From NCBI GenBank assembly GCA_027371535.1, contig DAHXMV010000001.1, positions 253,259 through 317,258 on the forward strand: 64,000 nucleotides of DNA, in the 5' to 3' direction. The stretch is from Candidatus Amesbacteria bacterium (GTDB lineage Bacteria > Patescibacteriota > Microgenomatia > CAZETR01 > Amesbacteraceae). Each line of letters starts with the position of its first letter. Position 1 is the stretch's first letter. Made by a program: the position numbers and the translations under genes. This document shows, piece by piece, positions 1 to 64,000 of the stretch. The notes under the pieces were generated by a model. That model saw only the letters and a list, made by a program, of their open reading frames with translations. It did not search any database and was not told where the DNA came from.

Positions 1-2117
1 TCAGCGGAAGAAAAGACCGGCCTGACCAACAAAGCGTTACCGTACATATATTCGTCATGAGGAGATATCATGTCTGTTCCAGAACCGGGGTAACCATATT
101 GGGAATAAGATTTTTCATCATCCGGATAATTGATATACAAAGGCTGCATCAGATAAGGGATCCCGGTGGCATACCAGTGCTTAGCCTGATCATAAGTATA
201 TTGGTGCAGACGCTCTTTAAGTTGGGAAAACCAGATGACAGAGTTTTGGTAAACAGAGTTGGCTGTCAGATGCCAAAAACCCAGGGAATGATTCATTTGG
301 GGAGTAAAGGTCAAAAGCTGCAGACTCCGGGTTAATTCTTTCTGCTGACTGTCGGTCATTGTTAGGGACGCATTAACAGGAGTTGCCGGCTCGGATCTGA
401 TGTTAAATTCCAAATTCGGATGCGGATAGCCGGAAGCTATCTGTGTTAACCCGGAATCCAACCAATATTTAATATAATATGCTTTATTGTCCCAAGGGAT
501 GGTGGCTTTGGTTGCATTATTACAAGTTCCATCAGATGAATTTATACAACTGTCACCCAGCCAACCCTGGGATTCCTGCAAATCGGTTCCTACCGACAGC
601 CAGTCCATCCGGCCGAAATTCAGGAAATCACCACTGAATGAATCCGAATAATTTTTGTAAGTCTGGCTGATAAAGTTATCCGGCAAATTATAAACCGGTG
701 AACTATGAGGAAAATGCCGGTTGTCAGTAAACACACAGTCGTCATTTTTTATACCCCTGAACGGACCGTAAGAACTTTTCAGCAGGTTTATCCAATCTGA
801 CACGACAGCCGGGGAAGACAAATTCAGATAATAATAAGGCGGGTAATCCCAGAAAGCATATTTGGTATTATCCGGGCTGTAGATGACGCCGGTACCGGCA
901 GGAAAGGCACTGATAACACGAGACGGGTTGTCCAAAACCGGAGTATTACTGTCAATTGGAAAACACCCAGATTCCGTTTCAATCCGGTGGCGAATTCCGA
1001 TAAGCGGATAAATACCCAATCTGTTTAAATTATTAAACAGATTGGCTAAACCCGAAGTGGTTTGGCCATTAATAGTTACGTCCGGATACATTATTTTATC
1101 GGTAGTAAAAGCGTCCATAGCCGGACAGGACTTATACGCACCGCCAAAACCAACACGACTTTTAGGGTAGGTGTAATTATTATAAGTGACCTTTCCCCAA
1201 AAGCCCGACCCGATAGTCAAACTGGACAACGGAATATGATTACTTATGAAATTATTGGCGACATTATTAATGCTCGCTGACGTGGATTGATCTCCGAATT
1301 CATTAGCGGATTCCCAGCCCACTCCGAAGGCATTGTATTGGGGGTTTTTAAAATAAAAGCCTTTGGAACTCAGGTACTGATAATATTTTTGGTACATATC
1401 AGCCACCGTATCACCTTTGATAATTGCCAGGGGCGCGGGGGCACCTTCCACATACTGGTCATGTTTCTTCAATACCATGCAGGTTTCCCCTATCGGACAG
1501 CCCGACTGGCCGTTTCTGGAGAGACGCAGCTTTTTGGTGTACGGCTGGAGATAAACAATTATCATCTTCTCCGACGGCAAAACAAAAATCGGGGTTCTCA
1601 GGCGACAAATATCAGATTCATAAAAATCTATGGAGGGAAGATTAAGCCCCATCTTGTTGGTCGGAGTAAAACAATGGCCGTACCCAAAGTCGGAATCAAG
1701 AAAATCTTCCAATTCCACCTGGTTGGCAGCTTCTACCATTCCCAGACCATAAATATGACCAACAATTTTCGTCAGCCGGATTTCGTACTTATCCGGTTCG
1801 CAACCTGAGGTACCCGGCTGACAAATAAAGGAGGGCGAGGTTGAACTCAGCAGTTCGTAAACCCCGGATGAAACCCCCGTATTCCCGATAACTTTTCTGG
1901 CGGTGACTCCATTTATATCCGCAGGTTTGGCACCGTAAAGCAGATTTATGTTCAACATGGAATCAATTGTAGAAACAGAAATAGCCGTACCGGCGGCTGC
2001 CTCTGAACTGGTATTTATCGGGGTCCGGAGATGGGTAACGGCAATTCCGATAACAAATAAACCAGCCAAAACCGGGAGGAGAAAAAGAAATGATTTCTGA
2101 AAAAACGGTGATGACAT
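1..2117 (-). CDS. Partial (continues past window start) secreted glycoside hydrolase, GH31-like and divergent
   Basis: Not in the ORF track because it runs off the window edge. Reading the reverse strand from ATG at 2117 gives an open frame to position 3. N-terminal hydrophobic segment (MSSPFFQKSFLFLLPVLAGLFVIGIA). A C-terminal YEYMYGNALLVRPVF segment resembles the GH31 C-terminal signature, and an FTDNRHFP segment resembles the GH31 FTxDxxxFP region. The catalytic WxDMNE motif is not evident. Plus-strand ORFs 1287..1808 and 1424..1645 are probably shadows of this gene. Confidence 0.35.
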   Translation of the reverse strand, partial: MSSPFFQKSFLFLLPVLAGLFVIGIAVTHLRTPINTSSEAAAGTAISVSTIDSMLNINLLYGAKPADINGVTARKVIGNTGVSSGVYELLSSTSPSFICQPGTSGCEPDKYEIRLTKIVGHIYGLGMVEAANQVELEDFLDSDFGYGHCFTPTNKMGLNLPSIDFYESDICRLRTPIFVLPSEKMIIVYLQPYTKKLRLSRNGQSGCPIGETCMVLKKHDQYVEGAPAPLAIIKGDTVADMYQKYYQYLSSKGFYFKNPQYNAFGVGWESANEFGDQSTSASINNVANNFISNHIPLSSLTIGSGFWGKVTYNNYTYPKSRVGFGGAYKSCPAMDAFTTDKIMYPDVTINGQTTSGLANLFNNLNRLGIYPLIGIRHRIETESGCFPIDSNTPVLDNPSRVISAFPAGTGVIYSPDNTKYAFWDYPPYYYLNLSSPAVVSDWINLLKSSYGPFRGIKNDDCVFTDNRHFPHSSPVYNLPDNFISQTYKNYSDSFSGDFLNFGRMDWLSVGTDLQESQGWLGDSCINSSDGTCNNATKATIPWDNKAYYIKYWLDSGLTQIASGYPHPNLEFNIRSEPATPVNASLTMTDSQQKELTRSLQLLTFTPQMNHSLGFWHLTANSVYQNSVIWFSQLKERLHQYTYDQAKHWYATGIPYLMQPLYINYPDDEKSYSQYGYPGSGTDMISPHDEYMYGNALLVRPVFSSA

Positions 2118-2275
2118 CCGGGGGCCAGGAAGGGGTGAATAACCGGACGACTGCGGATCGGATACACGAGCGGGTTTATCCAAGTCTATTTGATCCATAA
2201 AATCTGTATTGTCCTGAGTTTTATTTATGGTAACAGTTCCCGTCAGGAGAGTCAAATCGGTTTTTCAGGTAAATT

Positions 2276-3559
2276 TCAGGAAATACGGCGATTCTTAATC
2301 AAACTGCTGACTGAACTGAAAAGTGAACCAGGATCGGACTGTTGGCGTTTTGCTTCTTCCCAGTCAAAAGGGCCGCGGACGTATTCGCGCATATCGGCCG
2401 GTTTTTCGGGCAATGATTGATTCATCATGCCGATTTCGTTGCCGTAATAAATTATAGGCACTCCGGGCTGATCTAATAATAATTTTGTGGCCCAGATGAT
2501 GTCGTCTTTGTTTCCCCGGCAGATTTCCCCCAGGCGCGCGCCGAAACTATTACCGTCCATACCGGAAAATTCATGACGGGAATTACCCTGGTCAATCAAC
2601 TGCTGCCGCTCCCGGGAGTCGGAAAGGAAAAACAAATCCACGGAATCATGATTGGTTAAAAATACAGTCCAGGAACACCCGGCAGGGGCCTGGCCGGTCC
2701 AGCGCCACATATCGGAAACCCCGGCGGTATTTTTAGAGGCGATAGCTGAAAGCATTTTGACTGCCAGGGGAAAATGCATCACTAGCTGGCATTCCCCCCC
2801 TTCACCGAAAAAAGCCCGGGCTTCGTCCGGCCAACCCCCGGCTTCGGCCAGCAGAACAGTTCCCGGGTATTTTTGATCGATATGCCGGCGCAAATCTTTC
2901 AAGATTTGGTGGGTTTCGGGCAGTCCGAAACAGTAGGTGCCGTCACGTTTGACCAACCGGGAAACCGCGTCCAGACGGAAACCGTCCACTCCCCTGTCCA
3001 GCCAAAAATCCATGACGCTTTGCAAGGCATTTTTAACTTCGGGATTGTCCCAGTTCAGATCGGGCTGTCCGGGATAAAAAGTGGCGTAGTAATAATCGCC
3101 GGTTGCCTGATTGAAAATCCAGTTTTTACCGTTTTTTTCGGGATGGTCGGCAAAATGGACAAAAGCCTGGGGAAAGCGGTCACGGTTGTCACTCCATAAA
3201 TACCAATTGCGTTTGGGGTTATTTTTTGACGAACGGGCTTCTTTAAACCAAGAGTACTGGTCCGATGTATGGTTTAAGACCATATCGATAATGATTTTCA
3301 GGCCATCGGTATGAGCGGTAGCCACAAACTGGTCAAAGTCGGAGAGAGTGCCCAGGGTCGGGCGGATATTCTGATAATCCGAGATGTCATAACCGCCATC
3401 TATTAAAGGAGAAGGGTAATGCGGTAATAACCAGAGGGTGTTGACGCCCAGGTTTTTAAAATAATCAAGTTTGGATGTCAGGGCGGAGAAATTACCGGCA
3501 AATTTATCGACATAAAGCTCATAAATAATTGCTTTTTCGAACCAGTTGGGAGAAAGCAT
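2276..3559 (-). CDS. GH13 alpha-amylase family glycoside hydrolase
   Basis: All four GH13 conserved regions are visible: DMVLNH, GFRLDAVSRL (nucleophile Asp), LLAEAGGW and FLTNHDS. The N-terminal YELYVDKFAGN...LGVNTLWLLP is typical of the family. Confidence 0.85.
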   Translation of the reverse strand: MLSPNWFEKAIIYELYVDKFAGNFSALTSKLDYFKNLGVNTLWLLPHYPSPLIDGGYDISDYQNIRPTLGTLSDFDQFVATAHTDGLKIIIDMVLNHTSDQYSWFKEARSSKNNPKRNWYLWSDNRDRFPQAFVHFADHPEKNGKNWIFNQATGDYYYATFYPGQPDLNWDNPEVKNALQSVMDFWLDRGVDGFRLDAVSRLVKRDGTYCFGLPETHQILKDLRRHIDQKYPGTVLLAEAGGWPDEARAFFGEGGECQLVMHFPLAVKMLSAIASKNTAGVSDMWRWTGQAPAGCSWTVFLTNHDSVDLFFLSDSRERQQLIDQGNSRHEFSGMDGNSFGARLGEICRGNKDDIIWATKLLLDQPGVPIIYYGNEIGMMNQSLPEKPADMREYVRGPFDWEEAKRQQSDPGSLFSSVSSLIKNRRIS

Positions 3560-3614
3560 CTTAAAATAAGTTTAGCAGATTTGATAGCCGAGGAATAAGT
3601 ATGTTATAGCCTAA

Positions 3615-3950
3615 TTGAAAATATGGATCAGGTTATGTGGTCTTAGACCCGATACCGAGTGGTCAGCAACCAATCCGGCAGACCAGGGTGATGCAAGGTG
3701 GAACATTACCAAAGGCTTAAATTACCAAGAGTATTCAGATCACAGAAACCTAACACCGTCGGGCCATGGGGAATTAACCTTCTTAGGCCAGGGTGTTAGG
3801 GTAATGTTTATCCCTGATTATCAAAATAATGTTTGGGGTGTAAGTGTAGACAGGGATCAGGAATTACATTCGGAAGAAATTCAAGGACGGTTTAGCAAAT
3901 TGAAAACTGCTTTTACTGAAGCAGGTTTCCCGGTTATTGAGTCGAAGTAA
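3615..3950 (+). CDS. Hypothetical small protein (111 aa), orphan plus-strand ORF between two minus-strand genes
   Basis: Open frame with ordinary amino-acid composition and no recognisable domain. The locus could instead be the 5' leader region of the GH13 gene. Confidence 0.2.
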   Translation: MKIWIRLCGLRPDTEWSATNPADQGDARWNITKGLNYQEYSDHRNLTPSGHGELTFLGQGVRVMFIPDYQNNVWGVSVDRDQELHSEEIQGRFSKLKTAFTEAGFPVIESK

Positions 3951-5178
3951 TTATTTTTTTTGGCGTAATCTTCTTTGATTTACTGACTGCTTCCAGGCGC
4001 ATGCGGATATCCTGGAGGACATTCATGAAGGCGATAAAGGCTTCGTATGGCGATTCATAAGGATTAAAATACTTGTGCACATCACCGTCGGCAAACCATT
4101 TAGTACACATGTAGTAAAAATGGTCGGATGTCTGCAACTTTCGCCAGTCAGATATAAGCTGATTGTCTCTGGTCTTTAAAATAGCTGATTCCAGGGCAAA
4201 CAATTTGCCGGCAGCATCATCCTGCATGGGATTACCCAACCAAGCGGAGACGTCCCTTTCGATATCCGCCCAGGACACAAAAAACGGAAAATCGAGTTCG
4301 CCCACAGCGGGGAGTTTCTTAACCGCCTCGGACGGGGTGACAAAGTAATTGTCCGGATGCTTTAACAACTCGCCCGGCAGATATCGCATAAATTCAAATA
4401 TCCCGGTATCTTCCCACTGATGTTCGCCAAAAGTTTCATAATCCATGAAAAGGTTGACGATATCCCCGGAACCGTTGACAGCCGAAACCCACCGGGCAAA
4501 TTTCGGAGCCGTCAAGGGATACTCGCTCCAACCCCGGGTGGAGAAACGAAAAGCAATATCATCGGAAAGTTTGAAATTTTTAAGCAACATCTTTATTTTT
4601 TGAGTACCCACCGGGCGGTAAAGGAAATTGGGGCTGCGCCAACCTAAAATATGCTCCGCACCTTCAGCAATAATACCCGTGTAACCCATTTTTTCCATAT
4701 ACCGACCCAGCTCGTTGTTGTAGATTAATTCTGTATTTCTGAAGACTTTAGGTATCTGATGAAAGAGAGTTTTGACCTTCTGATCGTGAAGCCTGACCTG
4801 GTGGGCAAATTCGTCTTTGGAATAGAGAAAGGACAGAGAGTGATAGTAGGTTTCGCTTAAAATTTCCACCCGGCCGGTGGCCGCCAGCTCCCGGAAAGAA
4901 TCTAAAGTTTCGGGAGCATATTCTGCCAGCTGGTCCATAACCACTCCAGACAGTGAGTATGCCAATTTCAACCGGGGGTGGCGGTGTAAAAGTTCCAAAA
5001 AAAGACGATTGGCTGGCAAATAAGACTTTCGGGCAACTTTTTGAAGAATTTCAAGATTATTCAGACGGTCACCGGGAGGGCTGTCGAAATATTCATGGCT
5101 GTTGCCAATATCAAAGACCCGGTATTTTCTAATCCGGTATGGTTGATGAACCTGGAAGTAAAAACAGATAGCGCTCAT
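3934..5178 (-). CDS. GH57 family glycoside hydrolase (alpha-amylase/alpha-glucanotransferase-like)
   Basis: N-terminal FYFQVHQPYR matches the GH57 'HQP' region, and MDYETFGEHQWED matches the GH57 D-x-E-x-FGHH region. Confidence 0.65.
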   Translation of the reverse strand: MSAICFYFQVHQPYRIRKYRVFDIGNSHEYFDSPPGDRLNNLEILQKVARKSYLPANRLFLELLHRHPRLKLAYSLSGVVMDQLAEYAPETLDSFRELAATGRVEILSETYYHSLSFLYSKDEFAHQVRLHDQKVKTLFHQIPKVFRNTELIYNNELGRYMEKMGYTGIIAEGAEHILGWRSPNFLYRPVGTQKIKMLLKNFKLSDDIAFRFSTRGWSEYPLTAPKFARWVSAVNGSGDIVNLFMDYETFGEHQWEDTGIFEFMRYLPGELLKHPDNYFVTPSEAVKKLPAVGELDFPFFVSWADIERDVSAWLGNPMQDDAAGKLFALESAILKTRDNQLISDWRKLQTSDHFYYMCTKWFADGDVHKYFNPYESPYEAFIAFMNVLQDIRMRLEAVSKSKKITPKKIITSTQ

Positions 5179-5222
5179 CTAAACCCTGAAACAACTAAAC
5201 TAACAAAGTACCAAGTATTATA

Positions 5223-6428
5223 TTACTTTTTACGGGAAAGCACTTTTTTGTAGACGTCGATGGTTTTGGAGGCCGCGGCAGACCAGGAAATCTTTTTAAC
5301 TTCAGCCTTACCATTAACTTTTAAGGCGGTGTGCAATGAAGGATAGTTGAGGACGGAGATAATCTGATTGGCCATTTCTTCCACGTCCCAAAAATCCACT
5401 TTTAGGACATGACCCAGGGCTTCGGAAGCGCCGGATTGTTTGGAAATAATGGCCGGAGTACCGGCAGCTACGGATTCCAGGGCCGTAATACCGAATGGTT
5501 CTGACACCGAAGGCATAATGAACAAATCAGCCGAACGAAAAGTCTGGGTGAGCAACTTTCCCCGTAAAAAGCCGGCGAACATTACCCGGTCTGAAAGACC
5601 CATCTGGATGGTCTGGTTGATAAGCTGACTTTCCATGTCCCCGGAACCGACAAACAGAAAAACGGCGTTGGGGAAATACTCCAGAGTGCGTTTGGCGGCT
5701 TTTAATAAATAATCCGGTCCCTTCTGCAGCGTCAACCGGCCGACGAATAAAACCACTTTAAAACCTGCGTCTTTTAAAGTCTGCAGAGGGTTGGCGTCAT
5801 CGACAGGAATGTCAAAATCCGCGGTGTTAACACCGTTATGGACAACATCAACTTTTTCCGGATGAATCTGATAATAGGTATTTAGTAAGTTCTTGGTAAA
5901 TTGAGAAACTGCAATTACGGCGCTGGATTTATCCATGCCGTGTTTTTCCACAGCATAGACTACAGGATTTGTGCCATTGCCGCCGGAACGGTCAAGTTCA
6001 GTGGCATGAACGTGGGTTATAAGCGGCCGGTCGGAGACATCACTGGCTACCACACCGGCCGGAAAACAGAGCCAGTCATGAGAATGAATCAGATCAAACT
6101 TACCTTTTTTAGCAATAGCTGCCGCCCGTTTGGCGTACAGATGGACAGCTGCAACCAGATCACGGGCCAGTTCGGGGTTGACACCCGGTGGCAGGAGTTT
6201 TAGTGTGTCATAGGGGTTTAACTGAAAATCCGGCCAACTGAAACCTTCGAGATCCGCAAAAACCAGTTTCATAAAATCGGCTTTGACATTAACTCTTTGG
6301 GGCAAAACGAAGGTGATTTCCACATTCTGATTTGCCAGTGCTTCAGTTAAACCGTAGCAGGCGGTTCCCAAACCTCCGCTATTATACGGAGGTAATTCCC
6401 AACCAAACATCAGCACCTTGAGGGGCAT
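5223..6428 (-). CDS. GT4 glycosyltransferase, glycogen-synthase-like
   Basis: Retaining GT-B/GT4 EX7E motif (SVSEPFGITALESVAAGTPAI). Archaeal-type glycogen synthase-like N-terminus (KVLMFGWELPPYNSGGLGT). Sits next to the GH57 and GH13 genes. Confidence 0.65.
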   Translation of the reverse strand: MPLKVLMFGWELPPYNSGGLGTACYGLTEALANQNVEITFVLPQRVNVKADFMKLVFADLEGFSWPDFQLNPYDTLKLLPPGVNPELARDLVAAVHLYAKRAAAIAKKGKFDLIHSHDWLCFPAGVVASDVSDRPLITHVHATELDRSGGNGTNPVVYAVEKHGMDKSSAVIAVSQFTKNLLNTYYQIHPEKVDVVHNGVNTADFDIPVDDANPLQTLKDAGFKVVLFVGRLTLQKGPDYLLKAAKRTLEYFPNAVFLFVGSGDMESQLINQTIQMGLSDRVMFAGFLRGKLLTQTFRSADLFIMPSVSEPFGITALESVAAGTPAIISKQSGASEALGHVLKVDFWDVEEMANQIISVLNYPSLHTALKVNGKAEVKKISWSAAASKTIDVYKKVLSRKK

Positions 6429-6470
6429 TATAAATATAATATATACTTATTGGCATAAGAGTAAAGTAGT

Positions 6471-7286
6471 ATGAAACTGATATTTGACATCGGCGGGACC
6501 AAGACCAGACTGGGTTTATCACCCGACGGATCGACAATTTCCACGGTGGTTGAAATGGACACTTTACCCGATCCCCAAAAGAACCTGGCGGCCATGTCCG
6601 GAGAGATAAAAAAAATGGCAGGCAGGGATAAAATCAGTGTCGGGTGCGGGGGGGTTGCCGGGGTACTGGATGCCAATAAAAGCGGGTTATTAAAATCTCC
6701 GAATCTGACCGGTTGGGAAAATTTCCCCCTGAAAAAAAATATCGAAAAAATTACCGGAGTGAGAGTATATCTCGTTAATGACGCGGCCATGGAAGGACTG
6801 GGTGAAGCTACCATGGGTGCGGGACGGCGGAAACAAACGGTGGCTTACTTAAGCATAGGAACCGGAATAGGCGGGGTCAAAATTCACGACGGAAAAATCT
6901 GCCCCGCAGCAGCGGGGTTTGAACCCGGACACCAGATAATCGACTGGGGCGGAAAAGCAGGCTATCTGGAACACTTTGCCAGCGGCCGGGCGATGGAGAA
7001 AATTTTTAACAGAAAACCTGAGGAAATTGACGAACCGGAAATTTGGGAAAAGGAAACCCGATTACTGGCCATCGGGATCCACAACGCTATCGTTTTTTGG
7101 TCACCTGAGATGGTGATTTTAGGCGGGGGTCTGATGCAAAAGATAGACCTGGAATATCTCAAAAATCTGATCCGGGAAGAACTGATTATTTTCCCAGTGC
7201 TACCGGAGATTGTCAGATCTGAGTTGGGAGAGAAGAGTGGCTTGTACGGAGCTCTGGCATACCTGAAGACGGTTTCCGATTTTTAG
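6471..7286 (+). CDS. ROK-family sugar kinase (glucokinase-like)
   Basis: N-terminal ATPase motif [26 protein letters not shown], and a GTGIGGV glycine loop. Divergent from the glycogen synthase gene. Confidence 0.7.
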
Positions 7287-9681
7287 CGGCAGTCTTTTTT
7301 CCGTTAACCAAAGCCCAGTCCAAAACTTCATCCAGCTGGGTGGCAAAATGAAACGCCAGATCCTTTTTAACCGTGGCCGGAATATCTTCCAAATCCTTTT
7401 TATTATCCTTAGGAAGGATGATCTGCCTGATGCCGGCCCGATGAGCGGCAATGACTTTTTCCTTTAAGCCGCCAATTTCCAAAACCCGGCCCCTCAGAGT
7501 AATCTCACCGGTCATGGCGGTATCCCGGCGGGTAGGCCGGTTGGTTAGGGCAGAGACAATGGCGGTGGCAATAGCAATCCCGGCCGAGGGACCGTCTTTG
7601 GGCACGGCGCCTTCGGGAACGTGGATATGGATGTCGGTTTTTTTGTAAAAATCGCGGGTTAATCCCAGTTTTTGCCAACGGCTTCTGATGAAGGAATAGG
7701 CGGCTTTGGCAGATTCTTTCATCACGTCACCTAACTGACCGGTAAGCTGTAAATCTCCCTTACCCGGCATGAGAGCGACTTCGATAAACAAAATATCTCC
7801 TCCCGCCTCTGTCCAGGCCAGGCCGGTACTCATACCGACTTCGTCCTGTTTCTCAGCCAGAGTTTCGGGAATTTTCTGAGGACCCAGGTATTTATGAACA
7901 TCGGTTAAACTGATGGTTGCGGTGACTTTCTTTTTTTCGGCAATATGTCTGGCAATTTTACGGCAGATATTGGCAAGCTGTCTTTCCAGGTCACGAACTC
8001 CCGCTTCACGGGTGTAGCGCTGGATGATTTCTTTTAAGGCAGCGTCTTCCAAAACATAAGTTTTCGCCAAACCGTTGGATTCCAACTGCTTGGGCCACAA
8101 ATATTTCCTGGCAATTTCAGCTTTTTCATCCAGAGTATAGCCGGCGAAATTGATGACCTCCAGCCGGTCTCTTAAGGCGGGGGGGATAGTGTCTAAAATA
8201 TTTGCCGTGGTAATAAACATCACTTCAGATAAATCAAATGGGACTTCCAGATAGTGGTCTGAGAACTCACGATTTTGCTCGGGATCCAAAGCTTCCAATA
8301 ATGCCGAGGAAGGATCGCCGCGATAATCACTGGCTAATTTGTCGATCTCGTCCAGCATAAAAACGGGATTTTTAGTACCGGCATTTTTAACCCCCTGAAT
8401 AATCCGGCCGGGCATGCTGCCGACGTATGTCCGCCGATGCCCGCGGATTTCCGCTTCATCACGTATACCGCCCAGTGAAACCCGGATGAATTTACGACCT
8501 AAAGCCCGGGCGATGGATTTTCCAATTGAGGTTTTGCCGACCCCGGGAGGACCGACAAAACACAAGATAGTCGGGTGGGTGCCGCTCTCGGTTTTGTGGC
8601 CTTCTGCCTGGCCTTTCAGTTTCATAACAGCAAGATATTCCAGGATCCTTTCTTTGGCCTTTTTAAGCCCGAAGTGATCTTCCTCCAGGACTTTAGCGGC
8701 TTTATCCAATGAGACATGACTGCCGGTAGTCCTGTACCAGGGCATATCCACCAGCCAGTCCAAATAACCCCTGATATAACTGGACTCGGGATTATGGATA
8801 CTCATCTGATCCAGACGGGACAGCTCTTTTTCGGCTTTTTTCCGGACATCAGGGGACATCTTGGCCAAACGGATCTGTTTTCTCAAAGCGCCGATCTCGT
8901 CATCTTCATCCACTTCATCAGAACCCAGTTTTTCCAATTCTTCCTGAATAGTTTTTTTACGCTCTCTTAATACCTGTTCCCGCATGCCTTTTTCAAACTT
9001 GGCATGGGTTTTGCTGGAAATAGATTTTTCCAGCTCCAAAACTTTGATTTCGTGAACCAAATTTTGTAAGACCAAATCCAATCTGGCCTGGATATTCAGA
9101 GTCTCCAATACCTGCTGCTTGATTTCAGTTCTGACCTCCAAAGAGTTGGCTACCTGATCTGCCAGTTCGGGAGACGCCACCCCGGCCATCAGCCGCATAA
9201 ATACCGGAAATTCAACTGATTTACCGAGATTAAAGGCATTTTTAAATTCGGCGACCAATTGTCTGGCCAAGGCGATCACCTGATCGCTTTCGGTCACATC
9301 CTCGGCAATTTCCTGAACCTGGGCAGTGAAATGCGGGTCGGTACCGATAAAATGGAGAATTTTAACCCGGGATATACCTTTGACCAGAGCCAATAATTCA
9401 TTACCATACGGGGCGACCTGTTCAATAGTGCAAAGGGTACCGATATCATATAAATCTTCCGGCTGGGGATTAGCGGTGGAATTTTTTTGAGCCACCAGGA
9501 CAATTTTTTTATCAGCTTTAATTGCGGCTTCAATCGCCGAATTGCTTTTGGGCCGGCCGAAAGTCAAATGAGCCTCAGTATGGGGAAAAACCACACCCTC
9601 CCTGAGGGCAACCAAAGGCAGAGTCTGAGACTCATCAGTCAAGTGGGGTTTGGCAGATATTTTGGATAAAGTAAAAGCCAT
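7213..9681 (-). CDS. lon: ATP-dependent Lon protease
   Basis: Lon N-domain, AAA+ Walker A (GPPGVGKTS) and protease catalytic Ser in [10 protein letters not shown]. 822 aa. The 3' end overlaps the convergent ROK gene by 74 nt. Confidence 0.9.
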
Positions 9682-9708
9682 AGTTCTTGAATATTTAGCA
9701 GTCTAGCA

Positions 9709-10209
9709 TTAAGAGTGACAAGAGTCAATCCGGGAAAAAAGCGAGATAAGAAGAGATATTACAAAACCTCCTAAAACATCTGTCAATGTATGCACACCGG
9801 CGATAATCCGGCTAAAAGCCGTCAGAAGACTTAAAAATACTAATATAAAGCCAAATTTCCTCTCCCTGAGAAATACCGGGAGCGACAGGCCAAAGGCAAT
9901 GGCCGTATGCAGGCTGGGAAAAGAGCCGTCGAGCAAATAGGGAATCAGGGGGGTGGTCCCGGAAACAATATAGGGGCGGGGAACATAGAACAGATTTTTT
10001 ATCACCATGCCAAGGACCAAGGCAACACCCGCACAAACCAAGGAGGTCAACAGTAACCGGGTGCGGCGGTATTTCAGCCAGTTTGAGAGAACCAGAAACA
10101 CGAGTGCAATCAGGAGATAATTTCCCGAATTTGCCACCAGTTCGTCTATAGTCAGCATATACATTAATGTATGATCAGCCGGGTTGGGGAGTCTCGGGTA
10201 TCCGTCCAA
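9709..10209 (-). CDS. PAP2-family phosphatase (undecaprenyl-diphosphatase-like)
   Basis: PAP2 motifs: KxxxxxxRP-like (VPRPY), PSLH (FPSLHT) and SRxxxxxHxxxD (SRIIAGVHTLTD). Multiple TM segments. Confidence 0.6.
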   Translation of the reverse strand: MDGYPRLPNPADHTLMYMLTIDELVANSGNYLLIALVFLVLSNWLKYRRTRLLLTSLVCAGVALVLGMVIKNLFYVPRPYIVSGTTPLIPYLLDGSFPSLHTAIAFGLSLPVFLRERKFGFILVFLSLLTAFSRIIAGVHTLTDVLGGFVISLLISLFSRIDSCHS

Positions 10210-10805
10210 TAGTAAAGCTGCCGGGCGGCTTCGATAGGCATATCAATACATCCGAAACCCACCCGATAGCCAAAGTCCTGGTGCCAATAACTGCCACGGA
10301 AGCTGAATTTATCAGTAAAGTATTGGGAATACGGAACATTGGGCAAGTAATAATAGGTTTGGTTTAAATGACTGCCACCCTCCAGAGTGACTGAAGGATA
10401 TTTATTCAGGATATGAAAATTTCCCACGGGAGTCCGGTTGTATAAACCCGTAGATACCGGGGTCTGTAAAAAAATATTACTCCCCTGGCGGGCAATCAAA
10501 ATCTGTTTGGTCAAATCAATTTCTATCCATTTTTGGCCGGAGGCTGCTCCCAGAACAGTTTTCGGACTGTCAGAGAAATTTCCGGCAATTACCTGCGTCG
10601 GAGTGAGGCTTTTATCCATCCAAAAAGCGACAGTCTGATTAATATTATGAGTATAGTTAACCGGGACACAACCTAAATATTTTTGCGGGTCGGTGATGGT
10701 TTCCAACCCCAATTGCAAACCGACTATCAGGGAAATACCAATAATTATAAACAAGAGAAAAAAACCCAAAGTGTGCCTCGTGGACCGGTTAATCATGACT
10801 AACAA
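10164..10805 (-). CDS. L,D-transpeptidase-like (YkuD domain) membrane-anchored protein
   Basis: N-terminal TM segment. C-terminal H...GFGCID resembles the YkuD His/Cys catalytic region (canonical motif is SHGCIR). Confidence 0.5.
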   Translation of the reverse strand: MLVMINRSTRHTLGFFLLFIIIGISLIVGLQLGLETITDPQKYLGCVPVNYTHNINQTVAFWMDKSLTPTQVIAGNFSDSPKTVLGAASGQKWIEIDLTKQILIARQGSNIFLQTPVSTGLYNRTPVGNFHILNKYPSVTLEGGSHLNQTYYYLPNVPYSQYFTDKFSFRGSYWHQDFGYRVGFGCIDMPIEAARQLYYWTDTRDSPTRLIIH

Positions 10806-10856
10806 CTATCAATTTAAAGTGAAAATTACAGCCAAAGCAAGGACCAAAAATCTGGC

Positions 10857-11351
10857 TTATCTGGTGACTTCAATAACATCTCCCAATTCAGCATGAGGAG
10901 CCTGAACCATGACCCGGCTGCTACCTGTCGCCACTGCAATCTCATAACCGGTGTTGTAACCCCCGGCTGCGGCACAATCGGTAACCGGAGAGCCGGTATT
11001 GTTTGAGCCAAACTGGGGATCGGTAGGAATTGCCGAGACGTAAGTAGGCATGATGAAGGAGCAGATATCTACACCTGTACTGGCAACCTCAGTGAAGGTA
11101 TTAGTGATTCCCGTCGGAAGCCGACCTTTGTTATCAGCAGAGTATTGGCCAACAGCATTAAGAATTGTCAAAATGTCACTGCGCCTCTTGGTATTGTTGC
11201 TCTGGGCAAACTGCCTGGCCGGATTGATAGCAATCAGAGTAATGGTTAATAAGACTGCCAAAATGCCGATAACTACAAGAAGCTCTATAAGGGTAAAACC
11301 ACGGGCGGTTCTAGGAAATTTGGGCATTAAAGATAATTTAGTGCATTGCAT
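10857..11351 (-). CDS. pilA: Type IV major pilin (prepilin)
   Basis: Class III signal peptide ...TARG|FTLIELLVVIGILAVL with Glu at +5, followed by a hydrophobic helix. The real start is probably an internal Met (MPKFPRTARG). Confidence 0.75.
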   Translation of the reverse strand: MQCTKLSLMPKFPRTARGFTLIELLVVIGILAVLLTITLIAINPARQFAQSNNTKRRSDILTILNAVGQYSADNKGRLPTGITNTFTEVASTGVDICSFIMPTYVSAIPTDPQFGSNNTGSPVTDCAAAGGYNTGYEIAVATGSSRVMVQAPHAELGDVIEVTR

Positions 11352-11360
11352 AAATGCTTG

Positions 11361-12419
11361 TCAAGGGGTAGATGCCCCCAAAATGACAGTAATATCAAAT
11401 TTGGCCTGTGGATCGGTCTGAATTTGAATATCAGGAAAGATATTTTTCACCTCATTCTCCACAAATCTGGCGGTGTCTGTGGCCACCTGTGAAGCAAAAA
11501 TCAAAGAAGAGCTTTGAACAGTCCTGGTATTATTGCCGGTCTGAATTTTGGTAAACCCCAGGGATTTAAATTTTTCGGAAACGGTAGCTGCCAGGCCGGC
11601 TCTACCGGAGGCATTTAGAATCTGCACGGTGGCGGATTCCAGAATTTGGGCTGTCGGCTGGGCAATTTCCGGGGTGGGAGTAATTTCCGGGGTGCTTGTC
11701 GGCAAAACCGGAATTTCCCTGATCACCTGGGCAGTTTTTCTGACAGGCTGGGGACGGCCAAAAGTCATATATAATGCCAAACCGCAGGTTAAAAGTATCA
11801 GAATGATCAGCACAATTACCAAAAGTTTATGGCTTTCCAGCATCACCTGTTCTTTTTCATGCAGCGAAGCCTGTGACATATCCTTGGCCCCAATAATACT
11901 GTTAACGATAATCTGATCCAGCTTGTGATAGATGTTTTTACAGGATTCGGCGGTAAATCCGGCTGCGGCATTCTGTCCCAAGGCAAAACCGGGAACCACG
12001 GCAATCAGAGAAAACCCCATATCTTCAAAGGAATTTTTCAGACCTTCATAAGAATCACGGTTTAAAACTACCTGTTTGAAGCCGCTGATGACATGAAATA
12101 ATTTGGAGCTGGTGGCAGAAAAAGGCACCGTGTCTTTAAAATTATCCTGATCTTCGGAAGTCGGAGGATTTTGGCCGGTATAGTTTTTTTCAAAATAAAC
12201 CGACTGGGAAAGAAACATTACCAGAGGTCCGGGTTTAATACGGTTCTGTTCTATAAAACTGCGCAGACCGACTACCAATTCCTGAGGATTGATGATCTCC
12301 AGATCAGAGAAAGCAGTCGGAGGGAAGGCATATACATAAGGGTCAAGATGCAGATTGGTACTCAGGCTGAGTTTGTTTCTCTCCACATAGACGATAGTCG
12401 GGGGGGCAGTTTTTTTCAT
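11361..12419 (-). CDS. Bitopic membrane protein with C-terminal LytR_C-like domain, within the pilus operon
   Basis: Cytoplasmic domain of about 200 aa, a single TM segment (LLVIVLIILILLTCGLALYMTF), a Pro/Thr linker, and a C-terminal VQILNASGRAGLAATVSEKFKSLGF...T.IQ...A pattern typical of LytR_C. Confidence 0.4.
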   Translation of the reverse strand: MKKTAPPTIVYVERNKLSLSTNLHLDPYVYAFPPTAFSDLEIINPQELVVGLRSFIEQNRIKPGPLVMFLSQSVYFEKNYTGQNPPTSEDQDNFKDTVPFSATSSKLFHVISGFKQVVLNRDSYEGLKNSFEDMGFSLIAVVPGFALGQNAAAGFTAESCKNIYHKLDQIIVNSIIGAKDMSQASLHEKEQVMLESHKLLVIVLIILILLTCGLALYMTFGRPQPVRKTAQVIREIPVLPTSTPEITPTPEIAQPTAQILESATVQILNASGRAGLAATVSEKFKSLGFTKIQTGNNTRTVQSSSLIFASQVATDTARFVENEVKNIFPDIQIQTDPQAKFDITVILGASTP

Positions 12420-12421
12420 AA

Positions 12422-12790
12422 TCAGGGATAAATTTCCTGCCAGGAATAAATAGTCAGCATATTTCCCACAAACCCGGCGGTAACTTTAATCGACCGAATA
12501 TAGTTGCCGACGCGAGCGGTGGAAATAATTGACGCACCCTGGCCCGTTGCAGATATTGTGGCAATTCCATCGCCGACTGTCAACGTCTCACCTGAATAAT
12601 AGGGGTCGCGAAGCAAACGCATAAGGGCATTTTCGATACCGCTCTCGGCCACCATATAGGCGTTTGTGGAAACTTCCAGACTGGTGGTAGACTTTTGAAT
12701 ACCTACAAAAATCATGGCTGCAGAAGTGGCTACCGTGATGGCGATCGCCATAAAAACCAATAAAATGACTAAAGCCTGGCCTTTTTTCAT
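12422..12790 (-). CDS. PilX-like / minor pilin-like protein
   Basis: N-terminal MKKGQALVILLVFMAIAITV hydrophobic anchor resembling PilX_N. Located inside the pilus operon. Confidence 0.4.
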   Translation of the reverse strand: MKKGQALVILLVFMAIAITVATSAAMIFVGIQKSTTSLEVSTNAYMVAESGIENALMRLLRDPYYSGETLTVGDGIATISATGQGASIISTARVGNYIRSIKVTAGFVGNMLTIYSWQEIYP

Positions 12791-13272
12791 CGGACGTCGA
12801 CTGTGGTGAGATAACTGCGGACGGCATTTTGACCGGTGGTGTCTTTGGCAAGGCTGGTGACAGTAAAACCGATTTGGACGCTGTTTTTACCTGAAATATT
12901 TCCCAGCCGGGTGACAGAAAAACCTGAAAATACAACGTCAAACGGAGACAAGTTGTAGGTCTTGACTCCCGTAGCCAGAGTCAGCACGCCGGCAGAAACT
13001 GCATAAGTGTAGCTGCTGCCGCCGATAGTTAATACCAGACTGGAGGCAGTATCACCAAGATTCACCGGTGTAGTTATACCTGTGGCCCGGCGGATATCGT
13101 ACTGCAACCTGCTGATTAAGTACTGACTGCTCTGGTCGACGCTGGTAGCGGCTTCAGATTTCAACTGGGAATCCAATACGGCCACTAAAATTCCGGCTAA
13201 AATTACCAGGAAGACTGAAATGATACCCATATAGATGAGCAATTCAATAATGGAAAAACCGCGCCGTTTCAT
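12787..13272 (-). CDS. Prepilin-type minor pilin (PilW/GspJ-like)
   Basis: MKRRG|FSIIELLIYMGII prepilin cleavage/methylation motif with Glu at +5. Confidence 0.6.
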   Translation of the reverse strand: MKRRGFSIIELLIYMGIISVFLVILAGILVAVLDSQLKSEAATSVDQSSQYLISRLQYDIRRATGITTPVNLGDTASSLVLTIGGSSYTYAVSAGVLTLATGVKTYNLSPFDVVFSGFSVTRLGNISGKNSVQIGFTVTSLAKDTTGQNAVRSYLTTVDVR

Positions 13273-15281
13273 GGTGAATAGTTAGCAGTCATATCATAAA
13301 AAATCGGGCTCTGGCTTTGGTCGGAAGAACTGAAAAAGACTTTATATCTGAAACACTGACCGGGATTGGTGTAAGTAGGAGCATAAGTGCCAAAAGGGAT
13401 GACCCCTGATATTGAAGCCTCAACGGGGGTAAAGTAAGCGGCGGGATCACCTCCCGGACCGACATAGGTAAAGGCAATATTATTGCAGGCGCCACCGATC
13501 GAAGCGGCCACACCGACCTGCATTTTGATACCGGTCTGCTTGGGTTGGGAAACTGAAGCGATAAAGCGATTAAAAGCGGTGGAATAACCGGCATTAAAAG
13601 CGAAAGATTCAAAACTGCCATTCAAAGATACACTGCCTCCCGGTCCTCCCTGGATTATCTGCAGTTCCTGACTGGCGGTATTAGTCAGAATATAGGCATA
13701 GGCACTGCCGTCATTTCGTAAAATACCGGCCACAGCATTTACGCTGGTGGCTCCATTGGGGTTGGTAAGGCCGCCGCACAAAGCCGGAGTGGCCTCGTTG
13801 ACAATGTTTAGGACCTGATATTGCTCCCCGCCGGAACCAACAATGATGGCATGATTACCGGATACCGTGATGACCCCCTTGGGATTCATTGCTCCGGAAT
13901 TGTAAGCACCCAGAGGTACCGGCAACGTGGCAATTTTACTCTCGGTATTGATAATGAAAAAGTCGTTTCTTTGAGGAGAGCCCTGGGAAGTGATCAAATA
14001 AGTGCGGGAGCCATCCGAGCTGACTGTCAAATCCACACCGTTTTGGGAATTACCCACATTAATCTGGGAAACCTTAGACATATTGGCGGGGTCGGTAATA
14101 TTGATAATATCCATCTGCTCGGTAGCGCTAGATACGGCAACATAGGCATAATTTCCATTTATAAATACCCTCTGACCCGTTCCGCCCAGCTGCACCTGTC
14201 CTAACTGAGGACGGGCACCGTTTTTGGAAGACAAATCAATAGCGTATAAATAGCTTCCCGCTGTGACGTAACCGACTTCATAGTTCTGATGGGCATTAAA
14301 GGCAGTGATGACCGTATTACCCTGTCCGCCTCCTGATGCACTAAATGTACCCACTTCGGAGTATGGCTGGGAAGAAACCTGAACGATATCGACTGTCATA
14401 CCGGGGTGATCCGAGGTCAGATAAACATATTTATTGGCAACATCGACATAAATACCGTAAGTTTTAAAATAATTGTACATTCCGGAATAACTGGCAATGG
14501 GCGGATTGTCGTGAGAAATCATCATGGCATCCATGGAATCACCGGAGGAGTTGCCGCCGGTTGTGGTATAGGCATAGTCCATGGCGGCCGAAGTCGTAGC
14601 TGAAATAGCCGTGGTAATCCCCTGTCCCGGCAGATCCAGCGGGGCAATAGTTAAATTGGGAGCACACCAATCCGATAAACCTCCTGCTCCCAACTGGACC
14701 TGTCCGTCATCGGGAACACCGGTTCCCGTGGTCGCGACTACGGCAGTGCCGCTTTGGGTACCGGCCTTAAAATCCGTCTGGGTAGTCTGTAAATATGCGT
14801 CATTATCCAGATAACGGGTCATATATGTGGTGACCGAGACATTGCCCGAATATGGAACCGACCAGGAGACTGTATGGGTGACTTTTTTGGTCGAGGGATC
14901 GATTTGGCCTCCGGAGCTGACAATTTTTCCGGTACTGTCACGGGACACATCAGAAATAGTCAGTGACCGGGTAAAATCTCCGATAGTCTGGGTACCTGCC
15001 ATCAGCACCCAACCGCCGGCCTGGGTAGCCGGATAATAGGTACCGTCCACAGCAAATGTAGTCCATTTTTTTTCCCGGACCACGCGGACCGCTTCTAACG
15101 ATTCATTTAATAAAGTCAAGGCATTCTGACGCTGGTTTAACTGAACCTGCCCCTGGCGGGAAGCTAAAAGACCTAAATAAATAGCCGGAATAATCAGGGC
15201 GGAGATGCCTAAAGCCACTAAAATTTCCACCAAGGACTGGCCGGCACTAAACCTATTAATCAACTGCTTGCACCACTCCAT
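13269..15281 (-). CDS. Large (670 aa) prepilin-type protein, putative minor pilin/tip-associated adhesin
   Basis: N-terminal ...FSAG|QSLVEILVALGISALII (Glu at +5; +1 is Gln instead of Phe). Long Ser/Thr/Gly-rich body with repeated Y-x-Y-V/L beta-strand-like segments. Confidence 0.55.
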   Translation of the reverse strand: MEWCKQLINRFSAGQSLVEILVALGISALIIPAIYLGLLASRQGQVQLNQRQNALTLLNESLEAVRVVREKKWTTFAVDGTYYPATQAGGWVLMAGTQTIGDFTRSLTISDVSRDSTGKIVSSGGQIDPSTKKVTHTVSWSVPYSGNVSVTTYMTRYLDNDAYLQTTQTDFKAGTQSGTAVVATTGTGVPDDGQVQLGAGGLSDWCAPNLTIAPLDLPGQGITTAISATTSAAMDYAYTTTGGNSSGDSMDAMMISHDNPPIASYSGMYNYFKTYGIYVDVANKYVYLTSDHPGMTVDIVQVSSQPYSEVGTFSASGGGQGNTVITAFNAHQNYEVGYVTAGSYLYAIDLSSKNGARPQLGQVQLGGTGQRVFINGNYAYVAVSSATEQMDIINITDPANMSKVSQINVGNSQNGVDLTVSSDGSRTYLITSQGSPQRNDFFIINTESKIATLPVPLGAYNSGAMNPKGVITVSGNHAIIVGSGGEQYQVLNIVNEATPALCGGLTNPNGATSVNAVAGILRNDGSAYAYILTNTASQELQIIQGGPGGSVSLNGSFESFAFNAGYSTAFNRFIASVSQPKQTGIKMQVGVAASIGGACNNIAFTYVGPGGDPAAYFTPVEASISGVIPFGTYAPTYTNPGQCFRYKVFFSSSDQSQSPIFYDMTANYSP

Positions 15282-15729
15282 ATTTATTAACGGTAATAAC
15301 CCGGGAAACCTGGGACTGGATATCAGTTAAGGTAAGAGAGTATGAGTCAGAGGTAAAATTGCCGGCTTCACCCGAACCGCGGGCAAATACGATCTGGGAA
15401 GAGGGAAAATTGGTGGCCGTAAACTCAAACTGCGGATCCAATATGACCACCACATTACCGGAATCCTGTGCAGAGTAGGTCTGCCCCCGAAAAAGAGTGT
15501 AACGATCGGTCTGAAAATAAATACCGGCGGAAGTGGCAGTTGCCGCTGTTTCAGTGTCCCCCAGCATAGATTTTATTTGCTGATTCCGAAGATCCGAAAT
15601 AAGCAATGATCCGGCAGAGTCAATCTCTGTCTGGCGCTGATTTTGGGTCAGGCTGGGAACCGAAAAAGCCAGTAAGGAAAACAAAATTCCCAAGACGACG
15701 ATTAATTCCACCAGAGTGAAACCACGCAT
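15256..15729 (-). CDS. Prepilin-type minor pilin (GspH/FimT-like)
   Basis: MRG|FTLVELIVVLGILFSLLAF canonical class III signal peptide. Confidence 0.65.
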   Translation of the reverse strand: MRGFTLVELIVVLGILFSLLAFSVPSLTQNQRQTEIDSAGSLLISDLRNQQIKSMLGDTETAATATSAGIYFQTDRYTLFRGQTYSAQDSGNVVVILDPQFEFTATNFPSSQIVFARGSGEAGNFTSDSYSLTLTDIQSQVSRVITVNKYGVVQAVD

Positions 15730-15731
15730 GA

Positions 15732-16790
15732 TCAGTGCCCCCCGATTTGACTAATAAGCCCATAAATAGGAGCAATAATTGAAACCATCATGCCGCCGAC
15801 ACCGACCGCGACGAAAAGCAAAAGTACGGGTTCCAGCAAGGCAGTGAGATTTTTTAATGCCAGGGAAACCTGATAATCCAGGAATTCGGAGATATCCAAC
15901 AGAGATTTGTCCAAAGTGCCGCTTTTTTCACCGGCTTCGATCAGTCTCACCATAATGGAAGGGATAACTCCCGGGGTGGACTTCAAACCATCCGAGAAAC
16001 GTTTACCGGACATAATCATTTCCTTGCATTTTTTAATTAACAGGGCCGTTTTACGGCGGACTACCACATCCTGGGATAACTCCAGGGCGGTGGTAATCGG
16101 CAGACCGGTAGACAACAGCAGGTACAAATTCCGGGAGAAACGGGTAAGGTCTATCTGACGAACCAATTCGGAGACTACCGGTAAAGAAGTCACCAGATTA
16201 ACCAGCAGCTGGCGCTGGCGTTTGATCAGGTAAAAGGCGATGCTTAATGTCATCAACACACCGCTGACCACATACCAGGTTTTTTTGATAATCAGATCCG
16301 AAACAGTAATCATGATCTGAGTCGGCAAAGGCAAGGAAACATGCAGGCTTTTAAAAACCACCGAAATTTTGGGGATAACGAAGATAAGGATGATGAGCAT
16401 TACGCCGGCAAAAACCACCATGATAACGACCGGATAAATCAGGGCACCTTTAATTTTGTCTGAAAATTCCATATCTTTTTGGATATGAACCCGCAGATCC
16501 GCCAGGGTGGTTTCCAAATTACCGGATTCCTCGGAAGCTTTAATTAAGCTTACTGTTACGGGATCAAAAGCGTCCGGAAAATTTGACAGGCTCTGGTAAA
16601 TCCGCTTACCCTGCATAAGGTCGGTACGCAAGTTTTCCAGGATTTTGCGCTGGCTGCCCTTGGCGTCTTCCAGTAAAGAATCGACCACTTCAATGATCGG
16701 AATACCGGATTTGAGCATGGTGGAAAGATTGGTGATCAGGCTGATCTTATCGTTGCCGCTTAGGGTGATATGGGAAACTTTTCCGGCCAT
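15732..16790 (-). CDS. pilC: Type IV pilus inner-membrane platform protein PilC (GspF family)
   Basis: GspF-family repeats and TM segments. Positioned between pilB and the pseudopilin genes. Confidence 0.8.
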   Translation of the reverse strand: MAGKVSHITLSGNDKISLITNLSTMLKSGIPIIEVVDSLLEDAKGSQRKILENLRTDLMQGKRIYQSLSNFPDAFDPVTVSLIKASEESGNLETTLADLRVHIQKDMEFSDKIKGALIYPVVIMVVFAGVMLIILIFVIPKISVVFKSLHVSLPLPTQIMITVSDLIIKKTWYVVSGVLMTLSIAFYLIKRQRQLLVNLVTSLPVVSELVRQIDLTRFSRNLYLLLSTGLPITTALELSQDVVVRRKTALLIKKCKEMIMSGKRFSDGLKSTPGVIPSIMVRLIEAGEKSGTLDKSLLDISEFLDYQVSLALKNLTALLEPVLLLFVAVGVGGMMVSIIAPIYGLISQIGGH

Positions 16791-16796
16791 AATTTT

Positions 16797-18482
16797 TCAG
16801 GATACAAATTCGGACTTAGCAACGCGCAAAACTTCCTCGATGCTGGTAACCCCGTCCCTGACTTTAATCAGGCCGTCCTCAAACATGCTGCGCATACCTT
16901 CGTTCATGGCAGCCTTGGCAATTATTTCCGAATCAGCCCTTTCGGTAATCAGCTTCCGGATATTTTTAGAAACCTCCAAAACCTCAAACAGACCTACCCG
17001 GCCCATATAGCCGGTATTCCTGCAAATTTTGCAGCCCTGACCTTTCTGGATGATGAATTCCTTGCCGCTGCCAAAAACCCGCTTGACCAGTTCTGCAGGA
17101 AAATTTCTTATCAATTCGTCGTGAGTCAGGGTAGTTTTGACTTTGCACTGAGAACAGGTCTGGCGCACCAGACGCTGGGCGATAATAATATTCAAGGTCG
17201 AAGCTACCAAAAACGGTTCAACGCCCATATCCGATAACCTGGGGATGGCTGTAGCGGCATCATTTGTGTGCAGGGTGGATAAAACCAAATGACCGGTCAG
17301 GGCGGCATTGACAGCAATTCCTGCCGTTTCGTCATCACGGATTTCACCCACAAAAATGATATTCGGGTCCTGACGGAGAATGGATCTTAAGCCATTGGCA
17401 AAAGTGAGATTGGTTTTGACGTTGACCTGGATCTGATTGGCGCCTTTGATCCGGTATTCGACCGGATCCTCTACAGTAGTGATATTTTTTTCGCGGGTAT
17501 TCAAAACCTTGAGAATGGAGTAAATGGAAGTCGTCTTACCGCTGCCGGTCGGACCGGTCGACAAAATCATACCGTAGGATTTGGAATAGGCGGACTCCAC
17601 TTTCTGCAGATCCGCCTCGTTCATACCCAGGGTTTGGAAGTTATAAGACCTGGACTGGGTAGATAAAAGCCGGAGCACGGCTTTTTCCCCCTGAACCACC
17701 GGGACTATGGAAACCCGGATGTCCAGCCTTTCCTCTTCCAGATCAACCCGCATTTTACCGTCCTGGGCACTCAGGTGTTCATCGGTTCTTAAACTGGACA
17801 GGACTTTCAAGCGGGTGATAATCCGGTCATGGAGAATTTTGGGCGCCGAAAGCGCATCGCGGAGAATACCGTCGACCCGAAAACGGGTGAGGGTCGAATT
17901 TTCCTGGGGTTCGATGTGGATATCCGAAGCTCTTTCCTGGTAGGCCGTATCGATTAACAAATCGACAATTTTGGCGACGGGAGGATCTTCAAGGGCATTA
18001 TTACTGGCCCAGATATCCTGCTTTAAAAGATCATCGATGGCTTTCTGCAAATCTTTTTCATAAGCTCTTAAGGCGTTGGTAATTTCGGTGGACAGGGCAA
18101 AATAGACTTCTATTTTTGACCCGGTTTTTTTGGCCAGAGCAGTCAACAAATCAGTACGATCAGGGCTTAACATGGCTACTTTTATGGCTTCCGGTCCCCT
18201 TTCAAAAGGAATGATTTTGTGTTTCCTGGCAAATCTTTCCGGAATGATGTTGATGACTTCCTGGGGAATATTTAACTGGGAAAGAAAAACCACCGGCACT
18301 TTGTAGTATTCTCCGATCAGCCCGGCCAATTTATCCTGCGGAATAGCTTCTTTCTGGAGCAGGGCCTTATCCAAAGTGAGTTCGGAATTGACGGCAAAAC
18401 GGGAGATATCGTTTAATTTGGCTTCATCAATGAGATTGGCATTAAGAAGCAGAGCACGCAGCTGGTCATCGGGCAGGGCCAT
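16797..18482 (-). CDS. pilB: Type IV pilus assembly ATPase PilB (GspE family)
   Basis: N-terminal GspE-N-like domain, Walker A LSTGPTGSGKTTS, Asp box, His box, and a CxxC...CxxC tetracysteine motif (CSQC...CKIC). Confidence 0.9.
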   Translation of the reverse strand: MALPDDQLRALLLNANLIDEAKLNDISRFAVNSELTLDKALLQKEAIPQDKLAGLIGEYYKVPVVFLSQLNIPQEVINIIPERFARKHKIIPFERGPEAIKVAMLSPDRTDLLTALAKKTGSKIEVYFALSTEITNALRAYEKDLQKAIDDLLKQDIWASNNALEDPPVAKIVDLLIDTAYQERASDIHIEPQENSTLTRFRVDGILRDALSAPKILHDRIITRLKVLSSLRTDEHLSAQDGKMRVDLEEERLDIRVSIVPVVQGEKAVLRLLSTQSRSYNFQTLGMNEADLQKVESAYSKSYGMILSTGPTGSGKTTSIYSILKVLNTREKNITTVEDPVEYRIKGANQIQVNVKTNLTFANGLRSILRQDPNIIFVGEIRDDETAGIAVNAALTGHLVLSTLHTNDAATAIPRLSDMGVEPFLVASTLNIIIAQRLVRQTCSQCKVKTTLTHDELIRNFPAELVKRVFGSGKEFIIQKGQGCKICRNTGYMGRVGLFEVLEVSKNIRKLITERADSEIIAKAAMNEGMRSMFEDGLIKVRDGVTSIEEVLRVAKSEFVS

Positions 18483-18580
18483 ACAACAATATTAAGAGTA
18501 TAAATCTCAAATTACAAATCCCAATAACCAAATAAATTCCCATCCCATATCCAAGCCAAAGAGAAAGCAGTAAAAAGCTT

Positions 18581-19042
18581 TCAGGTGCCGATCTTGACCA
18601 GTTTGGCAGTATAGATGATCTGGCGGACAGTGCCGTCGGGGGTCTCAAATGAAGTGGTACCGGATTCCCTGGCGTAATCCTGAAGATAACCGGAAAGCTC
18701 TTCGTTCAAATCCTTAACGTGCCCCCGTAAATCCTGAATTTTGCCGGAAAGATCAGCCGCCTGGGGCATTTTTAAAATCTGTTTTTTGGTGTTGGCCCGG
18801 ACTTTGGAAGCTTCCCTGACGGCTTTATCATGCTCCTGGTAAGTAGAGTCGTTGGTGAAAATGTCATCCAGCATTTCCTTGAGCTTATTCAGTTCGATTT
18901 TAAGATTCTCGATAGTGGTGAGGTGTGAGTTAATCAAACCGGTAAGATCAACTACGGCCGTGGGGTTGGCGGAAGCTGAAGGTGTGGCCGGGACTATCTC
19001 ACCTTCGATAATATTATCCCGGCTTTTATCCTCAATGATCAT
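18581..19042 (-). CDS. Hypothetical coiled-coil protein upstream of pilB
   Basis: 153 aa with heptad-like charged/hydrophobic periodicity (LKIELNKLKEMLDD...). No recognisable domain. Confidence 0.35.
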   Translation of the reverse strand: MIIEDKSRDNIIEGEIVPATPSASANPTAVVDLTGLINSHLTTIENLKIELNKLKEMLDDIFTNDSTYQEHDKAVREASKVRANTKKQILKMPQAADLSGKIQDLRGHVKDLNEELSGYLQDYARESGTTSFETPDGTVRQIIYTAKLVKIGT

Positions 19043-19086
19043 GCCCTGTTAATCTAATATAAAGAAGCTAAAATCACAAGAGAGAA

Positions 19087-19926
19087 ATGGACACCAATAA
19101 CCAAGTTGTAAAATATTACCAAAATCCGGAATCCAGACTTGGATATACAATTTTTACCTGGGATACCAAACATTTCGGATATTATCCCGACCGGAAGCCT
19201 AATATAACCGAAAAAACAGCCCAAAGACTGATGATGGATCTGGTAGCCGAAAAACTGGAAATGAAAGCAGGTGAACGGGTCCTGGATGCAGGTTGCGGCC
19301 GGGGAACCACGAGCTGTTTTCTGGCGGAAAAATACGGAGCGGAAATAACCGGAATCGACATCGTACCTTTTGAGCTAGAAATAGCTAAGAAAAAAGCCGC
19401 TAAATTAATAAATTCAGGGAAAATCAGGTTTATGAGGCAGGATTATTCACATACAGATTTTGCGAATTCGATGTTTGATAAAATTTTCACTTTGGAAACT
19501 CTGGTACATTCTGAAAATGCGGCGAAAACCCTTCGGGAATTTCACAGACTGCTTAAACCGGAAGGCAAATTGGCTTTATTTGAATATTCAGTTTCCCCGC
19601 CTGATGAATTTCTGCATGAAGAAAGAAAATTATTTAAATTGATTTGTAAAGGATCAGCTATGAACAGTTTACCGGTAATGGAACACGACCATCTTGCCCG
19701 TCTGGTTACCATTTCCGGTTTTAGAGTTATATCTGATACAGATATAACCGGTAATATGCTACCTTCCCTGGAACGTTTTTATAAATACGCCTATTTACCA
19801 TATCAAATAATTAAACGGTTGGGACTGAGAGAGAAATTTGTGAATACGACTGCCGGAGTAGAATTTTATAAAATGGGTAAAAAAGGATTGATAAGATACC
19901 GGATAATTATTGCCGGGAAAAAATAG
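19087..19926 (+). CDS. Class I SAM-dependent methyltransferase
   Basis: Motif I VLDAGCGRGTTS, motif II-like D(I)V, and motif post-I/III. Sterol/cyclopropane-fatty-acid-synthase-like architecture. Confidence 0.75.
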   Translation: MDTNNQVVKYYQNPESRLGYTIFTWDTKHFGYYPDRKPNITEKTAQRLMMDLVAEKLEMKAGERVLDAGCGRGTTSCFLAEKYGAEITGIDIVPFELEIAKKKAAKLINSGKIRFMRQDYSHTDFANSMFDKIFTLETLVHSENAAKTLREFHRLLKPEGKLALFEYSVSPPDEFLHEERKLFKLICKGSAMNSLPVMEHDHLARLVTISGFRVISDTDITGNMLPSLERFYKYAYLPYQIIKRLGLREKFVNTTAGVEFYKMGKKGLIRYRIIIAGKK

Positions 19927-19927
19927 T

Positions 19928-20893
19928 CTACTTATTGGCAAAAATGACGGCATTGGGGAGGTTGCGGCCGGGACCATACAGGTACCTACCATTGTATATA
20001 AGGGCGGTGGAACCGCCGGTGTCCAGGTTAAGAGCCCCCCGGGCCCCGAGGGCCTTAAATACGTAAGCAAACTGCTGCATGTTCACAGCCTGGGCGACGA
20101 CCACGATTACATGCTGGGGATCAATGACACCGATTCCCACTTTGGTATTGACACCTTTTTGCTTATCCGACAAGCCGGACTGATTATCGTCAATTTGGAC
20201 GTTACCACCGTCCAATAACCCGGGGTAATTGACAATCCCCGCAATTAATCCCCCGCTAAAACCGGCTGAACTATTCAAATAGTGAGCTCCCGAGCCGTCA
20301 ACATAAAAAATGGCCCGGCGTTCGTTCCAGAATAATTTGTCCTGATTAATCCATTTACCCAGACGGGTGTTGTAAACCGGAAAGTCATATGAATTGGTCT
20401 TTCCGGAACAGTCGGGATAGGTATCGGGGCAGAAATAGCTGCCATTGACCCCGGCGTAACCGCCGTTTTTAGATACATAATTTGCCAGAGGATAGACGTT
20501 GCAGGCGTTGCCGCAATTATCATCATTACCGGTATCCGTAATCACCCTGGTGCCGGCCAAATTAAAAGCCATGACCGTAACTGAAAAAGTCCCTTTGGGT
20601 GTATTCACTGTAGATCTGGTAAGACCGGTGCCCGGCGGTCCGGATATGGGAATCGGGGTCGGCTTCGGGAAAGGAGTAGGAGTCGGCCTTGGGGTAGGAC
20701 TGGGAATCGGGGTAGGAATTAAAGTGGGCAGGGGCTCGAAAGTCGGAAAAACCCGGGAGGCAGCCGATGGCGGTACAGAAACAGCAGCAGACTCATGGTT
20801 TAAGGTTAAGACTACTAACCCGGAAACGGTGATTAACAAACCAAAAGTTAAGGGTACTATTAAAACCGATCCCCGGTGAGGTACAACGGGCAT
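19928..20893 (-). CDS. Phosphodiester glycosidase-family (NAGPA/DUF2233-like) surface protein
   Basis: N-terminal TM segment, a Pro/Thr-rich linker, and a C-terminal ALNLDTGGST resembling the (L)NLDGGGS motif of phosphodiester glycosidases. Confidence 0.5.
   Translation of the reverse strand: MPVVPHRGSVLIVPLTFGLLITVSGLVVLTLNHESAAVSVPPSAASRVFPTFEPLPTLIPTPIPSPTPRPTPTPFPKPTPIPISGPPGTGLTRSTVNTPKGTFSVTVMAFNLAGTRVITDTGNDDNCGNACNVYPLANYVSKNGGYAGVNGSYFCPDTYPDCSGKTNSYDFPVYNTRLGKWINQDKLFWNERRAIFYVDGSGAHYLNSSAGFSGGLIAGIVNYPGLLDGGNVQIDDNQSGLSDKQKGVNTKVGIGVIDPQHVIVVVAQAVNMQQFAYVFKALGARGALNLDTGGSTALIYNGRYLYGPGRNLPNAVIFANK
20608..20758 (-). repeat. Low-complexity Pro/Thr-rich linker coding repeat (PTPIPSPTPRPTPTPFPKPTPIP)
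   Basis: Direct reading of the ORF translation. Coordinates are approximate. Confidence 0.5.
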
Positions 20894-20934
20894 TAATTAT
20901 TATTAAACACGATTTTTAAGATATAGTATAGATA

Positions 20935-22080
20935 ATGAAGCAAAAGTCCAAAAAAGAGCCGGTGGTGATATCCGAGGATAAAGATCTGACCCAGATAACC
21001 AGAGAAGGTGAGGATACCCAGAGTGAGAATAAAAGGGCGGTACCGACGGTCCTCCTAATTACCATTTTAGTGGTAGTTTTTTCGGCAATTCTTGGTATAT
21101 TTATTAGGGCTTCTAAGGTACAAAATAAAAAATACGTATATACTTTATTACCCACCCCGACTCCGGCTCAATTATCGGGGATATTATTGTACTCAGAAGG
21201 AGAAATTAAACTTGTCAGATACGGTTTAACCATTAGTCCGAACGCCAATGATCCGATAAAAGAGAGTGATCTGATAATGAGTAATAAAAACTCGAGGCTT
21301 GTAATTAATTTTGCCGATAAAGCGGAAGTCAGGTTGGGTGAAAATTCAACTTTGCAGGTGAACAAATTAAGACCCGGGAATATTGATTTAAATCTTATAA
21401 ACGGGGATATATTTTTCCGTGTAAACTCAAGTGAAAATCAGCATTTCAGCCTCACTATCAACCAGGTGAACATTAAAACAGTAACAGGAATTTTTATGGC
21501 GGAGAACCTGAAAAATATTTCGGTGAAAGTAATGTCAGGGTCTGTTACCCTGACGGCACCCGGCATTTCTCAAATGGTAATATCAGAAAATCAGATCTGG
21601 AATGACAAAAATCAGTTAAGACAGCTGACTTCAGACGATATTAACAAAGATAAATTCCTGGTCTGGTGCCTGGCAGAAATGGCAACCCCCACTCCCCGGC
21701 CCCAGCCTTTGACCAGTCCGACAACAATACCCACCATTATAGTTCCCACAGCCACACCTACTCCGACTCCCGCCCCCACATCAATTCCCAGCCATGTAAA
21801 TCAAATCTCCCTATCGGTTCAGCAAAGCGGTCTGAAAGCCCTTTTAGACTGGAGCGTGGACGGAACAGCCGTCTATGGATACGAAATTCTCTGGTCAAAC
21901 TCACCGGATCCGACGTATCCGCCAAGAACCGGTGACAATTTTATCTATGAAGCCAATACCGTGGCCAGGCATGAGGAGATTAATATTTACCAGACCGGCC
22001 TGCCATATTATTTCCGGATCTGCGAATATTTAAACGACCAGTGCGGAACGATCTCAAACGAAATAATGGTGCAATACTGA
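20935..22080 (+). CDS. Membrane-anchored protein with FecR-like beta-sandwich region and Pro/Thr linker
   Basis: TM segment (LLITILVVVFSAILGIFI). The central region resembles FecR/DUF4974, and a PT-rich linker is followed by a C-terminal beta-rich domain. Confidence 0.35.
   Translation: MKQKSKKEPVVISEDKDLTQITREGEDTQSENKRAVPTVLLITILVVVFSAILGIFIRASKVQNKKYVYTLLPTPTPAQLSGILLYSEGEIKLVRYGLTISPNANDPIKESDLIMSNKNSRLVINFADKAEVRLGENSTLQVNKLRPGNIDLNLINGDIFFRVNSSENQHFSLTINQVNIKTVTGIFMAENLKNISVKVMSGSVTLTAPGISQMVISENQIWNDKNQLRQLTSDDINKDKFLVWCLAEMATPTPRPQPLTSPTTIPTIIVPTATPTPTPAPTSIPSHVNQISLSVQQSGLKALLDWSVDGTAVYGYEILWSNSPDPTYPPRTGDNFIYEANTVARHEEINIYQTGLPYYFRICEYLNDQCGTISNEIMVQY
21681..21795 (+). repeat. Low-complexity Pro/Thr-rich linker (ATPTPRPQPLTSPTTIPTIIVPTATPTPTPAPTSIP)
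   Basis: Direct reading. Coordinates are approximate. Confidence 0.5.
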
Positions 22081-22160
22081 TAACAAAAATTGTAAGAAAA
22101 CCGGTGGTCCGGCAAAGTTTGGAAAATATAAGATACGGTTATTATTTACGGACAAAGTAA

Positions 22161-22433
22161 ATGATCGGATACCTGGCCAATATTGAAGAAGTAACGCTGG
22201 AAAACTCAAATTATCGGAAAATGCTGTTTTCAGGGAGAAATTGCCAGCTGATCGCCATGTGCCTGAAACCGGGAGAAGAAATGGGCAGGGAGGTCCACGC
22301 CAAATCGGATCAAATATTCTATTTCGAAGACGGTAAGGGCAAAGTGGTGGTAGAGGATGAGGAATATCAGGTCAGGCCGGGAGTGGTAATCCTTATCCCC
22401 CAGCACCGACTTTATAGAAACTTCTTGATATAA
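22161..22433 (+). CDS. Cupin-domain protein (small)
   Basis: Cupin-like core (GEEMGREVHAKSDQIFYFEDGKGKV...PGVVILIPQHRLY), 90 aa. Confidence 0.45.
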   Translation: MIGYLANIEEVTLENSNYRKMLFSGRNCQLIAMCLKPGEEMGREVHAKSDQIFYFEDGKGKVVVEDEEYQVRPGVVILIPQHRLYRNFLI

Positions 22434-22440
22434 TTTGTTT

Positions 22441-23040
22441 ATGGAAAATAATGTTACACCGATTGATTCGAGATATATTCCTTTTACCCAACAACCCGCA
22501 TGTTGTGTACCAACCTGTTTCCAGATGGTTATGTACCGTCATAATATTCCACTAATACCTGCGGAAAAAATTGGTTATTATTTAGGTTTAACTGTTCATC
22601 CAGATAGGGCATATTTATTTTACAGTGTAAGAACTTCAATTAATAAACCACCAGCTGGTTATGTTACTAGGATTTATGACCCCGAATATGAACCTAATAT
22701 ATTTTTTAAGAAATTTAATATTCCACTCAACTTTAATAAAATTCCGATAACCAAAGTTAAGTCACCTGAAGATATATTAGGTTACTTAAAAAAAGTTGAA
22801 ACAGTAGATAAAGATGTATTGCTTTGTTTTCACCATGGAACTCTTATTAATGATCCAGATAAAGATTGGGGTCACGTATGCGTTTTTGACAGAATAATTG
22901 ACGGAAAAATAAGAATTATTGATCCAAGTCCAGACTACCCTAAATGGAGGTTGGTTGAAATAAACAAAATGTTTGAAGCTATGGTAAAACATGGTGAACA
23001 AAGGTCTGCAGGATTTTGGGAATTGGAATTAAATCGCTAA
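22441..23040 (+). CDS. Papain-like cysteine peptidase (C39-like) domain protein
   Basis: Gln...Cys...His order: TQQPACCVPTC (candidate oxyanion-hole Gln and nucleophile Cys), then a downstream GHVCVFD (His) and an Asp. The ORF track starts at a TTG at 22435, but ATG at 22441 is the more likely start. Markedly AT-rich coding sequence. Confidence 0.35.
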   Translation: MENNVTPIDSRYIPFTQQPACCVPTCFQMVMYRHNIPLIPAEKIGYYLGLTVHPDRAYLFYSVRTSINKPPAGYVTRIYDPEYEPNIFFKKFNIPLNFNKIPITKVKSPEDILGYLKKVETVDKDVLLCFHHGTLINDPDKDWGHVCVFDRIIDGKIRIIDPSPDYPKWRLVEINKMFEAMVKHGEQRSAGFWELELNR

Positions 23041-23042
23041 GT

Positions 23043-23073
23043 AATAAGTTCTAACAGCGTCCCAAACACGCAG
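23043..23073. repeat. 31-bp direct repeat, copy 1 (aataagttctaacagcgtcccaaacacgcag)
   Basis: Exact 31/31 identity with 23647..23677. It begins 2 nt after the stop codon of the upstream gene. Confidence 0.85.
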
Positions 23074-23081
23074 CACGATTT

Positions 23082-23651
23082 TTGTTCTATAATCAATTTA
23101 TGAATTTACCCATAAATACAATTAAAGTTGATAATGATTTATATCTTAAAATCTGGGATATCAATTACTCTTCCGAGCTATTTAAATTAACAGACCAAAA
23201 CCGAAAATACTTACAGCCTTGGTTGCCATGGGTACCGAGTGTTAAGTACGAAAATGATTCAATTAAATTTATAACCCGCGTTATCAAAGAGATGAAAAAT
23301 GGCGAAGGTTTGGAATTGGGAATCTGGTATCAAAATAAACTTGTCGGATGTATCGGTTTGCACGGGTTAAGTAAATCAAACCGCAGGGCAAGTATAGGTT
23401 ATTGGCTTAGCAAAGAATATCAAAAAATGGGAATAATTACTCGTTCTGTAAAAGCATTGGTAGATTATTCTTTTAACATTTTAAATCTTAATCGTATTGC
23501 GATAGAGGCTAGTACTGAGAATCTTTCAAGTTGTGCAGTTGCGGAGAGACTAGGTTTTGTTAAAGAAGGTATCGTTCGACAATTTGAATATGTTGATGGA
23601 AAATTTTTGGACTATCAGGTTTATAGTGTACTTAAATTTGATTGGAAATAA
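23082..23651 (+). CDS. GNAT N-acetyltransferase, RimL/RimJ-like
   Basis: GNAT motif A region (IGYWLSKEYQKMGIITRSVKALVDY) with RimL-like N-terminal extension. AT-rich. Flanked by the 31-bp repeat. Confidence 0.7.
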   Translation: MFYNQFMNLPINTIKVDNDLYLKIWDINYSSELFKLTDQNRKYLQPWLPWVPSVKYENDSIKFITRVIKEMKNGEGLELGIWYQNKLVGCIGLHGLSKSNRRASIGYWLSKEYQKMGIITRSVKALVDYSFNILNLNRIAIEASTENLSSCAVAERLGFVKEGIVRQFEYVDGKFLDYQVYSVLKFDWK

Positions 23652-23677
23652 GTTCTAACAGCGTCCCAAACACGCAG
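23647..23677. repeat. 31-bp direct repeat, copy 2
   Basis: Identical to 23043..23073. It overlaps the GNAT stop codon. Confidence 0.85.
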
Positions 23678-23838
23678 GGGGCGGAACATAATTTATTAAA
23701 TACCTCAAAAAGCCGGGATCTGAAGTTATTTACCTTATTCGCACCGCCGTTTCACCCGGCCGGGACGGAACAGAAAAATAAAACGGATAAGGCTTAACCA
23801 GTGACGGGATATGGCAAATCTGATAAAATTTCCAGGTT

Positions 23839-24537
23839 ATGGAAGATAATTTGAACCCGTTTTATGAAATCAGCGTAAACGGCAATGAACCTGCCTGGTG
23901 TATCGACGGCAGGAAAGAGTCAGGCCGGACAAAAAAAGGCGCCCAAATGCCCGGAGGATCAATATTCCCGATTCTGCTGGCGATTATTGAACAAAACGAA
24001 GATTTCTCCGCGGAGAACATAAACAGATATGCCCAAAAATTATCAAAGAAATTCAAACTGGGGGTTCACAGGGGAGAACACGGCGGTTGCGGATTTGCCA
24101 ATAATCTGATCAGAATCCTGCTAAAAATAACGGAAAAAGAAGAAGAAATAAAAGAGAGATTGAAAGATTTTGAAACAAATTCAGTTTATGAATCGCTGAA
24201 AGGTTATTCTTTATTAAAGGTAAAGGTGACCGGAGAAGAATTGATCAGCGATTTGGAAAAACAAAACGCGGTTGTTATGAATCTGGTCGGTGAACATGAA
24301 GAAAGGGCGGCCTTTGTAAACCTGAAAGACGGGACTACCTTGGACGTTCTGAAAGCCAATGAATCCGGGTCTCCGGCATTCAACCTGGATCTGTGGATGA
24401 TTGTAAAACAAGCCAAAGAATTGGGAGTAAATGAAGATTTTGCCCGAATCGCGTCTTTAATTATATATTTAGCCACGGAAATGGTACTGGTAGAAGATAA
24501 AGGAAAACCGGCATTAGATATAATTGTTCATAAATAA
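23839..24537 (+). CDS. Hypothetical protein in the atpI position of the ATP synthase operon
   Basis: Ends 3 nt before atpB. Soluble, 232 aa. Contains CIDGR and, about 60 residues later, HGGCG, a Cys-Asp-Arg...His-x-x-Cys spacing reminiscent of the beta-carbonic-anhydrase zinc site. It lacks the intervening RNAGN motif, so this may be coincidental. Confidence 0.3.
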   Translation: MEDNLNPFYEISVNGNEPAWCIDGRKESGRTKKGAQMPGGSIFPILLAIIEQNEDFSAENINRYAQKLSKKFKLGVHRGEHGGCGFANNLIRILLKITEKEEEIKERLKDFETNSVYESLKGYSLLKVKVTGEELISDLEKQNAVVMNLVGEHEERAAFVNLKDGTTLDVLKANESGSPAFNLDLWMIVKQAKELGVNEDFARIASLIIYLATEMVLVEDKGKPALDIIVHK

Positions 24538-24540
24538 GAT

Positions 24541-25523
<983 letters not shown>

Positions 25524-25556
25524 TCCCCTTTTAAAGGTACAGACCATCATTATTGT

Positions 25557-26060
25557 ATGGAAACACTAGGAATTAACCCTATACTGCTGATTGCTCAAAT
25601 CATCAGTTTTTTGATATTACTCTTCGTGATGAAGAGATTTCTTTACGGATACATTCAAAAAGCACTTGAAGAAAGAAAAAACAGCATTAAAAAAACATTT
25701 ACCGACCGGGAGGAACTGGAAAAACGACTGACCAATCTGGAAAAAGAGCAGGATATCAAAAGAAAAGAGATGGCTGCCCTGAATAAAAAACTGGAAGCCG
25801 AAGCCAGAAAGGCAGCAGATGAAGTTAAGAAAGAAATTGTGAATAAGGCCGCTTTAGAAGGTGAAAGGGAATTGATAAAAGCCAGGGAACGAATCAACCA
25901 GGAAGTGGATAATGCCAAAAAGGATTTGGCAGGCCAGGCCAAGACCCTGGCTAAAACTATCGTGGAAAGAGTGATCCAGGAACAAATCAGCAACCCCGAC
26001 TGGCAAAAAGCTCAGTTAAATAAAAGTGTAAAAGATTTAGAAAATAATGAAACCGAATAA
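25557..26060 (+). CDS. atpF: F0F1 ATP synthase subunit b
   Basis: N-terminal TM segment followed by a long charged coiled coil. Operon position. Confidence 0.8.
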   Translation: METLGINPILLIAQIISFLILLFVMKRFLYGYIQKALEERKNSIKKTFTDREELEKRLTNLEKEQDIKRKEMAALNKKLEAEARKAADEVKKEIVNKAALEGERELIKARERINQEVDNAKKDLAGQAKTLAKTIVERVIQEQISNPDWQKAQLNKSVKDLENNETE

Positions 26061-26388
26061 AGACCAGACGGTAAAAGATATCGCCCAGGGCATCATGGAT
26101 TATTTAAAAAGCCATAAGGCCAGCGGTTTGGTTTTTGAAATAATTAAACAGCTCAAAGTATTAAGTGCCGAATCCGCCAGGACAGCCCGGGTAGAAACAG
26201 CAATCAATTTAAACGGCATGGAAAAAGAACGGATAGCCGGAATGTTAGCCAAAAAATATCACTGGAAAGAAGAGATTGAATACCTGGTTAACCCGCAGTT
26301 ATTGGGCGGAATCAAAATAACCATCGGCGACAAAGTCCTGGATCTTTCAGTGAAAACGAAATTGGAGGATATATATGAGCAAATCTGA
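26047..26388 (+). CDS. atpH: F0F1 ATP synthase subunit delta (short, 113 aa)
   Basis: Operon position. C-terminal [17 protein letters not shown] matches the OSCP/delta C-terminal domain. The N-terminal domain appears to be absent. Confidence 0.7.
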
Positions 26389-27931
26389 TTTGACAATTAA
26401 TCCCGAAGAGCTGGTCCAGGCAATCAAGTCAAGAGTGGAAAAATCGCAAATATCCTCCAGTCTAACCAGTACCGGAAAAGTTCTGTCTGCCGGAGACGGG
26501 GTGGCGGTATTATCAGGTCTGTCAGAAGCATTGATGGGAGAGCTGGTAGAGTTTTCAAAAAATACATTTGGAATGGTTTTAAATTTAAAAGCTGATGAGG
26601 TAAATGCAGTTATATTCGGGGATTATACAAACGTAAAAGAGAGTGACGAGGTTAGGTCTACCGGAAAAATTCTGACAGTGCCTGCCGGTTTTGGACTATT
26701 AGGCCGGGTGGTGGATCCGTTGATGAATCCCATAGACGGTAAGGGGGAAATTAAAAAGTCTATAAACGACCAGGAAATGAATTTGGAAAGTATTGCACCC
26801 GGGGTGATTAAAAGGCAGGATGTGAGAACACCGATGCAAACGGGGATAAAAATAATTGATGCCCTCCTGCCTATCGGCCGTGGCCAACGGGAACTGATTA
26901 TCGGTGACCGGGGAACCGGGAAAACCGCTATCGCAGTGGATGCAATTATCAACCAAGCTAAAATCAACAAGAGTCTTATTAAAGGGGAAAAACGGGTGAT
27001 CTGTATTTATGTGGCCATCGGCCAGAAACAAGCCAAAGTGGCCCAGGTGGTAGGACGGCTGGAGGAATTTGAATCCATGGAAAATACTTTAGTCATATCG
27101 GCAGGTGCTGCCGATTCGGCCAGCCTGCAATATTTAGCTCCCTTTGCAGCGACCGCTGTAGGAGAGTATTTTATGAATCAGGGCGAAGACGTGCTGATAA
27201 TTTACGATGATCTGACAAAACATGCCTGGGCATACAGACAATTATCCTTATTACTGCGCAGACCTTCGGGAAGAGAAGCATATCCGGGGGATATATTTTA
27301 TCTGCATTCAAGGCTGTTGGAAAGATCAGCCAGATTGAACGATAAATTGGGGGGCGGATCGATGACGGCACTACCCATAATCGAAACCCAGGCAGGCGAT
27401 ATTTCGGCTTATATTCCCACAAATGTGATTTCCATTACCGACGGACAAATATACCTGGAACCGGATATTTTTTATTCGGGCATCCGACCGGCAGTGTCAG
27501 TGGGGTTATCCGTTTCCCGGGTCGGGGGTGATGCCCAAATAAAAGCCATGAAACAGGTAGCCGGTAAACTGAAACTGGATCTGGCGCAATACCGGGAACT
27601 GGCAGCATTTGCCCAGTTCGGTCAGGATCTGGATGAATCAACCCAAAAAAGACTGGAACGGGGAAAGGTACTCACGGAACTTTTAAAACAACCACAATAC
27701 TCTCCCCTTCAGGTAGAAGAACAAATCGCTGCCATCTGGCTGGGAATGAACGGTTACCTTGATAACCTGCCCTTATCCGAGATAGACCAGGTAACGAAAA
27801 ATTTTGTCAGGAATTTAGGCAAACTGAAAACCCAACCGCTGGCAAGTATCAGAACGGATAAAAGGATAGAACCAAAAACGGAAGAAATTCTGAAAGCAGA
27901 AGCAGATAAAATTAAACAACTGAACACTTAA
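26375..27931 (+). CDS. atpA: F0F1 ATP synthase subunit alpha
   Basis: Walker A GDRGTGKT and the alpha-subunit signature. Confidence 0.95.
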
Positions 27932-27935
27932 CCAT

Positions 27936-30250
<2,315 letters not shown>

Positions 30251-30251
30251 T

Positions 30252-30659
30252 ATGGCTTTTAAACTGGTGGTTATTTCTCCGGTAAAAAATGTTCTTGAAA
30301 CCGAAATTGACAGTGTGACCATACCGACAGTTGACGGGGAGATCACAGTTTTACCAAAACACATGCCGATTTTTTCGATGGTCAAGTCCGGGGAGGTGAC
30401 GGTCAGGACAAAAAACGGGGTCGATTATTTGGCTTGCGGGGGCGGGTTTGTAAATGTCACCGGGGATAAAGTCACATTGCTTTTGGAATACGGAGTCAAT
30501 AGTGAGGAAATCGATGAAGAAAAAGTCCGGGAGGCCAAACGGCGGGCAGAAGAAATTTTGAAAACCCAGGCGGATGAAAAAAGTTCGGCTATGGCTCAGA
30601 CCTCCCTGGCCAGATCGCTGCTGGAACTGAAAGTAGCCCGGAAACGAAAACGGGGTTAG
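30252..30659 (+). CDS. atpC: F0F1 ATP synthase subunit epsilon
   Basis: Operon position. N-terminal beta-sandwich followed by a C-terminal helical hairpin. Confidence 0.85.
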   Translation: MAFKLVVISPVKNVLETEIDSVTIPTVDGEITVLPKHMPIFSMVKSGEVTVRTKNGVDYLACGGGFVNVTGDKVTLLLEYGVNSEEIDEEKVREAKRRAEEILKTQADEKSSAMAQTSLARSLLELKVARKRKRG

Positions 30660-31288
30660 ATTATAAACTGAAAGGTAGCGACTAAAACCAGGCTGGTGAC
30701 TGAAGTAGTTACCCAGCCCAAAAAGGCGATCAGAGTCAGGCTGTCAATTATTTTCTCAGCTTCAGCCAAAGACCTGCCCACAGCCACATAACCGGCACTT
30801 TTCGGCCCTGAATACCGTACAACCACCAAAGCCTGTCTGATCCCCTTTTCCGGCTGCCAGGTAACCCGATTTTCACCGTAGGTGAAAGCATAATCCAAAA
30901 TACCCTGGGGCGGATGGGGCTGTTGCCCATGCAAGGTGGCAGAGGAGGTCACTAATTTGCCTGAATTGTCAAACAACAGCACGTAAGGTGCCAGACCGGT
31001 GGAAATTTCCACCGGATTCCGGGAGCGGAAAATTGCAGATGAACCGTTTTCACCCATCTGGAAAGCGATATCGTCTGCCAACTGAACCTGAGGCATATTT
31101 GCAGATAAACGGACATCCTGCTGAACCAACAGGTAGACCAGACCCGAGAGCAATGTGACTGCCGCAGCCAGGGGGATCCAAATTTTAAGGATGTTGAGGA
31201 CTTTTTCGTGGGTGATTCTTTCTTTCAGGCTGGGAGTCACGTTATTTACGCTCGACGGTAATGGAGCATTCGGTGACCAGGGCGGCAA
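30656..31288 (-). CDS. Hypothetical membrane protein
   Basis: TM segments at both ends. No recognisable domain. Convergent with atpC, overlapping it by 4 nt. Confidence 0.35.
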   Translation of the reverse strand: MPPWSPNAPLPSSVNNVTPSLKERITHEKVLNILKIWIPLAAAVTLLSGLVYLLVQQDVRLSANMPQVQLADDIAFQMGENGSSAIFRSRNPVEISTGLAPYVLLFDNSGKLVTSSATLHGQQPHPPQGILDYAFTYGENRVTWQPEKGIRQALVVVRYSGPKSAGYVAVGRSLAEAEKIIDSLTLIAFLGWVTTSVTSLVLVATFQFII

Positions 31289-31496
31289 TCGCTCCGACGG
31301 CGGCTAAAACCGGAACTAAAACGGTACCGACCACGCCCAATGTCAGGGGAAACTCTACCAGGGACTTACCTTCCTTATCTTTAATGATGATTCTTCTGAT
31401 ATTGCCTTCGTGAACCAGCTCCTTAAACTTTTTAACCAGTTCGTCCCCTTTGACAGTAAAGGTTTCCTGCTTGGCTTGGGATTTGGTTCTCGCCAT
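31242..31496 (-). CDS. DUF4342-family small protein
   Basis: Pattern VKGDELVKKFKELVHEGNIRRIIIKDKEGKSLVEFPLTLGVVGTVLVPVLAAVGAIAALVTEC is characteristic of DUF4342. Confidence 0.55.
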   Translation of the reverse strand: MARTKSQAKQETFTVKGDELVKKFKELVHEGNIRRIIIKDKEGKSLVEFPLTLGVVGTVLVPVLAAVGAIAALVTECSITVERK

Positions 31497-31505
31497 AGGG
31501 GCATT

Positions 31506-32057
31506 TTAGCGTATTTTAATCGTCCAGTCACGCAAAGCGGTTAACAGCTCGCGGATTTTGTCCCGGGTTTTGGTATCCACCAGATTTCCCTGATCGTCAA
31601 TTTTGTCTTTTACCTGAGGAATAATCACCTCCGGACGATTTAAAAAATGAAGGTTTAAAGATACTCCCACCTGGCGCAGGTGATAAAGGGCCCGGCTGCC
31701 GCCAAGCATCCCGGGAGAGTAACTGATGATGGCGGCAGGCTTATTATCCCAGGAATTATCGCCAAATGGCCGGGATGCCCAATCAATCGCATTTTTCAAT
31801 ACCCCCGGAACAGAATAATTGTATTCCGGAGTGACAAACAAAATGCCGTCTGACCGGGAAATCGCGGATTTGAAATTTTTGGCCGCCCCCGGCAGGGAAA
31901 GCTCCATATCCTGATTAAAAACCGGCAGATCTTTAAGATCATATATTTCCAAAAGCAGGTCCGGGGATGTTAAATTATTGGCCGCACGCAAAACGGCACC
32001 TCCATAAGAAGCGGTTCTTAGACTGCCGGCGATGCCTAAAATGCGAATCTGGTCCAT
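31506..32057 (-). CDS. NADPH-dependent FMN reductase family protein
   Basis: N-terminal ILGIAGSLRTASY flavodoxin-like phosphate loop. SsuE/ArsH-family length. Confidence 0.75.
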   Translation of the reverse strand: MDQIRILGIAGSLRTASYGGAVLRAANNLTSPDLLLEIYDLKDLPVFNQDMELSLPGAAKNFKSAISRSDGILFVTPEYNYSVPGVLKNAIDWASRPFGDNSWDNKPAAIISYSPGMLGGSRALYHLRQVGVSLNLHFLNRPEVIIPQVKDKIDDQGNLVDTKTRDKIRELLTALRDWTIKIR

Positions 32058-32127
32058 TATTACTTATATTATGTCATAAATTAATTTGTCAAGATCTCTT
32101 AATTTTGAGGAACTGTGCCTTTAAAAT

Positions 32128-32484
32128 TTAACCCGTGGTCGTAAATCCGGACTTGGGTAATATGTATGGCGGATTATTAGGTAAAAGTTTAATTAATTTG
32201 ACGGCGGTATAAATGTCGCTGGCGAAAAAATCTGGGTTACCTGCAGCTTTGACAAAACCGTCCATCCTGTCCATACGTAAAATACCTGGAAATTCCTTCC
32301 TGTCGGTGCCGTTGAATTTGACCTGAAAGTTACTCAGAGGTATATATTTCCAAACGGAAAAATTTATGCGGACAGATGCCTGGGAATCGGAAAAAATCGT
32401 ATTCTGCTCACGGATACCTGAAAATCTCAGACCGGCTCCGCCGGTAGAAGGACACGGATTTTCGGTGATTTTGGTACCGGCCAC
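32128..32484 (-). CDS. Hypothetical protein; locus may be a frameshifted or degraded gene
   Basis: 118-aa ORF. Two further overlapping minus-strand ORFs in other frames (32408..32638 and 32427..32648) lie upstream. No domain recognised. Confidence 0.25.
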   Translation of the reverse strand: MAGTKITENPCPSTGGAGLRFSGIREQNTIFSDSQASVRINFSVWKYIPLSNFQVKFNGTDRKEFPGILRMDRMDGFVKAAGNPDFFASDIYTAVKLIKLLPNNPPYILPKSGFTTTG

Positions 32485-32681
32485 CCGGACAAAGATGAGA
32501 TAATCCCGGAAAAAGGCCGAAATATCCTAACCCGGCACAAACCACCAGGATAAAAATCAGGGGAAATATCGTAAATTGAAGATAAAAACGATCTACCGGA
32601 AATAATTTTGGCCCAATGCAGTCGAAAGGCAATTCCAAATGTATGCACTAAAAGAAAGTTCTGGTATATTAAAATCGATTT

Positions 32682-33824
32682 ATGAATAATAGAAAATCCC
32701 CAAGGGGCTGGTTTCGGAAGCTCAAAATAGTTTTAGCAGCCGGAGTATTAGTCATAACCGGATTAGTGTTATTTATTAAATTTGATACGGCAGGAGCGGC
32801 GCAGTTTACAGATAACGTCCTCAGGCCACTTTTGGGTACCGATGCAGTTATAACCCTGGAAAGGTGGTATTACAACACGGCCGATAAACTAAAGCAGCTA
32901 ACCTATAATTCAAAATCGGATACCGGCTTAAATTTTCTGGACCAGTCCTTTGCAAAGGACGGACCAATCAGCAGCCAGGTCAGTCTGGAACTGACTCGTT
33001 TGACAGTTAACCCGAAATTTAAACCGGAACAAAACGAAGGAGTATGGAATGACCGGCCTCTGAAAATTTTTCCCGGACAGGAAGTGATGGCTTTTACTTA
33101 CATCCGTCCCGATCCGGACCGGCCTTACGCTTATGTAACCATAATCCAGGCGGATATGAAAGTACTGCATTTATCTGCTGTGGCCGGAACCAAACAGCCG
33201 GGCGGCCCGGTGGGCATGTCCGGTCCGGGCGTAGTACCGGAACAGATTAAAAACAGCGGCCGGCTGGTTGCGGCTTTTGACGGCGGATTTCAATACCGGG
33301 ACGGTGAATACGGAATGATCGTGGGTAACACGACCTACCTGCCGCTCAAACCGGATATCGGGACCCTGATCGGATACACAAACGGAGATCTGAAGATTAT
33401 CAAATATAAGGGCCAGAACCTTGGCCCGGGGGTGGAGTTTGTGAGACAAAATTGCCCAATTCTGATTGAAGACGGATTGTCGGCCGTGACTGATGAAAAA
33501 AATAAGAAGCTATGGGGTAGAACACCAAGCTTTGATATTAAAACCTGGCGGTCCGGAATCGGACTGAATAAGAACGGGAATGTCCTTTACGCCGTCGGTA
33601 ACAACCTGACACCCCAAACCTTGGCGGATGCATTGCTGTCGGCCGGAGCGGTAGAGGCGATTCAACTGGATATCAACCCTTACTGGGTGAGATTTAATAT
33701 TTTTGATGATACCGGCAACGGCACCTACCACACTTCGACTTTGATAAATAAAATCCAGGACGGTTCAAAAGAATATCTGAACGGCTATACCAAAGATTTT
33801 TTTTACTTATATAAAAACCCCTAA
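32682..33824 (+). CDS. Phosphodiester glycosidase-family (NAGPA/DUF2233-like) protein, paralog 2
   Basis: N-terminal TM segment. C-terminal region ...LLSAGAVEAIQLDINPYW resembles the family's C-terminal conserved region, although the canonical LDGGGS motif is altered. Confidence 0.45.
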   Translation: MNNRKSPRGWFRKLKIVLAAGVLVITGLVLFIKFDTAGAAQFTDNVLRPLLGTDAVITLERWYYNTADKLKQLTYNSKSDTGLNFLDQSFAKDGPISSQVSLELTRLTVNPKFKPEQNEGVWNDRPLKIFPGQEVMAFTYIRPDPDRPYAYVTIIQADMKVLHLSAVAGTKQPGGPVGMSGPGVVPEQIKNSGRLVAAFDGGFQYRDGEYGMIVGNTTYLPLKPDIGTLIGYTNGDLKIIKYKGQNLGPGVEFVRQNCPILIEDGLSAVTDEKNKKLWGRTPSFDIKTWRSGIGLNKNGNVLYAVGNNLTPQTLADALLSAGAVEAIQLDINPYWVRFNIFDDTGNGTYHTSTLINKIQDGSKEYLNGYTKDFFYLYKNP

Positions 33825-34067
33825 TGTAGTTGTGGCTGGCCTTTGGCCCGGGATTAACCGCTTTGCCGGGCAGTCTGTATTTCGGCCGGATAACCGGATT
33901 GTTACCGCCGGTAATTTCGGGTAAAAGTTATTTCCAAAACCGGCTTTCCGGGTCAGACGGGCAGGAACCAAATGCTGAAGGGTGATAAATACTCCGCTAA
34001 CCGCGGCGGCCAGTAGAAAAAACTGACAAGAATTCCGGACATTTTTATAATAATATAAAAATTAACG

Positions 34068-35117
34068 ATGCAGACTGTCAGGCCCGGCAACTACGACCCG
34101 GTGATAGATATTTTACGGGCAATTTCAATTTTGGCCGTGATTTGTATTCATACCACCACCAGAACGATGGAAACGGTAAATCTGTATCTGCCAAAGGTAC
34201 CTGTGGCTATTTTTTTAAACCAGATTTCCCGGTTTGCCGTACCGATGTTTTTTCTGATTTCCGGATTTGTACTGGAATTATCACACAAAGACGGTTTGGG
34301 ATACTTTGGCTATCTTAAAAAAAGACTGGGAAAAATTCTGATACCATATGTATTTTGGAGCGCTATTTACTACTTTTTCATCTACACCCGGCACGGGGTC
34401 AGTTTCTGGCAGGCTTTGGCCGGGGGGAACTCTTCATACCAATTGTATTTTATTCCATCGCTGTTTCTCTTATATTTGGTATTTCCGCTTTTACATGCCG
34501 TATACCGGTGGATCAGCCGGTGGTGGGTTATCATCCCTATCCTGGCAATCCAAATCTGGCTTTTATATCTGGATTATTATCCCCGGGAGATTAATTTGTG
34601 GGATCCGTTAAGAATAGTGGTGTTAAATTCCGGCTGCTTTCTGGCCGGGATGATAGCCTCGCAAAATACGGATAAAATTAAGGAATTAACGGTAAAATTT
34701 AAATTTATCCTGGCGCCGGCAGCCGGACTGCTGGGAATTTTTATTTTCCGGGAAGGCGGATCCAGATACCTGACATCCTGGAATTATATTGATTTTTATT
34801 CCCAGTGGAGGCCAAGTATTTTTATCTATACGTTAGGGTTATTCGGTTTAGGATATACCTGGTTAAGCCGGCCGGGGCAAATATTTCTGAAATTGGCCGG
34901 GTGGGCCAATGAGTCTTTTTTGGTTTTTTTTATTCATGTAATAATTTTAGAAAAAGTCTGGGAGTTATTTAATAAAGTGATTTTCGGAAGGCAGACAGAG
35001 TTTTTTATCCGGCAATGGTGGTGGGATCCGGTGTTTTTTTTAGTCGTGGCCGGGGGATCGTTTTTGGCTGCCAGATTGATTCATAAAATTCCCTATATTC
35101 AAAAAGTCACCGGCTGA
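34068..35117 (+). CDS. Acyltransferase family 3 (OatA/OpgC-like) membrane protein
   Basis: N-terminal DILRAISILAVICIHTT, about 10 TM segments, 349 aa. Confidence 0.7.
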   Translation: MQTVRPGNYDPVIDILRAISILAVICIHTTTRTMETVNLYLPKVPVAIFLNQISRFAVPMFFLISGFVLELSHKDGLGYFGYLKKRLGKILIPYVFWSAIYYFFIYTRHGVSFWQALAGGNSSYQLYFIPSLFLLYLVFPLLHAVYRWISRWWVIIPILAIQIWLLYLDYYPREINLWDPLRIVVLNSGCFLAGMIASQNTDKIKELTVKFKFILAPAAGLLGIFIFREGGSRYLTSWNYIDFYSQWRPSIFIYTLGLFGLGYTWLSRPGQIFLKLAGWANESFLVFFIHVIILEKVWELFNKVIFGRQTEFFIRQWWWDPVFFLVVAGGSFLAARLIHKIPYIQKVTG

Positions 35118-35118
35118 G

Positions 35119-35427
35119 ATGGCAAAACAGATTAAAGCCAGACAGCTGACAGGTTTCTGGGAATTAACCCGGGGTCTGATCGGTTATCAAAAACCACTGC
35201 CGATGTATTTTAAAACCAGATGGGGGATACACACTTTCGGGGTCAGGTTTCCACTGGATATCCTGATTCTGGATAAAAATCAGCGGGTGGTGAGAATGGA
35301 AAAAGGCTTAAATCCCTGCAGGATTTATGTCTGGCCTCCGGTTAATGACGGGGTACTGGAGTTACCGGCCGGGACGATTGAAAAAAAACGAATTAAAACC
35401 GGAGATATAATCAATATCTCATGGTAA
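35119..35427 (+). CDS. DUF192-family protein
   Basis: WGIHTFGVRFPLDILILD...VWPPVNDGVLELPAG fits the DUF192/COG1430 pattern. Confidence 0.55.
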   Translation: MAKQIKARQLTGFWELTRGLIGYQKPLPMYFKTRWGIHTFGVRFPLDILILDKNQRVVRMEKGLNPCRIYVWPPVNDGVLELPAGTIEKKRIKTGDIINISW

Positions 35428-36386
35428 AAAATGACCGGCTGGTATGGGCTGATGTGACCAGAGGGCTGGCGATTTTTTTGGTACTTTTCGTACACACTGC
35501 GGTTTTTCCCGCCAAGGCGGGGATTGCCAATCCGATAACCCTGACTTTATTATCCATATCCAGATTGGGGGTGCCCCTGTTTGTGCTGTTATCGGGCAGC
35601 CTGCTCCTGGTTAAATCCGAAAGTTACGGGGTGTTTGTTAAAAAAAGGATCAGCCGGCTGGTAAAACCCTGGTTTTTCTGGTCGGTCATAATTACCCTGG
35701 ACCAAATGATTATTTTTCACCGACCCGTGAATAATTTAGCAGGTTTATTGGCTTTATTCAGATCAATTTTCGTACCGGTGTGGTTTGTGCCGATGCTTTT
35801 GGGTTTATATCTCTTAACCCCGGCTTTGAGGATTTTAGTAAAAAATGCCGGACAAATTGACGTTTTTTTAATCTGTCTTTGGTGGTTTGGCGGATTATCA
35901 ATCTTACCGTTTTTGAGAAATACGGCAGCTTTTCCCATGGTTTCCGACAACGGTATAGTCCGTCAGGTGGTTCAGTTCAGCGGTTATTTTCTGGGCGGGT
36001 GGTGGCTATCCAAAGCCAGCCGGAAAGTACATAAATTTTTTTGGGCCGCGGGAATTGCAGGCTGGATTTTAACATTATATAAAAGCAATGCAGATCTGAA
36101 TTTTTTAAACTACCTGGCTCCCGGGGTGGTACTGATGGCCGGGGGAGGTTTTAGCGGATTACTGACTCTCGGCCCATATCTTTCGGGCAAAATAAATTCC
36201 GGGATTAAAAATGTTTTGGCCTTGATTAGCCAAACCACTCTGGGAATTTACTTTGTCCACCCGCTGATTCTGCAAACCCGCCTGATACCGGAAGGGTTAT
36301 TTGGTACCGGACTGTTATTCTTAATTTCATTCGGGGTAATTTATGGATTACAAAAAATTGCCCCGATTAGATCCTGGGTGGCTTAA
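35421..36386 (+). CDS. Acyltransferase family 3 membrane protein (paralog)
   Basis: WADVTRGLAIFLVLFVHTA N-terminal motif and multiple TM segments. Confidence 0.7.
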   Translation: MVKNDRLVWADVTRGLAIFLVLFVHTAVFPAKAGIANPITLTLLSISRLGVPLFVLLSGSLLLVKSESYGVFVKKRISRLVKPWFFWSVIITLDQMIIFHRPVNNLAGLLALFRSIFVPVWFVPMLLGLYLLTPALRILVKNAGQIDVFLICLWWFGGLSILPFLRNTAAFPMVSDNGIVRQVVQFSGYFLGGWWLSKASRKVHKFFWAAGIAGWILTLYKSNADLNFLNYLAPGVVLMAGGGFSGLLTLGPYLSGKINSGIKNVLALISQTTLGIYFVHPLILQTRLIPEGLFGTGLLFLISFGVIYGLQKIAPIRSWVA

Positions 36387-36892
36387 CGCGACCGCCTGAT
36401 ATGCCGGATGATTTTCTCGGAATAAGCCCTGGGGTTGAAATTGATAAGATACATAGCGATAAACAAGCCTAATAAAATATAGAACAGGTCCGGCAGGGAG
36501 TGCCTGACGGTCAAATTAAAGAGCTGAAACGGCAGTAGTAACAGGGTGACTCCGATCAATAAATCCACCCCCCAATTTTTGCGATAAATCAGACCGATGG
36601 CTCCGGCGATTTTGGCCAGTCCCAGAAGAATCAAAAAGACGGATAAGGAATAATGCCGGGACAAGACATATGGGACAATTCTTTGGGAAACGATAACCAA
36701 CAGATCCCGGGGGGATTCCAGTAATTCCTGCGACACCAGCCGCCGATAGGCCTGCAGGGCCTGCGGACCGACAATTAAAATACCCAACCCGAAAAGCAGT
36801 TCCAGAAATCCTGTGACTAATTTGTAGGCCACAATATACCAGGAAACATGCAGTTCCTGTTCCAAACCGGCTTCGAGTCGGGCGGGATTCAT
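36383..36892 (-). CDS. Hypothetical polytopic membrane protein (DUF2127-like)
   Basis: Four predicted TM helices and no catalytic motifs. Confidence 0.35.
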   Translation of the reverse strand: MNPARLEAGLEQELHVSWYIVAYKLVTGFLELLFGLGILIVGPQALQAYRRLVSQELLESPRDLLVIVSQRIVPYVLSRHYSLSVFLILLGLAKIAGAIGLIYRKNWGVDLLIGVTLLLLPFQLFNLTVRHSLPDLFYILLGLFIAMYLINFNPRAYSEKIIRHIRRSR

Positions 36893-36911
36893 TTCTTAAT
36901 TATGGCATTTT

Positions 36912-37652
36912 TTACATCCAATCATGCACGGACATTTCGGGGGCTTCGCTGTTTACTAATTCGGCGATTTTGGCGGCCACCAATTCCGGAGGATCGGGCG
37001 GGCGGATACTGCGCCCGGAAGCGGCCGGATCCCAAATCCGTTCATGCTCGGTGAGGGTATTTTTGGCAAAATCAGTAGCGGTCATATAGGGATAAATGAC
37101 GGAAACTTTGATATGGTCTTTTTCCAGTTCTTTTGCGGCCGTCAAAGAAATAGCATTTAAAGTCCGTTTTAAACCGGAGTAACCGCTCATATACGGCAAA
37201 TACATGAGAGAAGTGCCGGAAGATACATTAATAATGAGACCACTCCCCTGCCGACGCATAATGGGAATCACGGTTTGCATGGCCACCAGCGGTGCCAGCA
37301 CATTAACTTCAAATACCTGACGCAATTTTTCCGGATCGGTTTTTTCAACCGAGGCATCATAACCGATACCGGCGTTATTAATTAATATATCTATCCGACC
37401 GAAGTGTTTTTCGGCAGTGGTAATCAGCTTTTTAATGGCTCTGTGATCGGTGACATCGGCAGGTATGACCAGACTGCCCGGCAGAGTGTCCGCAATTTTT
37501 CTAAGTTTATCCACCGATCTGGCGGCCAGAACCAGACGGGCGCCTTTTTGGAATAGAAGCCTGGCTGTGGCTTCGCCGATACCTGCCGAAGCACCGGTAA
37601 CAACAATCACCCGATTTTTTATTTCCATAACATATAAGTATACCCAACCCAT
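36912..37652 (-). CDS. Short-chain dehydrogenase/reductase (SDR)
   Basis: Rossmann motif VIVVTGASAGIGEA, NNAG, and a YxxxK catalytic pair (YSGLK). The start is probably an internal Met (MEIKNRVIVV). Confidence 0.8.
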   Translation of the reverse strand: MGWVYLYVMEIKNRVIVVTGASAGIGEATARLLFQKGARLVLAARSVDKLRKIADTLPGSLVIPADVTDHRAIKKLITTAEKHFGRIDILINNAGIGYDASVEKTDPEKLRQVFEVNVLAPLVAMQTVIPIMRRQGSGLIINVSSGTSLMYLPYMSGYSGLKRTLNAISLTAAKELEKDHIKVSVIYPYMTATDFAKNTLTEHERIWDPAASGRSIRPPDPPELVAAKIAELVNSEAPEMSVHDWM

Positions 37653-37675
37653 GCAAACGGGGGGATAATTAGGGA

Positions 37676-40063
37676 GTGAAAAAGGGGTTAATCATCGGCC
37701 TGATATTATTTTCGGGTTGGCTTCTGTGGTGGACTATTCCCGATATAAAAAGCGGCGGGACGATAAAAATCCGAGACAGAAACGGGGAATTGCTATACGA
37801 AACAGCCGGAAACGTGGGGCGAAAGCAACCCGTAAGCTATAACCAATTTCCAAAATATCTGATAGACGGGGCTGTGGCTGCCGAGGATAAGACCTATTTT
37901 ACCAATCCGGGAATAGACCCTGTGGCCATGCTTAGGGCAGCCTTTCAAAATCTGAAATACGGGCAAATTGTCAGCGGCGGAAGTACCATCACCCAACAAT
38001 TAGCAAGAATTGCGGTTATCGCCGACAAATCGATCTACTCGCACAACTGGCTTCGAAAAATCAGAGAAAGCCTGATAGCCATAAGATTAACTCTGGTATA
38101 CAGCAAACAGGACATTCTGACCCAATATTTAAACAATGTTTACTTCGGACACCTGGCTTACGGCGCCCAGGCGGCTGCCCGGACATATTTTCATAAGGAC
38201 GTCAGCCAGCTGTCATTGGCTCAGAGCGCATATCTGGTGAGCCTGATTTCGACTCCGGAAAATGATCCTTCAATAATCCGGAGACGACAAACGGAAATAT
38301 TAAACCAGTTAGAGTCGCAAAAATTCATCAGCCGGGAACAGGCAACCAATGCCAAAACCGAGGAAATGACTTTATATCCTCCCGAGGCCTCAGCCTCTGC
38401 CCCGCACTTTGTGGACTACGTCAGACAGCAACTGGCAGATACGGGCATAAATTATTCCGGCGGCATAAATGTGATCACGACCCTGGACGGCCCCGACTTT
38501 ATGCTGGCCCAGGATATTGCCCGGGAATGGGTGAAAAAACTGTCCGGGGAGCACGATTTATCCAATGCTTCCCTGGTAATGCTGGATAACCGGACCGGGG
38601 CCATCAGAGTAATGCTCGGGGGGATTGATTACGCCGATGCAACCCACGCCGGACAGGTGAATCTGACCACAGCCAGCAGACAACCGGGGTCTGCCCTAAA
38701 GCCCATTACCTACGCGGCCGCCTTTGACATGGGATATACACCGGCAACATTGATATATGACGTACAAACGGTGTACCAAACTCATACCGGCGAGGGATTC
38801 ACCCCGAATAATTACGACGGCCGGTATCACGGACTGGTCCTGGTTCGGGAAGCCCTGGCGTCATCTTTAAACCAGCCGGCGGTAGAAATGTTAAACCGGA
38901 TCGGCATCGGAAACTTTTTACAAACTGCCGCCGACCTGGGGATCAGGACATTAAAACCCGACCCCAAATATGACCTGGCACTGACATTGGGCGGGGGGGA
39001 AGTCACGCTTTTAGATCTGACCAATGTATATGCCAGCCTGGCCAGGGGAGGAAGTTATTTACCGCCGTATGCCATCGAAAAAATTACCGATGATTCCGGC
39101 CGGGTGATCTATCAACACCACCCCCAACAATCCAAACAGGTTTGGGGAAATAAAAGTCCGCAGATAGCCTACCTGATTACCGATATTCTGGCAGATCCGC
39201 TGGCCCGGATTCCGGGTTTCGGGGAAAAAAATCCGCTGGTGCTGTCTTTTCCCGCGGCGGTGAAAACCGGAACCACGACTGACTGGCACGACAACTGGAC
39301 GGTGGGTTATACGCCGCAAACAACGGTGGGGGTATGGGTGGGAAATAATGACAACCATCCGATGATCCGGCTGACGGGAATTACGGGCGCGGCGCCGATC
39401 TGGAACCAGTTTTTTGAGGAAATCCATAAAGGCCAGCCTGCGGTGACGTTTACAAAACCTGCGGGGATCGTCCAAACCACCATTTGTAAAACAGACGGCT
39501 TACTACCCGGTGATTTATGCCGGGAACAAATGGAGGAAAAATTTATAGCCGGAACAGAACCCAAACAGGAGTCGCAAATTTACAAACAGGTTTTAATCGA
39601 TACCAGAAATAACCTCCCGGCAGGGATGGATTGTCCCAAAAAATATTTGGTCACCAAAGTGTTGATTGATTATCCGCCACAGGTCTACGGTTGGGCGGTG
39701 GACAACGGGCTGACGGTCATTCCGAGAGATTCTTCACCGCTTTGCAGCCAGCAAGCCAATACCAATTCCGCATCAACATATGTGAATATAATATTTCCCA
39801 AAAATAATTCCGTGTTTCAGTCAGCTGCAGGGGTGGTAAAAAATCAGCTGATAGATTTATCGGTGAACACTTCCGGGGATGTAACCGGTGTCAACTGGTA
39901 TATTGACGGAAAATTATATAAATACACGAACACTTACCCGTTTTTATCAGCCTGGCCGCCCACACCCGGTGATCATGTGATTATGGCAGAAGGGATAACC
40001 CCGACCGGTGAAACAGCCCGGAGTCAGCAGATTCTCATAAAAGTCACAGAATACGGATTGTAA
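37676..40063 (+). CDS. pbpC: Class A penicillin-binding protein, PbpC-like (transglycosylase plus transpeptidase plus C-terminal domain)
   Basis: GT51 motifs (EDKTYFTNPGID, GGSTITQQLAR). Transpeptidase motifs SxxK (SALKP), SxN (SSLN) and KTGT. The C-terminal beta-rich domain resembles the PbpC C-terminal domain. The pairing with a downstream alpha-2-macroglobulin gene is a known conserved linkage. Confidence 0.8.
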   Translation: MKKGLIIGLILFSGWLLWWTIPDIKSGGTIKIRDRNGELLYETAGNVGRKQPVSYNQFPKYLIDGAVAAEDKTYFTNPGIDPVAMLRAAFQNLKYGQIVSGGSTITQQLARIAVIADKSIYSHNWLRKIRESLIAIRLTLVYSKQDILTQYLNNVYFGHLAYGAQAAARTYFHKDVSQLSLAQSAYLVSLISTPENDPSIIRRRQTEILNQLESQKFISREQATNAKTEEMTLYPPEASASAPHFVDYVRQQLADTGINYSGGINVITTLDGPDFMLAQDIAREWVKKLSGEHDLSNASLVMLDNRTGAIRVMLGGIDYADATHAGQVNLTTASRQPGSALKPITYAAAFDMGYTPATLIYDVQTVYQTHTGEGFTPNNYDGRYHGLVLVREALASSLNQPAVEMLNRIGIGNFLQTAADLGIRTLKPDPKYDLALTLGGGEVTLLDLTNVYASLARGGSYLPPYAIEKITDDSGRVIYQHHPQQSKQVWGNKSPQIAYLITDILADPLARIPGFGEKNPLVLSFPAAVKTGTTTDWHDNWTVGYTPQTTVGVWVGNNDNHPMIRLTGITGAAPIWNQFFEEIHKGQPAVTFTKPAGIVQTTICKTDGLLPGDLCREQMEEKFIAGTEPKQESQIYKQVLIDTRNNLPAGMDCPKKYLVTKVLIDYPPQVYGWAVDNGLTVIPRDSSPLCSQQANTNSASTYVNIIFPKNNSVFQSAAGVVKNQLIDLSVNTSGDVTGVNWYIDGKLYKYTNTYPFLSAWPPTPGDHVIMAEGITPTGETARSQQILIKVTEYGL

Positions 40064-40084
40064 TGAAACCCGGAATCTGATTAA

Positions 40085-43000
40085 ATGATTTCAAGGTGCG
40101 GACATATGTTTTTGGATAAGCTAAAGGGGCTAGCCATAAAAGGTGTGGGGAAAATCATCTCGTGGGGATGGGGTTTTGTTCATTTGCCACTGAAGGAGAA
40201 ATGGGCAAGAATCAAAATCCCGGTGATGGTGGCAATAATTGTCGGGGTGGTAATTCTGATCGGACCTTATTTTGCACAGCCGAAAATCAGCGTCAGCTTT
40301 CCGGGAAACAACTCCCGGGAAAATCCTTTAGACAGCGATGTGGAAATCATTTTTGACCGGGGGATGAATAAAGCGAGCGTGGAAAAAAGTTTTTCAATAA
40401 CTCCAAAGGTGGACGGAGCCCTGACGTGGGAAAGCAACCGGAAACTGGTGTTTACACCAAAAATTCCCCTGCAGAGAGGGGTAAACTACAAAGTGAAATT
40501 TAACGGACTGGCAGTTTCCAGTTTCCTGTCGCCAATGCCCGGCGGGGTATCGGTGACTTTTACGACGGTCGGGAATCCAATCGTATCGGTCTTTTCGCCC
40601 CAGTCCGAGGCAGTAGAGGACCTGGCACCGGTAATGGTAATTTTTGACCGGCCGATGATTCCTTTGACTACGGCCACAAACAGCGCGGAGAAAAAATCTC
40701 CGTTTGAAATATCGCCTCCACTAACCGGAACGGGAAAATGGCTGGGGACTACCGCTTACCAGTTTACCCCGTTGAAACCATTTAAAAAAGCCACCACCTA
40801 CACGGTATCCGTGGTCCCGAATCTGAAATCGGCGGACGGAGGAATAATTAGCCAGTCCTTTTCCTGGCAGTTTTCCAGCCTCAGACCGCATGTTTTATCG
40901 GTAGTTCCGCGGGAGGGGGAGTTTTACGCGTCACCGACAGCCTCTGTCTCTGCAGTTTTCAATCAAAATATCGACGGAGCATCAGCTGCCACCCACTTCA
41001 AGTTGGTAGACACTAACGGGAATCAGATTCCCGGGCGGGTAACAGTTAACGGAAAGCGATTGGGATTTTACCCGGCGGCGGCTCTGGTACGGGAAAAAAT
41101 TTATAAAGCGGTAATTATGGCCGGTCTGGCCGGAAAAGAAGGGCCCAACGGAACGGAATCCGATTATGCCTGGAGCTTTACCATGGCTGCCAAACCGGCA
41201 GTCCTGAGATCAGCGCCGGCTGACGGGGATAAAAATGTAGAAAATCAGGGAATATCGGTATTTTTCAAAACCCCCATGGATGAAGATTCCTTTAAGGACA
41301 ATATCAGTATCAACCCCGTACCGGAAAACAAACCGAATTTCAATTTTTCGGACTGGAACAGTCAAAACGAGCTGAATATTTACAGCTACCTCTTTAGGTC
41401 GACGAAATATACGGTGACCATCGGACCAAAAGTAACCGACCAGTACGGAGTGCCCCTGGGATCGGCATATACATTCAGTTTCACTACCGCCGACTATAAA
41501 CCCAGCGTGTCGTTTGTGCCTTTCGGTACTTATTTTGCCAGTTTCAATCAGCAGATAGTCCCGCGGATTGTGGCCCAGGTAAACAATGCCGGGGAAGTAA
41601 ATTACAATTTATATAAACTCGACCGGAACAGCTTTTTGGATTTGTACAAGCGCTACTATACGGATTTCTGTTCGTGGAACAATGAAGGCTGCCGGAACTG
41701 GCAAAATTATGACGTTTCCAAACTGGAAAAAGTCCGGTCATGGAAAGAAACCATAGATATAAACCCCAGCGTACCGGTAAATGTGGTGACCAAAGTGACG
41801 GCGGCAGACGGGACGAATCTGTTGTCGGGATTTTATTTTCTGACGGCCAACGTGAATACCGGACAGCATGACAATATGGTGATGATTGTGTCGGACGCCA
41901 CCATGGCGGTCAAAAAGAGCAGCCAGCAGATTTTTACCTGGACGGTGGACCAGACCAGCAATGAAGTCATCGGGGGGATGAATATGGAACTGACCGATGC
42001 CTACGGCAACAAGCTGGCATCCGGACAGACAAACGGGGACGGAGTCTGGCAGCAGGACGTCAACATCGGCAATACCTATAACCTGCTGATTTTCGGACAA
42101 AAAGACAGCGATGTGGTAGTGGCTTCTTCAAACTGGGGAAGCGGGATAAACCGGTATGATTTCGGTTTGCCGAGTTATTACAGCTACAACGCCTCCGAGG
42201 ATAACCAAAACAGCAATAACCGGTATAAATTATTTCTAACCACAGACAGGCCGATTTACCGGCCCGGGCAAAAAATTTATTTTAAAGGCCTGATCCGTAA
42301 AGATAACGACGCGGCATATGCCAATATTCCGCCGGGAACACCGGTTTCAGTCAATATTGCCGATGGCCGGGGGAGATCCATTTACAGCAAATCACTACCG
42401 ACAAATTCTTCAGGAACTTTTGCCGACACCTGCGACATCAGTGCCGACGGAGAACTGGGATATTATGATCTGACTGCTACATACGGGGATAACAGCGTAT
42501 CGCAGCAGGTGCAGGTGGAAGAGTTCCGCCGGCCGGATATGCTTTTGACCATTATCCCGGATAAGGGTTATTACCTGGCCGGACAGACCCCGGGGGCGAC
42601 GATTAACACGGCTTATTATTTCGGGGCACCAATGGCCAATGCCCAAGTCAACTGGTCTTTAAATACCCAGGATTATTTCTTTAACTGGAGCCGTGACTGG
42701 CGGTTTGAATTCGGGGATGTGGAAGATATCTGGTACAGATGGTGGGGTTACCACTCCTCTTCGGGAGCTCAGGTTACCAGCGGCACCGGGGTAACGGATG
42801 ACCAGGGTAACCTGAACCTGAAAATTCCTTTCAACATGGGGAAATATACTACCAGCCAACAATTGGAACTGGTGGCCCAGGTGACCGATAAGAGTAATCA
42901 GGCGGTAGGGTCATCACAGACTTTTGTAGTCCACCAAGGAGGAATTTATGCGGGCTTGCACCCGGAAAGCTACGGCAGCAGCGCCGGCTCCGAAACCAAG

Positions 43001-46000
43001 GTGGAGGTGGTGACGGTGGCCCCTGATGAAAATGAAGTCCCGAATACTGCCGTCACCATCCAGTTTTTCAAAAGAACATGGAATACCGTCCGGCAACTGG
43101 ATCCCGAATCGGGGCAATTTACCTATGTCAGCCAGCCGCACGACACCCAGGTAGCCAATGCCAATATCATCACCGACAACTTCGGCCATGCAACCACCTC
43201 TTTTACCCCGGGTGAGGGCGGCACATACCGGGTGCTGGCCAGTGTAACGGATGCCCTGGGGAACACGACAAAAACCAGCAGTTATGTCTGGGTGTCGGGC
43301 AGCGGATACATGACCCAGAGGGAGAATAACGACCGGATTCTGGTAGTACCGGATAAACGGGAATATTTTGTCGGGGATAATGCCTCCGTATTTGTGGATA
43401 CACCGTTTGCCACCGGTTCCGCCAAGACCCTCTTAACAGTCGAAAGATCCAAGGTGATCAGTTATAAAATCGTTGACACCAGCGATGTTTCCAATAATTT
43501 TCAAATGCCGATAAACCCCAACTACTCGCCCAATATCTATATCGGGGCGGTACTGGTCAAGGGCGGCAACCTGGTAAGCGCACCGCCGGAAATGAAAGTC
43601 GGATATGCCGAAGTAAAAGTGACAGACAAAAAACAGCAGCTGACGGTGGATATCCAGACTGATAAACCAAAATATAAGCCGGGGGAGACGATGCATGCTG
43701 TCATCACTGCCAAAGATTTGCTGGGGCATCCGGTAAATGCGGAATTGGCTGTCGGCCTGGTAGATAAATCGGTCTGGGACCTGTCGGAAATCCAGCTGCC
43801 GGATATTTATCAGTACTTTTATGTACCCAGGAATCTGGAAGTGGATACATCGCATTTGTTATCCATTTCCATGGACAGGATCAATACCAACACCAACCTG
43901 GGGGCCAAAGGCGGCAGCGGCGGATGTTTTACCGCGGAAACTCCGATTCTCTTGCCCGGCGGATTAACCAAACCCATCGGGGAGATCAAACCCGGAGACC
44001 GGGTGTTAACCAAAAGCAGCCCCGAATCGGCTGATCTGATCCCCGGAAAAGTGACGGCCGTATTAAAGCACAGTGTGGACAGATACCTGATCATAAACGG
44101 CAGTATTCATGTCACACCAGTACATTTATTATTTGTTAACGGGAATTGGAAAGCGGCTGGGGAAATTCAGACGGGTGACTGGCTGTTAAATACCAAAAAC
44201 GAACCGGTCAGAGTAAATTCTGTAGAGCAAGTATTCGGAAAAGACTTGATAGTTTATAACCTGGAAGTTGATCAGTACCACACTTTTTTTGCAGACGGGA
44301 TTTTTGTGCACAACCAGAAAGGCGGCGGTACGGATACCGCCCGGAATAATTTTCCCGAAACCGCTTATTGGAATCCGTCGATATTGACCGGCGATGACGG
44401 AAAAGCAGATATCACTGTCAAGCTGCCCGACAATCTGACCACGTGGAGATTGTCGGCGATTGCGGATTCCCGGGAGTCGGCATTCGGGTCGGCAACAGAT
44501 GAATTTGTAGTCAACCGAGAGGTGATGATCAGACCGGTGATACCCAGATTTTTGTTATACGGCGATCAGGCCAGTCTGGGAGCAATTATTGTAAATACCA
44601 GCGGTAAATCAGCCGTCTTCTCCACCACTCTGTCAGGCAAAGGTCTGACAGTAAATGCCAATTCCGTCCAGACGGCCACGATAGCCGACGGCGACCAGGC
44701 GAAATTTTTGTGGCCGACAACCACTGCCGGGAGCACCGATTCAGCCACCATTAATATCTCGGTAACGGACCAGAGCGGAACCCTGCATGACAGTTTAGTG
44801 CAAACCCTGCCGGTGAAAAGCTTTTCGACCGGAGAAACCGTGGCCACAGCCGGACAGGCGGCGGACACGGCGGTAGAAAACGTCAAATTACCGTCCGTGG
44901 TGGAATCCCAAAACGGGCGGGTGGATATTACTTTGTCCCCTTCACTGGGGACGGGCAGTATAGAAGCCGCCAATTATATGTATGATTACTCCTATTTCTG
45001 TACCGAGCAGACAACCAGTAAATTACTTACGGCAGTCAGCGCCCTTAAGGTATTAAGACAGGCAAAAACGGAAACTCTGGGATCCGTATCCCAGATGGAA
45101 ATGAACTGGATGGCAAATGATGCCATCCAAAGGCTGAATAATACCCAGCGGCCCGACGGCGGATGGGGCTGGTGGACGGAAGAAAGCTCCAGTGATCCGA
45201 TGATGTCTGCATATGCTTATTTAGGTCTTTGGGAAGCCAAAAACGCAGGCTTCACAGTCGCGGATAAAACCCTGAATCCGGCCAGACAATTTCTGCTGAC
45301 CAGTCTTTCGGGAAATTATCCGACCATAGGCCTGGACGGGAAAACTTTCCTGTTATATGCCTTAAAAGACAGCGGAGCTAATCTGTCGGCGTATGCGACA
45401 AATCTGTATGACCGGAGATTTGAAATGGGGGTAGCTTCGAGAGCATATCTGGCCATGGTCCTGAGGGCCAGTAAATTATCCGACGCAGCCAACAAGCAAT
45501 ATCAGGAGGTGCTGAGCCTGGCGAAAAAAACTTCTACCACCAGCCACTGGGAAGAATCCGGCAGAAATTATTATTACTGGTATTACGGAGCTAATCCGAC
45601 CACGGCAGCAGTCCTGGAGATGATGACGGATTTTGCCCCGAATAATCCCATGACCGGTGAAGCGGTGAGATATCTGATGGCCAACAGGGGGGATTATAAC
45701 TGGGGTTCCACCCAACAGACAGCCCTGATTATGAGAGCCATTACGAAGCAGATGCTGGCCGGCCAGAATGCCAACCTGAAAGAAAATTACAAACTGGAAA
45801 TCAACAACCGGGAGGTGCTTTCCGGACAATTAACCGCCGCTGATTTGCTTAGACTGGTGAAATTCAGCGTGCCGATTTCCAGCCTGGCTATCGGGCAGAA
45901 TAACACATTTAAAATTTCCAAAAGCGGCAGCGGAAATCTTTATTACAACTTTAACATGCATTACTTCCTGCCGTTTTCACAAATCGCGGCGCTTGATCAG

Positions 46001-46444
46001 GGATTGGTCATCATCCGGGAATTCACCGATGACCAGGGTAACAGCCTGCCCTTGGAAACCATCAGGGAAGGAACGCAAGCCTCGGTGAAGCTGACTGTCG
46101 TCGCTCCGGCAACCAGACAATTTGTCATCATCGAGGATATGCTCCCGGCCGGGCTGGAGGCGGTCAATGAAAGCCTGAAAAATGTGGTCAACCTGAATAA
46201 ATCAAATCCCATTTTAGACGAACCGGACAATTGGTGGTATTTTTACCACAGAGAATACCGGGACGACCGGACGACGATGTTTGCCAGATACCTGCCGGCC
46301 GGAATTTACACAGTCACCTACCAGGTGCGGGCGACCACTCCCGGCAAGTACCATTACCCGCCGGCCCAGGCTCATGAGATGTACTTTCCCGATGTGTCAG
46401 GACATTCCGACGGCGGATGGCTGACCGTGATTCCCAACAAGTAA
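40085..46444 (+). CDS. Alpha-2-macroglobulin family protein (2119 aa), N-terminally membrane-anchored, with an inserted Hint domain
   Basis: N-terminal TM/signal anchor (IPVMVAIIVGVVILIGPYF). Repeated MG-like beta domains. A post-bait motif RNNFPETAYWNP...TTWRLSAIA matches the FPETW(L)W...TTWEI region that follows the bait in A2M/C3 proteins. Thioester motif FCTEQT. Located directly downstream of pbpC. Confidence 0.8.
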   Translation: MISRCGHMFLDKLKGLAIKGVGKIISWGWGFVHLPLKEKWARIKIPVMVAIIVGVVILIGPYFAQPKISVSFPGNNSRENPLDSDVEIIFDRGMNKASVEKSFSITPKVDGALTWESNRKLVFTPKIPLQRGVNYKVKFNGLAVSSFLSPMPGGVSVTFTTVGNPIVSVFSPQSEAVEDLAPVMVIFDRPMIPLTTATNSAEKKSPFEISPPLTGTGKWLGTTAYQFTPLKPFKKATTYTVSVVPNLKSADGGIISQSFSWQFSSLRPHVLSVVPREGEFYASPTASVSAVFNQNIDGASAATHFKLVDTNGNQIPGRVTVNGKRLGFYPAAALVREKIYKAVIMAGLAGKEGPNGTESDYAWSFTMAAKPAVLRSAPADGDKNVENQGISVFFKTPMDEDSFKDNISINPVPENKPNFNFSDWNSQNELNIYSYLFRSTKYTVTIGPKVTDQYGVPLGSAYTFSFTTADYKPSVSFVPFGTYFASFNQQIVPRIVAQVNNAGEVNYNLYKLDRNSFLDLYKRYYTDFCSWNNEGCRNWQNYDVSKLEKVRSWKETIDINPSVPVNVVTKVTAADGTNLLSGFYFLTANVNTGQHDNMVMIVSDATMAVKKSSQQIFTWTVDQTSNEVIGGMNMELTDAYGNKLASGQTNGDGVWQQDVNIGNTYNLLIFGQKDSDVVVASSNWGSGINRYDFGLPSYYSYNASEDNQNSNNRYKLFLTTDRPIYRPGQKIYFKGLIRKDNDAAYANIPPGTPVSVNIADGRGRSIYSKSLPTNSSGTFADTCDISADGELGYYDLTATYGDNSVSQQVQVEEFRRPDMLLTIIPDKGYYLAGQTPGATINTAYYFGAPMANAQVNWSLNTQDYFFNWSRDWRFEFGDVEDIWYRWWGYHSSSGAQVTSGTGVTDDQGNLNLKIPFNMGKYTTSQQLELVAQVTDKSNQAVGSSQTFVVHQGGIYAGLHPESYGSSAGSETKVEVVTVAPDENEVPNTAVTIQFFKRTWNTVRQLDPESGQFTYVSQPHDTQVANANIITDNFGHATTSFTPGEGGTYRVLASVTDALGNTTKTSSYVWVSGSGYMTQRENNDRILVVPDKREYFVGDNASVFVDTPFATGSAKTLLTVERSKVISYKIVDTSDVSNNFQMPINPNYSPNIYIGAVLVKGGNLVSAPPEMKVGYAEVKVTDKKQQLTVDIQTDKPKYKPGETMHAVITAKDLLGHPVNAELAVGLVDKSVWDLSEIQLPDIYQYFYVPRNLEVDTSHLLSISMDRINTNTNLGAKGGSGGCFTAETPILLPGGLTKPIGEIKPGDRVLTKSSPESADLIPGKVTAVLKHSVDRYLIINGSIHVTPVHLLFVNGNWKAAGEIQTGDWLLNTKNEPVRVNSVEQVFGKDLIVYNLEVDQYHTFFADGIFVHNQKGGGTDTARNNFPETAYWNPSILTGDDGKADITVKLPDNLTTWRLSAIADSRESAFGSATDEFVVNREVMIRPVIPRFLLYGDQASLGAIIVNTSGKSAVFSTTLSGKGLTVNANSVQTATIADGDQAKFLWPTTTAGSTDSATINISVTDQSGTLHDSLVQTLPVKSFSTGETVATAGQAADTAVENVKLPSVVESQNGRVDITLSPSLGTGSIEAANYMYDYSYFCTEQTTSKLLTAVSALKVLRQAKTETLGSVSQMEMNWMANDAIQRLNNTQRPDGGWGWWTEESSSDPMMSAYAYLGLWEAKNAGFTVADKTLNPARQFLLTSLSGNYPTIGLDGKTFLLYALKDSGANLSAYATNLYDRRFEMGVASRAYLAMVLRASKLSDAANKQYQEVLSLAKKTSTTSHWEESGRNYYYWYYGANPTTAAVLEMMTDFAPNNPMTGEAVRYLMANRGDYNWGSTQQTALIMRAITKQMLAGQNANLKENYKLEINNREVLSGQLTAADLLRLVKFSVPISSLAIGQNNTFKISKSGSGNLYYNFNMHYFLPFSQIAALDQGLVIIREFTDDQGNSLPLETIREGTQASVKLTVVAPATRQFVIIEDMLPAGLEAVNESLKNVVNLNKSNPILDEPDNWWYFYHREYRDDRTTMFARYLPAGIYTVTYQVRATTPGKYHYPPAQAHEMYFPDVSGHSDGGWLTVIPNK
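43925..44314 (+). other. Hint / mini-intein-like (bacterial intein-like) domain of 130 aa embedded in the A2M ORF (residues 1281-1410)
   Basis: Block A CFTAETPILLPGG (Cys1), block B IHVTPVH (TxxH), block F/G VYNLEVDQYHTFFADGIFVHN ending in His-Asn. Too short to contain a homing-endonuclease domain. The +1 residue is Gln (not Cys/Ser/Thr). It is flanked by Gly-rich GGSGG and QKGGG. Confidence 0.7.
44999..45010 (+). other. Putative thioester motif CTEQ of the A2M protein
   Basis: CxEQ in the context YSYFCTEQTT (codon 1639). The canonical A2M thioester motif is CGEQ/CLEQ. Confidence 0.55.
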
Positions 46445-47340
46445 ACTCCTATAATCAGGGCATGCGGATCACCGGTGATGAAGATTTACAAAAACAACTG
46501 ATCCGGACCCAGGAAAACGAGGCCACGGAGGCAATTATTTATTCCAGATTGGCAGGCCGGGTCAGAGACAAAAAGAGTAAACAGATTCTCCTGGCAATTG
46601 CCCGGGACGAGAAAAGACACGCCGGATACTGGAAAAAACGAACCCAAATAGCAGTTTCTGAAAATACTTTGAAGGTGGTCTTTTTTACAGTGACGGCTAA
46701 ATTATTGGGACTGACATTTGCCATAAAACTGATGGAAAAAGGCGAGGAACTGGCCCAGATAAACTACCGCAAAATATCTGAACTGATACCGGATGCCCTC
46801 AATATTGAGAAAGAAGAAAAGTCCCATGAGATGAAACTGGTAAACATGCTGGATGATGAAACCCTCAAATACGCCGTGTCAATAATTCTGGGTATTAACG
46901 ATGCTTTGGTGGAATTAACCGGAGCGTTGGCCGGTTTTACCCTGGCCCTCTCCAATACCAAACTGATCGGCATGACCGGCCTCATATCCGGAGTTGCGGC
47001 TTCACTGTCCATGGGGACCTCGGAGTATTTGTCCACCCAGGCAGAGAAACAGGACCGGGATCCGAAAAAAGCCGCCATTTATACGGGGCTGACTTATCTG
47101 TTGACGGTGATATTATTAATAATCCCCTATTTTACTTTGAATAATGTCTATACGGCACTGATAATTACACTGGTATTGGCAATAGGGGTAATCCTGTTTT
47201 TCACTTTTTACGTCTCAGTTGCCAACGACGTATCATTTTCCAAACGGTTCTGGCAGATGACCGGAATATCCCTGGGAGTATCGGCGCTGACGTTTATGCT
47301 GGGATATCTGGTAAAAAAAATCCTGGGGGTGAATATTTAA
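46417..47340 (+). CDS. Er-VIT1 protein: N-terminal ferritin-like (erythrin) domain fused to a VIT1/CCC1-family iron transporter
   Basis: N-terminal ENEATEAIIYSRLA...DEKRHAGYW (rubrerythrin-like ExxH). C-terminal ILGINDALVELTGALAGF VIT1 signature with TM helices. The start is probably an internal Met (MRITGDE...). Confidence 0.6.
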   Translation: MADRDSQQVNSYNQGMRITGDEDLQKQLIRTQENEATEAIIYSRLAGRVRDKKSKQILLAIARDEKRHAGYWKKRTQIAVSENTLKVVFFTVTAKLLGLTFAIKLMEKGEELAQINYRKISELIPDALNIEKEEKSHEMKLVNMLDDETLKYAVSIILGINDALVELTGALAGFTLALSNTKLIGMTGLISGVAASLSMGTSEYLSTQAEKQDRDPKKAAIYTGLTYLLTVILLIIPYFTLNNVYTALIITLVLAIGVILFFTFYVSVANDVSFSKRFWQMTGISLGVSALTFMLGYLVKKILGVNI

Positions 47341-47348
47341 TCTGACAT

Positions 47349-47915
47349 TTACGAGTCGGACAATCTGAACCAGCCGGTGAGGATGACGATTACCGATAAG
47401 AAAAACAACACCGCAAATTCCACAAATGACAATGTGTCAGCCCGGGCAGTTCCGTTGACTGCAGAGCCCAGTGATGCCAGGTTAATTAATAATCTGGTCA
47501 GGATGGCTGTTAAAACTCCGGAAAGCAGCAGCCCGGTAGCCACCAGGCGGGATTTTTTGATAAAAGCTATCCCCAGAATCGCAAAACCCGCGCCGATGGT
47601 AATCCCCAGAAACACGGCTGTCCGGGTATAACCGGCGTCGGCATTCCGGTATTTTTCCATTTTCTGGTTGAAATCAGCCTGTTTCTGTTCATCCTGCAAA
47701 GCATTGGCTTTTTGCCGGTCCAGCAGGTTTTGGCATTCGGGAGACACCTGGGCTTTCGGGGTGGAATTGCAGCTCTCCGGAATGGGGGTGGTGAAAGTCG
47801 GGTTGGGGTAAACCGGTATCTCGGGCTGGGGATAAAAGGCGGCTACGCCAAATCCGGTAGTAATAGTCAAAATTATGCCCAGAAAAAAGATATACAAACG
47901 GTTAATCCACTTCAT
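47349..47915 (-). CDS. Hypothetical membrane protein
   Basis: N-terminal TM segment, a Pro-rich segment, a Gln/Lys-rich coiled segment, and three C-terminal TM helices. Confidence 0.35.
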   Translation of the reverse strand: MKWINRLYIFFLGIILTITTGFGVAAFYPQPEIPVYPNPTFTTPIPESCNSTPKAQVSPECQNLLDRQKANALQDEQKQADFNQKMEKYRNADAGYTRTAVFLGITIGAGFAILGIAFIKKSRLVATGLLLSGVLTAILTRLLINLASLGSAVNGTARADTLSFVEFAVLFFLSVIVILTGWFRLSDS

Positions 47916-47964
47916 CTCCCCTAATTAGACTAGCTCTAAACATGTTTGTCAATATTCCTGCCGT

Positions 47965-49773
47965 TTAAATTACGACTACCTCGTCAAACAGAGGATTACC
48001 GGCTAAGAGCTCCTTCAGACTTATTTCTGAATAGGGGTTGAGTCCCCTGACGATTATCCGGACCTGGAAACCGTTTTCCGTTTCCGTGAAGACGCTTTTG
48101 ATGTTCCCGCCCCCGGCATTGATCTGGGCTGTCAGTTTTTCCAAAATCCCGGGCTGGTCTTTTTTGCCGGTTACCCTGACCGTAGATAACCCCAGATCCT
48201 GTTTACTGACGCCGCATTCGTTTAAAACTGCAGTTACCTTTTCTGGATTCAGATAACCACCGCCTATCAGGTGATAAAGCTGATCGGGGCTTTTTACCCG
48301 GTTCTCTTTTCTGTCGAGACCCCGGATGACTTTATTTAAGATACCTGTGCCGGCATCTTCTAAAAATAACAGTCCCCTGGGCATCAACAGCTCTCTCATT
48401 GTTATCCGGCCTTTTTCTTTTAATTCCTCTTCCCGGGCTGCCAGCTGCATTTCCCGGAGTTTCTTTTCACTGATACCCGAACAATAGTCGAACCAGCTGC
48501 TGTTAATCCGGCTTTTGGAGTCTTCTAAGGTAACTATTTCCGCAGTTGCCCCCACCGGGATTACCGTGGTTAAGGGCATTTCCGTTCCGTCTATGATTAA
48601 TTTCGGGTTCTTTCCCACCTGCTGCGGATCCTGGTGACACATCAAATCCACCCCGGTGCTGCCGGGGGGCATGAATAGGGCTCTTCCGGATGGTAAAAAT
48701 ACCGGTTTAAGGAGTGACTTCCTGGGGCTGCCGTCCCGGCTTAACATGGAGGCAAACCCCAAGTCGTTAAAGGCTTTCATATCCTCCGTCATAATGGCAA
48801 TTTCAACCGGCCCGGCCGGGGTCAAAATCGCCGTTTGCAGCGCCTGAAATCCGTTGTCCGCCGGCTGGCTGATGCGGTCTTTCAGCTTGTCCGGGATAAT
48901 CTTTCCGTCCCATTCGTTGTGCATTTTATCCAGGGCCAGATAACATTCCTGCCTGGTTTTAACGATGATCCCAATGCTGACCAGATCGTCGATGCCGGTC
49001 AGATCATCCGGACTGCATTCATTGGCAAACACTTTCTTTTCTCTTTTCAGGTAAGTGGAATATTTTCCCTTAAAACGGACACTGACGTCACATTCGGGTC
49101 CTCTCTCGGCAAACAGGGCCGTAATCTTTGATTTATAGTGCAGGTAGCATTCCGGTTCGGTCCGCGGATCTTTTTTCATCTCTTCACTGATTTGGATATA
49201 TTCCTCGGGATACAGATATTTAAAAGCCAGGTCGCTTAACTCCTCTTTGGCGATCCAGATTCCCAGGCTTTCTGCCAGTTCCCGGTAAACCATGTCCGTT
49301 TCCAGGGCGATTTTAATTTGTTTTTCCGGCGGCATGACGTCCAATGTCCGCATATTGTGCAACCGGTCGGCTAATTTCTGGACTCCGCTTTCCACATTAA
49401 TATATGACCGGCTGGACACCTCTTTCATGGTTTTCAGGTCCGAGTCGAATTTGGTTACATCCCGGACCCGCATGGCTACCCGCTCTCCCCATCTTTGTTT
49501 GATTTCATCAAAGGAGGTCGGACTGTCCTCTATAGTGTCGTGTAATAATGCCTCTGCCTGGATTTCGTTTTGGTTTAATCCCCATTCCCGGCTGAGGATA
49601 TTGGCGACTGCTATCGGGTGCTCAATATATGGTTCCCCGGAACGTCTTTTTTGTCCCCGGTGGGCAATGATGGCCCACCCCAGCGCCCGGCTGACAAATT
49701 CGTTTTTAGGCTGAAACGCGAGCAGTCTCTCCATTTCCTCGCCGGATAACCCTTCACATACCTTTTCCACCAT
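47965..49773 (-). CDS. rel: RelA/SpoT-family (p)ppGpp synthetase/hydrolase (compact, 602 aa)
   Basis: HD hydrolase motif (HDTIEDS), synthetase motif region (GFQALQTAILTPAGPVEIAIMTEDM, compare GYQSLHT...VEIQIRT), a TGS-like segment and a C-terminal ACT-like domain. Confidence 0.8.
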   Translation of the reverse strand: MVEKVCEGLSGEEMERLLAFQPKNEFVSRALGWAIIAHRGQKRRSGEPYIEHPIAVANILSREWGLNQNEIQAEALLHDTIEDSPTSFDEIKQRWGERVAMRVRDVTKFDSDLKTMKEVSSRSYINVESGVQKLADRLHNMRTLDVMPPEKQIKIALETDMVYRELAESLGIWIAKEELSDLAFKYLYPEEYIQISEEMKKDPRTEPECYLHYKSKITALFAERGPECDVSVRFKGKYSTYLKREKKVFANECSPDDLTGIDDLVSIGIIVKTRQECYLALDKMHNEWDGKIIPDKLKDRISQPADNGFQALQTAILTPAGPVEIAIMTEDMKAFNDLGFASMLSRDGSPRKSLLKPVFLPSGRALFMPPGSTGVDLMCHQDPQQVGKNPKLIIDGTEMPLTTVIPVGATAEIVTLEDSKSRINSSWFDYCSGISEKKLREMQLAAREEELKEKGRITMRELLMPRGLLFLEDAGTGILNKVIRGLDRKENRVKSPDQLYHLIGGGYLNPEKVTAVLNECGVSKQDLGLSTVRVTGKKDQPGILEKLTAQINAGGGNIKSVFTETENGFQVRIIVRGLNPYSEISLKELLAGNPLFDEVVVI

Positions 49774-49852
49774 CTTGACAATTCATTATACAGCTAAATA
49801 TTGCCTAATCAACTACATAAATAGCCCAGACGTATTATAATATATTTGTATT

Positions 49853-50095
49853 ATGCCGGAAACTCTGTTACATACAGACCTCTTGGAAAAACAATTCGGA
49901 CCGACCCATATTTTAGTAAATTGTCATGACAACCGGCACCGGATAGTGGACATCGTTAACAGTGAAGGGGTTTGCCTGACACATGCTGTCACCTGGCTTA
50001 CCCCAATTGATTACCGATCCGGGTCCAAGTTCAGCCGGGCTGCATTGGAAATCCGGGCCGGCGGTTCGTTGGGTAAGACTTTCAGAAATCATTGA
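49853..50095 (+). CDS. Hypothetical small protein (80 aa)
   Basis: ORF with plausible composition and no domain. First of two tandem small plus-strand ORFs in a 600-bp gap that has no minus-strand ORF. Confidence 0.2.
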   Translation: MPETLLHTDLLEKQFGPTHILVNCHDNRHRIVDIVNSEGVCLTHAVTWLTPIDYRSGSKFSRAALEIRAGGSLGKTFRNH

Positions 50096-50149
50096 TTTAC
50101 AATCAAAAAAGAGGGAATCGCCCGGGGTGAAGTTGTTATCCCTCCCTGG

Positions 50150-50380
50150 TTGAGAAAATTATTCAGAGTTGAAGAAGACAAGTCGCGTTATCGAATTTAT
50201 AAATTCATCGCCGTGGATTTTGATCACCATCCTTACCCGTACGGTGTTGTTTGCGAAATTGACACTCCCCTGTTTGATTCCAAAGAAGAACCCCAAAAAA
50301 GTACAGATACTAATTTATCCAAGCAGTATCGTAAATTAATGATGGAATATTTAAGCGTTGGAGAAATTAATAACAGTTAA
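50150..50380 (+). CDS. Hypothetical small protein (76 aa)
   Basis: ORF only. No domain recognised. Confidence 0.2.
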   Translation: MRKLFRVEEDKSRYRIYKFIAVDFDHHPYPYGVVCEIDTPLFDSKEEPQKSTDTNLSKQYRKLMMEYLSVGEINNS

Positions 50381-50384
50381 CTGG

Positions 50385-51518
50385 TTAGGATTGGAAACAA
50401 AATTTATATTGAGTATATTTATTTATTCTTTTATTATCCAGATTGTATCCTAATCCTGGTTTGTCAGGTACTTTTATAAAACCTTCCTGGTCAACCTCAT
50501 ATGACGGCTCTATTAAATCTTCTTTGTAAAAGATCGAGTATGGAGACATATCCGCTGGATATACAAATCCGGGTAACGAGGCCAGGGCAATATTGAACGC
50601 TCTCCCTATACCGCTCTCCAGTAGTCCTCCACACCACACACCTACATTATTTTGTTTACAGTAGTCATGTATCTTCTTTCCTTCAGTAATTCCTCCAACC
50701 CGTCCGGTTTTTATATTAATAATTTTGCATGCTCCATTTTCTACTGCCCTTCTGGCATCCTCTGCTGATAGAATGCTTTCATCGAGACAAATCGGGGTTT
50801 TGATTTGCTTCTGTAATGTTGCGTGGTCAATTAAATCCGTGTCGCCCAGAGGTTGCTCGATCATCAACAGGTGAAATTTGTCTAATATTTTTAATACCTC
50901 CAGATCCCTAAGGGTATAAGACGAATTTCCATCGACTATCAATTTTATATTTCCAAATTTATTTCGGATAAACTCTATTAATTTTATATCCCATCCGGGT
51001 TTTATTTTTATTTTAATTCGCTGATAACCCTGTTCTAATCTTAAGTTAATCTCATTAGCTGTTTCTTCGAACGATTTCTTTATACCTACGCTTTCACCAA
51101 TACCAACCTTCTCCCAGACACCTCCGAGGCTTCTGCTTATAGACGTTTGATTTATAGTCGAAAACATCATCCAGAATGCACAATCTACAGCAGCTTTGGC
51201 AAAATTAAATCCCTTGATACAGGAAAGTGTATTGTAAACCTCCTCAGGATTCATAAAACTCTTATTTAAAAGTAAAGGCAAGATATATTCTTTTAATCCT
51301 AATAAAGTAGTCTGCGTTGTTTCAGGAGAATAGTTTGGAAAAGGCAACGCTGCACCTTCCCCCCATCCGCATACTCCATTACCACCAACCAACTTCAAAA
51401 GAATAGTCTCTTTATAACTAATGGACCCGAAACCCGTCGTAAATGTTGAAATGAGAGGCAATCGTAAGAGTCTAATTTCAGAACTTTTAATATTCAGACT
51501 TTTACTAGAGAGTGACAT
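50385..51518 (-). CDS. Enolase-superfamily enzyme (MR/MLE subgroup: dipeptide epimerase / o-succinylbenzoate synthase / N-acyl-amino-acid racemase-like)
   Basis: KIKI, a KxK-like catalytic dyad region (IKIKIKPGWD), metal-ligand Asp/Glu pattern (LIVDGNSSY, MIEQP, LDES) and barrel Lys/Asp positions. Confidence 0.65.
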   Translation of the reverse strand: MSLSSKSLNIKSSEIRLLRLPLISTFTTGFGSISYKETILLKLVGGNGVCGWGEGAALPFPNYSPETTQTTLLGLKEYILPLLLNKSFMNPEEVYNTLSCIKGFNFAKAAVDCAFWMMFSTINQTSISRSLGGVWEKVGIGESVGIKKSFEETANEINLRLEQGYQRIKIKIKPGWDIKLIEFIRNKFGNIKLIVDGNSSYTLRDLEVLKILDKFHLLMIEQPLGDTDLIDHATLQKQIKTPICLDESILSAEDARRAVENGACKIINIKTGRVGGITEGKKIHDYCKQNNVGVWCGGLLESGIGRAFNIALASLPGFVYPADMSPYSIFYKEDLIEPSYEVDQEGFIKVPDKPGLGYNLDNKRINKYTQYKFCFQS

Positions 51519-52959
51519 TCCTAGATTTTACAATATCTTGGATGGATAAACCCTTTTCAATATAGTCATATAAAGCTCTGTCAGCACCGTTTTGTTCCGT
51601 CCGTAATACATGTTCCGGATAAACCAACATCCGGCCATCTTCATTAGACAAACCCCTCGAAGCTATGTTAAGTATGTTTTTGGCAAAATCATAAACACTT
51701 ACCCCGCAAGCTTCACCCTGTAGACCACTTTTTATTGCTGCCATGCGTAACAAGCCCAAATGCTGCCATTTAAATGAACCGATGTAGGCGGATGATTCAT
51801 CAAGATTGTGAAGCAACCCGGCTTGTAATGCACTAGGACCCATTACGGTAGACCAGGAGAGATCGTTCCCCAGAGATTTAAGATATGTATCGGGAAAGTT
51901 TGCACCCGGATCCCTGCCTTCAATATAAACATTACTTACTGCACCGTTTCTAAACAATTCTTCAAGAGAATCTTGCTTGAGAGCATCTAAAAAACCTTCT
52001 TTATCAATATTATCATGATTGAAGGTCCATCTTATTCTTGCGCTGGTGAATTGGGCAAATTGGAGAGCCTCCAGATGCCTGAGATGGGGTTTGACTAAAA
52101 CATTATCACCGCTGTTTAAAAGATTCCCGTTAGCACTATCTAAAGCCAGGTATTCTAAGACAGATGGATTATTTTCAATCAGAATTGCCCCGTCACCGAA
52201 TGTTTTATAGTTGCTTCCGGAGGCCATAACAAAATGAATATTAGTTCCATAACCGAACATCCATGTAAAGTAATCTCTTAGAGAATTAAAAGGTTTTTCC
52301 GGAAAATTTGCTGTTACCCGGTCTCCTTGTGAAATAGAATCTTTCATGAACCTTTCCCACATGGTTAACCTAGTTTCTTTAAACTCGCTTAATTTACCTT
52401 CTGCAAAAGGACTATTTGCGAAAATACCTATAAAAGCTGCAGAGGCTCCGATAATGGTAGAAACGGATTTAGCGGCATTTTCAGGTTCTATTCCTGTACA
52501 TGGGCTATTTTGGGCTTTAGCATCAATCCCCGCTGCATGATCCCAACCTCTTAGAGCTATATACTTGTAAACACCTTTGGGAGCTACAAATAACCTGTGT
52601 GTCTGTCTGTCCGTTTTACCCATGGGGTGTATGGACATATTTATAACAGTTGCTCCCTCTCGGGCCAGGACCTCCTGAATTGTAGCTAAATCAATTTTTA
52701 TTAAATCTTCCAGCTCGCCTAAACTCTGAGTTACACGGGTAGAAGTTTCCTGGAGGTTAAAACCATTATCTAAACCAATATGTCCCATCTCCGGAGTACT
52801 AATACCAATGATAGTATCGGGTCTGGTGTCGCTGTAATCAATATTAACTTTACTGTATTTCTCTGCTAATCCGTTAAAAGACTTCTGGGAAAGGCCTTTT
52901 GGATTTCCGGTTGCAATATCTGAGATTGGTTTTTCTATTTCTGCCCCGAATGTAGTCAT
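51505..52959 (-). CDS. Putative carboxylate-amine ligase, GCS2 (glutamate-cysteine ligase family 2)-like
   Basis: N-terminal FGAEIEKP fits the GCS2 G-x-E-x-E signature. The 484-aa size fits GshA/GCS2-like ligases. The assignment is tentative. Confidence 0.4.
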   Translation of the reverse strand: MTTFGAEIEKPISDIATGNPKGLSQKSFNGLAEKYSKVNIDYSDTRPDTIIGISTPEMGHIGLDNGFNLQETSTRVTQSLGELEDLIKIDLATIQEVLAREGATVINMSIHPMGKTDRQTHRLFVAPKGVYKYIALRGWDHAAGIDAKAQNSPCTGIEPENAAKSVSTIIGASAAFIGIFANSPFAEGKLSEFKETRLTMWERFMKDSISQGDRVTANFPEKPFNSLRDYFTWMFGYGTNIHFVMASGSNYKTFGDGAILIENNPSVLEYLALDSANGNLLNSGDNVLVKPHLRHLEALQFAQFTSARIRWTFNHDNIDKEGFLDALKQDSLEELFRNGAVSNVYIEGRDPGANFPDTYLKSLGNDLSWSTVMGPSALQAGLLHNLDESSAYIGSFKWQHLGLLRMAAIKSGLQGEACGVSVYDFAKNILNIASRGLSNEDGRMLVYPEHVLRTEQNGADRALYDYIEKGLSIQDIVKSRNVTL

Positions 52960-53032
52960 ATTTTATTATCCTGTAGTTTACGGCTGAATCAGGCCTTTGT
53001 CAAATATTAATCCCTAATTTATGGGCAAATAC

Positions 53033-53061
53033 TTGACAAGCTTGTATTTATAGGGTACTAT
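53033..53061 (+). promoter_or_regulatory. Sigma70-like promoter (TTGACA, 17-nt spacer, TACTAT)
   Basis: Exact -35 hexamer at 53033-53038, a 17-nt spacer, and a -10 TACTAT (4 of 6 matches to consensus) at 53056-53061. Lies in the divergent intergenic region. Confidence 0.4.
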
Positions 53062-53085
53062 CCATGCTTAACCGGAAGGGTTATT

Positions 53086-53139
53086 ATGATAAAAATTTCG
53101 ACTCTCTTTATACGTGTATCTTTATTCAGGCGCCTTTAG
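53086..53139 (+). CDS. Candidate 17-codon leader peptide (MIKISTLFIRVSLFRRL)
   Basis: Good Shine-Dalgarno GGAAGGG 5 nt upstream of the ATG. The stop codon TAG lies inside the downstream terminator hairpin. Confidence 0.3.
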   Translation: MIKISTLFIRVSLFRRL

Positions 53140-53152
53140 GCGCTTTTTTTTT
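53128..53152 (+). terminator. Intrinsic terminator-like hairpin in the 5' leader of the decarboxylase gene
   Basis: GC stem GCGCC/GGCGC (53130-53134 pairing with 53139-53143), loop TTTA, then nine consecutive T (53144-53152). Confidence 0.5.
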
Positions 53153-53161
53153 ACACAAAAC

Positions 53162-54658
53162 ATGCAGATAGAAACAAAAGATCACACTTATAATAGAAAA
53201 CAATTAGCCTTGCAGTTGGCTACAAGGGAAGGCTCTCACGACCCGCGGCTTGTGGATAAGGTACTTTCAATGTACCCCGATCCGGATAATCCCCGTATGT
53301 CCCTTAATGGGTTTATCTCAAATCTGGAACAAATAGCCATTGATGGCAGAAATACGGATAAAAACGATCGGACATTATTGGCCGGATTAAACTCTGTTCT
53401 GAAAGATATCGATTCTGCCCGTTTGTTCAATGAAACATATATAGGTCACATGCTGACCGAAGCCTCAATTCCTGGATTATTGGGTTATATTATGGGTCTA
53501 AAAACCGGGTCAAATACCGTTGCCAGGGAGGTATCACTGGCCGAATCAAAATTGGAGCCGGAAGCCATCAGGGGTCTAGCGAAGATCATAGGCTATGATC
53601 CAGAAAAAGCCGACGGCACTTTTACTTCAGGAGGAAGCATGGCAATGCAAACCGCACTTATGGCGGCCAGGAGAAAAGCAATGTCCGAAGGTAAACATCC
53701 TACTCCCGATCACCCCCTGGTTGTTTTTGGCAACTGTTACTCCCATTACTCAGTATCTAAAATGTGTGACATAATAGGTGGCCCCACCGAACTGGTGGTA
53801 AAAAGAGATATCAAAGTAAAAAACTTTAAAACCGATTTAAATGACTTGGAGTATAAGTTGGAAGAGGCAAAAAGCAATAATGACCCTGTGATGGCAGTAA
53901 TATCTATCGTTGCTGAAACAGAAACTGGGAAAGTTGATAATAGCAAAAATATCGTTTCTATTGCTGGTAAATACGGTGTTCCTGTCATTGTTGATGGGGC
54001 TTTCGGTGCTCCAATGCGCTTATCCCGGAATGGTCACCTTATGGCTGGCATGGAATCATCGTATGCTATTACTGTCGATGGCCATAAATCCTTGGGAACA
54101 CCATACAGTAATGGTGCCGTAATATTCAAAACCGGTACTGATAAATATTTAGGTTACGGTGACAGAGTTGAATATTTGGGTGATAAAGCTAACCTTGGAC
54201 AAAAAAGGATAGAGGGTTCAATGGGGGCCGGTCCGATTTTGTCTACGGTTGCGGTCTTGAGGACACTGGGTCTGGATGGATTGGCTACTCTTTACAACCT
54301 TAATTTAGACCGCGTGGAATATTTGTGGAAAGTTGTCGAAAAATCACCTGTTTTATTAAATCTGTTTTATCCTGAAATGAATCTTTTATGTTTCGGGATT
54401 AAAACAGAAATTATTTCCAAACTGGGGATTAATTCAGTTAAAGGAGTAAAAGAATTTATAGACACAACCAGAGAAGAACTAGATAATGGTGTCCAGAGGT
54501 ATGGCGGTCACTTTTTTTCAGCAACTGAATTGCCGCTGGAAGATGGCACGAAGGCACCCGTTTACCGGGCCTGTATTATGCACCCCCGCACCACCAACGA
54601 AACCATAGACAATGCTATTACCGGTTTGGAGCGTGTAATTTATTCTCATCTTAAATAG
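53162..54658 (+). CDS. Group II PLP-dependent amino-acid decarboxylase
   Basis: TSGGSMAMQTALMAARRKA and the PLP-Lys region ITVDGHKSLGTPYSNG. The ORF track starts at an alternative GTG at 53114 that would read through the terminator hairpin, so ATG at 53162 (MQIETKD...) is the more likely start. Confidence 0.75.
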   Translation: MQIETKDHTYNRKQLALQLATREGSHDPRLVDKVLSMYPDPDNPRMSLNGFISNLEQIAIDGRNTDKNDRTLLAGLNSVLKDIDSARLFNETYIGHMLTEASIPGLLGYIMGLKTGSNTVAREVSLAESKLEPEAIRGLAKIIGYDPEKADGTFTSGGSMAMQTALMAARRKAMSEGKHPTPDHPLVVFGNCYSHYSVSKMCDIIGGPTELVVKRDIKVKNFKTDLNDLEYKLEEAKSNNDPVMAVISIVAETETGKVDNSKNIVSIAGKYGVPVIVDGAFGAPMRLSRNGHLMAGMESSYAITVDGHKSLGTPYSNGAVIFKTGTDKYLGYGDRVEYLGDKANLGQKRIEGSMGAGPILSTVAVLRTLGLDGLATLYNLNLDRVEYLWKVVEKSPVLLNLFYPEMNLLCFGIKTEIISKLGINSVKGVKEFIDTTREELDNGVQRYGGHFFSATELPLEDGTKAPVYRACIMHPRTTNETIDNAITGLERVIYSHLK

Positions 54659-54659
54659 T

Positions 54660-55835
54660 ATGTCAGAAAAACTCGCACAATATAATATTATCTATAAATT
54701 TAAACGGGCAGATGATTATGCGTCGGATAAAAAGGTGCAGCCTGACGAAAGCCTTAGAAATATTGACTGTGGTTTAGGTTCTTCACCATTCGGTTACCCA
54801 CCGGAGGTTGATACTGCTCTCCAAAATATCACCCCGAGCCTTTTGAACGAATATCCGAATGATCCTTATTCTGAAAGCCTGTCCCATCTGGTAAAAGATA
54901 GATTTCATCTTAAAAAATCTACCTCGGTTTTTTTTGGCGGAGCCGGCAGTTATGGTTTACTAGCTTCATTATTAAGCGACATGGTTAAAGTGGGGGCAAT
55001 AGTAAATGGTATAGAAGTTGTGGGTGCGGGTCCTCAATTTACGAATATAAAAATACTTTCGCAAAGAGCACAGATTCCATATCACCCCTTGACACCCGAT
55101 ATAGGCCTACCTTACGAAGAAAAAATTGATATGTTAATAAAAAATCGGGAAAGAGCCTACAACCCTGCAATAGTTTATATCGATAATCCCAATAATCCCA
55201 CTGGGGCGACTGTATGTTTTAATACCCTGTGTGAATTATCTGAAGCCACTGCTAAAAAGGATTTATTGATTATTGATGAAGCTTACGGAGATGCTGTTCC
55301 CGATGAAAGTTCAGCATTTCGCCTGGCTGATATCTATCCCCATGTCGTCGCTCTTCGTTCCATTTCTAAAACGGTAGGTCTGGCTTCTCCCCGGCTCGGT
55401 TACATGGCCATGTCGGGTTACACTGCCAAGGCATATGAAAATTTACAACTGGTATTTTCACTTGATTCTCTGACCCAATTAATTGGTCATGCAGTTTTAC
55501 AACCTGAAGTGTTGGCCAGTTTTTTACCCAAAGTCAGAGAAATGACAACTCAGGCCAAGTGTAGTTTTACACAAATGCTTAACACTCATGGGGTGGAAAC
55601 GTTTAGTACTCAGCCGTCGGTCAGTATTTTGTTGGCTAGGGCCAACCAAAACTTTTTTGAAAATTTAAAACAGATTAATATATGTACTGAAAGTGGCGCC
55701 ACTTTTAAGCCCACTCATCCAGCAATGGATTGTAGTTATGTTCGTTTTCGGATTCCCGCTGATCAAAAAGATATAACTGAAATCGGAGACAGACTGGAAA
55801 TGATTAGCCAACATAACTCCGTTAATAATGGTTAG
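54660..55835 (+). CDS. Class I/II PLP-dependent aminotransferase (HisC/CobD-like)
   Basis: NPNNPTGA, DEAYGD, and the PLP-Lys in SISKTVGLASPRLGY. Confidence 0.75.
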   Translation: MSEKLAQYNIIYKFKRADDYASDKKVQPDESLRNIDCGLGSSPFGYPPEVDTALQNITPSLLNEYPNDPYSESLSHLVKDRFHLKKSTSVFFGGAGSYGLLASLLSDMVKVGAIVNGIEVVGAGPQFTNIKILSQRAQIPYHPLTPDIGLPYEEKIDMLIKNRERAYNPAIVYIDNPNNPTGATVCFNTLCELSEATAKKDLLIIDEAYGDAVPDESSAFRLADIYPHVVALRSISKTVGLASPRLGYMAMSGYTAKAYENLQLVFSLDSLTQLIGHAVLQPEVLASFLPKVREMTTQAKCSFTQMLNTHGVETFSTQPSVSILLARANQNFFENLKQINICTESGATFKPTHPAMDCSYVRFRIPADQKDITEIGDRLEMISQHNSVNNG

Positions 55836-56919
55836 AGAGAAATTTATCGACCAGCTTGGAAAATTAGTTGAAATTTCCACCATCTCTTCGGACTCCGCTG
55901 CCAATTCCATGGCCCTGGATATAGTAGAAAGTTGGGTAAACGACAAATCTCATAAACTCCGTGTAAAAAACGGTAATGCTGAGATTTTATTATTGGGAAG
56001 CGGTGATCTAATAAACCCAAAAGTGGGTTACCTGGTACACATGGATGTGGTTGAAGGCCAGCCCAGTCAATTTAGACTGACCCATTCCGGTAATAAACTC
56101 TTAGGCCGGGGGGTCAGTGATATGAAATTTTCCATCCCGATTGGGGTGGAACTACTCAATCAGACCATTACCGGTAAATCAGATAATGACTTCACCCTGG
56201 CAATTACTACGGATGAAGAAGTTGGCGGCGGTGAAGGCGGTAAACACTTGGCTGATGTTTTGCAATTCCGGCCTGGAGTATTAGTTGTCCCTGATGGCGG
56301 TGATGGATTCGTCTTAGTCAATAAATCCAAGGGTGTAGCCCATGTTTGGGTGGAATCCACAGGAAAACCTGCCCATGCTTCCACTCCCTGGTTGGGGAAA
56401 AATGCCCTAACCCCGTTATGCCGCCTTGCAGCTAATTTATTAAATAAATATGATCAAAACTCCAGACAGGAGAATTGGGAAACCACTATGAATATCGGTT
56501 CCTTTTCGGGAGGAAAATCGGTCAACCAAGTTTGCCCTGAAGCAGTCTTAAGGTTGGATTTCCGCTTTCCAGAAACCCGGACTGTAGATGAAATTTTAGC
56601 CGAAATCAAACAGTTAGCAGCAGGCGTAGATCCGACATTGAAAGCTAAAATAACTGCTTCCGGAGATCCTACCTTTACAGATGTTAAATCCGAACCTGTC
56701 CGCAAATTACAACAAGCTTCCCAGGAAATTCTGGGTCATGCCATTGCTGTAATTGGTGAATGTGGTGCTTCCGATGCCAGATATTGGGCCAGATATCATA
56801 CCCCTATAATTATGACCAAACCTGAAGGTGGAGGGATACACAGTGATGACGAATGGATAAATTCTGACTCATGTCTGACTTTTTACTCTTTAATTTCAAG
56901 ATATCTTGCAATATTATAA
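55828..56919 (+). CDS. M20-family metallo-deacylase (ArgE/DapE-like)
   Basis: Metal ligands GYLVHMDVV (HxD) and GRGVSDMKFS (D), plus a dimerisation-domain pattern. Confidence 0.75.
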   Translation: MVREKFIDQLGKLVEISTISSDSAANSMALDIVESWVNDKSHKLRVKNGNAEILLLGSGDLINPKVGYLVHMDVVEGQPSQFRLTHSGNKLLGRGVSDMKFSIPIGVELLNQTITGKSDNDFTLAITTDEEVGGGEGGKHLADVLQFRPGVLVVPDGGDGFVLVNKSKGVAHVWVESTGKPAHASTPWLGKNALTPLCRLAANLLNKYDQNSRQENWETTMNIGSFSGGKSVNQVCPEAVLRLDFRFPETRTVDEILAEIKQLAAGVDPTLKAKITASGDPTFTDVKSEPVRKLQQASQEILGHAIAVIGECGASDARYWARYHTPIIMTKPEGGGIHSDDEWINSDSCLTFYSLISRYLAIL

Positions 56920-57035
56920 AAGAATGCTATAATAATCTTTGTATGAAATTGGCAGTTAGCTTCTTTAGCTTTTTCTTTACTCTCTCAAAGGGGAGGGTCT
57001 AAGGCTGTAAACAATAAAGAAAAAGCCTAGAGACA

Positions 57036-57059
57036 CTCCCCGAAAGGGGAGTTTTTTTT
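57036..57059 (+). terminator. Intrinsic terminator (CTCCCC-GAAA-GGGGAG followed by T8)
   Basis: Perfect 6-bp GC-rich stem, GNRA-like loop and eight T. Ends the decarboxylase/aminotransferase/M20 unit. Confidence 0.6.
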
Positions 57060-57221
57060 ATGAAAAAAGAAATCCAAATACCAAAAGAATTACCACCTAA
57101 ACCTCAACCGCCAGCCGAAGAAGCCCCGCGCTGGTTGATATATAAAATGGAGTTGGAGAAAATAGGCATTATTCTTGAACCCATAGACCCCAAAAATACA
57201 GCTGAAAATCAAGTGATTTAA
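57060..57221 (+). CDS. Hypothetical small protein (53 aa, Pro/Lys-rich N-terminus)
   Basis: ATG lies 8 nt after GGGGAG, which is also the 3' arm of the terminator. Translation: MKKEIQIPKELPPKPQPPAEEAPRWLIYKMELEKIGIILEPIDPKNTAENQVI. Below the ORF-track size cutoff. Confidence 0.25.
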   Translation: MKKEIQIPKELPPKPQPPAEEAPRWLIYKMELEKIGIILEPIDPKNTAENQVI

Positions 57222-57264
57222 AATCAAGAACGTATCTATCACTGTAGATTTAATAAAGTGTCAA

Positions 57265-58011
57265 TCAAAGCCCGAAGCAATATTCATTAATTAACCCTTT
57301 TATTTCCTCTTCAGTCAGATCATCATCGTTTAAATTCAGCTCGCGGTTCCACTGGTGCCAGAAATCAGCGTCGGTTTCGGTTACCAGATCCGCCAAACCC
57401 AAATCAGAGAGCACTTTATTTAAATCCGTCTCCTTATTTTTCGCCTCCACTTCAAAATTGTATCTGTCTGTCTTTCCGGTCTGGCGGGTGAGTTTCAGTT
57501 CAAACTCCGGCTTTTGGAAGATGAAATTTTCATACTGGGCAATGTAACAGGCTTTTTCTCCGGGAATCAGTACCCGTAGTATTTGGTAGGCATTAAATAT
57601 TTCTTCTGTATTGGCAGTTAAACTGACTTTCTGTTCGCTCCGGCTCCATTTGCGGTTCTTTTCCCAGCTGCCGACTTTTTGCATAATTTCAGCTTTTCCA
57701 TCTGTAATCCTGATTCTGGTGTCGACATCGTTTCGGCTATGGTCCCAAAAAGAAAACGCCAGTCTCCGGGATTTGACGGGTGCCCCGAACCGGTCCGTAA
57801 ATCTAGTCAAGAAGTCTTCAAACTGCCCGGGGGTCAGCCTGCCCCAAGATTCTTCCTCATTCATAAACTGATTATAAGTCCGGGTAAATAAAGTGGTAAA
57901 TTGGTGAAATTTAATCCGGGGTTGTAGAATGATTAAAGAATATGGAAAACTTTCAATCAGTCGGCAGGCAATCACTGTATTACCGGCTGTTACCCAGAAT
58001 CCTGGCGGCAT
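57265..58011 (-). CDS. CYTH-like domain protein (tentative)
   Basis: Alternating charged/hydrophobic beta-strand motifs typical of the triphosphate tunnel fold (TRIRIT, KAEIMQKV, FELKLT, YNFEVEAK). The real start is probably an internal Met (MNEEESW...), because the 5' end overlaps the divergent 57942 gene. Confidence 0.35.
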   Translation of the reverse strand: MPPGFWVTAGNTVIACRLIESFPYSLIILQPRIKFHQFTTLFTRTYNQFMNEEESWGRLTPGQFEDFLTRFTDRFGAPVKSRRLAFSFWDHSRNDVDTRIRITDGKAEIMQKVGSWEKNRKWSRSEQKVSLTANTEEIFNAYQILRVLIPGEKACYIAQYENFIFQKPEFELKLTRQTGKTDRYNFEVEAKNKETDLNKVLSDLGLADLVTETDADFWHQWNRELNLNDDDLTEEEIKGLINEYCFGL

Positions 58012-58475
58012 CCCTGCTGGCTTTAATGATTATCGTGGTCTTATCCATGGCGGCGTCTTTTTTGCATCTGGGAGCCTATATCCTGTGGATAATGCTGATT
58101 GGTTTTGTGTTTTTGGCTATTGTGGCAGTAGTCACCTATATCACGGCCTATCTGGAGTTCTCGAACCTAAAATATCTGATCGAGGACCATGCATTGTTTC
58201 TGAAAGAAGGGGTGTTTGAAGTGGATACGGAAACCATCCCGTTTCAGAAAATCCGCAACGCGTCTTTTTACCAGTCGCTCGTACAGAGACTGTACAAAGT
58301 CGGAGATATTGTGATTGACCAGGATCCGGAAACTTACACCTGGGTGGGAATCGATGTGCAGACTGCCCAAACGATAATGGATGCGGTGTCTGCCAGAAGC
58401 AATATTCAGCCGATTATGGTGGAAGGTTCCAGTCCCAATCCTTTTTCCACCCCCAAGCCTACCGGCCAGAATTAG
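57942..58475 (+). CDS. Bacterial PH-domain (bPH_2/DUF304, YdbS/YdbT-like) membrane protein
   Basis: Two N-terminal TM helices followed by a PH-like region (FEVDTETIPFQKIRNASFYQSLVQRLYKVGDIVID). Confidence 0.55.
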   Translation: MENFQSVGRQSLYYRLLPRILAASLLALMIIVVLSMAASFLHLGAYILWIMLIGFVFLAIVAVVTYITAYLEFSNLKYLIEDHALFLKEGVFEVDTETIPFQKIRNASFYQSLVQRLYKVGDIVIDQDPETYTWVGIDVQTAQTIMDAVSARSNIQPIMVEGSSPNPFSTPKPTGQN

Positions 58476-58523
58476 ATGATATATACGGTATAAAGGAAAA
58501 ATCTGAGGGCAACCGGATGAGCG

Positions 58524-59198
58524 TTATGCAGCGGAGCGGGAGATGAAATCTTCTATCTGATTCCAAACCAGTTCGCATTGTCTTAAGTCACGGCGAAAAT
58601 CGTGACCGATATTCGGTTGTCTGACGACATAGGATTGAGGGGCATTTTTAACTATCAGTTCTGACTGTTGAGGTGATACGGCATTGTCTTTTTGGGCGAT
58701 AAAAATCATAAAAGGTTTATTTATTCGGCCGGCTTCTTCGACAGCACTATACTGCAGCCCATCTTTAATAAAGTCGTCCGGGACTGCAAAGGATCGGCTT
58801 TTTTGGGGACTGTCCGGCAAATCACGGACGGAAGTTTTATATTTTTGGCCCTGCCATTTGGCTGCCAAGAGTCTGAGGTCCGGCGGAGGGCAGAGAGCCA
58901 CTATCCGGGTGACTTCGGGAATCCTGTTTCCGGCAATAATGGCTACCATGGCTCCCAGACTATGGCCGATTAAGATGATATCCCCGGGTTTTTCATGAAG
59001 GTGATGATTGACTCTGTCTTTGACCAGGCTAAGGTAATTGGTGACTGAATAGTCAGAAATATTTCCGCCGTTCCACAAGTTTGCCGGATCCAACTTTTCG
59101 GTTTGATATCCCAATTTCCGCAGCCGGCTATCAAAAGTCCGCAAATGCAAATAATCGGGCGAATCCAAAAAACCGGGTAAAAGAAGGGCAATTTTCAT
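58524..59198 (-). CDS. Alpha/beta-hydrolase (esterase/lipase-like)
   Basis: GxSxG nucleophile elbow in LIGHSLGAMVAI. Confidence 0.7.
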   Translation of the reverse strand: MKIALLLPGFLDSPDYLHLRTFDSRLRKLGYQTEKLDPANLWNGGNISDYSVTNYLSLVKDRVNHHLHEKPGDIILIGHSLGAMVAIIAGNRIPEVTRIVALCPPPDLRLLAAKWQGQKYKTSVRDLPDSPQKSRSFAVPDDFIKDGLQYSAVEEAGRINKPFMIFIAQKDNAVSPQQSELIVKNAPQSYVVRQPNIGHDFRRDLRQCELVWNQIEDFISRSAA

Positions 59199-59371
59199 AC
59201 ACCGATTATAGCGCAGAATTATTCAATTCCCTTTCCAAAAGCCGGGTGACCGCGTCTTCAAAATCGATGACGTCGCCGTTCATCCTTTTGGGGTGGTTTA
59301 AATCCAGATCCTGCCATTCCAAATAGACGAGCTTTTCGTTTTGGCGGCTTTCAGACTGATTCCGGCGGCTT

Positions 59372-59839
59372 TCATGATTTTTGCGGCTGATACCTTAAAA
59401 ACAGACGATCAACTCCGGGGCCGAAATAGTCCTTTTTGAAGTTATAAATCACAAAACCGTTGGTCAGATAGAGAATAATAATCGGGGAATTGGCCGGATA
59501 GCAGGTAGCGGAAATACTTTTGGCTCCGGGTTTTTTTAACAGGTCATCCAATCTGAGCTGGAACAGTTTCAAGCCGATCCCCCGACGGCGAAACCCGGGA
59601 TGGACGATCATGCCGCACATTTCGTATTCGCCTTTTTTTCTTAAACTGTAGCCGGCCCAGCCAACCAGAGTCTCCCCATCAAAAGCGCCATATGCCCGGC
59701 CGTCTTTATTTTTAAAAATATAACTATTCAGAGAATCCGGACTGTGACGGTAATAAACCGGCAGTCCGGGAGCATATTGAGATTCAAATTCCAGAATATC
59801 GGTTTTATGTTCCGGAGTCAGGATCTGATAGCAAATCAC
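59372..59839 (-). CDS. GNAT family N-acetyltransferase
   Basis: Motif A MIVHPGFRRRGIGLKLFQ. Confidence 0.7.
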   Translation of the reverse strand: MICYQILTPEHKTDILEFESQYAPGLPVYYRHSPDSLNSYIFKNKDGRAYGAFDGETLVGWAGYSLRKKGEYEMCGMIVHPGFRRRGIGLKLFQLRLDDLLKKPGAKSISATCYPANSPIIILYLTNGFVIYNFKKDYFGPGVDRLFLRYQPQKS

Positions 59840-60004
59840 CGGCTAATTATACGACAGGGACGGTGTTCGGATAAGAGGTTTTTAATAATGCAGCGTTTAA
59901 CCGGCCGGATTTATCCACGGCACATTAAACGCCTAGCATGGGCGTATGGACATTGTTTTTTCCCGACGGTTAATGGTGCGATCCAGATCGGATATAATTG
60001 ATGA

Positions 60005-60706
60005 ATGGCCAGGGAAAGAGAAATAAAAATCAGATTAAAAGACATCAGCCTGGATGAATTTGTAAACCGGGTGGAAAAATCAGGTTTTAAATTGGAAAGC
60101 ATAATTACCCAAACGGATATATATTTTGATAGAAGGGACTGGTACCTGTATGATAATTTGGCCGCACTGAGACTTCGAAAGGTTAATGATAAAGATGATT
60201 CAGTTTCTTTTAAGAAGTTGTTTTATTTACCAAATCGAACGGATAAACATTTTATTGAGGAAATAGAAACCAGGTTCCCGCCGGAGAAAGAAAAGATGGA
60301 TGAAATAATTCAGAGGTTACGATTAAAAGGCAAGGTTGATTTAAGAAACGGCGATACCATATCAGAATATTTCAGAATGAACGGTTATTTTGACGAACAA
60401 AAAATGAGTAAAATAAGAAAAGTATATATAAACGGATATGATGAAATAGTCATTGACGATGTGGACCGGGTCGGTTTGATTATAGAAATTGAATGCCGGG
60501 AGGGCGAACCGATTGATATTGCCAATAAATTATTGACAGACAGGGAATGGGTGCGGGATCTGGAAGGTACCAGCTATATCTGGCTAAGAAACGTCAAAGG
60601 ATTAAACAGGCATCTGAAACACCTGAAGTGTTTTGAAACAGATCCAACCTGGAATGTCTGGGATAATGAAAGGGATTTTTACCAAAGCATCCAATCATCA
60701 TCTTAA
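60005..60706 (+). CDS. CYTH-domain protein (class IV adenylate cyclase / triphosphatase fold)
   Basis: N-terminal REIKIRL (ExExK), LRLRK, and IIEIECRE motifs of the triphosphate tunnel. Confidence 0.6.
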   Translation: MAREREIKIRLKDISLDEFVNRVEKSGFKLESIITQTDIYFDRRDWYLYDNLAALRLRKVNDKDDSVSFKKLFYLPNRTDKHFIEEIETRFPPEKEKMDEIIQRLRLKGKVDLRNGDTISEYFRMNGYFDEQKMSKIRKVYINGYDEIVIDDVDRVGLIIEIECREGEPIDIANKLLTDREWVRDLEGTSYIWLRNVKGLNRHLKHLKCFETDPTWNVWDNERDFYQSIQSSS

Positions 60707-60781
60707 AACAAAGCTTGTATTTAAAACATTAAAAACCGGCCAGTGGTGAAATGACCGGCTTTTTTCAAATTCAAATACAGA

Positions 60782-61135
60782 CTAATTGAATCTGCGATTG
60801 CGGTTTCCGCTATGGAATCCGTCGCGGCTGCCGCCGGATCTGGGACCTGAACGATTGGATCTGTCAAAACCCGGTCCGGAGGATTCAGTTTTCGGCCTGG
60901 CTTCGTTGACGATCAGTTTTCTGCCGTCCATTTCAGCACCGTTTAGCTTTTTTACAGCTTCCGCAGCTTCGGCGTCCGTGGACATTTCCACAAACCCGAA
61001 ACCCTTGGACTTTCCGGTAAACCTATCGATGATGACGTTGGCGGAGATGACCGTGCCGGCCTGGGCAAAAAACGTTTTTAATACGTCTTCAGTCGCCGAC
61101 CATGGTAACCCACCCACGAATAATTTATTTGCCAT
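60782..61135 (-). CDS. RNA-binding protein with RRM domain and Arg/Gly-rich tail
   Basis: RNP2 LFVGGL and RNP1 KGFGFVEM, with a C-terminal RSGGSRDGFHSGNRNRR tail. Confidence 0.8.
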   Translation of the reverse strand: MANKLFVGGLPWSATEDVLKTFFAQAGTVISANVIIDRFTGKSKGFGFVEMSTDAEAAEAVKKLNGAEMDGRKLIVNEARPKTESSGPGFDRSNRSGPRSGGSRDGFHSGNRNRRFN

Positions 61136-61565
61136 TAAACTTGTTCACCTCGATTCCTGTAAGCAATCTCTTTACAAACTGTTTTTCCTCGAACGTTCTT
61201 ATGTGAACAAGAATAGGCTCTGCGGTTATCTAAATGTAGCTGTAAAAAAGAATACTGGTAATGATTATACACTATCAGGGGGATAAAGATCAGTGCAGGA
61301 GGGCTTTGTTTATGGCTTCACGGATGTTTTTGCCGCTAAACCAACCGCCGAGGTGAACCAGGACCGGTTTATTTTTATACCAATCATCCAGGTAGCATTT
61401 ATTAATATGTCCGCCTTTTTGCAGAAATTTCGCAACGAGCTGGTCAATTTCAGTAGTCGTAATTATCTATCAGTATATCACTAATATCCAGTCTCCAAAT
61501 CCCAATAATTTTTAATGAGACCGGAAACGATGGTTTGGGTCAGGATTTGATGATATACTCTGGGA

Positions 61566-61895
61566 ATGGGAAATTTTCAGGGCGGCGGTTTTAACCGGGA
61601 CAGGAGATCGTTCGGCGGCAGAAGAAACACGGGGGACAGGCAGATGTTTAAGGCCGTGTGCAGCAATTGCGGTAAAGATTGCGAAGTGCCTTTTAAACCG
61701 ACAGGCGAAAAACCCGTCTATTGCAGCGACTGCTTTGCAAAAATGGGCGGAAGCGACAGGAGAGCTTTTGACAGACCAAGAAGAGATGAGCGGGGCCCCG
61801 GAGATGACAAGTATAAAGTTTTATTGGAATCGGTGGATGCCAAACTGGATAAGATTCTAAATCTTCTTCAACCCGGTCCGGAACAAACTTCCTGA
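61566..61895 (+). CDS. Small zinc-ribbon protein with Arg/Gly-rich N-terminus
   Basis: CSNCGKDC...YCSDCF (CxxC-x18-CxxC). N-terminal GGGFNRDRRSFGGRR. Confidence 0.4.
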   Translation: MGNFQGGGFNRDRRSFGGRRNTGDRQMFKAVCSNCGKDCEVPFKPTGEKPVYCSDCFAKMGGSDRRAFDRPRRDERGPGDDKYKVLLESVDAKLDKILNLLQPGPEQTS

Positions 61896-61908
61896 GTCCG
61901 GATTGAAA

Positions 61909-62346
61909 CTACTTCTCTATGGCCAGATTTTCTGCTAACCAGGCGTTATATCCCCCGTCCATATCAGAAACATTTTTAAACCCCTTATTTTGCATAATGG
62001 TGAGAGCCAACCCGGAGCGGTGGCCGGTCCGGCAGTAGATCAGATATTTTCCGTTTTTATCCAGTGTGTCCAGATAATCCGAAAACTGCTGGGTTTGATA
62101 ATAGTCAATTTGTTTTGCGTTTTTCAGATGACCGGCCTGATGTTCTTCCGCCGTCCTGATATCCAGCAACGTGTATTCCCCGGAAGCGAGCGCCGAATTA
62201 AACAGTTGGGGAGCAATATGCGAATAGGCCGGCAGACCGCCGGTCACTTTCTGTGGTGTTTTTACCGGACCAGTCCCGGATGTAATCATCGCCCCGGCTG
62301 CAAACGAGGCAACTATCAGCAGGCAAAAAATGACTATCTTTTTCAT
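61909..62346 (-). CDS. Rhodanese-domain sulfurtransferase (secreted or lipoprotein-like)
   Basis: Signal peptide, LLDIRTAEE, and the active-site Cys loop YCRTGHRSG. Confidence 0.75.
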   Translation of the reverse strand: MKKIVIFCLLIVASFAAGAMITSGTGPVKTPQKVTGGLPAYSHIAPQLFNSALASGEYTLLDIRTAEEHQAGHLKNAKQIDYYQTQQFSDYLDTLDKNGKYLIYCRTGHRSGLALTIMQNKGFKNVSDMDGGYNAWLAENLAIEK

Positions 62347-62765
62347 ACCGTGGGATAACCTTTCACTCTCCAGGCCAATAATCCATTGGCCATATCATAA
62401 ACTTGTTTATAACCCAATTTAATCATTGTATCTACAGCGTAAATACTTCTGGAGCCGCTTAAACAGTAGACATATATGACTGCGTTTTTATCCGGAATAA
62501 CCGATCCGATTTTGGAGGCTACTTCATCGACCGGCAGGTTAATACTGGCGGCAATTTTTCCCCGGGAATATTCTCCCACGGTCCGGACGTCAAGCAAAAT
62601 AAAGTTTTTGCCGGTGTCAACTGCCGACTTTACGTCATCAGCTGAAACCCGGGGCACGGTCGGACCGGTATTGTCAAACATTTTCCTTATCTTTGGTTTT
62701 CCGGGTAGATATTCCCAAAACAGCGTAAAGGCCGCAAAAACCAATAATTCCGGTAACCAATGCAA
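62343..62765 (-). CDS. Rhodanese-domain protein
   Basis: LLDVRTVGEY and the active-site loop YCLSGSRS. The start is probably an internal Met (MFDNTG...). Confidence 0.7.
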   Translation of the reverse strand: MHWLPELLVFAAFTLFWEYLPGKPKIRKMFDNTGPTVPRVSADDVKSAVDTGKNFILLDVRTVGEYSRGKIAASINLPVDEVASKIGSVIPDKNAVIYVYCLSGSRSIYAVDTMIKLGYKQVYDMANGLLAWRVKGYPTV

Positions 62766-62904
62766 TGGCTCCGATTACATACAGGACAGTTGATAGGGTG
62801 CCCGTAAACACAAAGCGGGCTGCTGCAAAAGCCATGATACCCATGATCACTCTGATTGTCCGGTCAATGGTGCTTTCATTTTGTTTCATAAGTGGACAAG
62901 ACAT
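62674..62904 (-). CDS. DUF2892 (YgaP-like) small membrane protein
   Basis: 76 aa, two TM helices, ...DRTIRVIMGI... pattern. Commonly rhodanese-associated. Confidence 0.5.
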   Translation of the reverse strand: MSCPLMKQNESTIDRTIRVIMGIMAFAAARFVFTGTLSTVLYVIGAIALVTGIIGFCGLYAVLGISTRKTKDKENV

Positions 62905-63035
62905 AGTTTAACTCACCTCCAGTATTTGCAAAAGTTGGGGTTTAAGCCATGAAGATATATTAGCATATGCTAATATTATGTCAAGATATCCAGTCTGCTG
63001 ACCGGATATGGTAAAAAATTATATAATGGGGGGTG

Positions 63036-64000
63036 ATGGCAAGTCCGGGGGCTAAGCTAAACATCGATCCTGAAGCGCTTAAAAACCTGAAACTGGTGGC
63101 TGTGGCATATTCATTTGTCCAGCGGGAGCTCTTCCCGACCCAGCAGGCATATGTAGCGGAAGCCGAAGTGGAGGAGCGGGCCCGCCAGGTGTTGGACGAA
63201 GTTAAAAAATTGGGCCTGGTGGCCAAAGGCTATCCGGCCGACCAGTATTTTCTGACCAATATCATTATCGACCGGCCGGATGTAATCATTAATCTGGTAG
63301 ACACTGTCCGGGGCCGGGATAAACTGTCATCCGCGGTTCCTGCTTTTCTGGAATATGCCAATATCCAGTACACCGGCTGCGGCATTACCGGCCTGGTTGT
63401 CGGGGGAAACCGGCACCTGTTTAAACAATTGCTGGAAATAAATCACATTCCCACCCCGGAATATAAATTTATCAAAGACCTCCGTTCAAATACCCCGCCC
63501 GATTTTGATCCCCCGTATATTGTCAAACTGAACGAAAGCGGCGGCAGTGTGGGGATTGATAACCATGCGGTCAAGGAAACCAAAGAGGGCATACTGCACA
63601 AGGTGGAAGAAATAATCGGCAAATATAAAATTCCGGTATTAATTGAGAAATTCATCGACGGCGAGGAAATAACCGCCGTGGTTTTTGATGACGGGACAAA
63701 AAGACATGTCTTTCTGGCAAAGAAAAAGTTCGGTATCAAACCCGACGGCCGTCATGAATTTACCAGCCAGGAAAGTTATGAGGAAGTAAATGCCTACAAG
63801 TATGAACCTGTTGATGAGGAAACCGAATCCAAAGTGGCTGAATTCTGCGTGAAAGCCTTTGAATCACTGAGATTCATTGACTATGCCAAATTTGACATCA
63901 GACTGTCCGCGGACGAACATATCCCCTATATCATAGATTGCAACCCCAATACAGCCTTCGGACCGGATTTGGGCCTGCCGATGACTGACGTGATGCGCCT
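63036..64000 (+). CDS. Partial (continues past window end) ATP-grasp ligase, D-Ala-D-Ala-ligase-like
   Basis: Not in the ORF track because it runs off the window edge. ATG at 63036 preceded by GGGGGTG. ATP-grasp motifs PYIVKLNESGGSVGI and IDCNPNTAFGP. Confidence 0.55.
   Translation, partial: MASPGAKLNIDPEALKNLKLVAVAYSFVQRELFPTQQAYVAEAEVEERARQVLDEVKKLGLVAKGYPADQYFLTNIIIDRPDVIINLVDTVRGRDKLSSAVPAFLEYANIQYTGCGITGLVVGGNRHLFKQLLEINHIPTPEYKFIKDLRSNTPPDFDPPYIVKLNESGGSVGIDNHAVKETKEGILHKVEEIIGKYKIPVLIEKFIDGEEITAVVFDDGTKRHVFLAKKKFGIKPDGRHEFTSQESYEEVNAYKYEPVDEETESKVAEFCVKAFESLRFIDYAKFDIRLSADEHIPYIIDCNPNTAFGPDLGLPMTDVMR

Follow-up and report, generated by a model that had tools for sequence, protein, structure and literature searches.

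The five-gene cluster at positions 50385 to 56919 of the window, the 64,000-nucleotide stretch of Candidatus Amesbacteria DNA that we analyzed, probably encodes a route that N-acylates, racemizes, and deacylates an amino acid and thereby inverts its alpha-carbon, a reading to which we assign a probability of about 60%. We read this route as most likely an ATP-dependent, CoA-independent variant of a known pathway, with an added aminotransferase and decarboxylase. Where the known pathway uses a CoA-dependent enzyme, the variant in this cluster has an ATP-driven ligase.

Gene families and layout of the cluster

All five ORFs of the initial annotation were recovered at the same positions, forming two tightly packed, divergent units:

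50385-51518, minus strand: predicted racemase of the N-succinylamino-acid racemase/o-succinylbenzoate synthase (NSAR/OSBS) subfamily, enolase superfamily (NSAR), 377 amino acids
51505-52959, minus strand: ATP-dependent carboxylate-amine ligase with a glutamate-cysteine-ligase fold (LIG), 484 amino acids
53162-54658 (ORF from 53114), plus strand: PLP-dependent group II amino-acid decarboxylase (DEC), 498 amino acids
54660-55835, plus strand: HisC-like class I/II aminotransferase (AT12), 391 amino acids
55828-56919, plus strand: M20 metallo-amidohydrolase of the ArgE/DapE type (M20), 363 amino acids

The LIG stop and NSAR start overlap by 14 nt, the DEC and AT12 genes are separated by 1 nt, and the AT12 and M20 genes overlap by 8 nt. 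DEC almost certainly starts at ATG 53162 and not at GTG 53114, because the public gene call is 498 amino acids long and the GTG precedes a terminator hairpin. The region shared by the two units is therefore 202 bp with back-to-back promoter-like sites, not the 150-bp control region proposed previously. The low GC content that had been suspected was confirmed: third-position GC content (GC3) was 0.33 to 0.39 for the five cluster genes, whereas the remaining 54 ORFs averaged 0.489 (SD, 0.069), and no other 6.5-kb stretch of the window has a GC content as low. The cluster is also rearranged and mosaic and occupies a different site from the clusters of relatives. Together with the low GC content, these features make horizontal exchange among CPR bacteria plausible.

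The five original family assignments all held in Pfam and NCBIfam profiles and among relatives of solved structure. The racemase scored 155 bits with Pfam MR_MLE_C, also matched MR_MLE_N, and reached 325.7 bits with NCBIfam TIGR01928 (o-succinylbenzoate synthase; cut-off, 200.65). Its closest solved relative was Listeria lin2664 (4e-98), and further relatives included the Deinococcus, Thermus, and Amycolatopsis N-acylamino acid racemases (1e-83 to 1e-86). At the aligned positions, K169/K171, D196, E221, D246, K270, and R273 are all present, so that the KxK motif, the D/E/D metal ligands, the second catalytic lysine, and the R266-equivalent arginine are intact (residue roles from PMC12006748). 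From these matches and residues, we assign the enzyme to the NSAR/OSBS subfamily, characterized NSARs of which prefer hydrophobic N-succinyl amino acids (PMC12006748). The N-acyl-amino-acid racemase half of the original description thus stands; the alternative of a dipeptide epimerase was rejected, with 92 bits against an AEE model cut-off of 500.

The ligase matched the glutamate-cysteine-ligase fold and exceeded the gathering score of Pfam GCS2, but the GCL and EgtA equivalog models gave approximately 21 to 23 bits, far under their cut-offs of 371 to 463. Likewise, DEC matched Pfam Pyridoxal_deC (88 bits) and fell far under the NCBIfam equivalog cut-offs for PanP (116 versus 606), DABA decarboxylase (88 versus 900), and MfnA (79 versus 299); its closest solved relatives were 8zpi (3e-28), 4rit, and GAD65/67, with DABA decarboxylases also among the best. 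AT12 matched Pfam Aminotran_1_2 (74 bits), with a readable HisC/CobD-type SxSK..GLA..RxGY lysine motif, and was under the hisC (110.9 versus 276.6) and CobD (100 versus 290.6) cut-offs; histidinol-phosphate and phenylalanine aminotransferases were its closest solved relatives (1e-10 to 1e-12). M20 matched Peptidase_M20 and M20_dimer (72 bits each), remained under the TIGR01910 cut-off (112 versus 217.6), and was closest to 2rb7 (3e-24), with DapE, ArgE, and CPG2 at 1e-9 to 1e-12.

Ligase-racemase linkage in relatives and the proposed route

In 22 of 23 CPR ligase loci, the racemase gene lay no more than one gene downstream of the ligase gene, usually immediately and often overlapping, and 17 of those loci contained an M20 gene in the same fetched locus. 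In all, approximately 25 Patescibacteria loci have the racemase gene directly after the ligase gene, mostly with an M20 hydrolase gene close by. Approximately 60 proteobacterial ligase homologues (33 to 40% identical) stand alone. The cluster is a recurrent, though sporadic, module of Patescibacteria, and the view that it is unexpected in a minimal genome does not hold.

One relative, L087, has the gene order PBP1A< SerRS> LIG> NSAR> AT12> M20> DEC> HAD> IUNH> M20b> TyrRS>. Locus L093 carries the same string with a protein of approximately 300 amino acids in the LIG slot, as do L088/L169 and L170 in theirs. When a profile of this family was compared with the PDB, every match was a GNAT chain (best, 3e-7), and Pfam Acetyltransf_1 recognized 18 of the 40 members, which identifies the slot protein by sequence as a GNAT acyltransferase. 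A Bacillus pakistanensis homologue (L168) lies within an M20-GNAT-MR_MLE operon, the same arrangement as that published for the D-to-L pathway (bioRxiv 10.1101/2022.03.03.481873; PMC12006748). Ligase and GNAT therefore represent an in situ non-orthologous displacement among syntenic relatives, which, along with the ligase-racemase pairing in CPR loci, backs the logic of ligation or acylation, epimerization, and deacylation put forward in the initial annotation.

In the route that we propose, the ligase would use ATP to join a carboxylic acid, probably the glutamate gamma-carboxyl or a succinate-like acid, to the amino group of an amino acid. The translationally coupled NSAR-type racemase would then interconvert the N-acyl-D and N-acyl-L forms, its two lysines abstracting and returning the alpha-proton, and the M20 amidohydrolase would strip the acyl group from one stereoisomer, making the conversion irreversible. 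With a ligase in place of a succinyl-CoA-dependent GNAT, the route would need no acyl-CoA. We know of no characterized GCL-fold ligase that acylates a D-amino acid or uses succinate. AT12 and DEC are lineage-specific additions that would connect this amino acid with the corresponding keto acid and amine.

Phenylalanine leader peptides and the likely substrate

Predicted regulatory elements lie between the two units and from the end of M20 onward:

52975-53061, no strand assigned: divergent promoter-like region (consensus scan, 10/12 matches for each site)
53003-52975, minus strand: promoter-like site TTGACA-17-TAAACT, -35 box at 53003
53033-53061, plus strand: promoter-like site TTGACA-17-TACTAT, -35 box at 53033
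53086-53139 (element 53086-53154), plus strand: 17-codon leader ORF MIKISTLFIRVSLFRRL, directly 5' of the DEC start
56906-57059, plus strand: phenylalanine leader-peptide attenuator (promoter, Phe-rich leader ORF, and terminator)
56906-56933, plus strand: attenuator promoter TTGCAA-16-(TG)TATAAT
56943-57002, plus strand: attenuator leader ORF MKLAVSFFSFFFTLSKGRV, 7 Phe in 19 residues
56990-56995, plus strand: attenuator region 2, GGGGAG
57035-57052, plus strand: attenuator terminator CTCCCC/GGGGAG, followed by T8
57060-57221, plus strand: 53-amino-acid ORF beginning right after the attenuator T-run

The attenuator matched Rfam RF01859 (Phe_leader) at 56942-57061 with 42 bits (gathering score, 55; E value, 4.8e-6) and folds with -40 kcal/mol (z score, -3.25). 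The strong terminator previously taken to close the cluster exists, but as part of this attenuator and not as a plain operon end. Counting the window, 11 loci have a classical Phe attenuator within or behind the cluster, and 10 of these 11 leaders contain a region 2 that could base-pair with the 5' terminator arm. Region 2 covaries with the terminator arms, as GGGAGG/CCTCCC in one group and GCGGGG/CCCCGC in the other. The attenuator precedes AT12-M20 in L007 and F9-M20 in L011, L012, and L014.

Six relatives (L005, L086, L087, L091, L093, and L094) have Phe-rich leader ORFs with terminators upstream of DEC. The plus-strand promoter of the window aligns with the conserved promoter 5' of DEC in relatives, and the DEC leader of the window, which runs into a terminator-like hairpin (53128-53145) followed by T9, matches their 17- to 18-codon leaders in position and length. 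This leader has lost most of its Phe codons, retaining only two, and has a 10-nt deletion. The intact attenuator of the window now precedes only the 53-amino-acid ORF, which is possibly the regulated gene. ORFs of 58 to 85 amino acids occupy the same slot in relatives, with marginal similarity to the window ORF and no matches in a Pfam search.

Both the recurrence of Phe leader-peptide attenuators in these clusters and the linkage to tyrosyl-tRNA synthetase suggest phenylalanine and/or tyrosine as the most likely substrate. The TyrRS gene lies less than 10 kb away in Saccharimonadales loci (L029 and L032) and Woesebacteria-type loci and is not present in the window. With an aromatic substrate, we infer a salvage and homeostasis module wired to Phe-sensing leader peptides, in which D-Phe and phenylpyruvate would be converted to L-Phe and excess to the amine. 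Against this reading, the decarboxylase fits a salvage route poorly, and its leader lacks an antiterminator, so that its regulation could have either sign. The loss of Phe codons from the DEC leader of the window and the placement of the intact attenuator before nothing but a small ORF also count against it.

Alternative readings and known systems

The alternative that survives best, which we regard as possible but doubtful, is biosynthetic: the ligase would attach a gamma-glutamyl (or another acyl) group to an L-amino acid and the racemase would convert the product to the D form, giving an N-acyl-D-amino acid, a free D-amino acid via a D-specific hydrolase, or a derived amine for use, for example, in the cell wall or as a small signaling or defense metabolite. 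The glutamate gamma-carboxyl is indeed the group activated by all characterized GCL/GS-fold ligases, and L085 and L023 have VanX-like M15 dipeptidases, either instead of M20 or alongside it, as well as a second racemase paralogue, which could indicate an L-to-D route or action on dipeptides. Class I glutamine-amidotransferase/Peptidase_C26-like genes within the cluster (L016 and L062), radical SAM genes (L014 and L030), and a class A penicillin-binding protein gene adjoining the cluster in Woesebacteria relatives point the same way. However, the ligase and the GNAT of the Firmicutes D-to-L pathway are interchangeable, and no conserved transporter, NRPS, or Mur-type ligase lies nearby to use such a product. 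Furthermore, attenuators before AT12-M20 or F9-M20 imply induction under Phe-tRNA shortage, which fits production of L-Phe and not of a D-amino acid. Compared with the noncanonical amine or peptide metabolite first envisaged, we consider it more probable that the cluster salvages or inverts an ordinary aromatic amino acid.

An N-protected pathway of the ArgE/DapE/LysW type seems unlikely. Here, the ligase would protect the alpha-amino group, the aminotransferase would act on a distal keto or aldehyde group, the racemase would set the D configuration, and M20 would deprotect, yielding a diamino acid (for example, meso-DAP, ornithine, or DABA) or its decarboxylated amine. The ArgE/DapE-like M20, the DABA decarboxylases related to DEC, and the adjoining penicillin-binding protein gene in relatives are consistent with this scheme, and the ArgD-like class III aminotransferases of L002, L007, and L008, which score best as acetylornithine, succinyl-DAP, and LysJ transaminases, fit it better than they fit the inversion route. 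These aminotransferases are nevertheless found in only 3 of approximately 30 loci and not in the window, every equivalog model is far under its cut-off, and the required kinase or reductase is not present. Phe-rich leaders and TyrRS linkage suggest aromatic and not basic amino acids, and group II decarboxylases, unlike LysA, act at L-centers.

Recycling of murein peptides or dipeptides, in which the enolase-superfamily enzyme would epimerize a dipeptide and M20 would serve as the dipeptidase, is more improbable still. YcjG and YkfB epimerize L-Ala-D/L-Glu, and an epimerase with an M20 dipeptidase such as PepD is a known E. coli recycling pair; L094, whose cluster is otherwise similar (AT12-M20-?-epimerase-DEC), encodes an epimerase that resembles AEE, scoring 139 bits with the Thermotoga L-Ala-D/L-Glu epimerase model. 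The window enzyme instead matches the NSAR/OSBS model and falls far short of the AEE model, and a catabolic route needs neither an ATP-dependent ligase nor an epimerase-coupled acyltransferase. Least credible is a chance neighborhood of MenC, a gamma-glutamylcysteine-making ligase, HisC, and DapE: although TIGR01928 and GCS2 score above threshold and public annotation names CPR homologues o-succinylbenzoate synthase, the MenC match is one of name only, CPR bacteria generally lack quinones, the EgtA, GCL, HisC, and DapE equivalog models are far under cut-offs, and the five genes stay linked in distantly related CPR lineages, with in situ ligase/GNAT displacement. In the seven loci whose gene calls carry family annotation, no men, gshB, his, or dap gene adjoins the cluster; in approximately 20 other CPR loci, screened with cluster-derived queries only, recurrent neighbor families were all cluster-related or unknown.

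Among known systems, lactic acid bacteria have tyrosine decarboxylase operons ordered tyrS-tdc-tyrP, which resemble the CPR clusters in linking a group II decarboxylase gene to a TyrRS gene and amino-acid-sensing leader regulation. They differ in having an antiporter gene, in that TyrRS is absent from the window, and in their decarboxylase, from which DEC is distant (68 to 79 bits versus an enterococcal model cut-off of 905). Like the proteobacterial pheA/pheST attenuators (RF01859), the window attenuator consists of a promoter, a short leader ORF containing a run of Phe codons, and an intrinsic terminator whose 3' arm is duplicated by region 2; in contrast, its Rfam score is under the gathering score, its host belongs to the Patescibacteria, and such elements precede a cluster hydrolase, an aminotransferase, or a small ORF instead of Phe biosynthesis or PheRS genes. 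The ligase is 14 to 19% identical to plant-type glutamate-cysteine ligases and YbdK carboxylate-amine ligases (Pfam GCS2), has no glutathione synthetase partner nearby, and in CPR bacteria is coupled to a racemase. As in murein-peptide recycling by E. coli YcjG, B. subtilis YkfB, and PepD, an MLE-subgroup epimerase that would act on an N-acylated C-terminal residue is paired with an M20 peptidase, but the window enzyme belongs by sequence to another subfamily and is accompanied by a predicted upstream acylating enzyme that would be superfluous for catabolism.

The closest counterpart is the D-to-L pathway of a GNAT succinyltransferase, an NSAR/OSBS racemase, and an M20 L-desuccinylase (bioRxiv 10.1101/2022.03.03.481873; PMC12006748). 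Like that pathway, the window combines in one cluster an NSAR/OSBS racemase whose catalytic residues are all present and an M20 amidohydrolase, and GNAT itself adjoins the racemase in CPR sister clusters and the Bacillus operon. In contrast to it, the CPR clusters also encode a HisC-like aminotransferase and a group II decarboxylase and contain Phe leader attenuators, and in the window and approximately 25 CPR loci the GCL-fold ATP-dependent ligase replaces GNAT, so that the acyl donor would be a free acid plus ATP instead of an acyl-CoA.

Gene order and composition of the cluster

All five ORFs of the initial annotation were found at their original coordinates and form two compact divergent units.

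Genes of the two units
50385-51518, minus strand: NSAR, enolase-superfamily racemase; unit 1, 14-nt overlap with LIG
51505-52959, minus strand: LIG, ATP-dependent ligase; unit 1, overlaps NSAR by 14 nt
53162 (ATG start), plus strand: DEC, group II decarboxylase; unit 2, 498 aa, 1-nt gap to AT12
54660-55835, plus strand: AT12, HisC-like aminotransferase; unit 2, 8-nt overlap with M20
55828-56919, plus strand: M20, amidohydrolase; unit 2, last gene

The DEC start should be placed at ATG 53162 in preference to GTG 53114 (the public gene call is 498 aa), and the intergenic region therefore measures 202 bp. The control region described as shared by both units is present and holds two back-to-back promoter-like sites, at this size instead of the 150 bp first given. 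The low GC content ascribed to the cluster was confirmed, as GC3 of the five genes was 0.33-0.39 versus 0.489 +/- 0.069 for the other 54 ORFs and the cluster was the lowest-GC 6.5-kb stretch of the window. Other low-GC3 genes (0.22-0.39) lie at 22435-23648, 19087-19923, and 60005-60703, the last being a CYTH-domain gene, so that the cluster is one of several patches of atypical composition in the genome.

Two short ORFs in different frames occupy the whole interval from RelA/SpoT to the racemase (window 49853-50380) and may represent a frameshifted or decayed gene bordering the low-GC block.

Short ORFs between the RelA/SpoT and racemase genes
49853-50095: short ORF, 80 aa
50150-50380: short ORF, 76 aa

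A 2119-aa alpha-2-macroglobulin-like ORF at 40085-46444 has PT-HINT, Vint, and Intein_splicing in its public Pfam listing, which suggests an intein or Hint insertion.

Enzyme families and genomic partners

The racemase contained an N-terminal capping domain and a C-terminal barrel (Pfam MR_MLE_N, 31.7 bits; MR_MLE_C, 155.2 bits) and, with 325.7 bits, exceeded the TIGR01928 cut-off of 200.65. Among solved structures, Listeria lin2664 (4e-98) was closest, followed by N-acylamino acid racemases of Deinococcus, Thermus, and Amycolatopsis. Alignment to the Deinococcus and Listeria structures identified residues K169/K171, D196, E221, D246, K270, and R273, and the protein carries the KxK motif, D/E/D metal ligands, a second catalytic lysine, and the equivalent of Arg R266 of the Amycolatopsis NSAR. 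In NSAR/OSBS enzymes, two lysines are catalytic and a second-shell arginine supports racemase activity alongside the metal ligands (PMC12006748). These findings show that the window protein is an NSAR/OSBS-subfamily member rather than a generic MR/MLE enzyme. The initial typing as MR/MLE-type and N-acyl-amino-acid-racemase-like was upheld by score and active-site residues, and its mention of a dipeptide epimerase was not, with both L-Ala-D/L-Glu epimerase (AEE) models below cut-off (92.3 versus 500 and 65.4 versus 343). No men-type family was found near the cluster in seven loci with family-annotated gene calls; in about 20 other loci from Patescibacteria (CPR), screened by cluster-derived queries and neighbour clustering only, each recurrent family of neighbours was cluster-related or uncharacterised.

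Profile searches bore out the remaining family memberships, with DEC, AT12, and M20 being genuine group II decarboxylase, HisC/CobD-like aminotransferase, and ArgE/DapE-like M20 members, the last with general M20 and dimerisation domains (Pfam). All three scored far below every curated equivalog cut-off, including AT12 on TIGR01141 (HisC; 110.9 versus 276.55) and M20 on TIGR01910 (112.3 versus 217.6) and on all DapE and ArgE equivalogs, and solved enzymes were only distantly related. The HisC family includes aromatic aminotransferases, among them the PDB match 4r2n of AT12, and no his genes were found near the window cluster. The broadly named TIGR01928 was the only equivalog test passed by cluster proteins, and no substrate is assignable to DEC, AT12, or M20 from sequence similarity alone. 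DEC is the least explained member. A methanofuran-like logic of MfnA decarboxylase, glutamyl ligase, and aminotransferase was rejected, since MfnB, MfnE, and MfnF were not found and the racemase and M20 would be without a role.

LIG has the carboxylate-amine ligase fold of the GCL/GS type in a fold search, and a PDB sequence search with LIG alone gave no match. Scores of 22.7 on the EgtA model (cut-off 370.8) and 20.9 on the plant-type GCL model (cut-off 463.15) place it below the functional-equivalog level for gamma-glutamylcysteine synthesis. The closest homologues of LIG and NSAR occurred in Patescibacteria (Woese-, Levy-, Gottesman-, Davies-, Pacei-, and Saccharibacteria). For 80 genomic loci carrying a ligase-family gene (numbered with the prefix L, as are other loci of relatives), we compared every ORF with the proteins of the window by score. 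A racemase gene followed the ligase gene in 22 of 23 CPR loci, immediately in 21 and with one gene between in L016; the two genes often overlapped, and an M20 gene lay within the fetched locus in 17 of these first 23. About 60 proteobacterial ligase homologues (33-40% identical) had neither a racemase nor an M20 partner and give no functional clue because they lack conserved neighbours. Several Woesebacteria-type relatives carried the full set as LIG-NSAR-AT12-M20-DEC on a single strand at a conserved site (PheST, PBP1A, SerRS, cluster, HAD, nucleoside hydrolase, second M20, TyrRS). Variable accessory genes in CPR loci encoded a HisC-like aminotransferase, an ArgD-like class III aminotransferase, a group II decarboxylase, a class I amidotransferase/C26-like protein, a radical SAM protein, a VanX-like M15 dipeptidase accompanied by a second paralogue of the racemase, and the Pfam-less families F3 and F9.

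Some of these variants deserve separate description. F3 (400-960 aa; no Pfam or NCBIfam match) occurred in L009, L012, L014-L016, L018, L057 (8298-9974), and L062, directly upstream of the ligase in most loci; in L062 it lay past M20 and on the other strand. Proteins of the F9 family (about 330 aa; likewise without Pfam or NCBIfam match) lay between racemase and M20 in L011-L014 (e.g., L011 12776-13714). In L085 (8833-13609) and L023 (3195-9180), the ligase-racemase pair was flanked by a VanX-like Peptidase_M15 and by a second paralogue of NSAR, a hint of D-specific hydrolysis in some lineages. At L094 1993-8874, the order AT12, M20, a 538-aa protein, an AEE-like dipeptide epimerase, a Phe-rich leader, and DEC follows the same logic with another epimerase subfamily and a different first enzyme. 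Several contigs with the CPR-type ligase-racemase cluster (L008, L009, L011-L013, L016-L018, L030) are registered as non-CPR organisms (Gammaproteobacteria, Weeksellaceae, Micrarchaeia, Oligoflexia) and are probably mis-binned or mislabelled genomes.

Using DEC as query brought in CPR clusters with NSAR, AT12, M20, and DEC that lacked the ligase and instead had a protein of about 300 aa, without Pfam match, directly upstream of NSAR. The loci L093 and L087 were syntenic gene for gene (PBP1A on the opposite strand, then SerRS, slot X, NSAR, AT12, M20, DEC, HAD, IUNH, M20b, and TyrRS), with slot X occupied by the 300-aa protein in L093 and by the ligase in L087. Homologues of the 300-aa protein were annotated as GNAT acetyltransferases, the PDB matches of a 40-sequence family profile were all GNAT chains (best 3e-7), and 18 of the 40 members matched Pfam Acetyltransf_1, so that by homology the protein in the ligase slot is a GNAT. 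Sister clusters with this GNAT were L088/L169, L093, and L170, and the homologue of Bacillus pakistanensis sits in an M20-GNAT-MR_MLE operon (L168). No pathway-type GNAT homologue was detected in the window by phmmer, and the GCL-fold ligase holds the slot. A 155-aa GNAT acetyltransferase gene at 59372-59839, 2.5 kb downstream of the cluster, had no phmmer match to the pathway-type GNAT and was not conserved beside related clusters. Because of the in-situ non-orthologous displacement between L093 and L087, which is the strongest available evidence, LIG would do the job of the GNAT by N-acylating an amino acid to make the racemase substrate.

The window cluster differs from its relatives in being divided between two divergent operons and in lying at another site, beside RelA and an A2M-like gene, with neither PheST nor TyrRS in the window. 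LIG and NSAR were 61-69% and 62-70% identical to LIG-type Woesebacteria-like relatives (L005, L085-L087, L091), and M20 was 51-60% identical to these and 62% to GNAT-type L093. DEC and AT12 were closest to GNAT-type L088 (51% and 48%), with 37% for DEC and 46% for AT12 to L170 and only 42-44% and 23-26%, respectively, to the L005 type. These identities indicate a mosaic cluster. That the copy is rearranged, displaced, mosaic, and low in GC3 supports the proposed horizontal acquisition, as exchange among CPR by recombination or transfer, over vertical inheritance as a housekeeping cluster; it does not prove that the acquisition was recent.

Phenylalanine leaders and the likely amino acid

The strong terminator noted after M20 exists; rather than ending the operon, it belongs to a canonical-looking Phe leader attenuator at 56906-57059.

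Elements of the attenuator unit after M20
56906-56933, plus strand: promoter, first element of the unit
56943-57002, plus strand: leader ORF, MKLAVSFFSFFFTLSKGRV; 19 codons, 7 Phe
56990-56995, plus strand: GGGGAG box (region 2), duplicating the 3' terminator arm and complementary to CTCCCC at 57036-57041
57035-57052, plus strand: terminator, followed by T8
57060-57221: ORF after the attenuator, 53 aa, no Pfam match

The unit has a Phe-codon run and an intrinsic terminator, and its regions can form the alternative pairings 2:3 and 3:4. It matched Rfam RF01859 (Phe_leader) with 42 bits (E 4.8e-6 in a 241-nt search), below the gathering score of 55, and an Rfam scan of the whole window at gathering thresholds gave no match. 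A blind scan for short Phe-rich ORFs revealed ten more units in or after related CPR clusters, making 11 with the window: after DEC in L005, L086, L087, L088, L091, and L093, before F9-M20 in L011, L012, and L014, and before AT12-M20 in L007. Of the 11 units, 10 had a region 2 able to pair with the 5' terminator arm, and its sequence differed in step with the arms between two groups of loci (GGGAGG/CCTCCC in one, GCGGGG/CCCCGC in the other). The minimum-free-energy fold of the window unit with a stalled ribosome kept the terminator, and ribosome-masked folding predicted terminator loss for neither leader class.

The second, simpler class of Phe-rich leader (FxFxFFF; 17-18 codons), whose stop codon directly adjoins a terminator and which shows no antiterminator, was always upstream of DEC, in six relatives (L005 14939, L086 14977, L087 14959, L091 7852, L093 7867, L094 7156). 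The window DEC leader (53086-53154) is a degenerate homologue in which a 10-nt deletion removed most of the Phe codons, and an Rfam E-value scan found no riboswitch in it. With ribosome masking, the DEC leader fold terminated with the ribosome stalled and had its terminator occluded with the ribosome at the stop codon; on this modelling, DEC would be expressed when Phe is plentiful. It appears that promoter, leader, and DEC were relocated together to a position ahead of AT12, which stranded the second attenuator after M20, where it now precedes only the 53-aa ORF. Small ORFs of 53-85 aa followed the attenuator in the window and six relatives (L086 16759-16947, L087 16758-16940, L005 16719, L091 9680, L093 9752, L088 6851), several ending in DPDKRNQI or ERNQI, with no Pfam match and marginal homology to the window ORF. 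A role as LysW- or Pup-like carrier of the ligase was rejected on the lack of Pfam match, the weak conservation, and their presence in GNAT-type clusters.

Both in Saccharimonadales and in Woesebacteria-type loci, TyrRS was less than 10 kb away from the cluster, and characterised NSARs favour hydrophobic side chains (PMC12006748). Three independent hints, the Phe attenuators, the simple DEC leaders, and the TyrRS linkage, point to phenylalanine or tyrosine as the probable amino acid. By analogy to classical attenuation, AT12, F9, and M20 would be switched on under scarcity of charged tRNA-Phe, which fits supply of L-Phe from D-Phe and phenylpyruvate.

Proposed route, alternatives, and known systems

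Families, motifs, and linkage are established by these results; we propose three steps, whose chemistry, substrates, and direction we infer. LIG would join a carboxylic acid and an amino acid at the expense of ATP to form an N-acyl amino acid, NSAR would bind this product through Mg and use two bases for a 1,1-proton transfer at its alpha-carbon, and stereoselective hydrolysis by M20 would pull the equilibrium. To our knowledge, every characterised enzyme of the LIG fold activates the gamma-carboxyl of glutamate, and this chemistry favours a gamma-glutamyl group; a succinate-like acid is favoured because the rest of the route is homologous to the succinyl pathway. We give a probability of about 0.35 to the full reading: a GCL-fold ligase was recruited in Patescibacteria for CoA-independent, ATP-driven N-acylation (possibly gamma-glutamylation) and supplies an NSAR-type racemase with its physiological substrate, the two enzymes form an undescribed stereoinversion route for aromatic amino acids in organisms where succinyl-CoA may be missing, and ribosome-sensed Phe leader peptides govern the whole module.

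An unlikely alternative, though the best placed, is a biosynthetic cluster whose product is an N-acyl-D-amino acid, a D-amino acid, or an amine, with which the M15 and C26-like cluster variants and the usual glutamate specificity of the LIG fold are consistent. We consider a protected-intermediate pathway of the ArgE/DapE/LysW kind improbable and murein-peptide recycling more so. The face-value housekeeping assignment (MenC, GCL, HisC, DapE) is scarcely credible, as partner genes were lacking in all loci with annotated gene calls, the HisC model was below cut-off, and every equivalog test except TIGR01928 failed. The idea that CPR lack racemases and rely on the module for the D-Ala or D-Glu of their wall is countered by the glutamate racemase of a Saccharimonas, whose experimental demonstration is cited in PMC11974145.

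Full-text literature searches found no description of the ligase-type cluster or of NSAR in CPR, nor of the ligase-for-GNAT substitution, the five-gene extended form, the restriction of the cluster to Patescibacteria, or its Phe attenuators; no report of ribosome-sensed Phe leader peptides in the candidate phyla radiation was found either. If true, the proposed route would give a first function to a GCS2-family ligase clade that public records label 'hypothetical' or 'glutamate-cysteine ligase family', and many CPR genes now annotated as 'o-succinylbenzoate synthase' would receive a corrected annotation; as far as we know, CPR organisms generally lack quinones. Amino-acid-auxotrophic ultra-small bacteria could then use environmental D-amino acids and keto acids without acyl-CoA chemistry. 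The Phe attenuators extend the known regulatory repertoire of Patescibacteria with ribosome-mediated attenuation. NSAR-acylase cascades are already in industrial use (PMC12149444), and an ATP-driven acylase/racemase/deacylase set might find use in enzymatic deracemisation.

Acylation, racemisation, and deacylation in sequence is an already known pathway, and GNAT versus ATP-dependent ligase in one chromosomal slot offers a clean natural case of non-orthologous displacement. As in the known D-to-L pathway, the window cluster encodes NSAR and an M20 deacylase together; in contrast to that pathway, it lacks the GNAT N-succinyltransferase next to NSAR.
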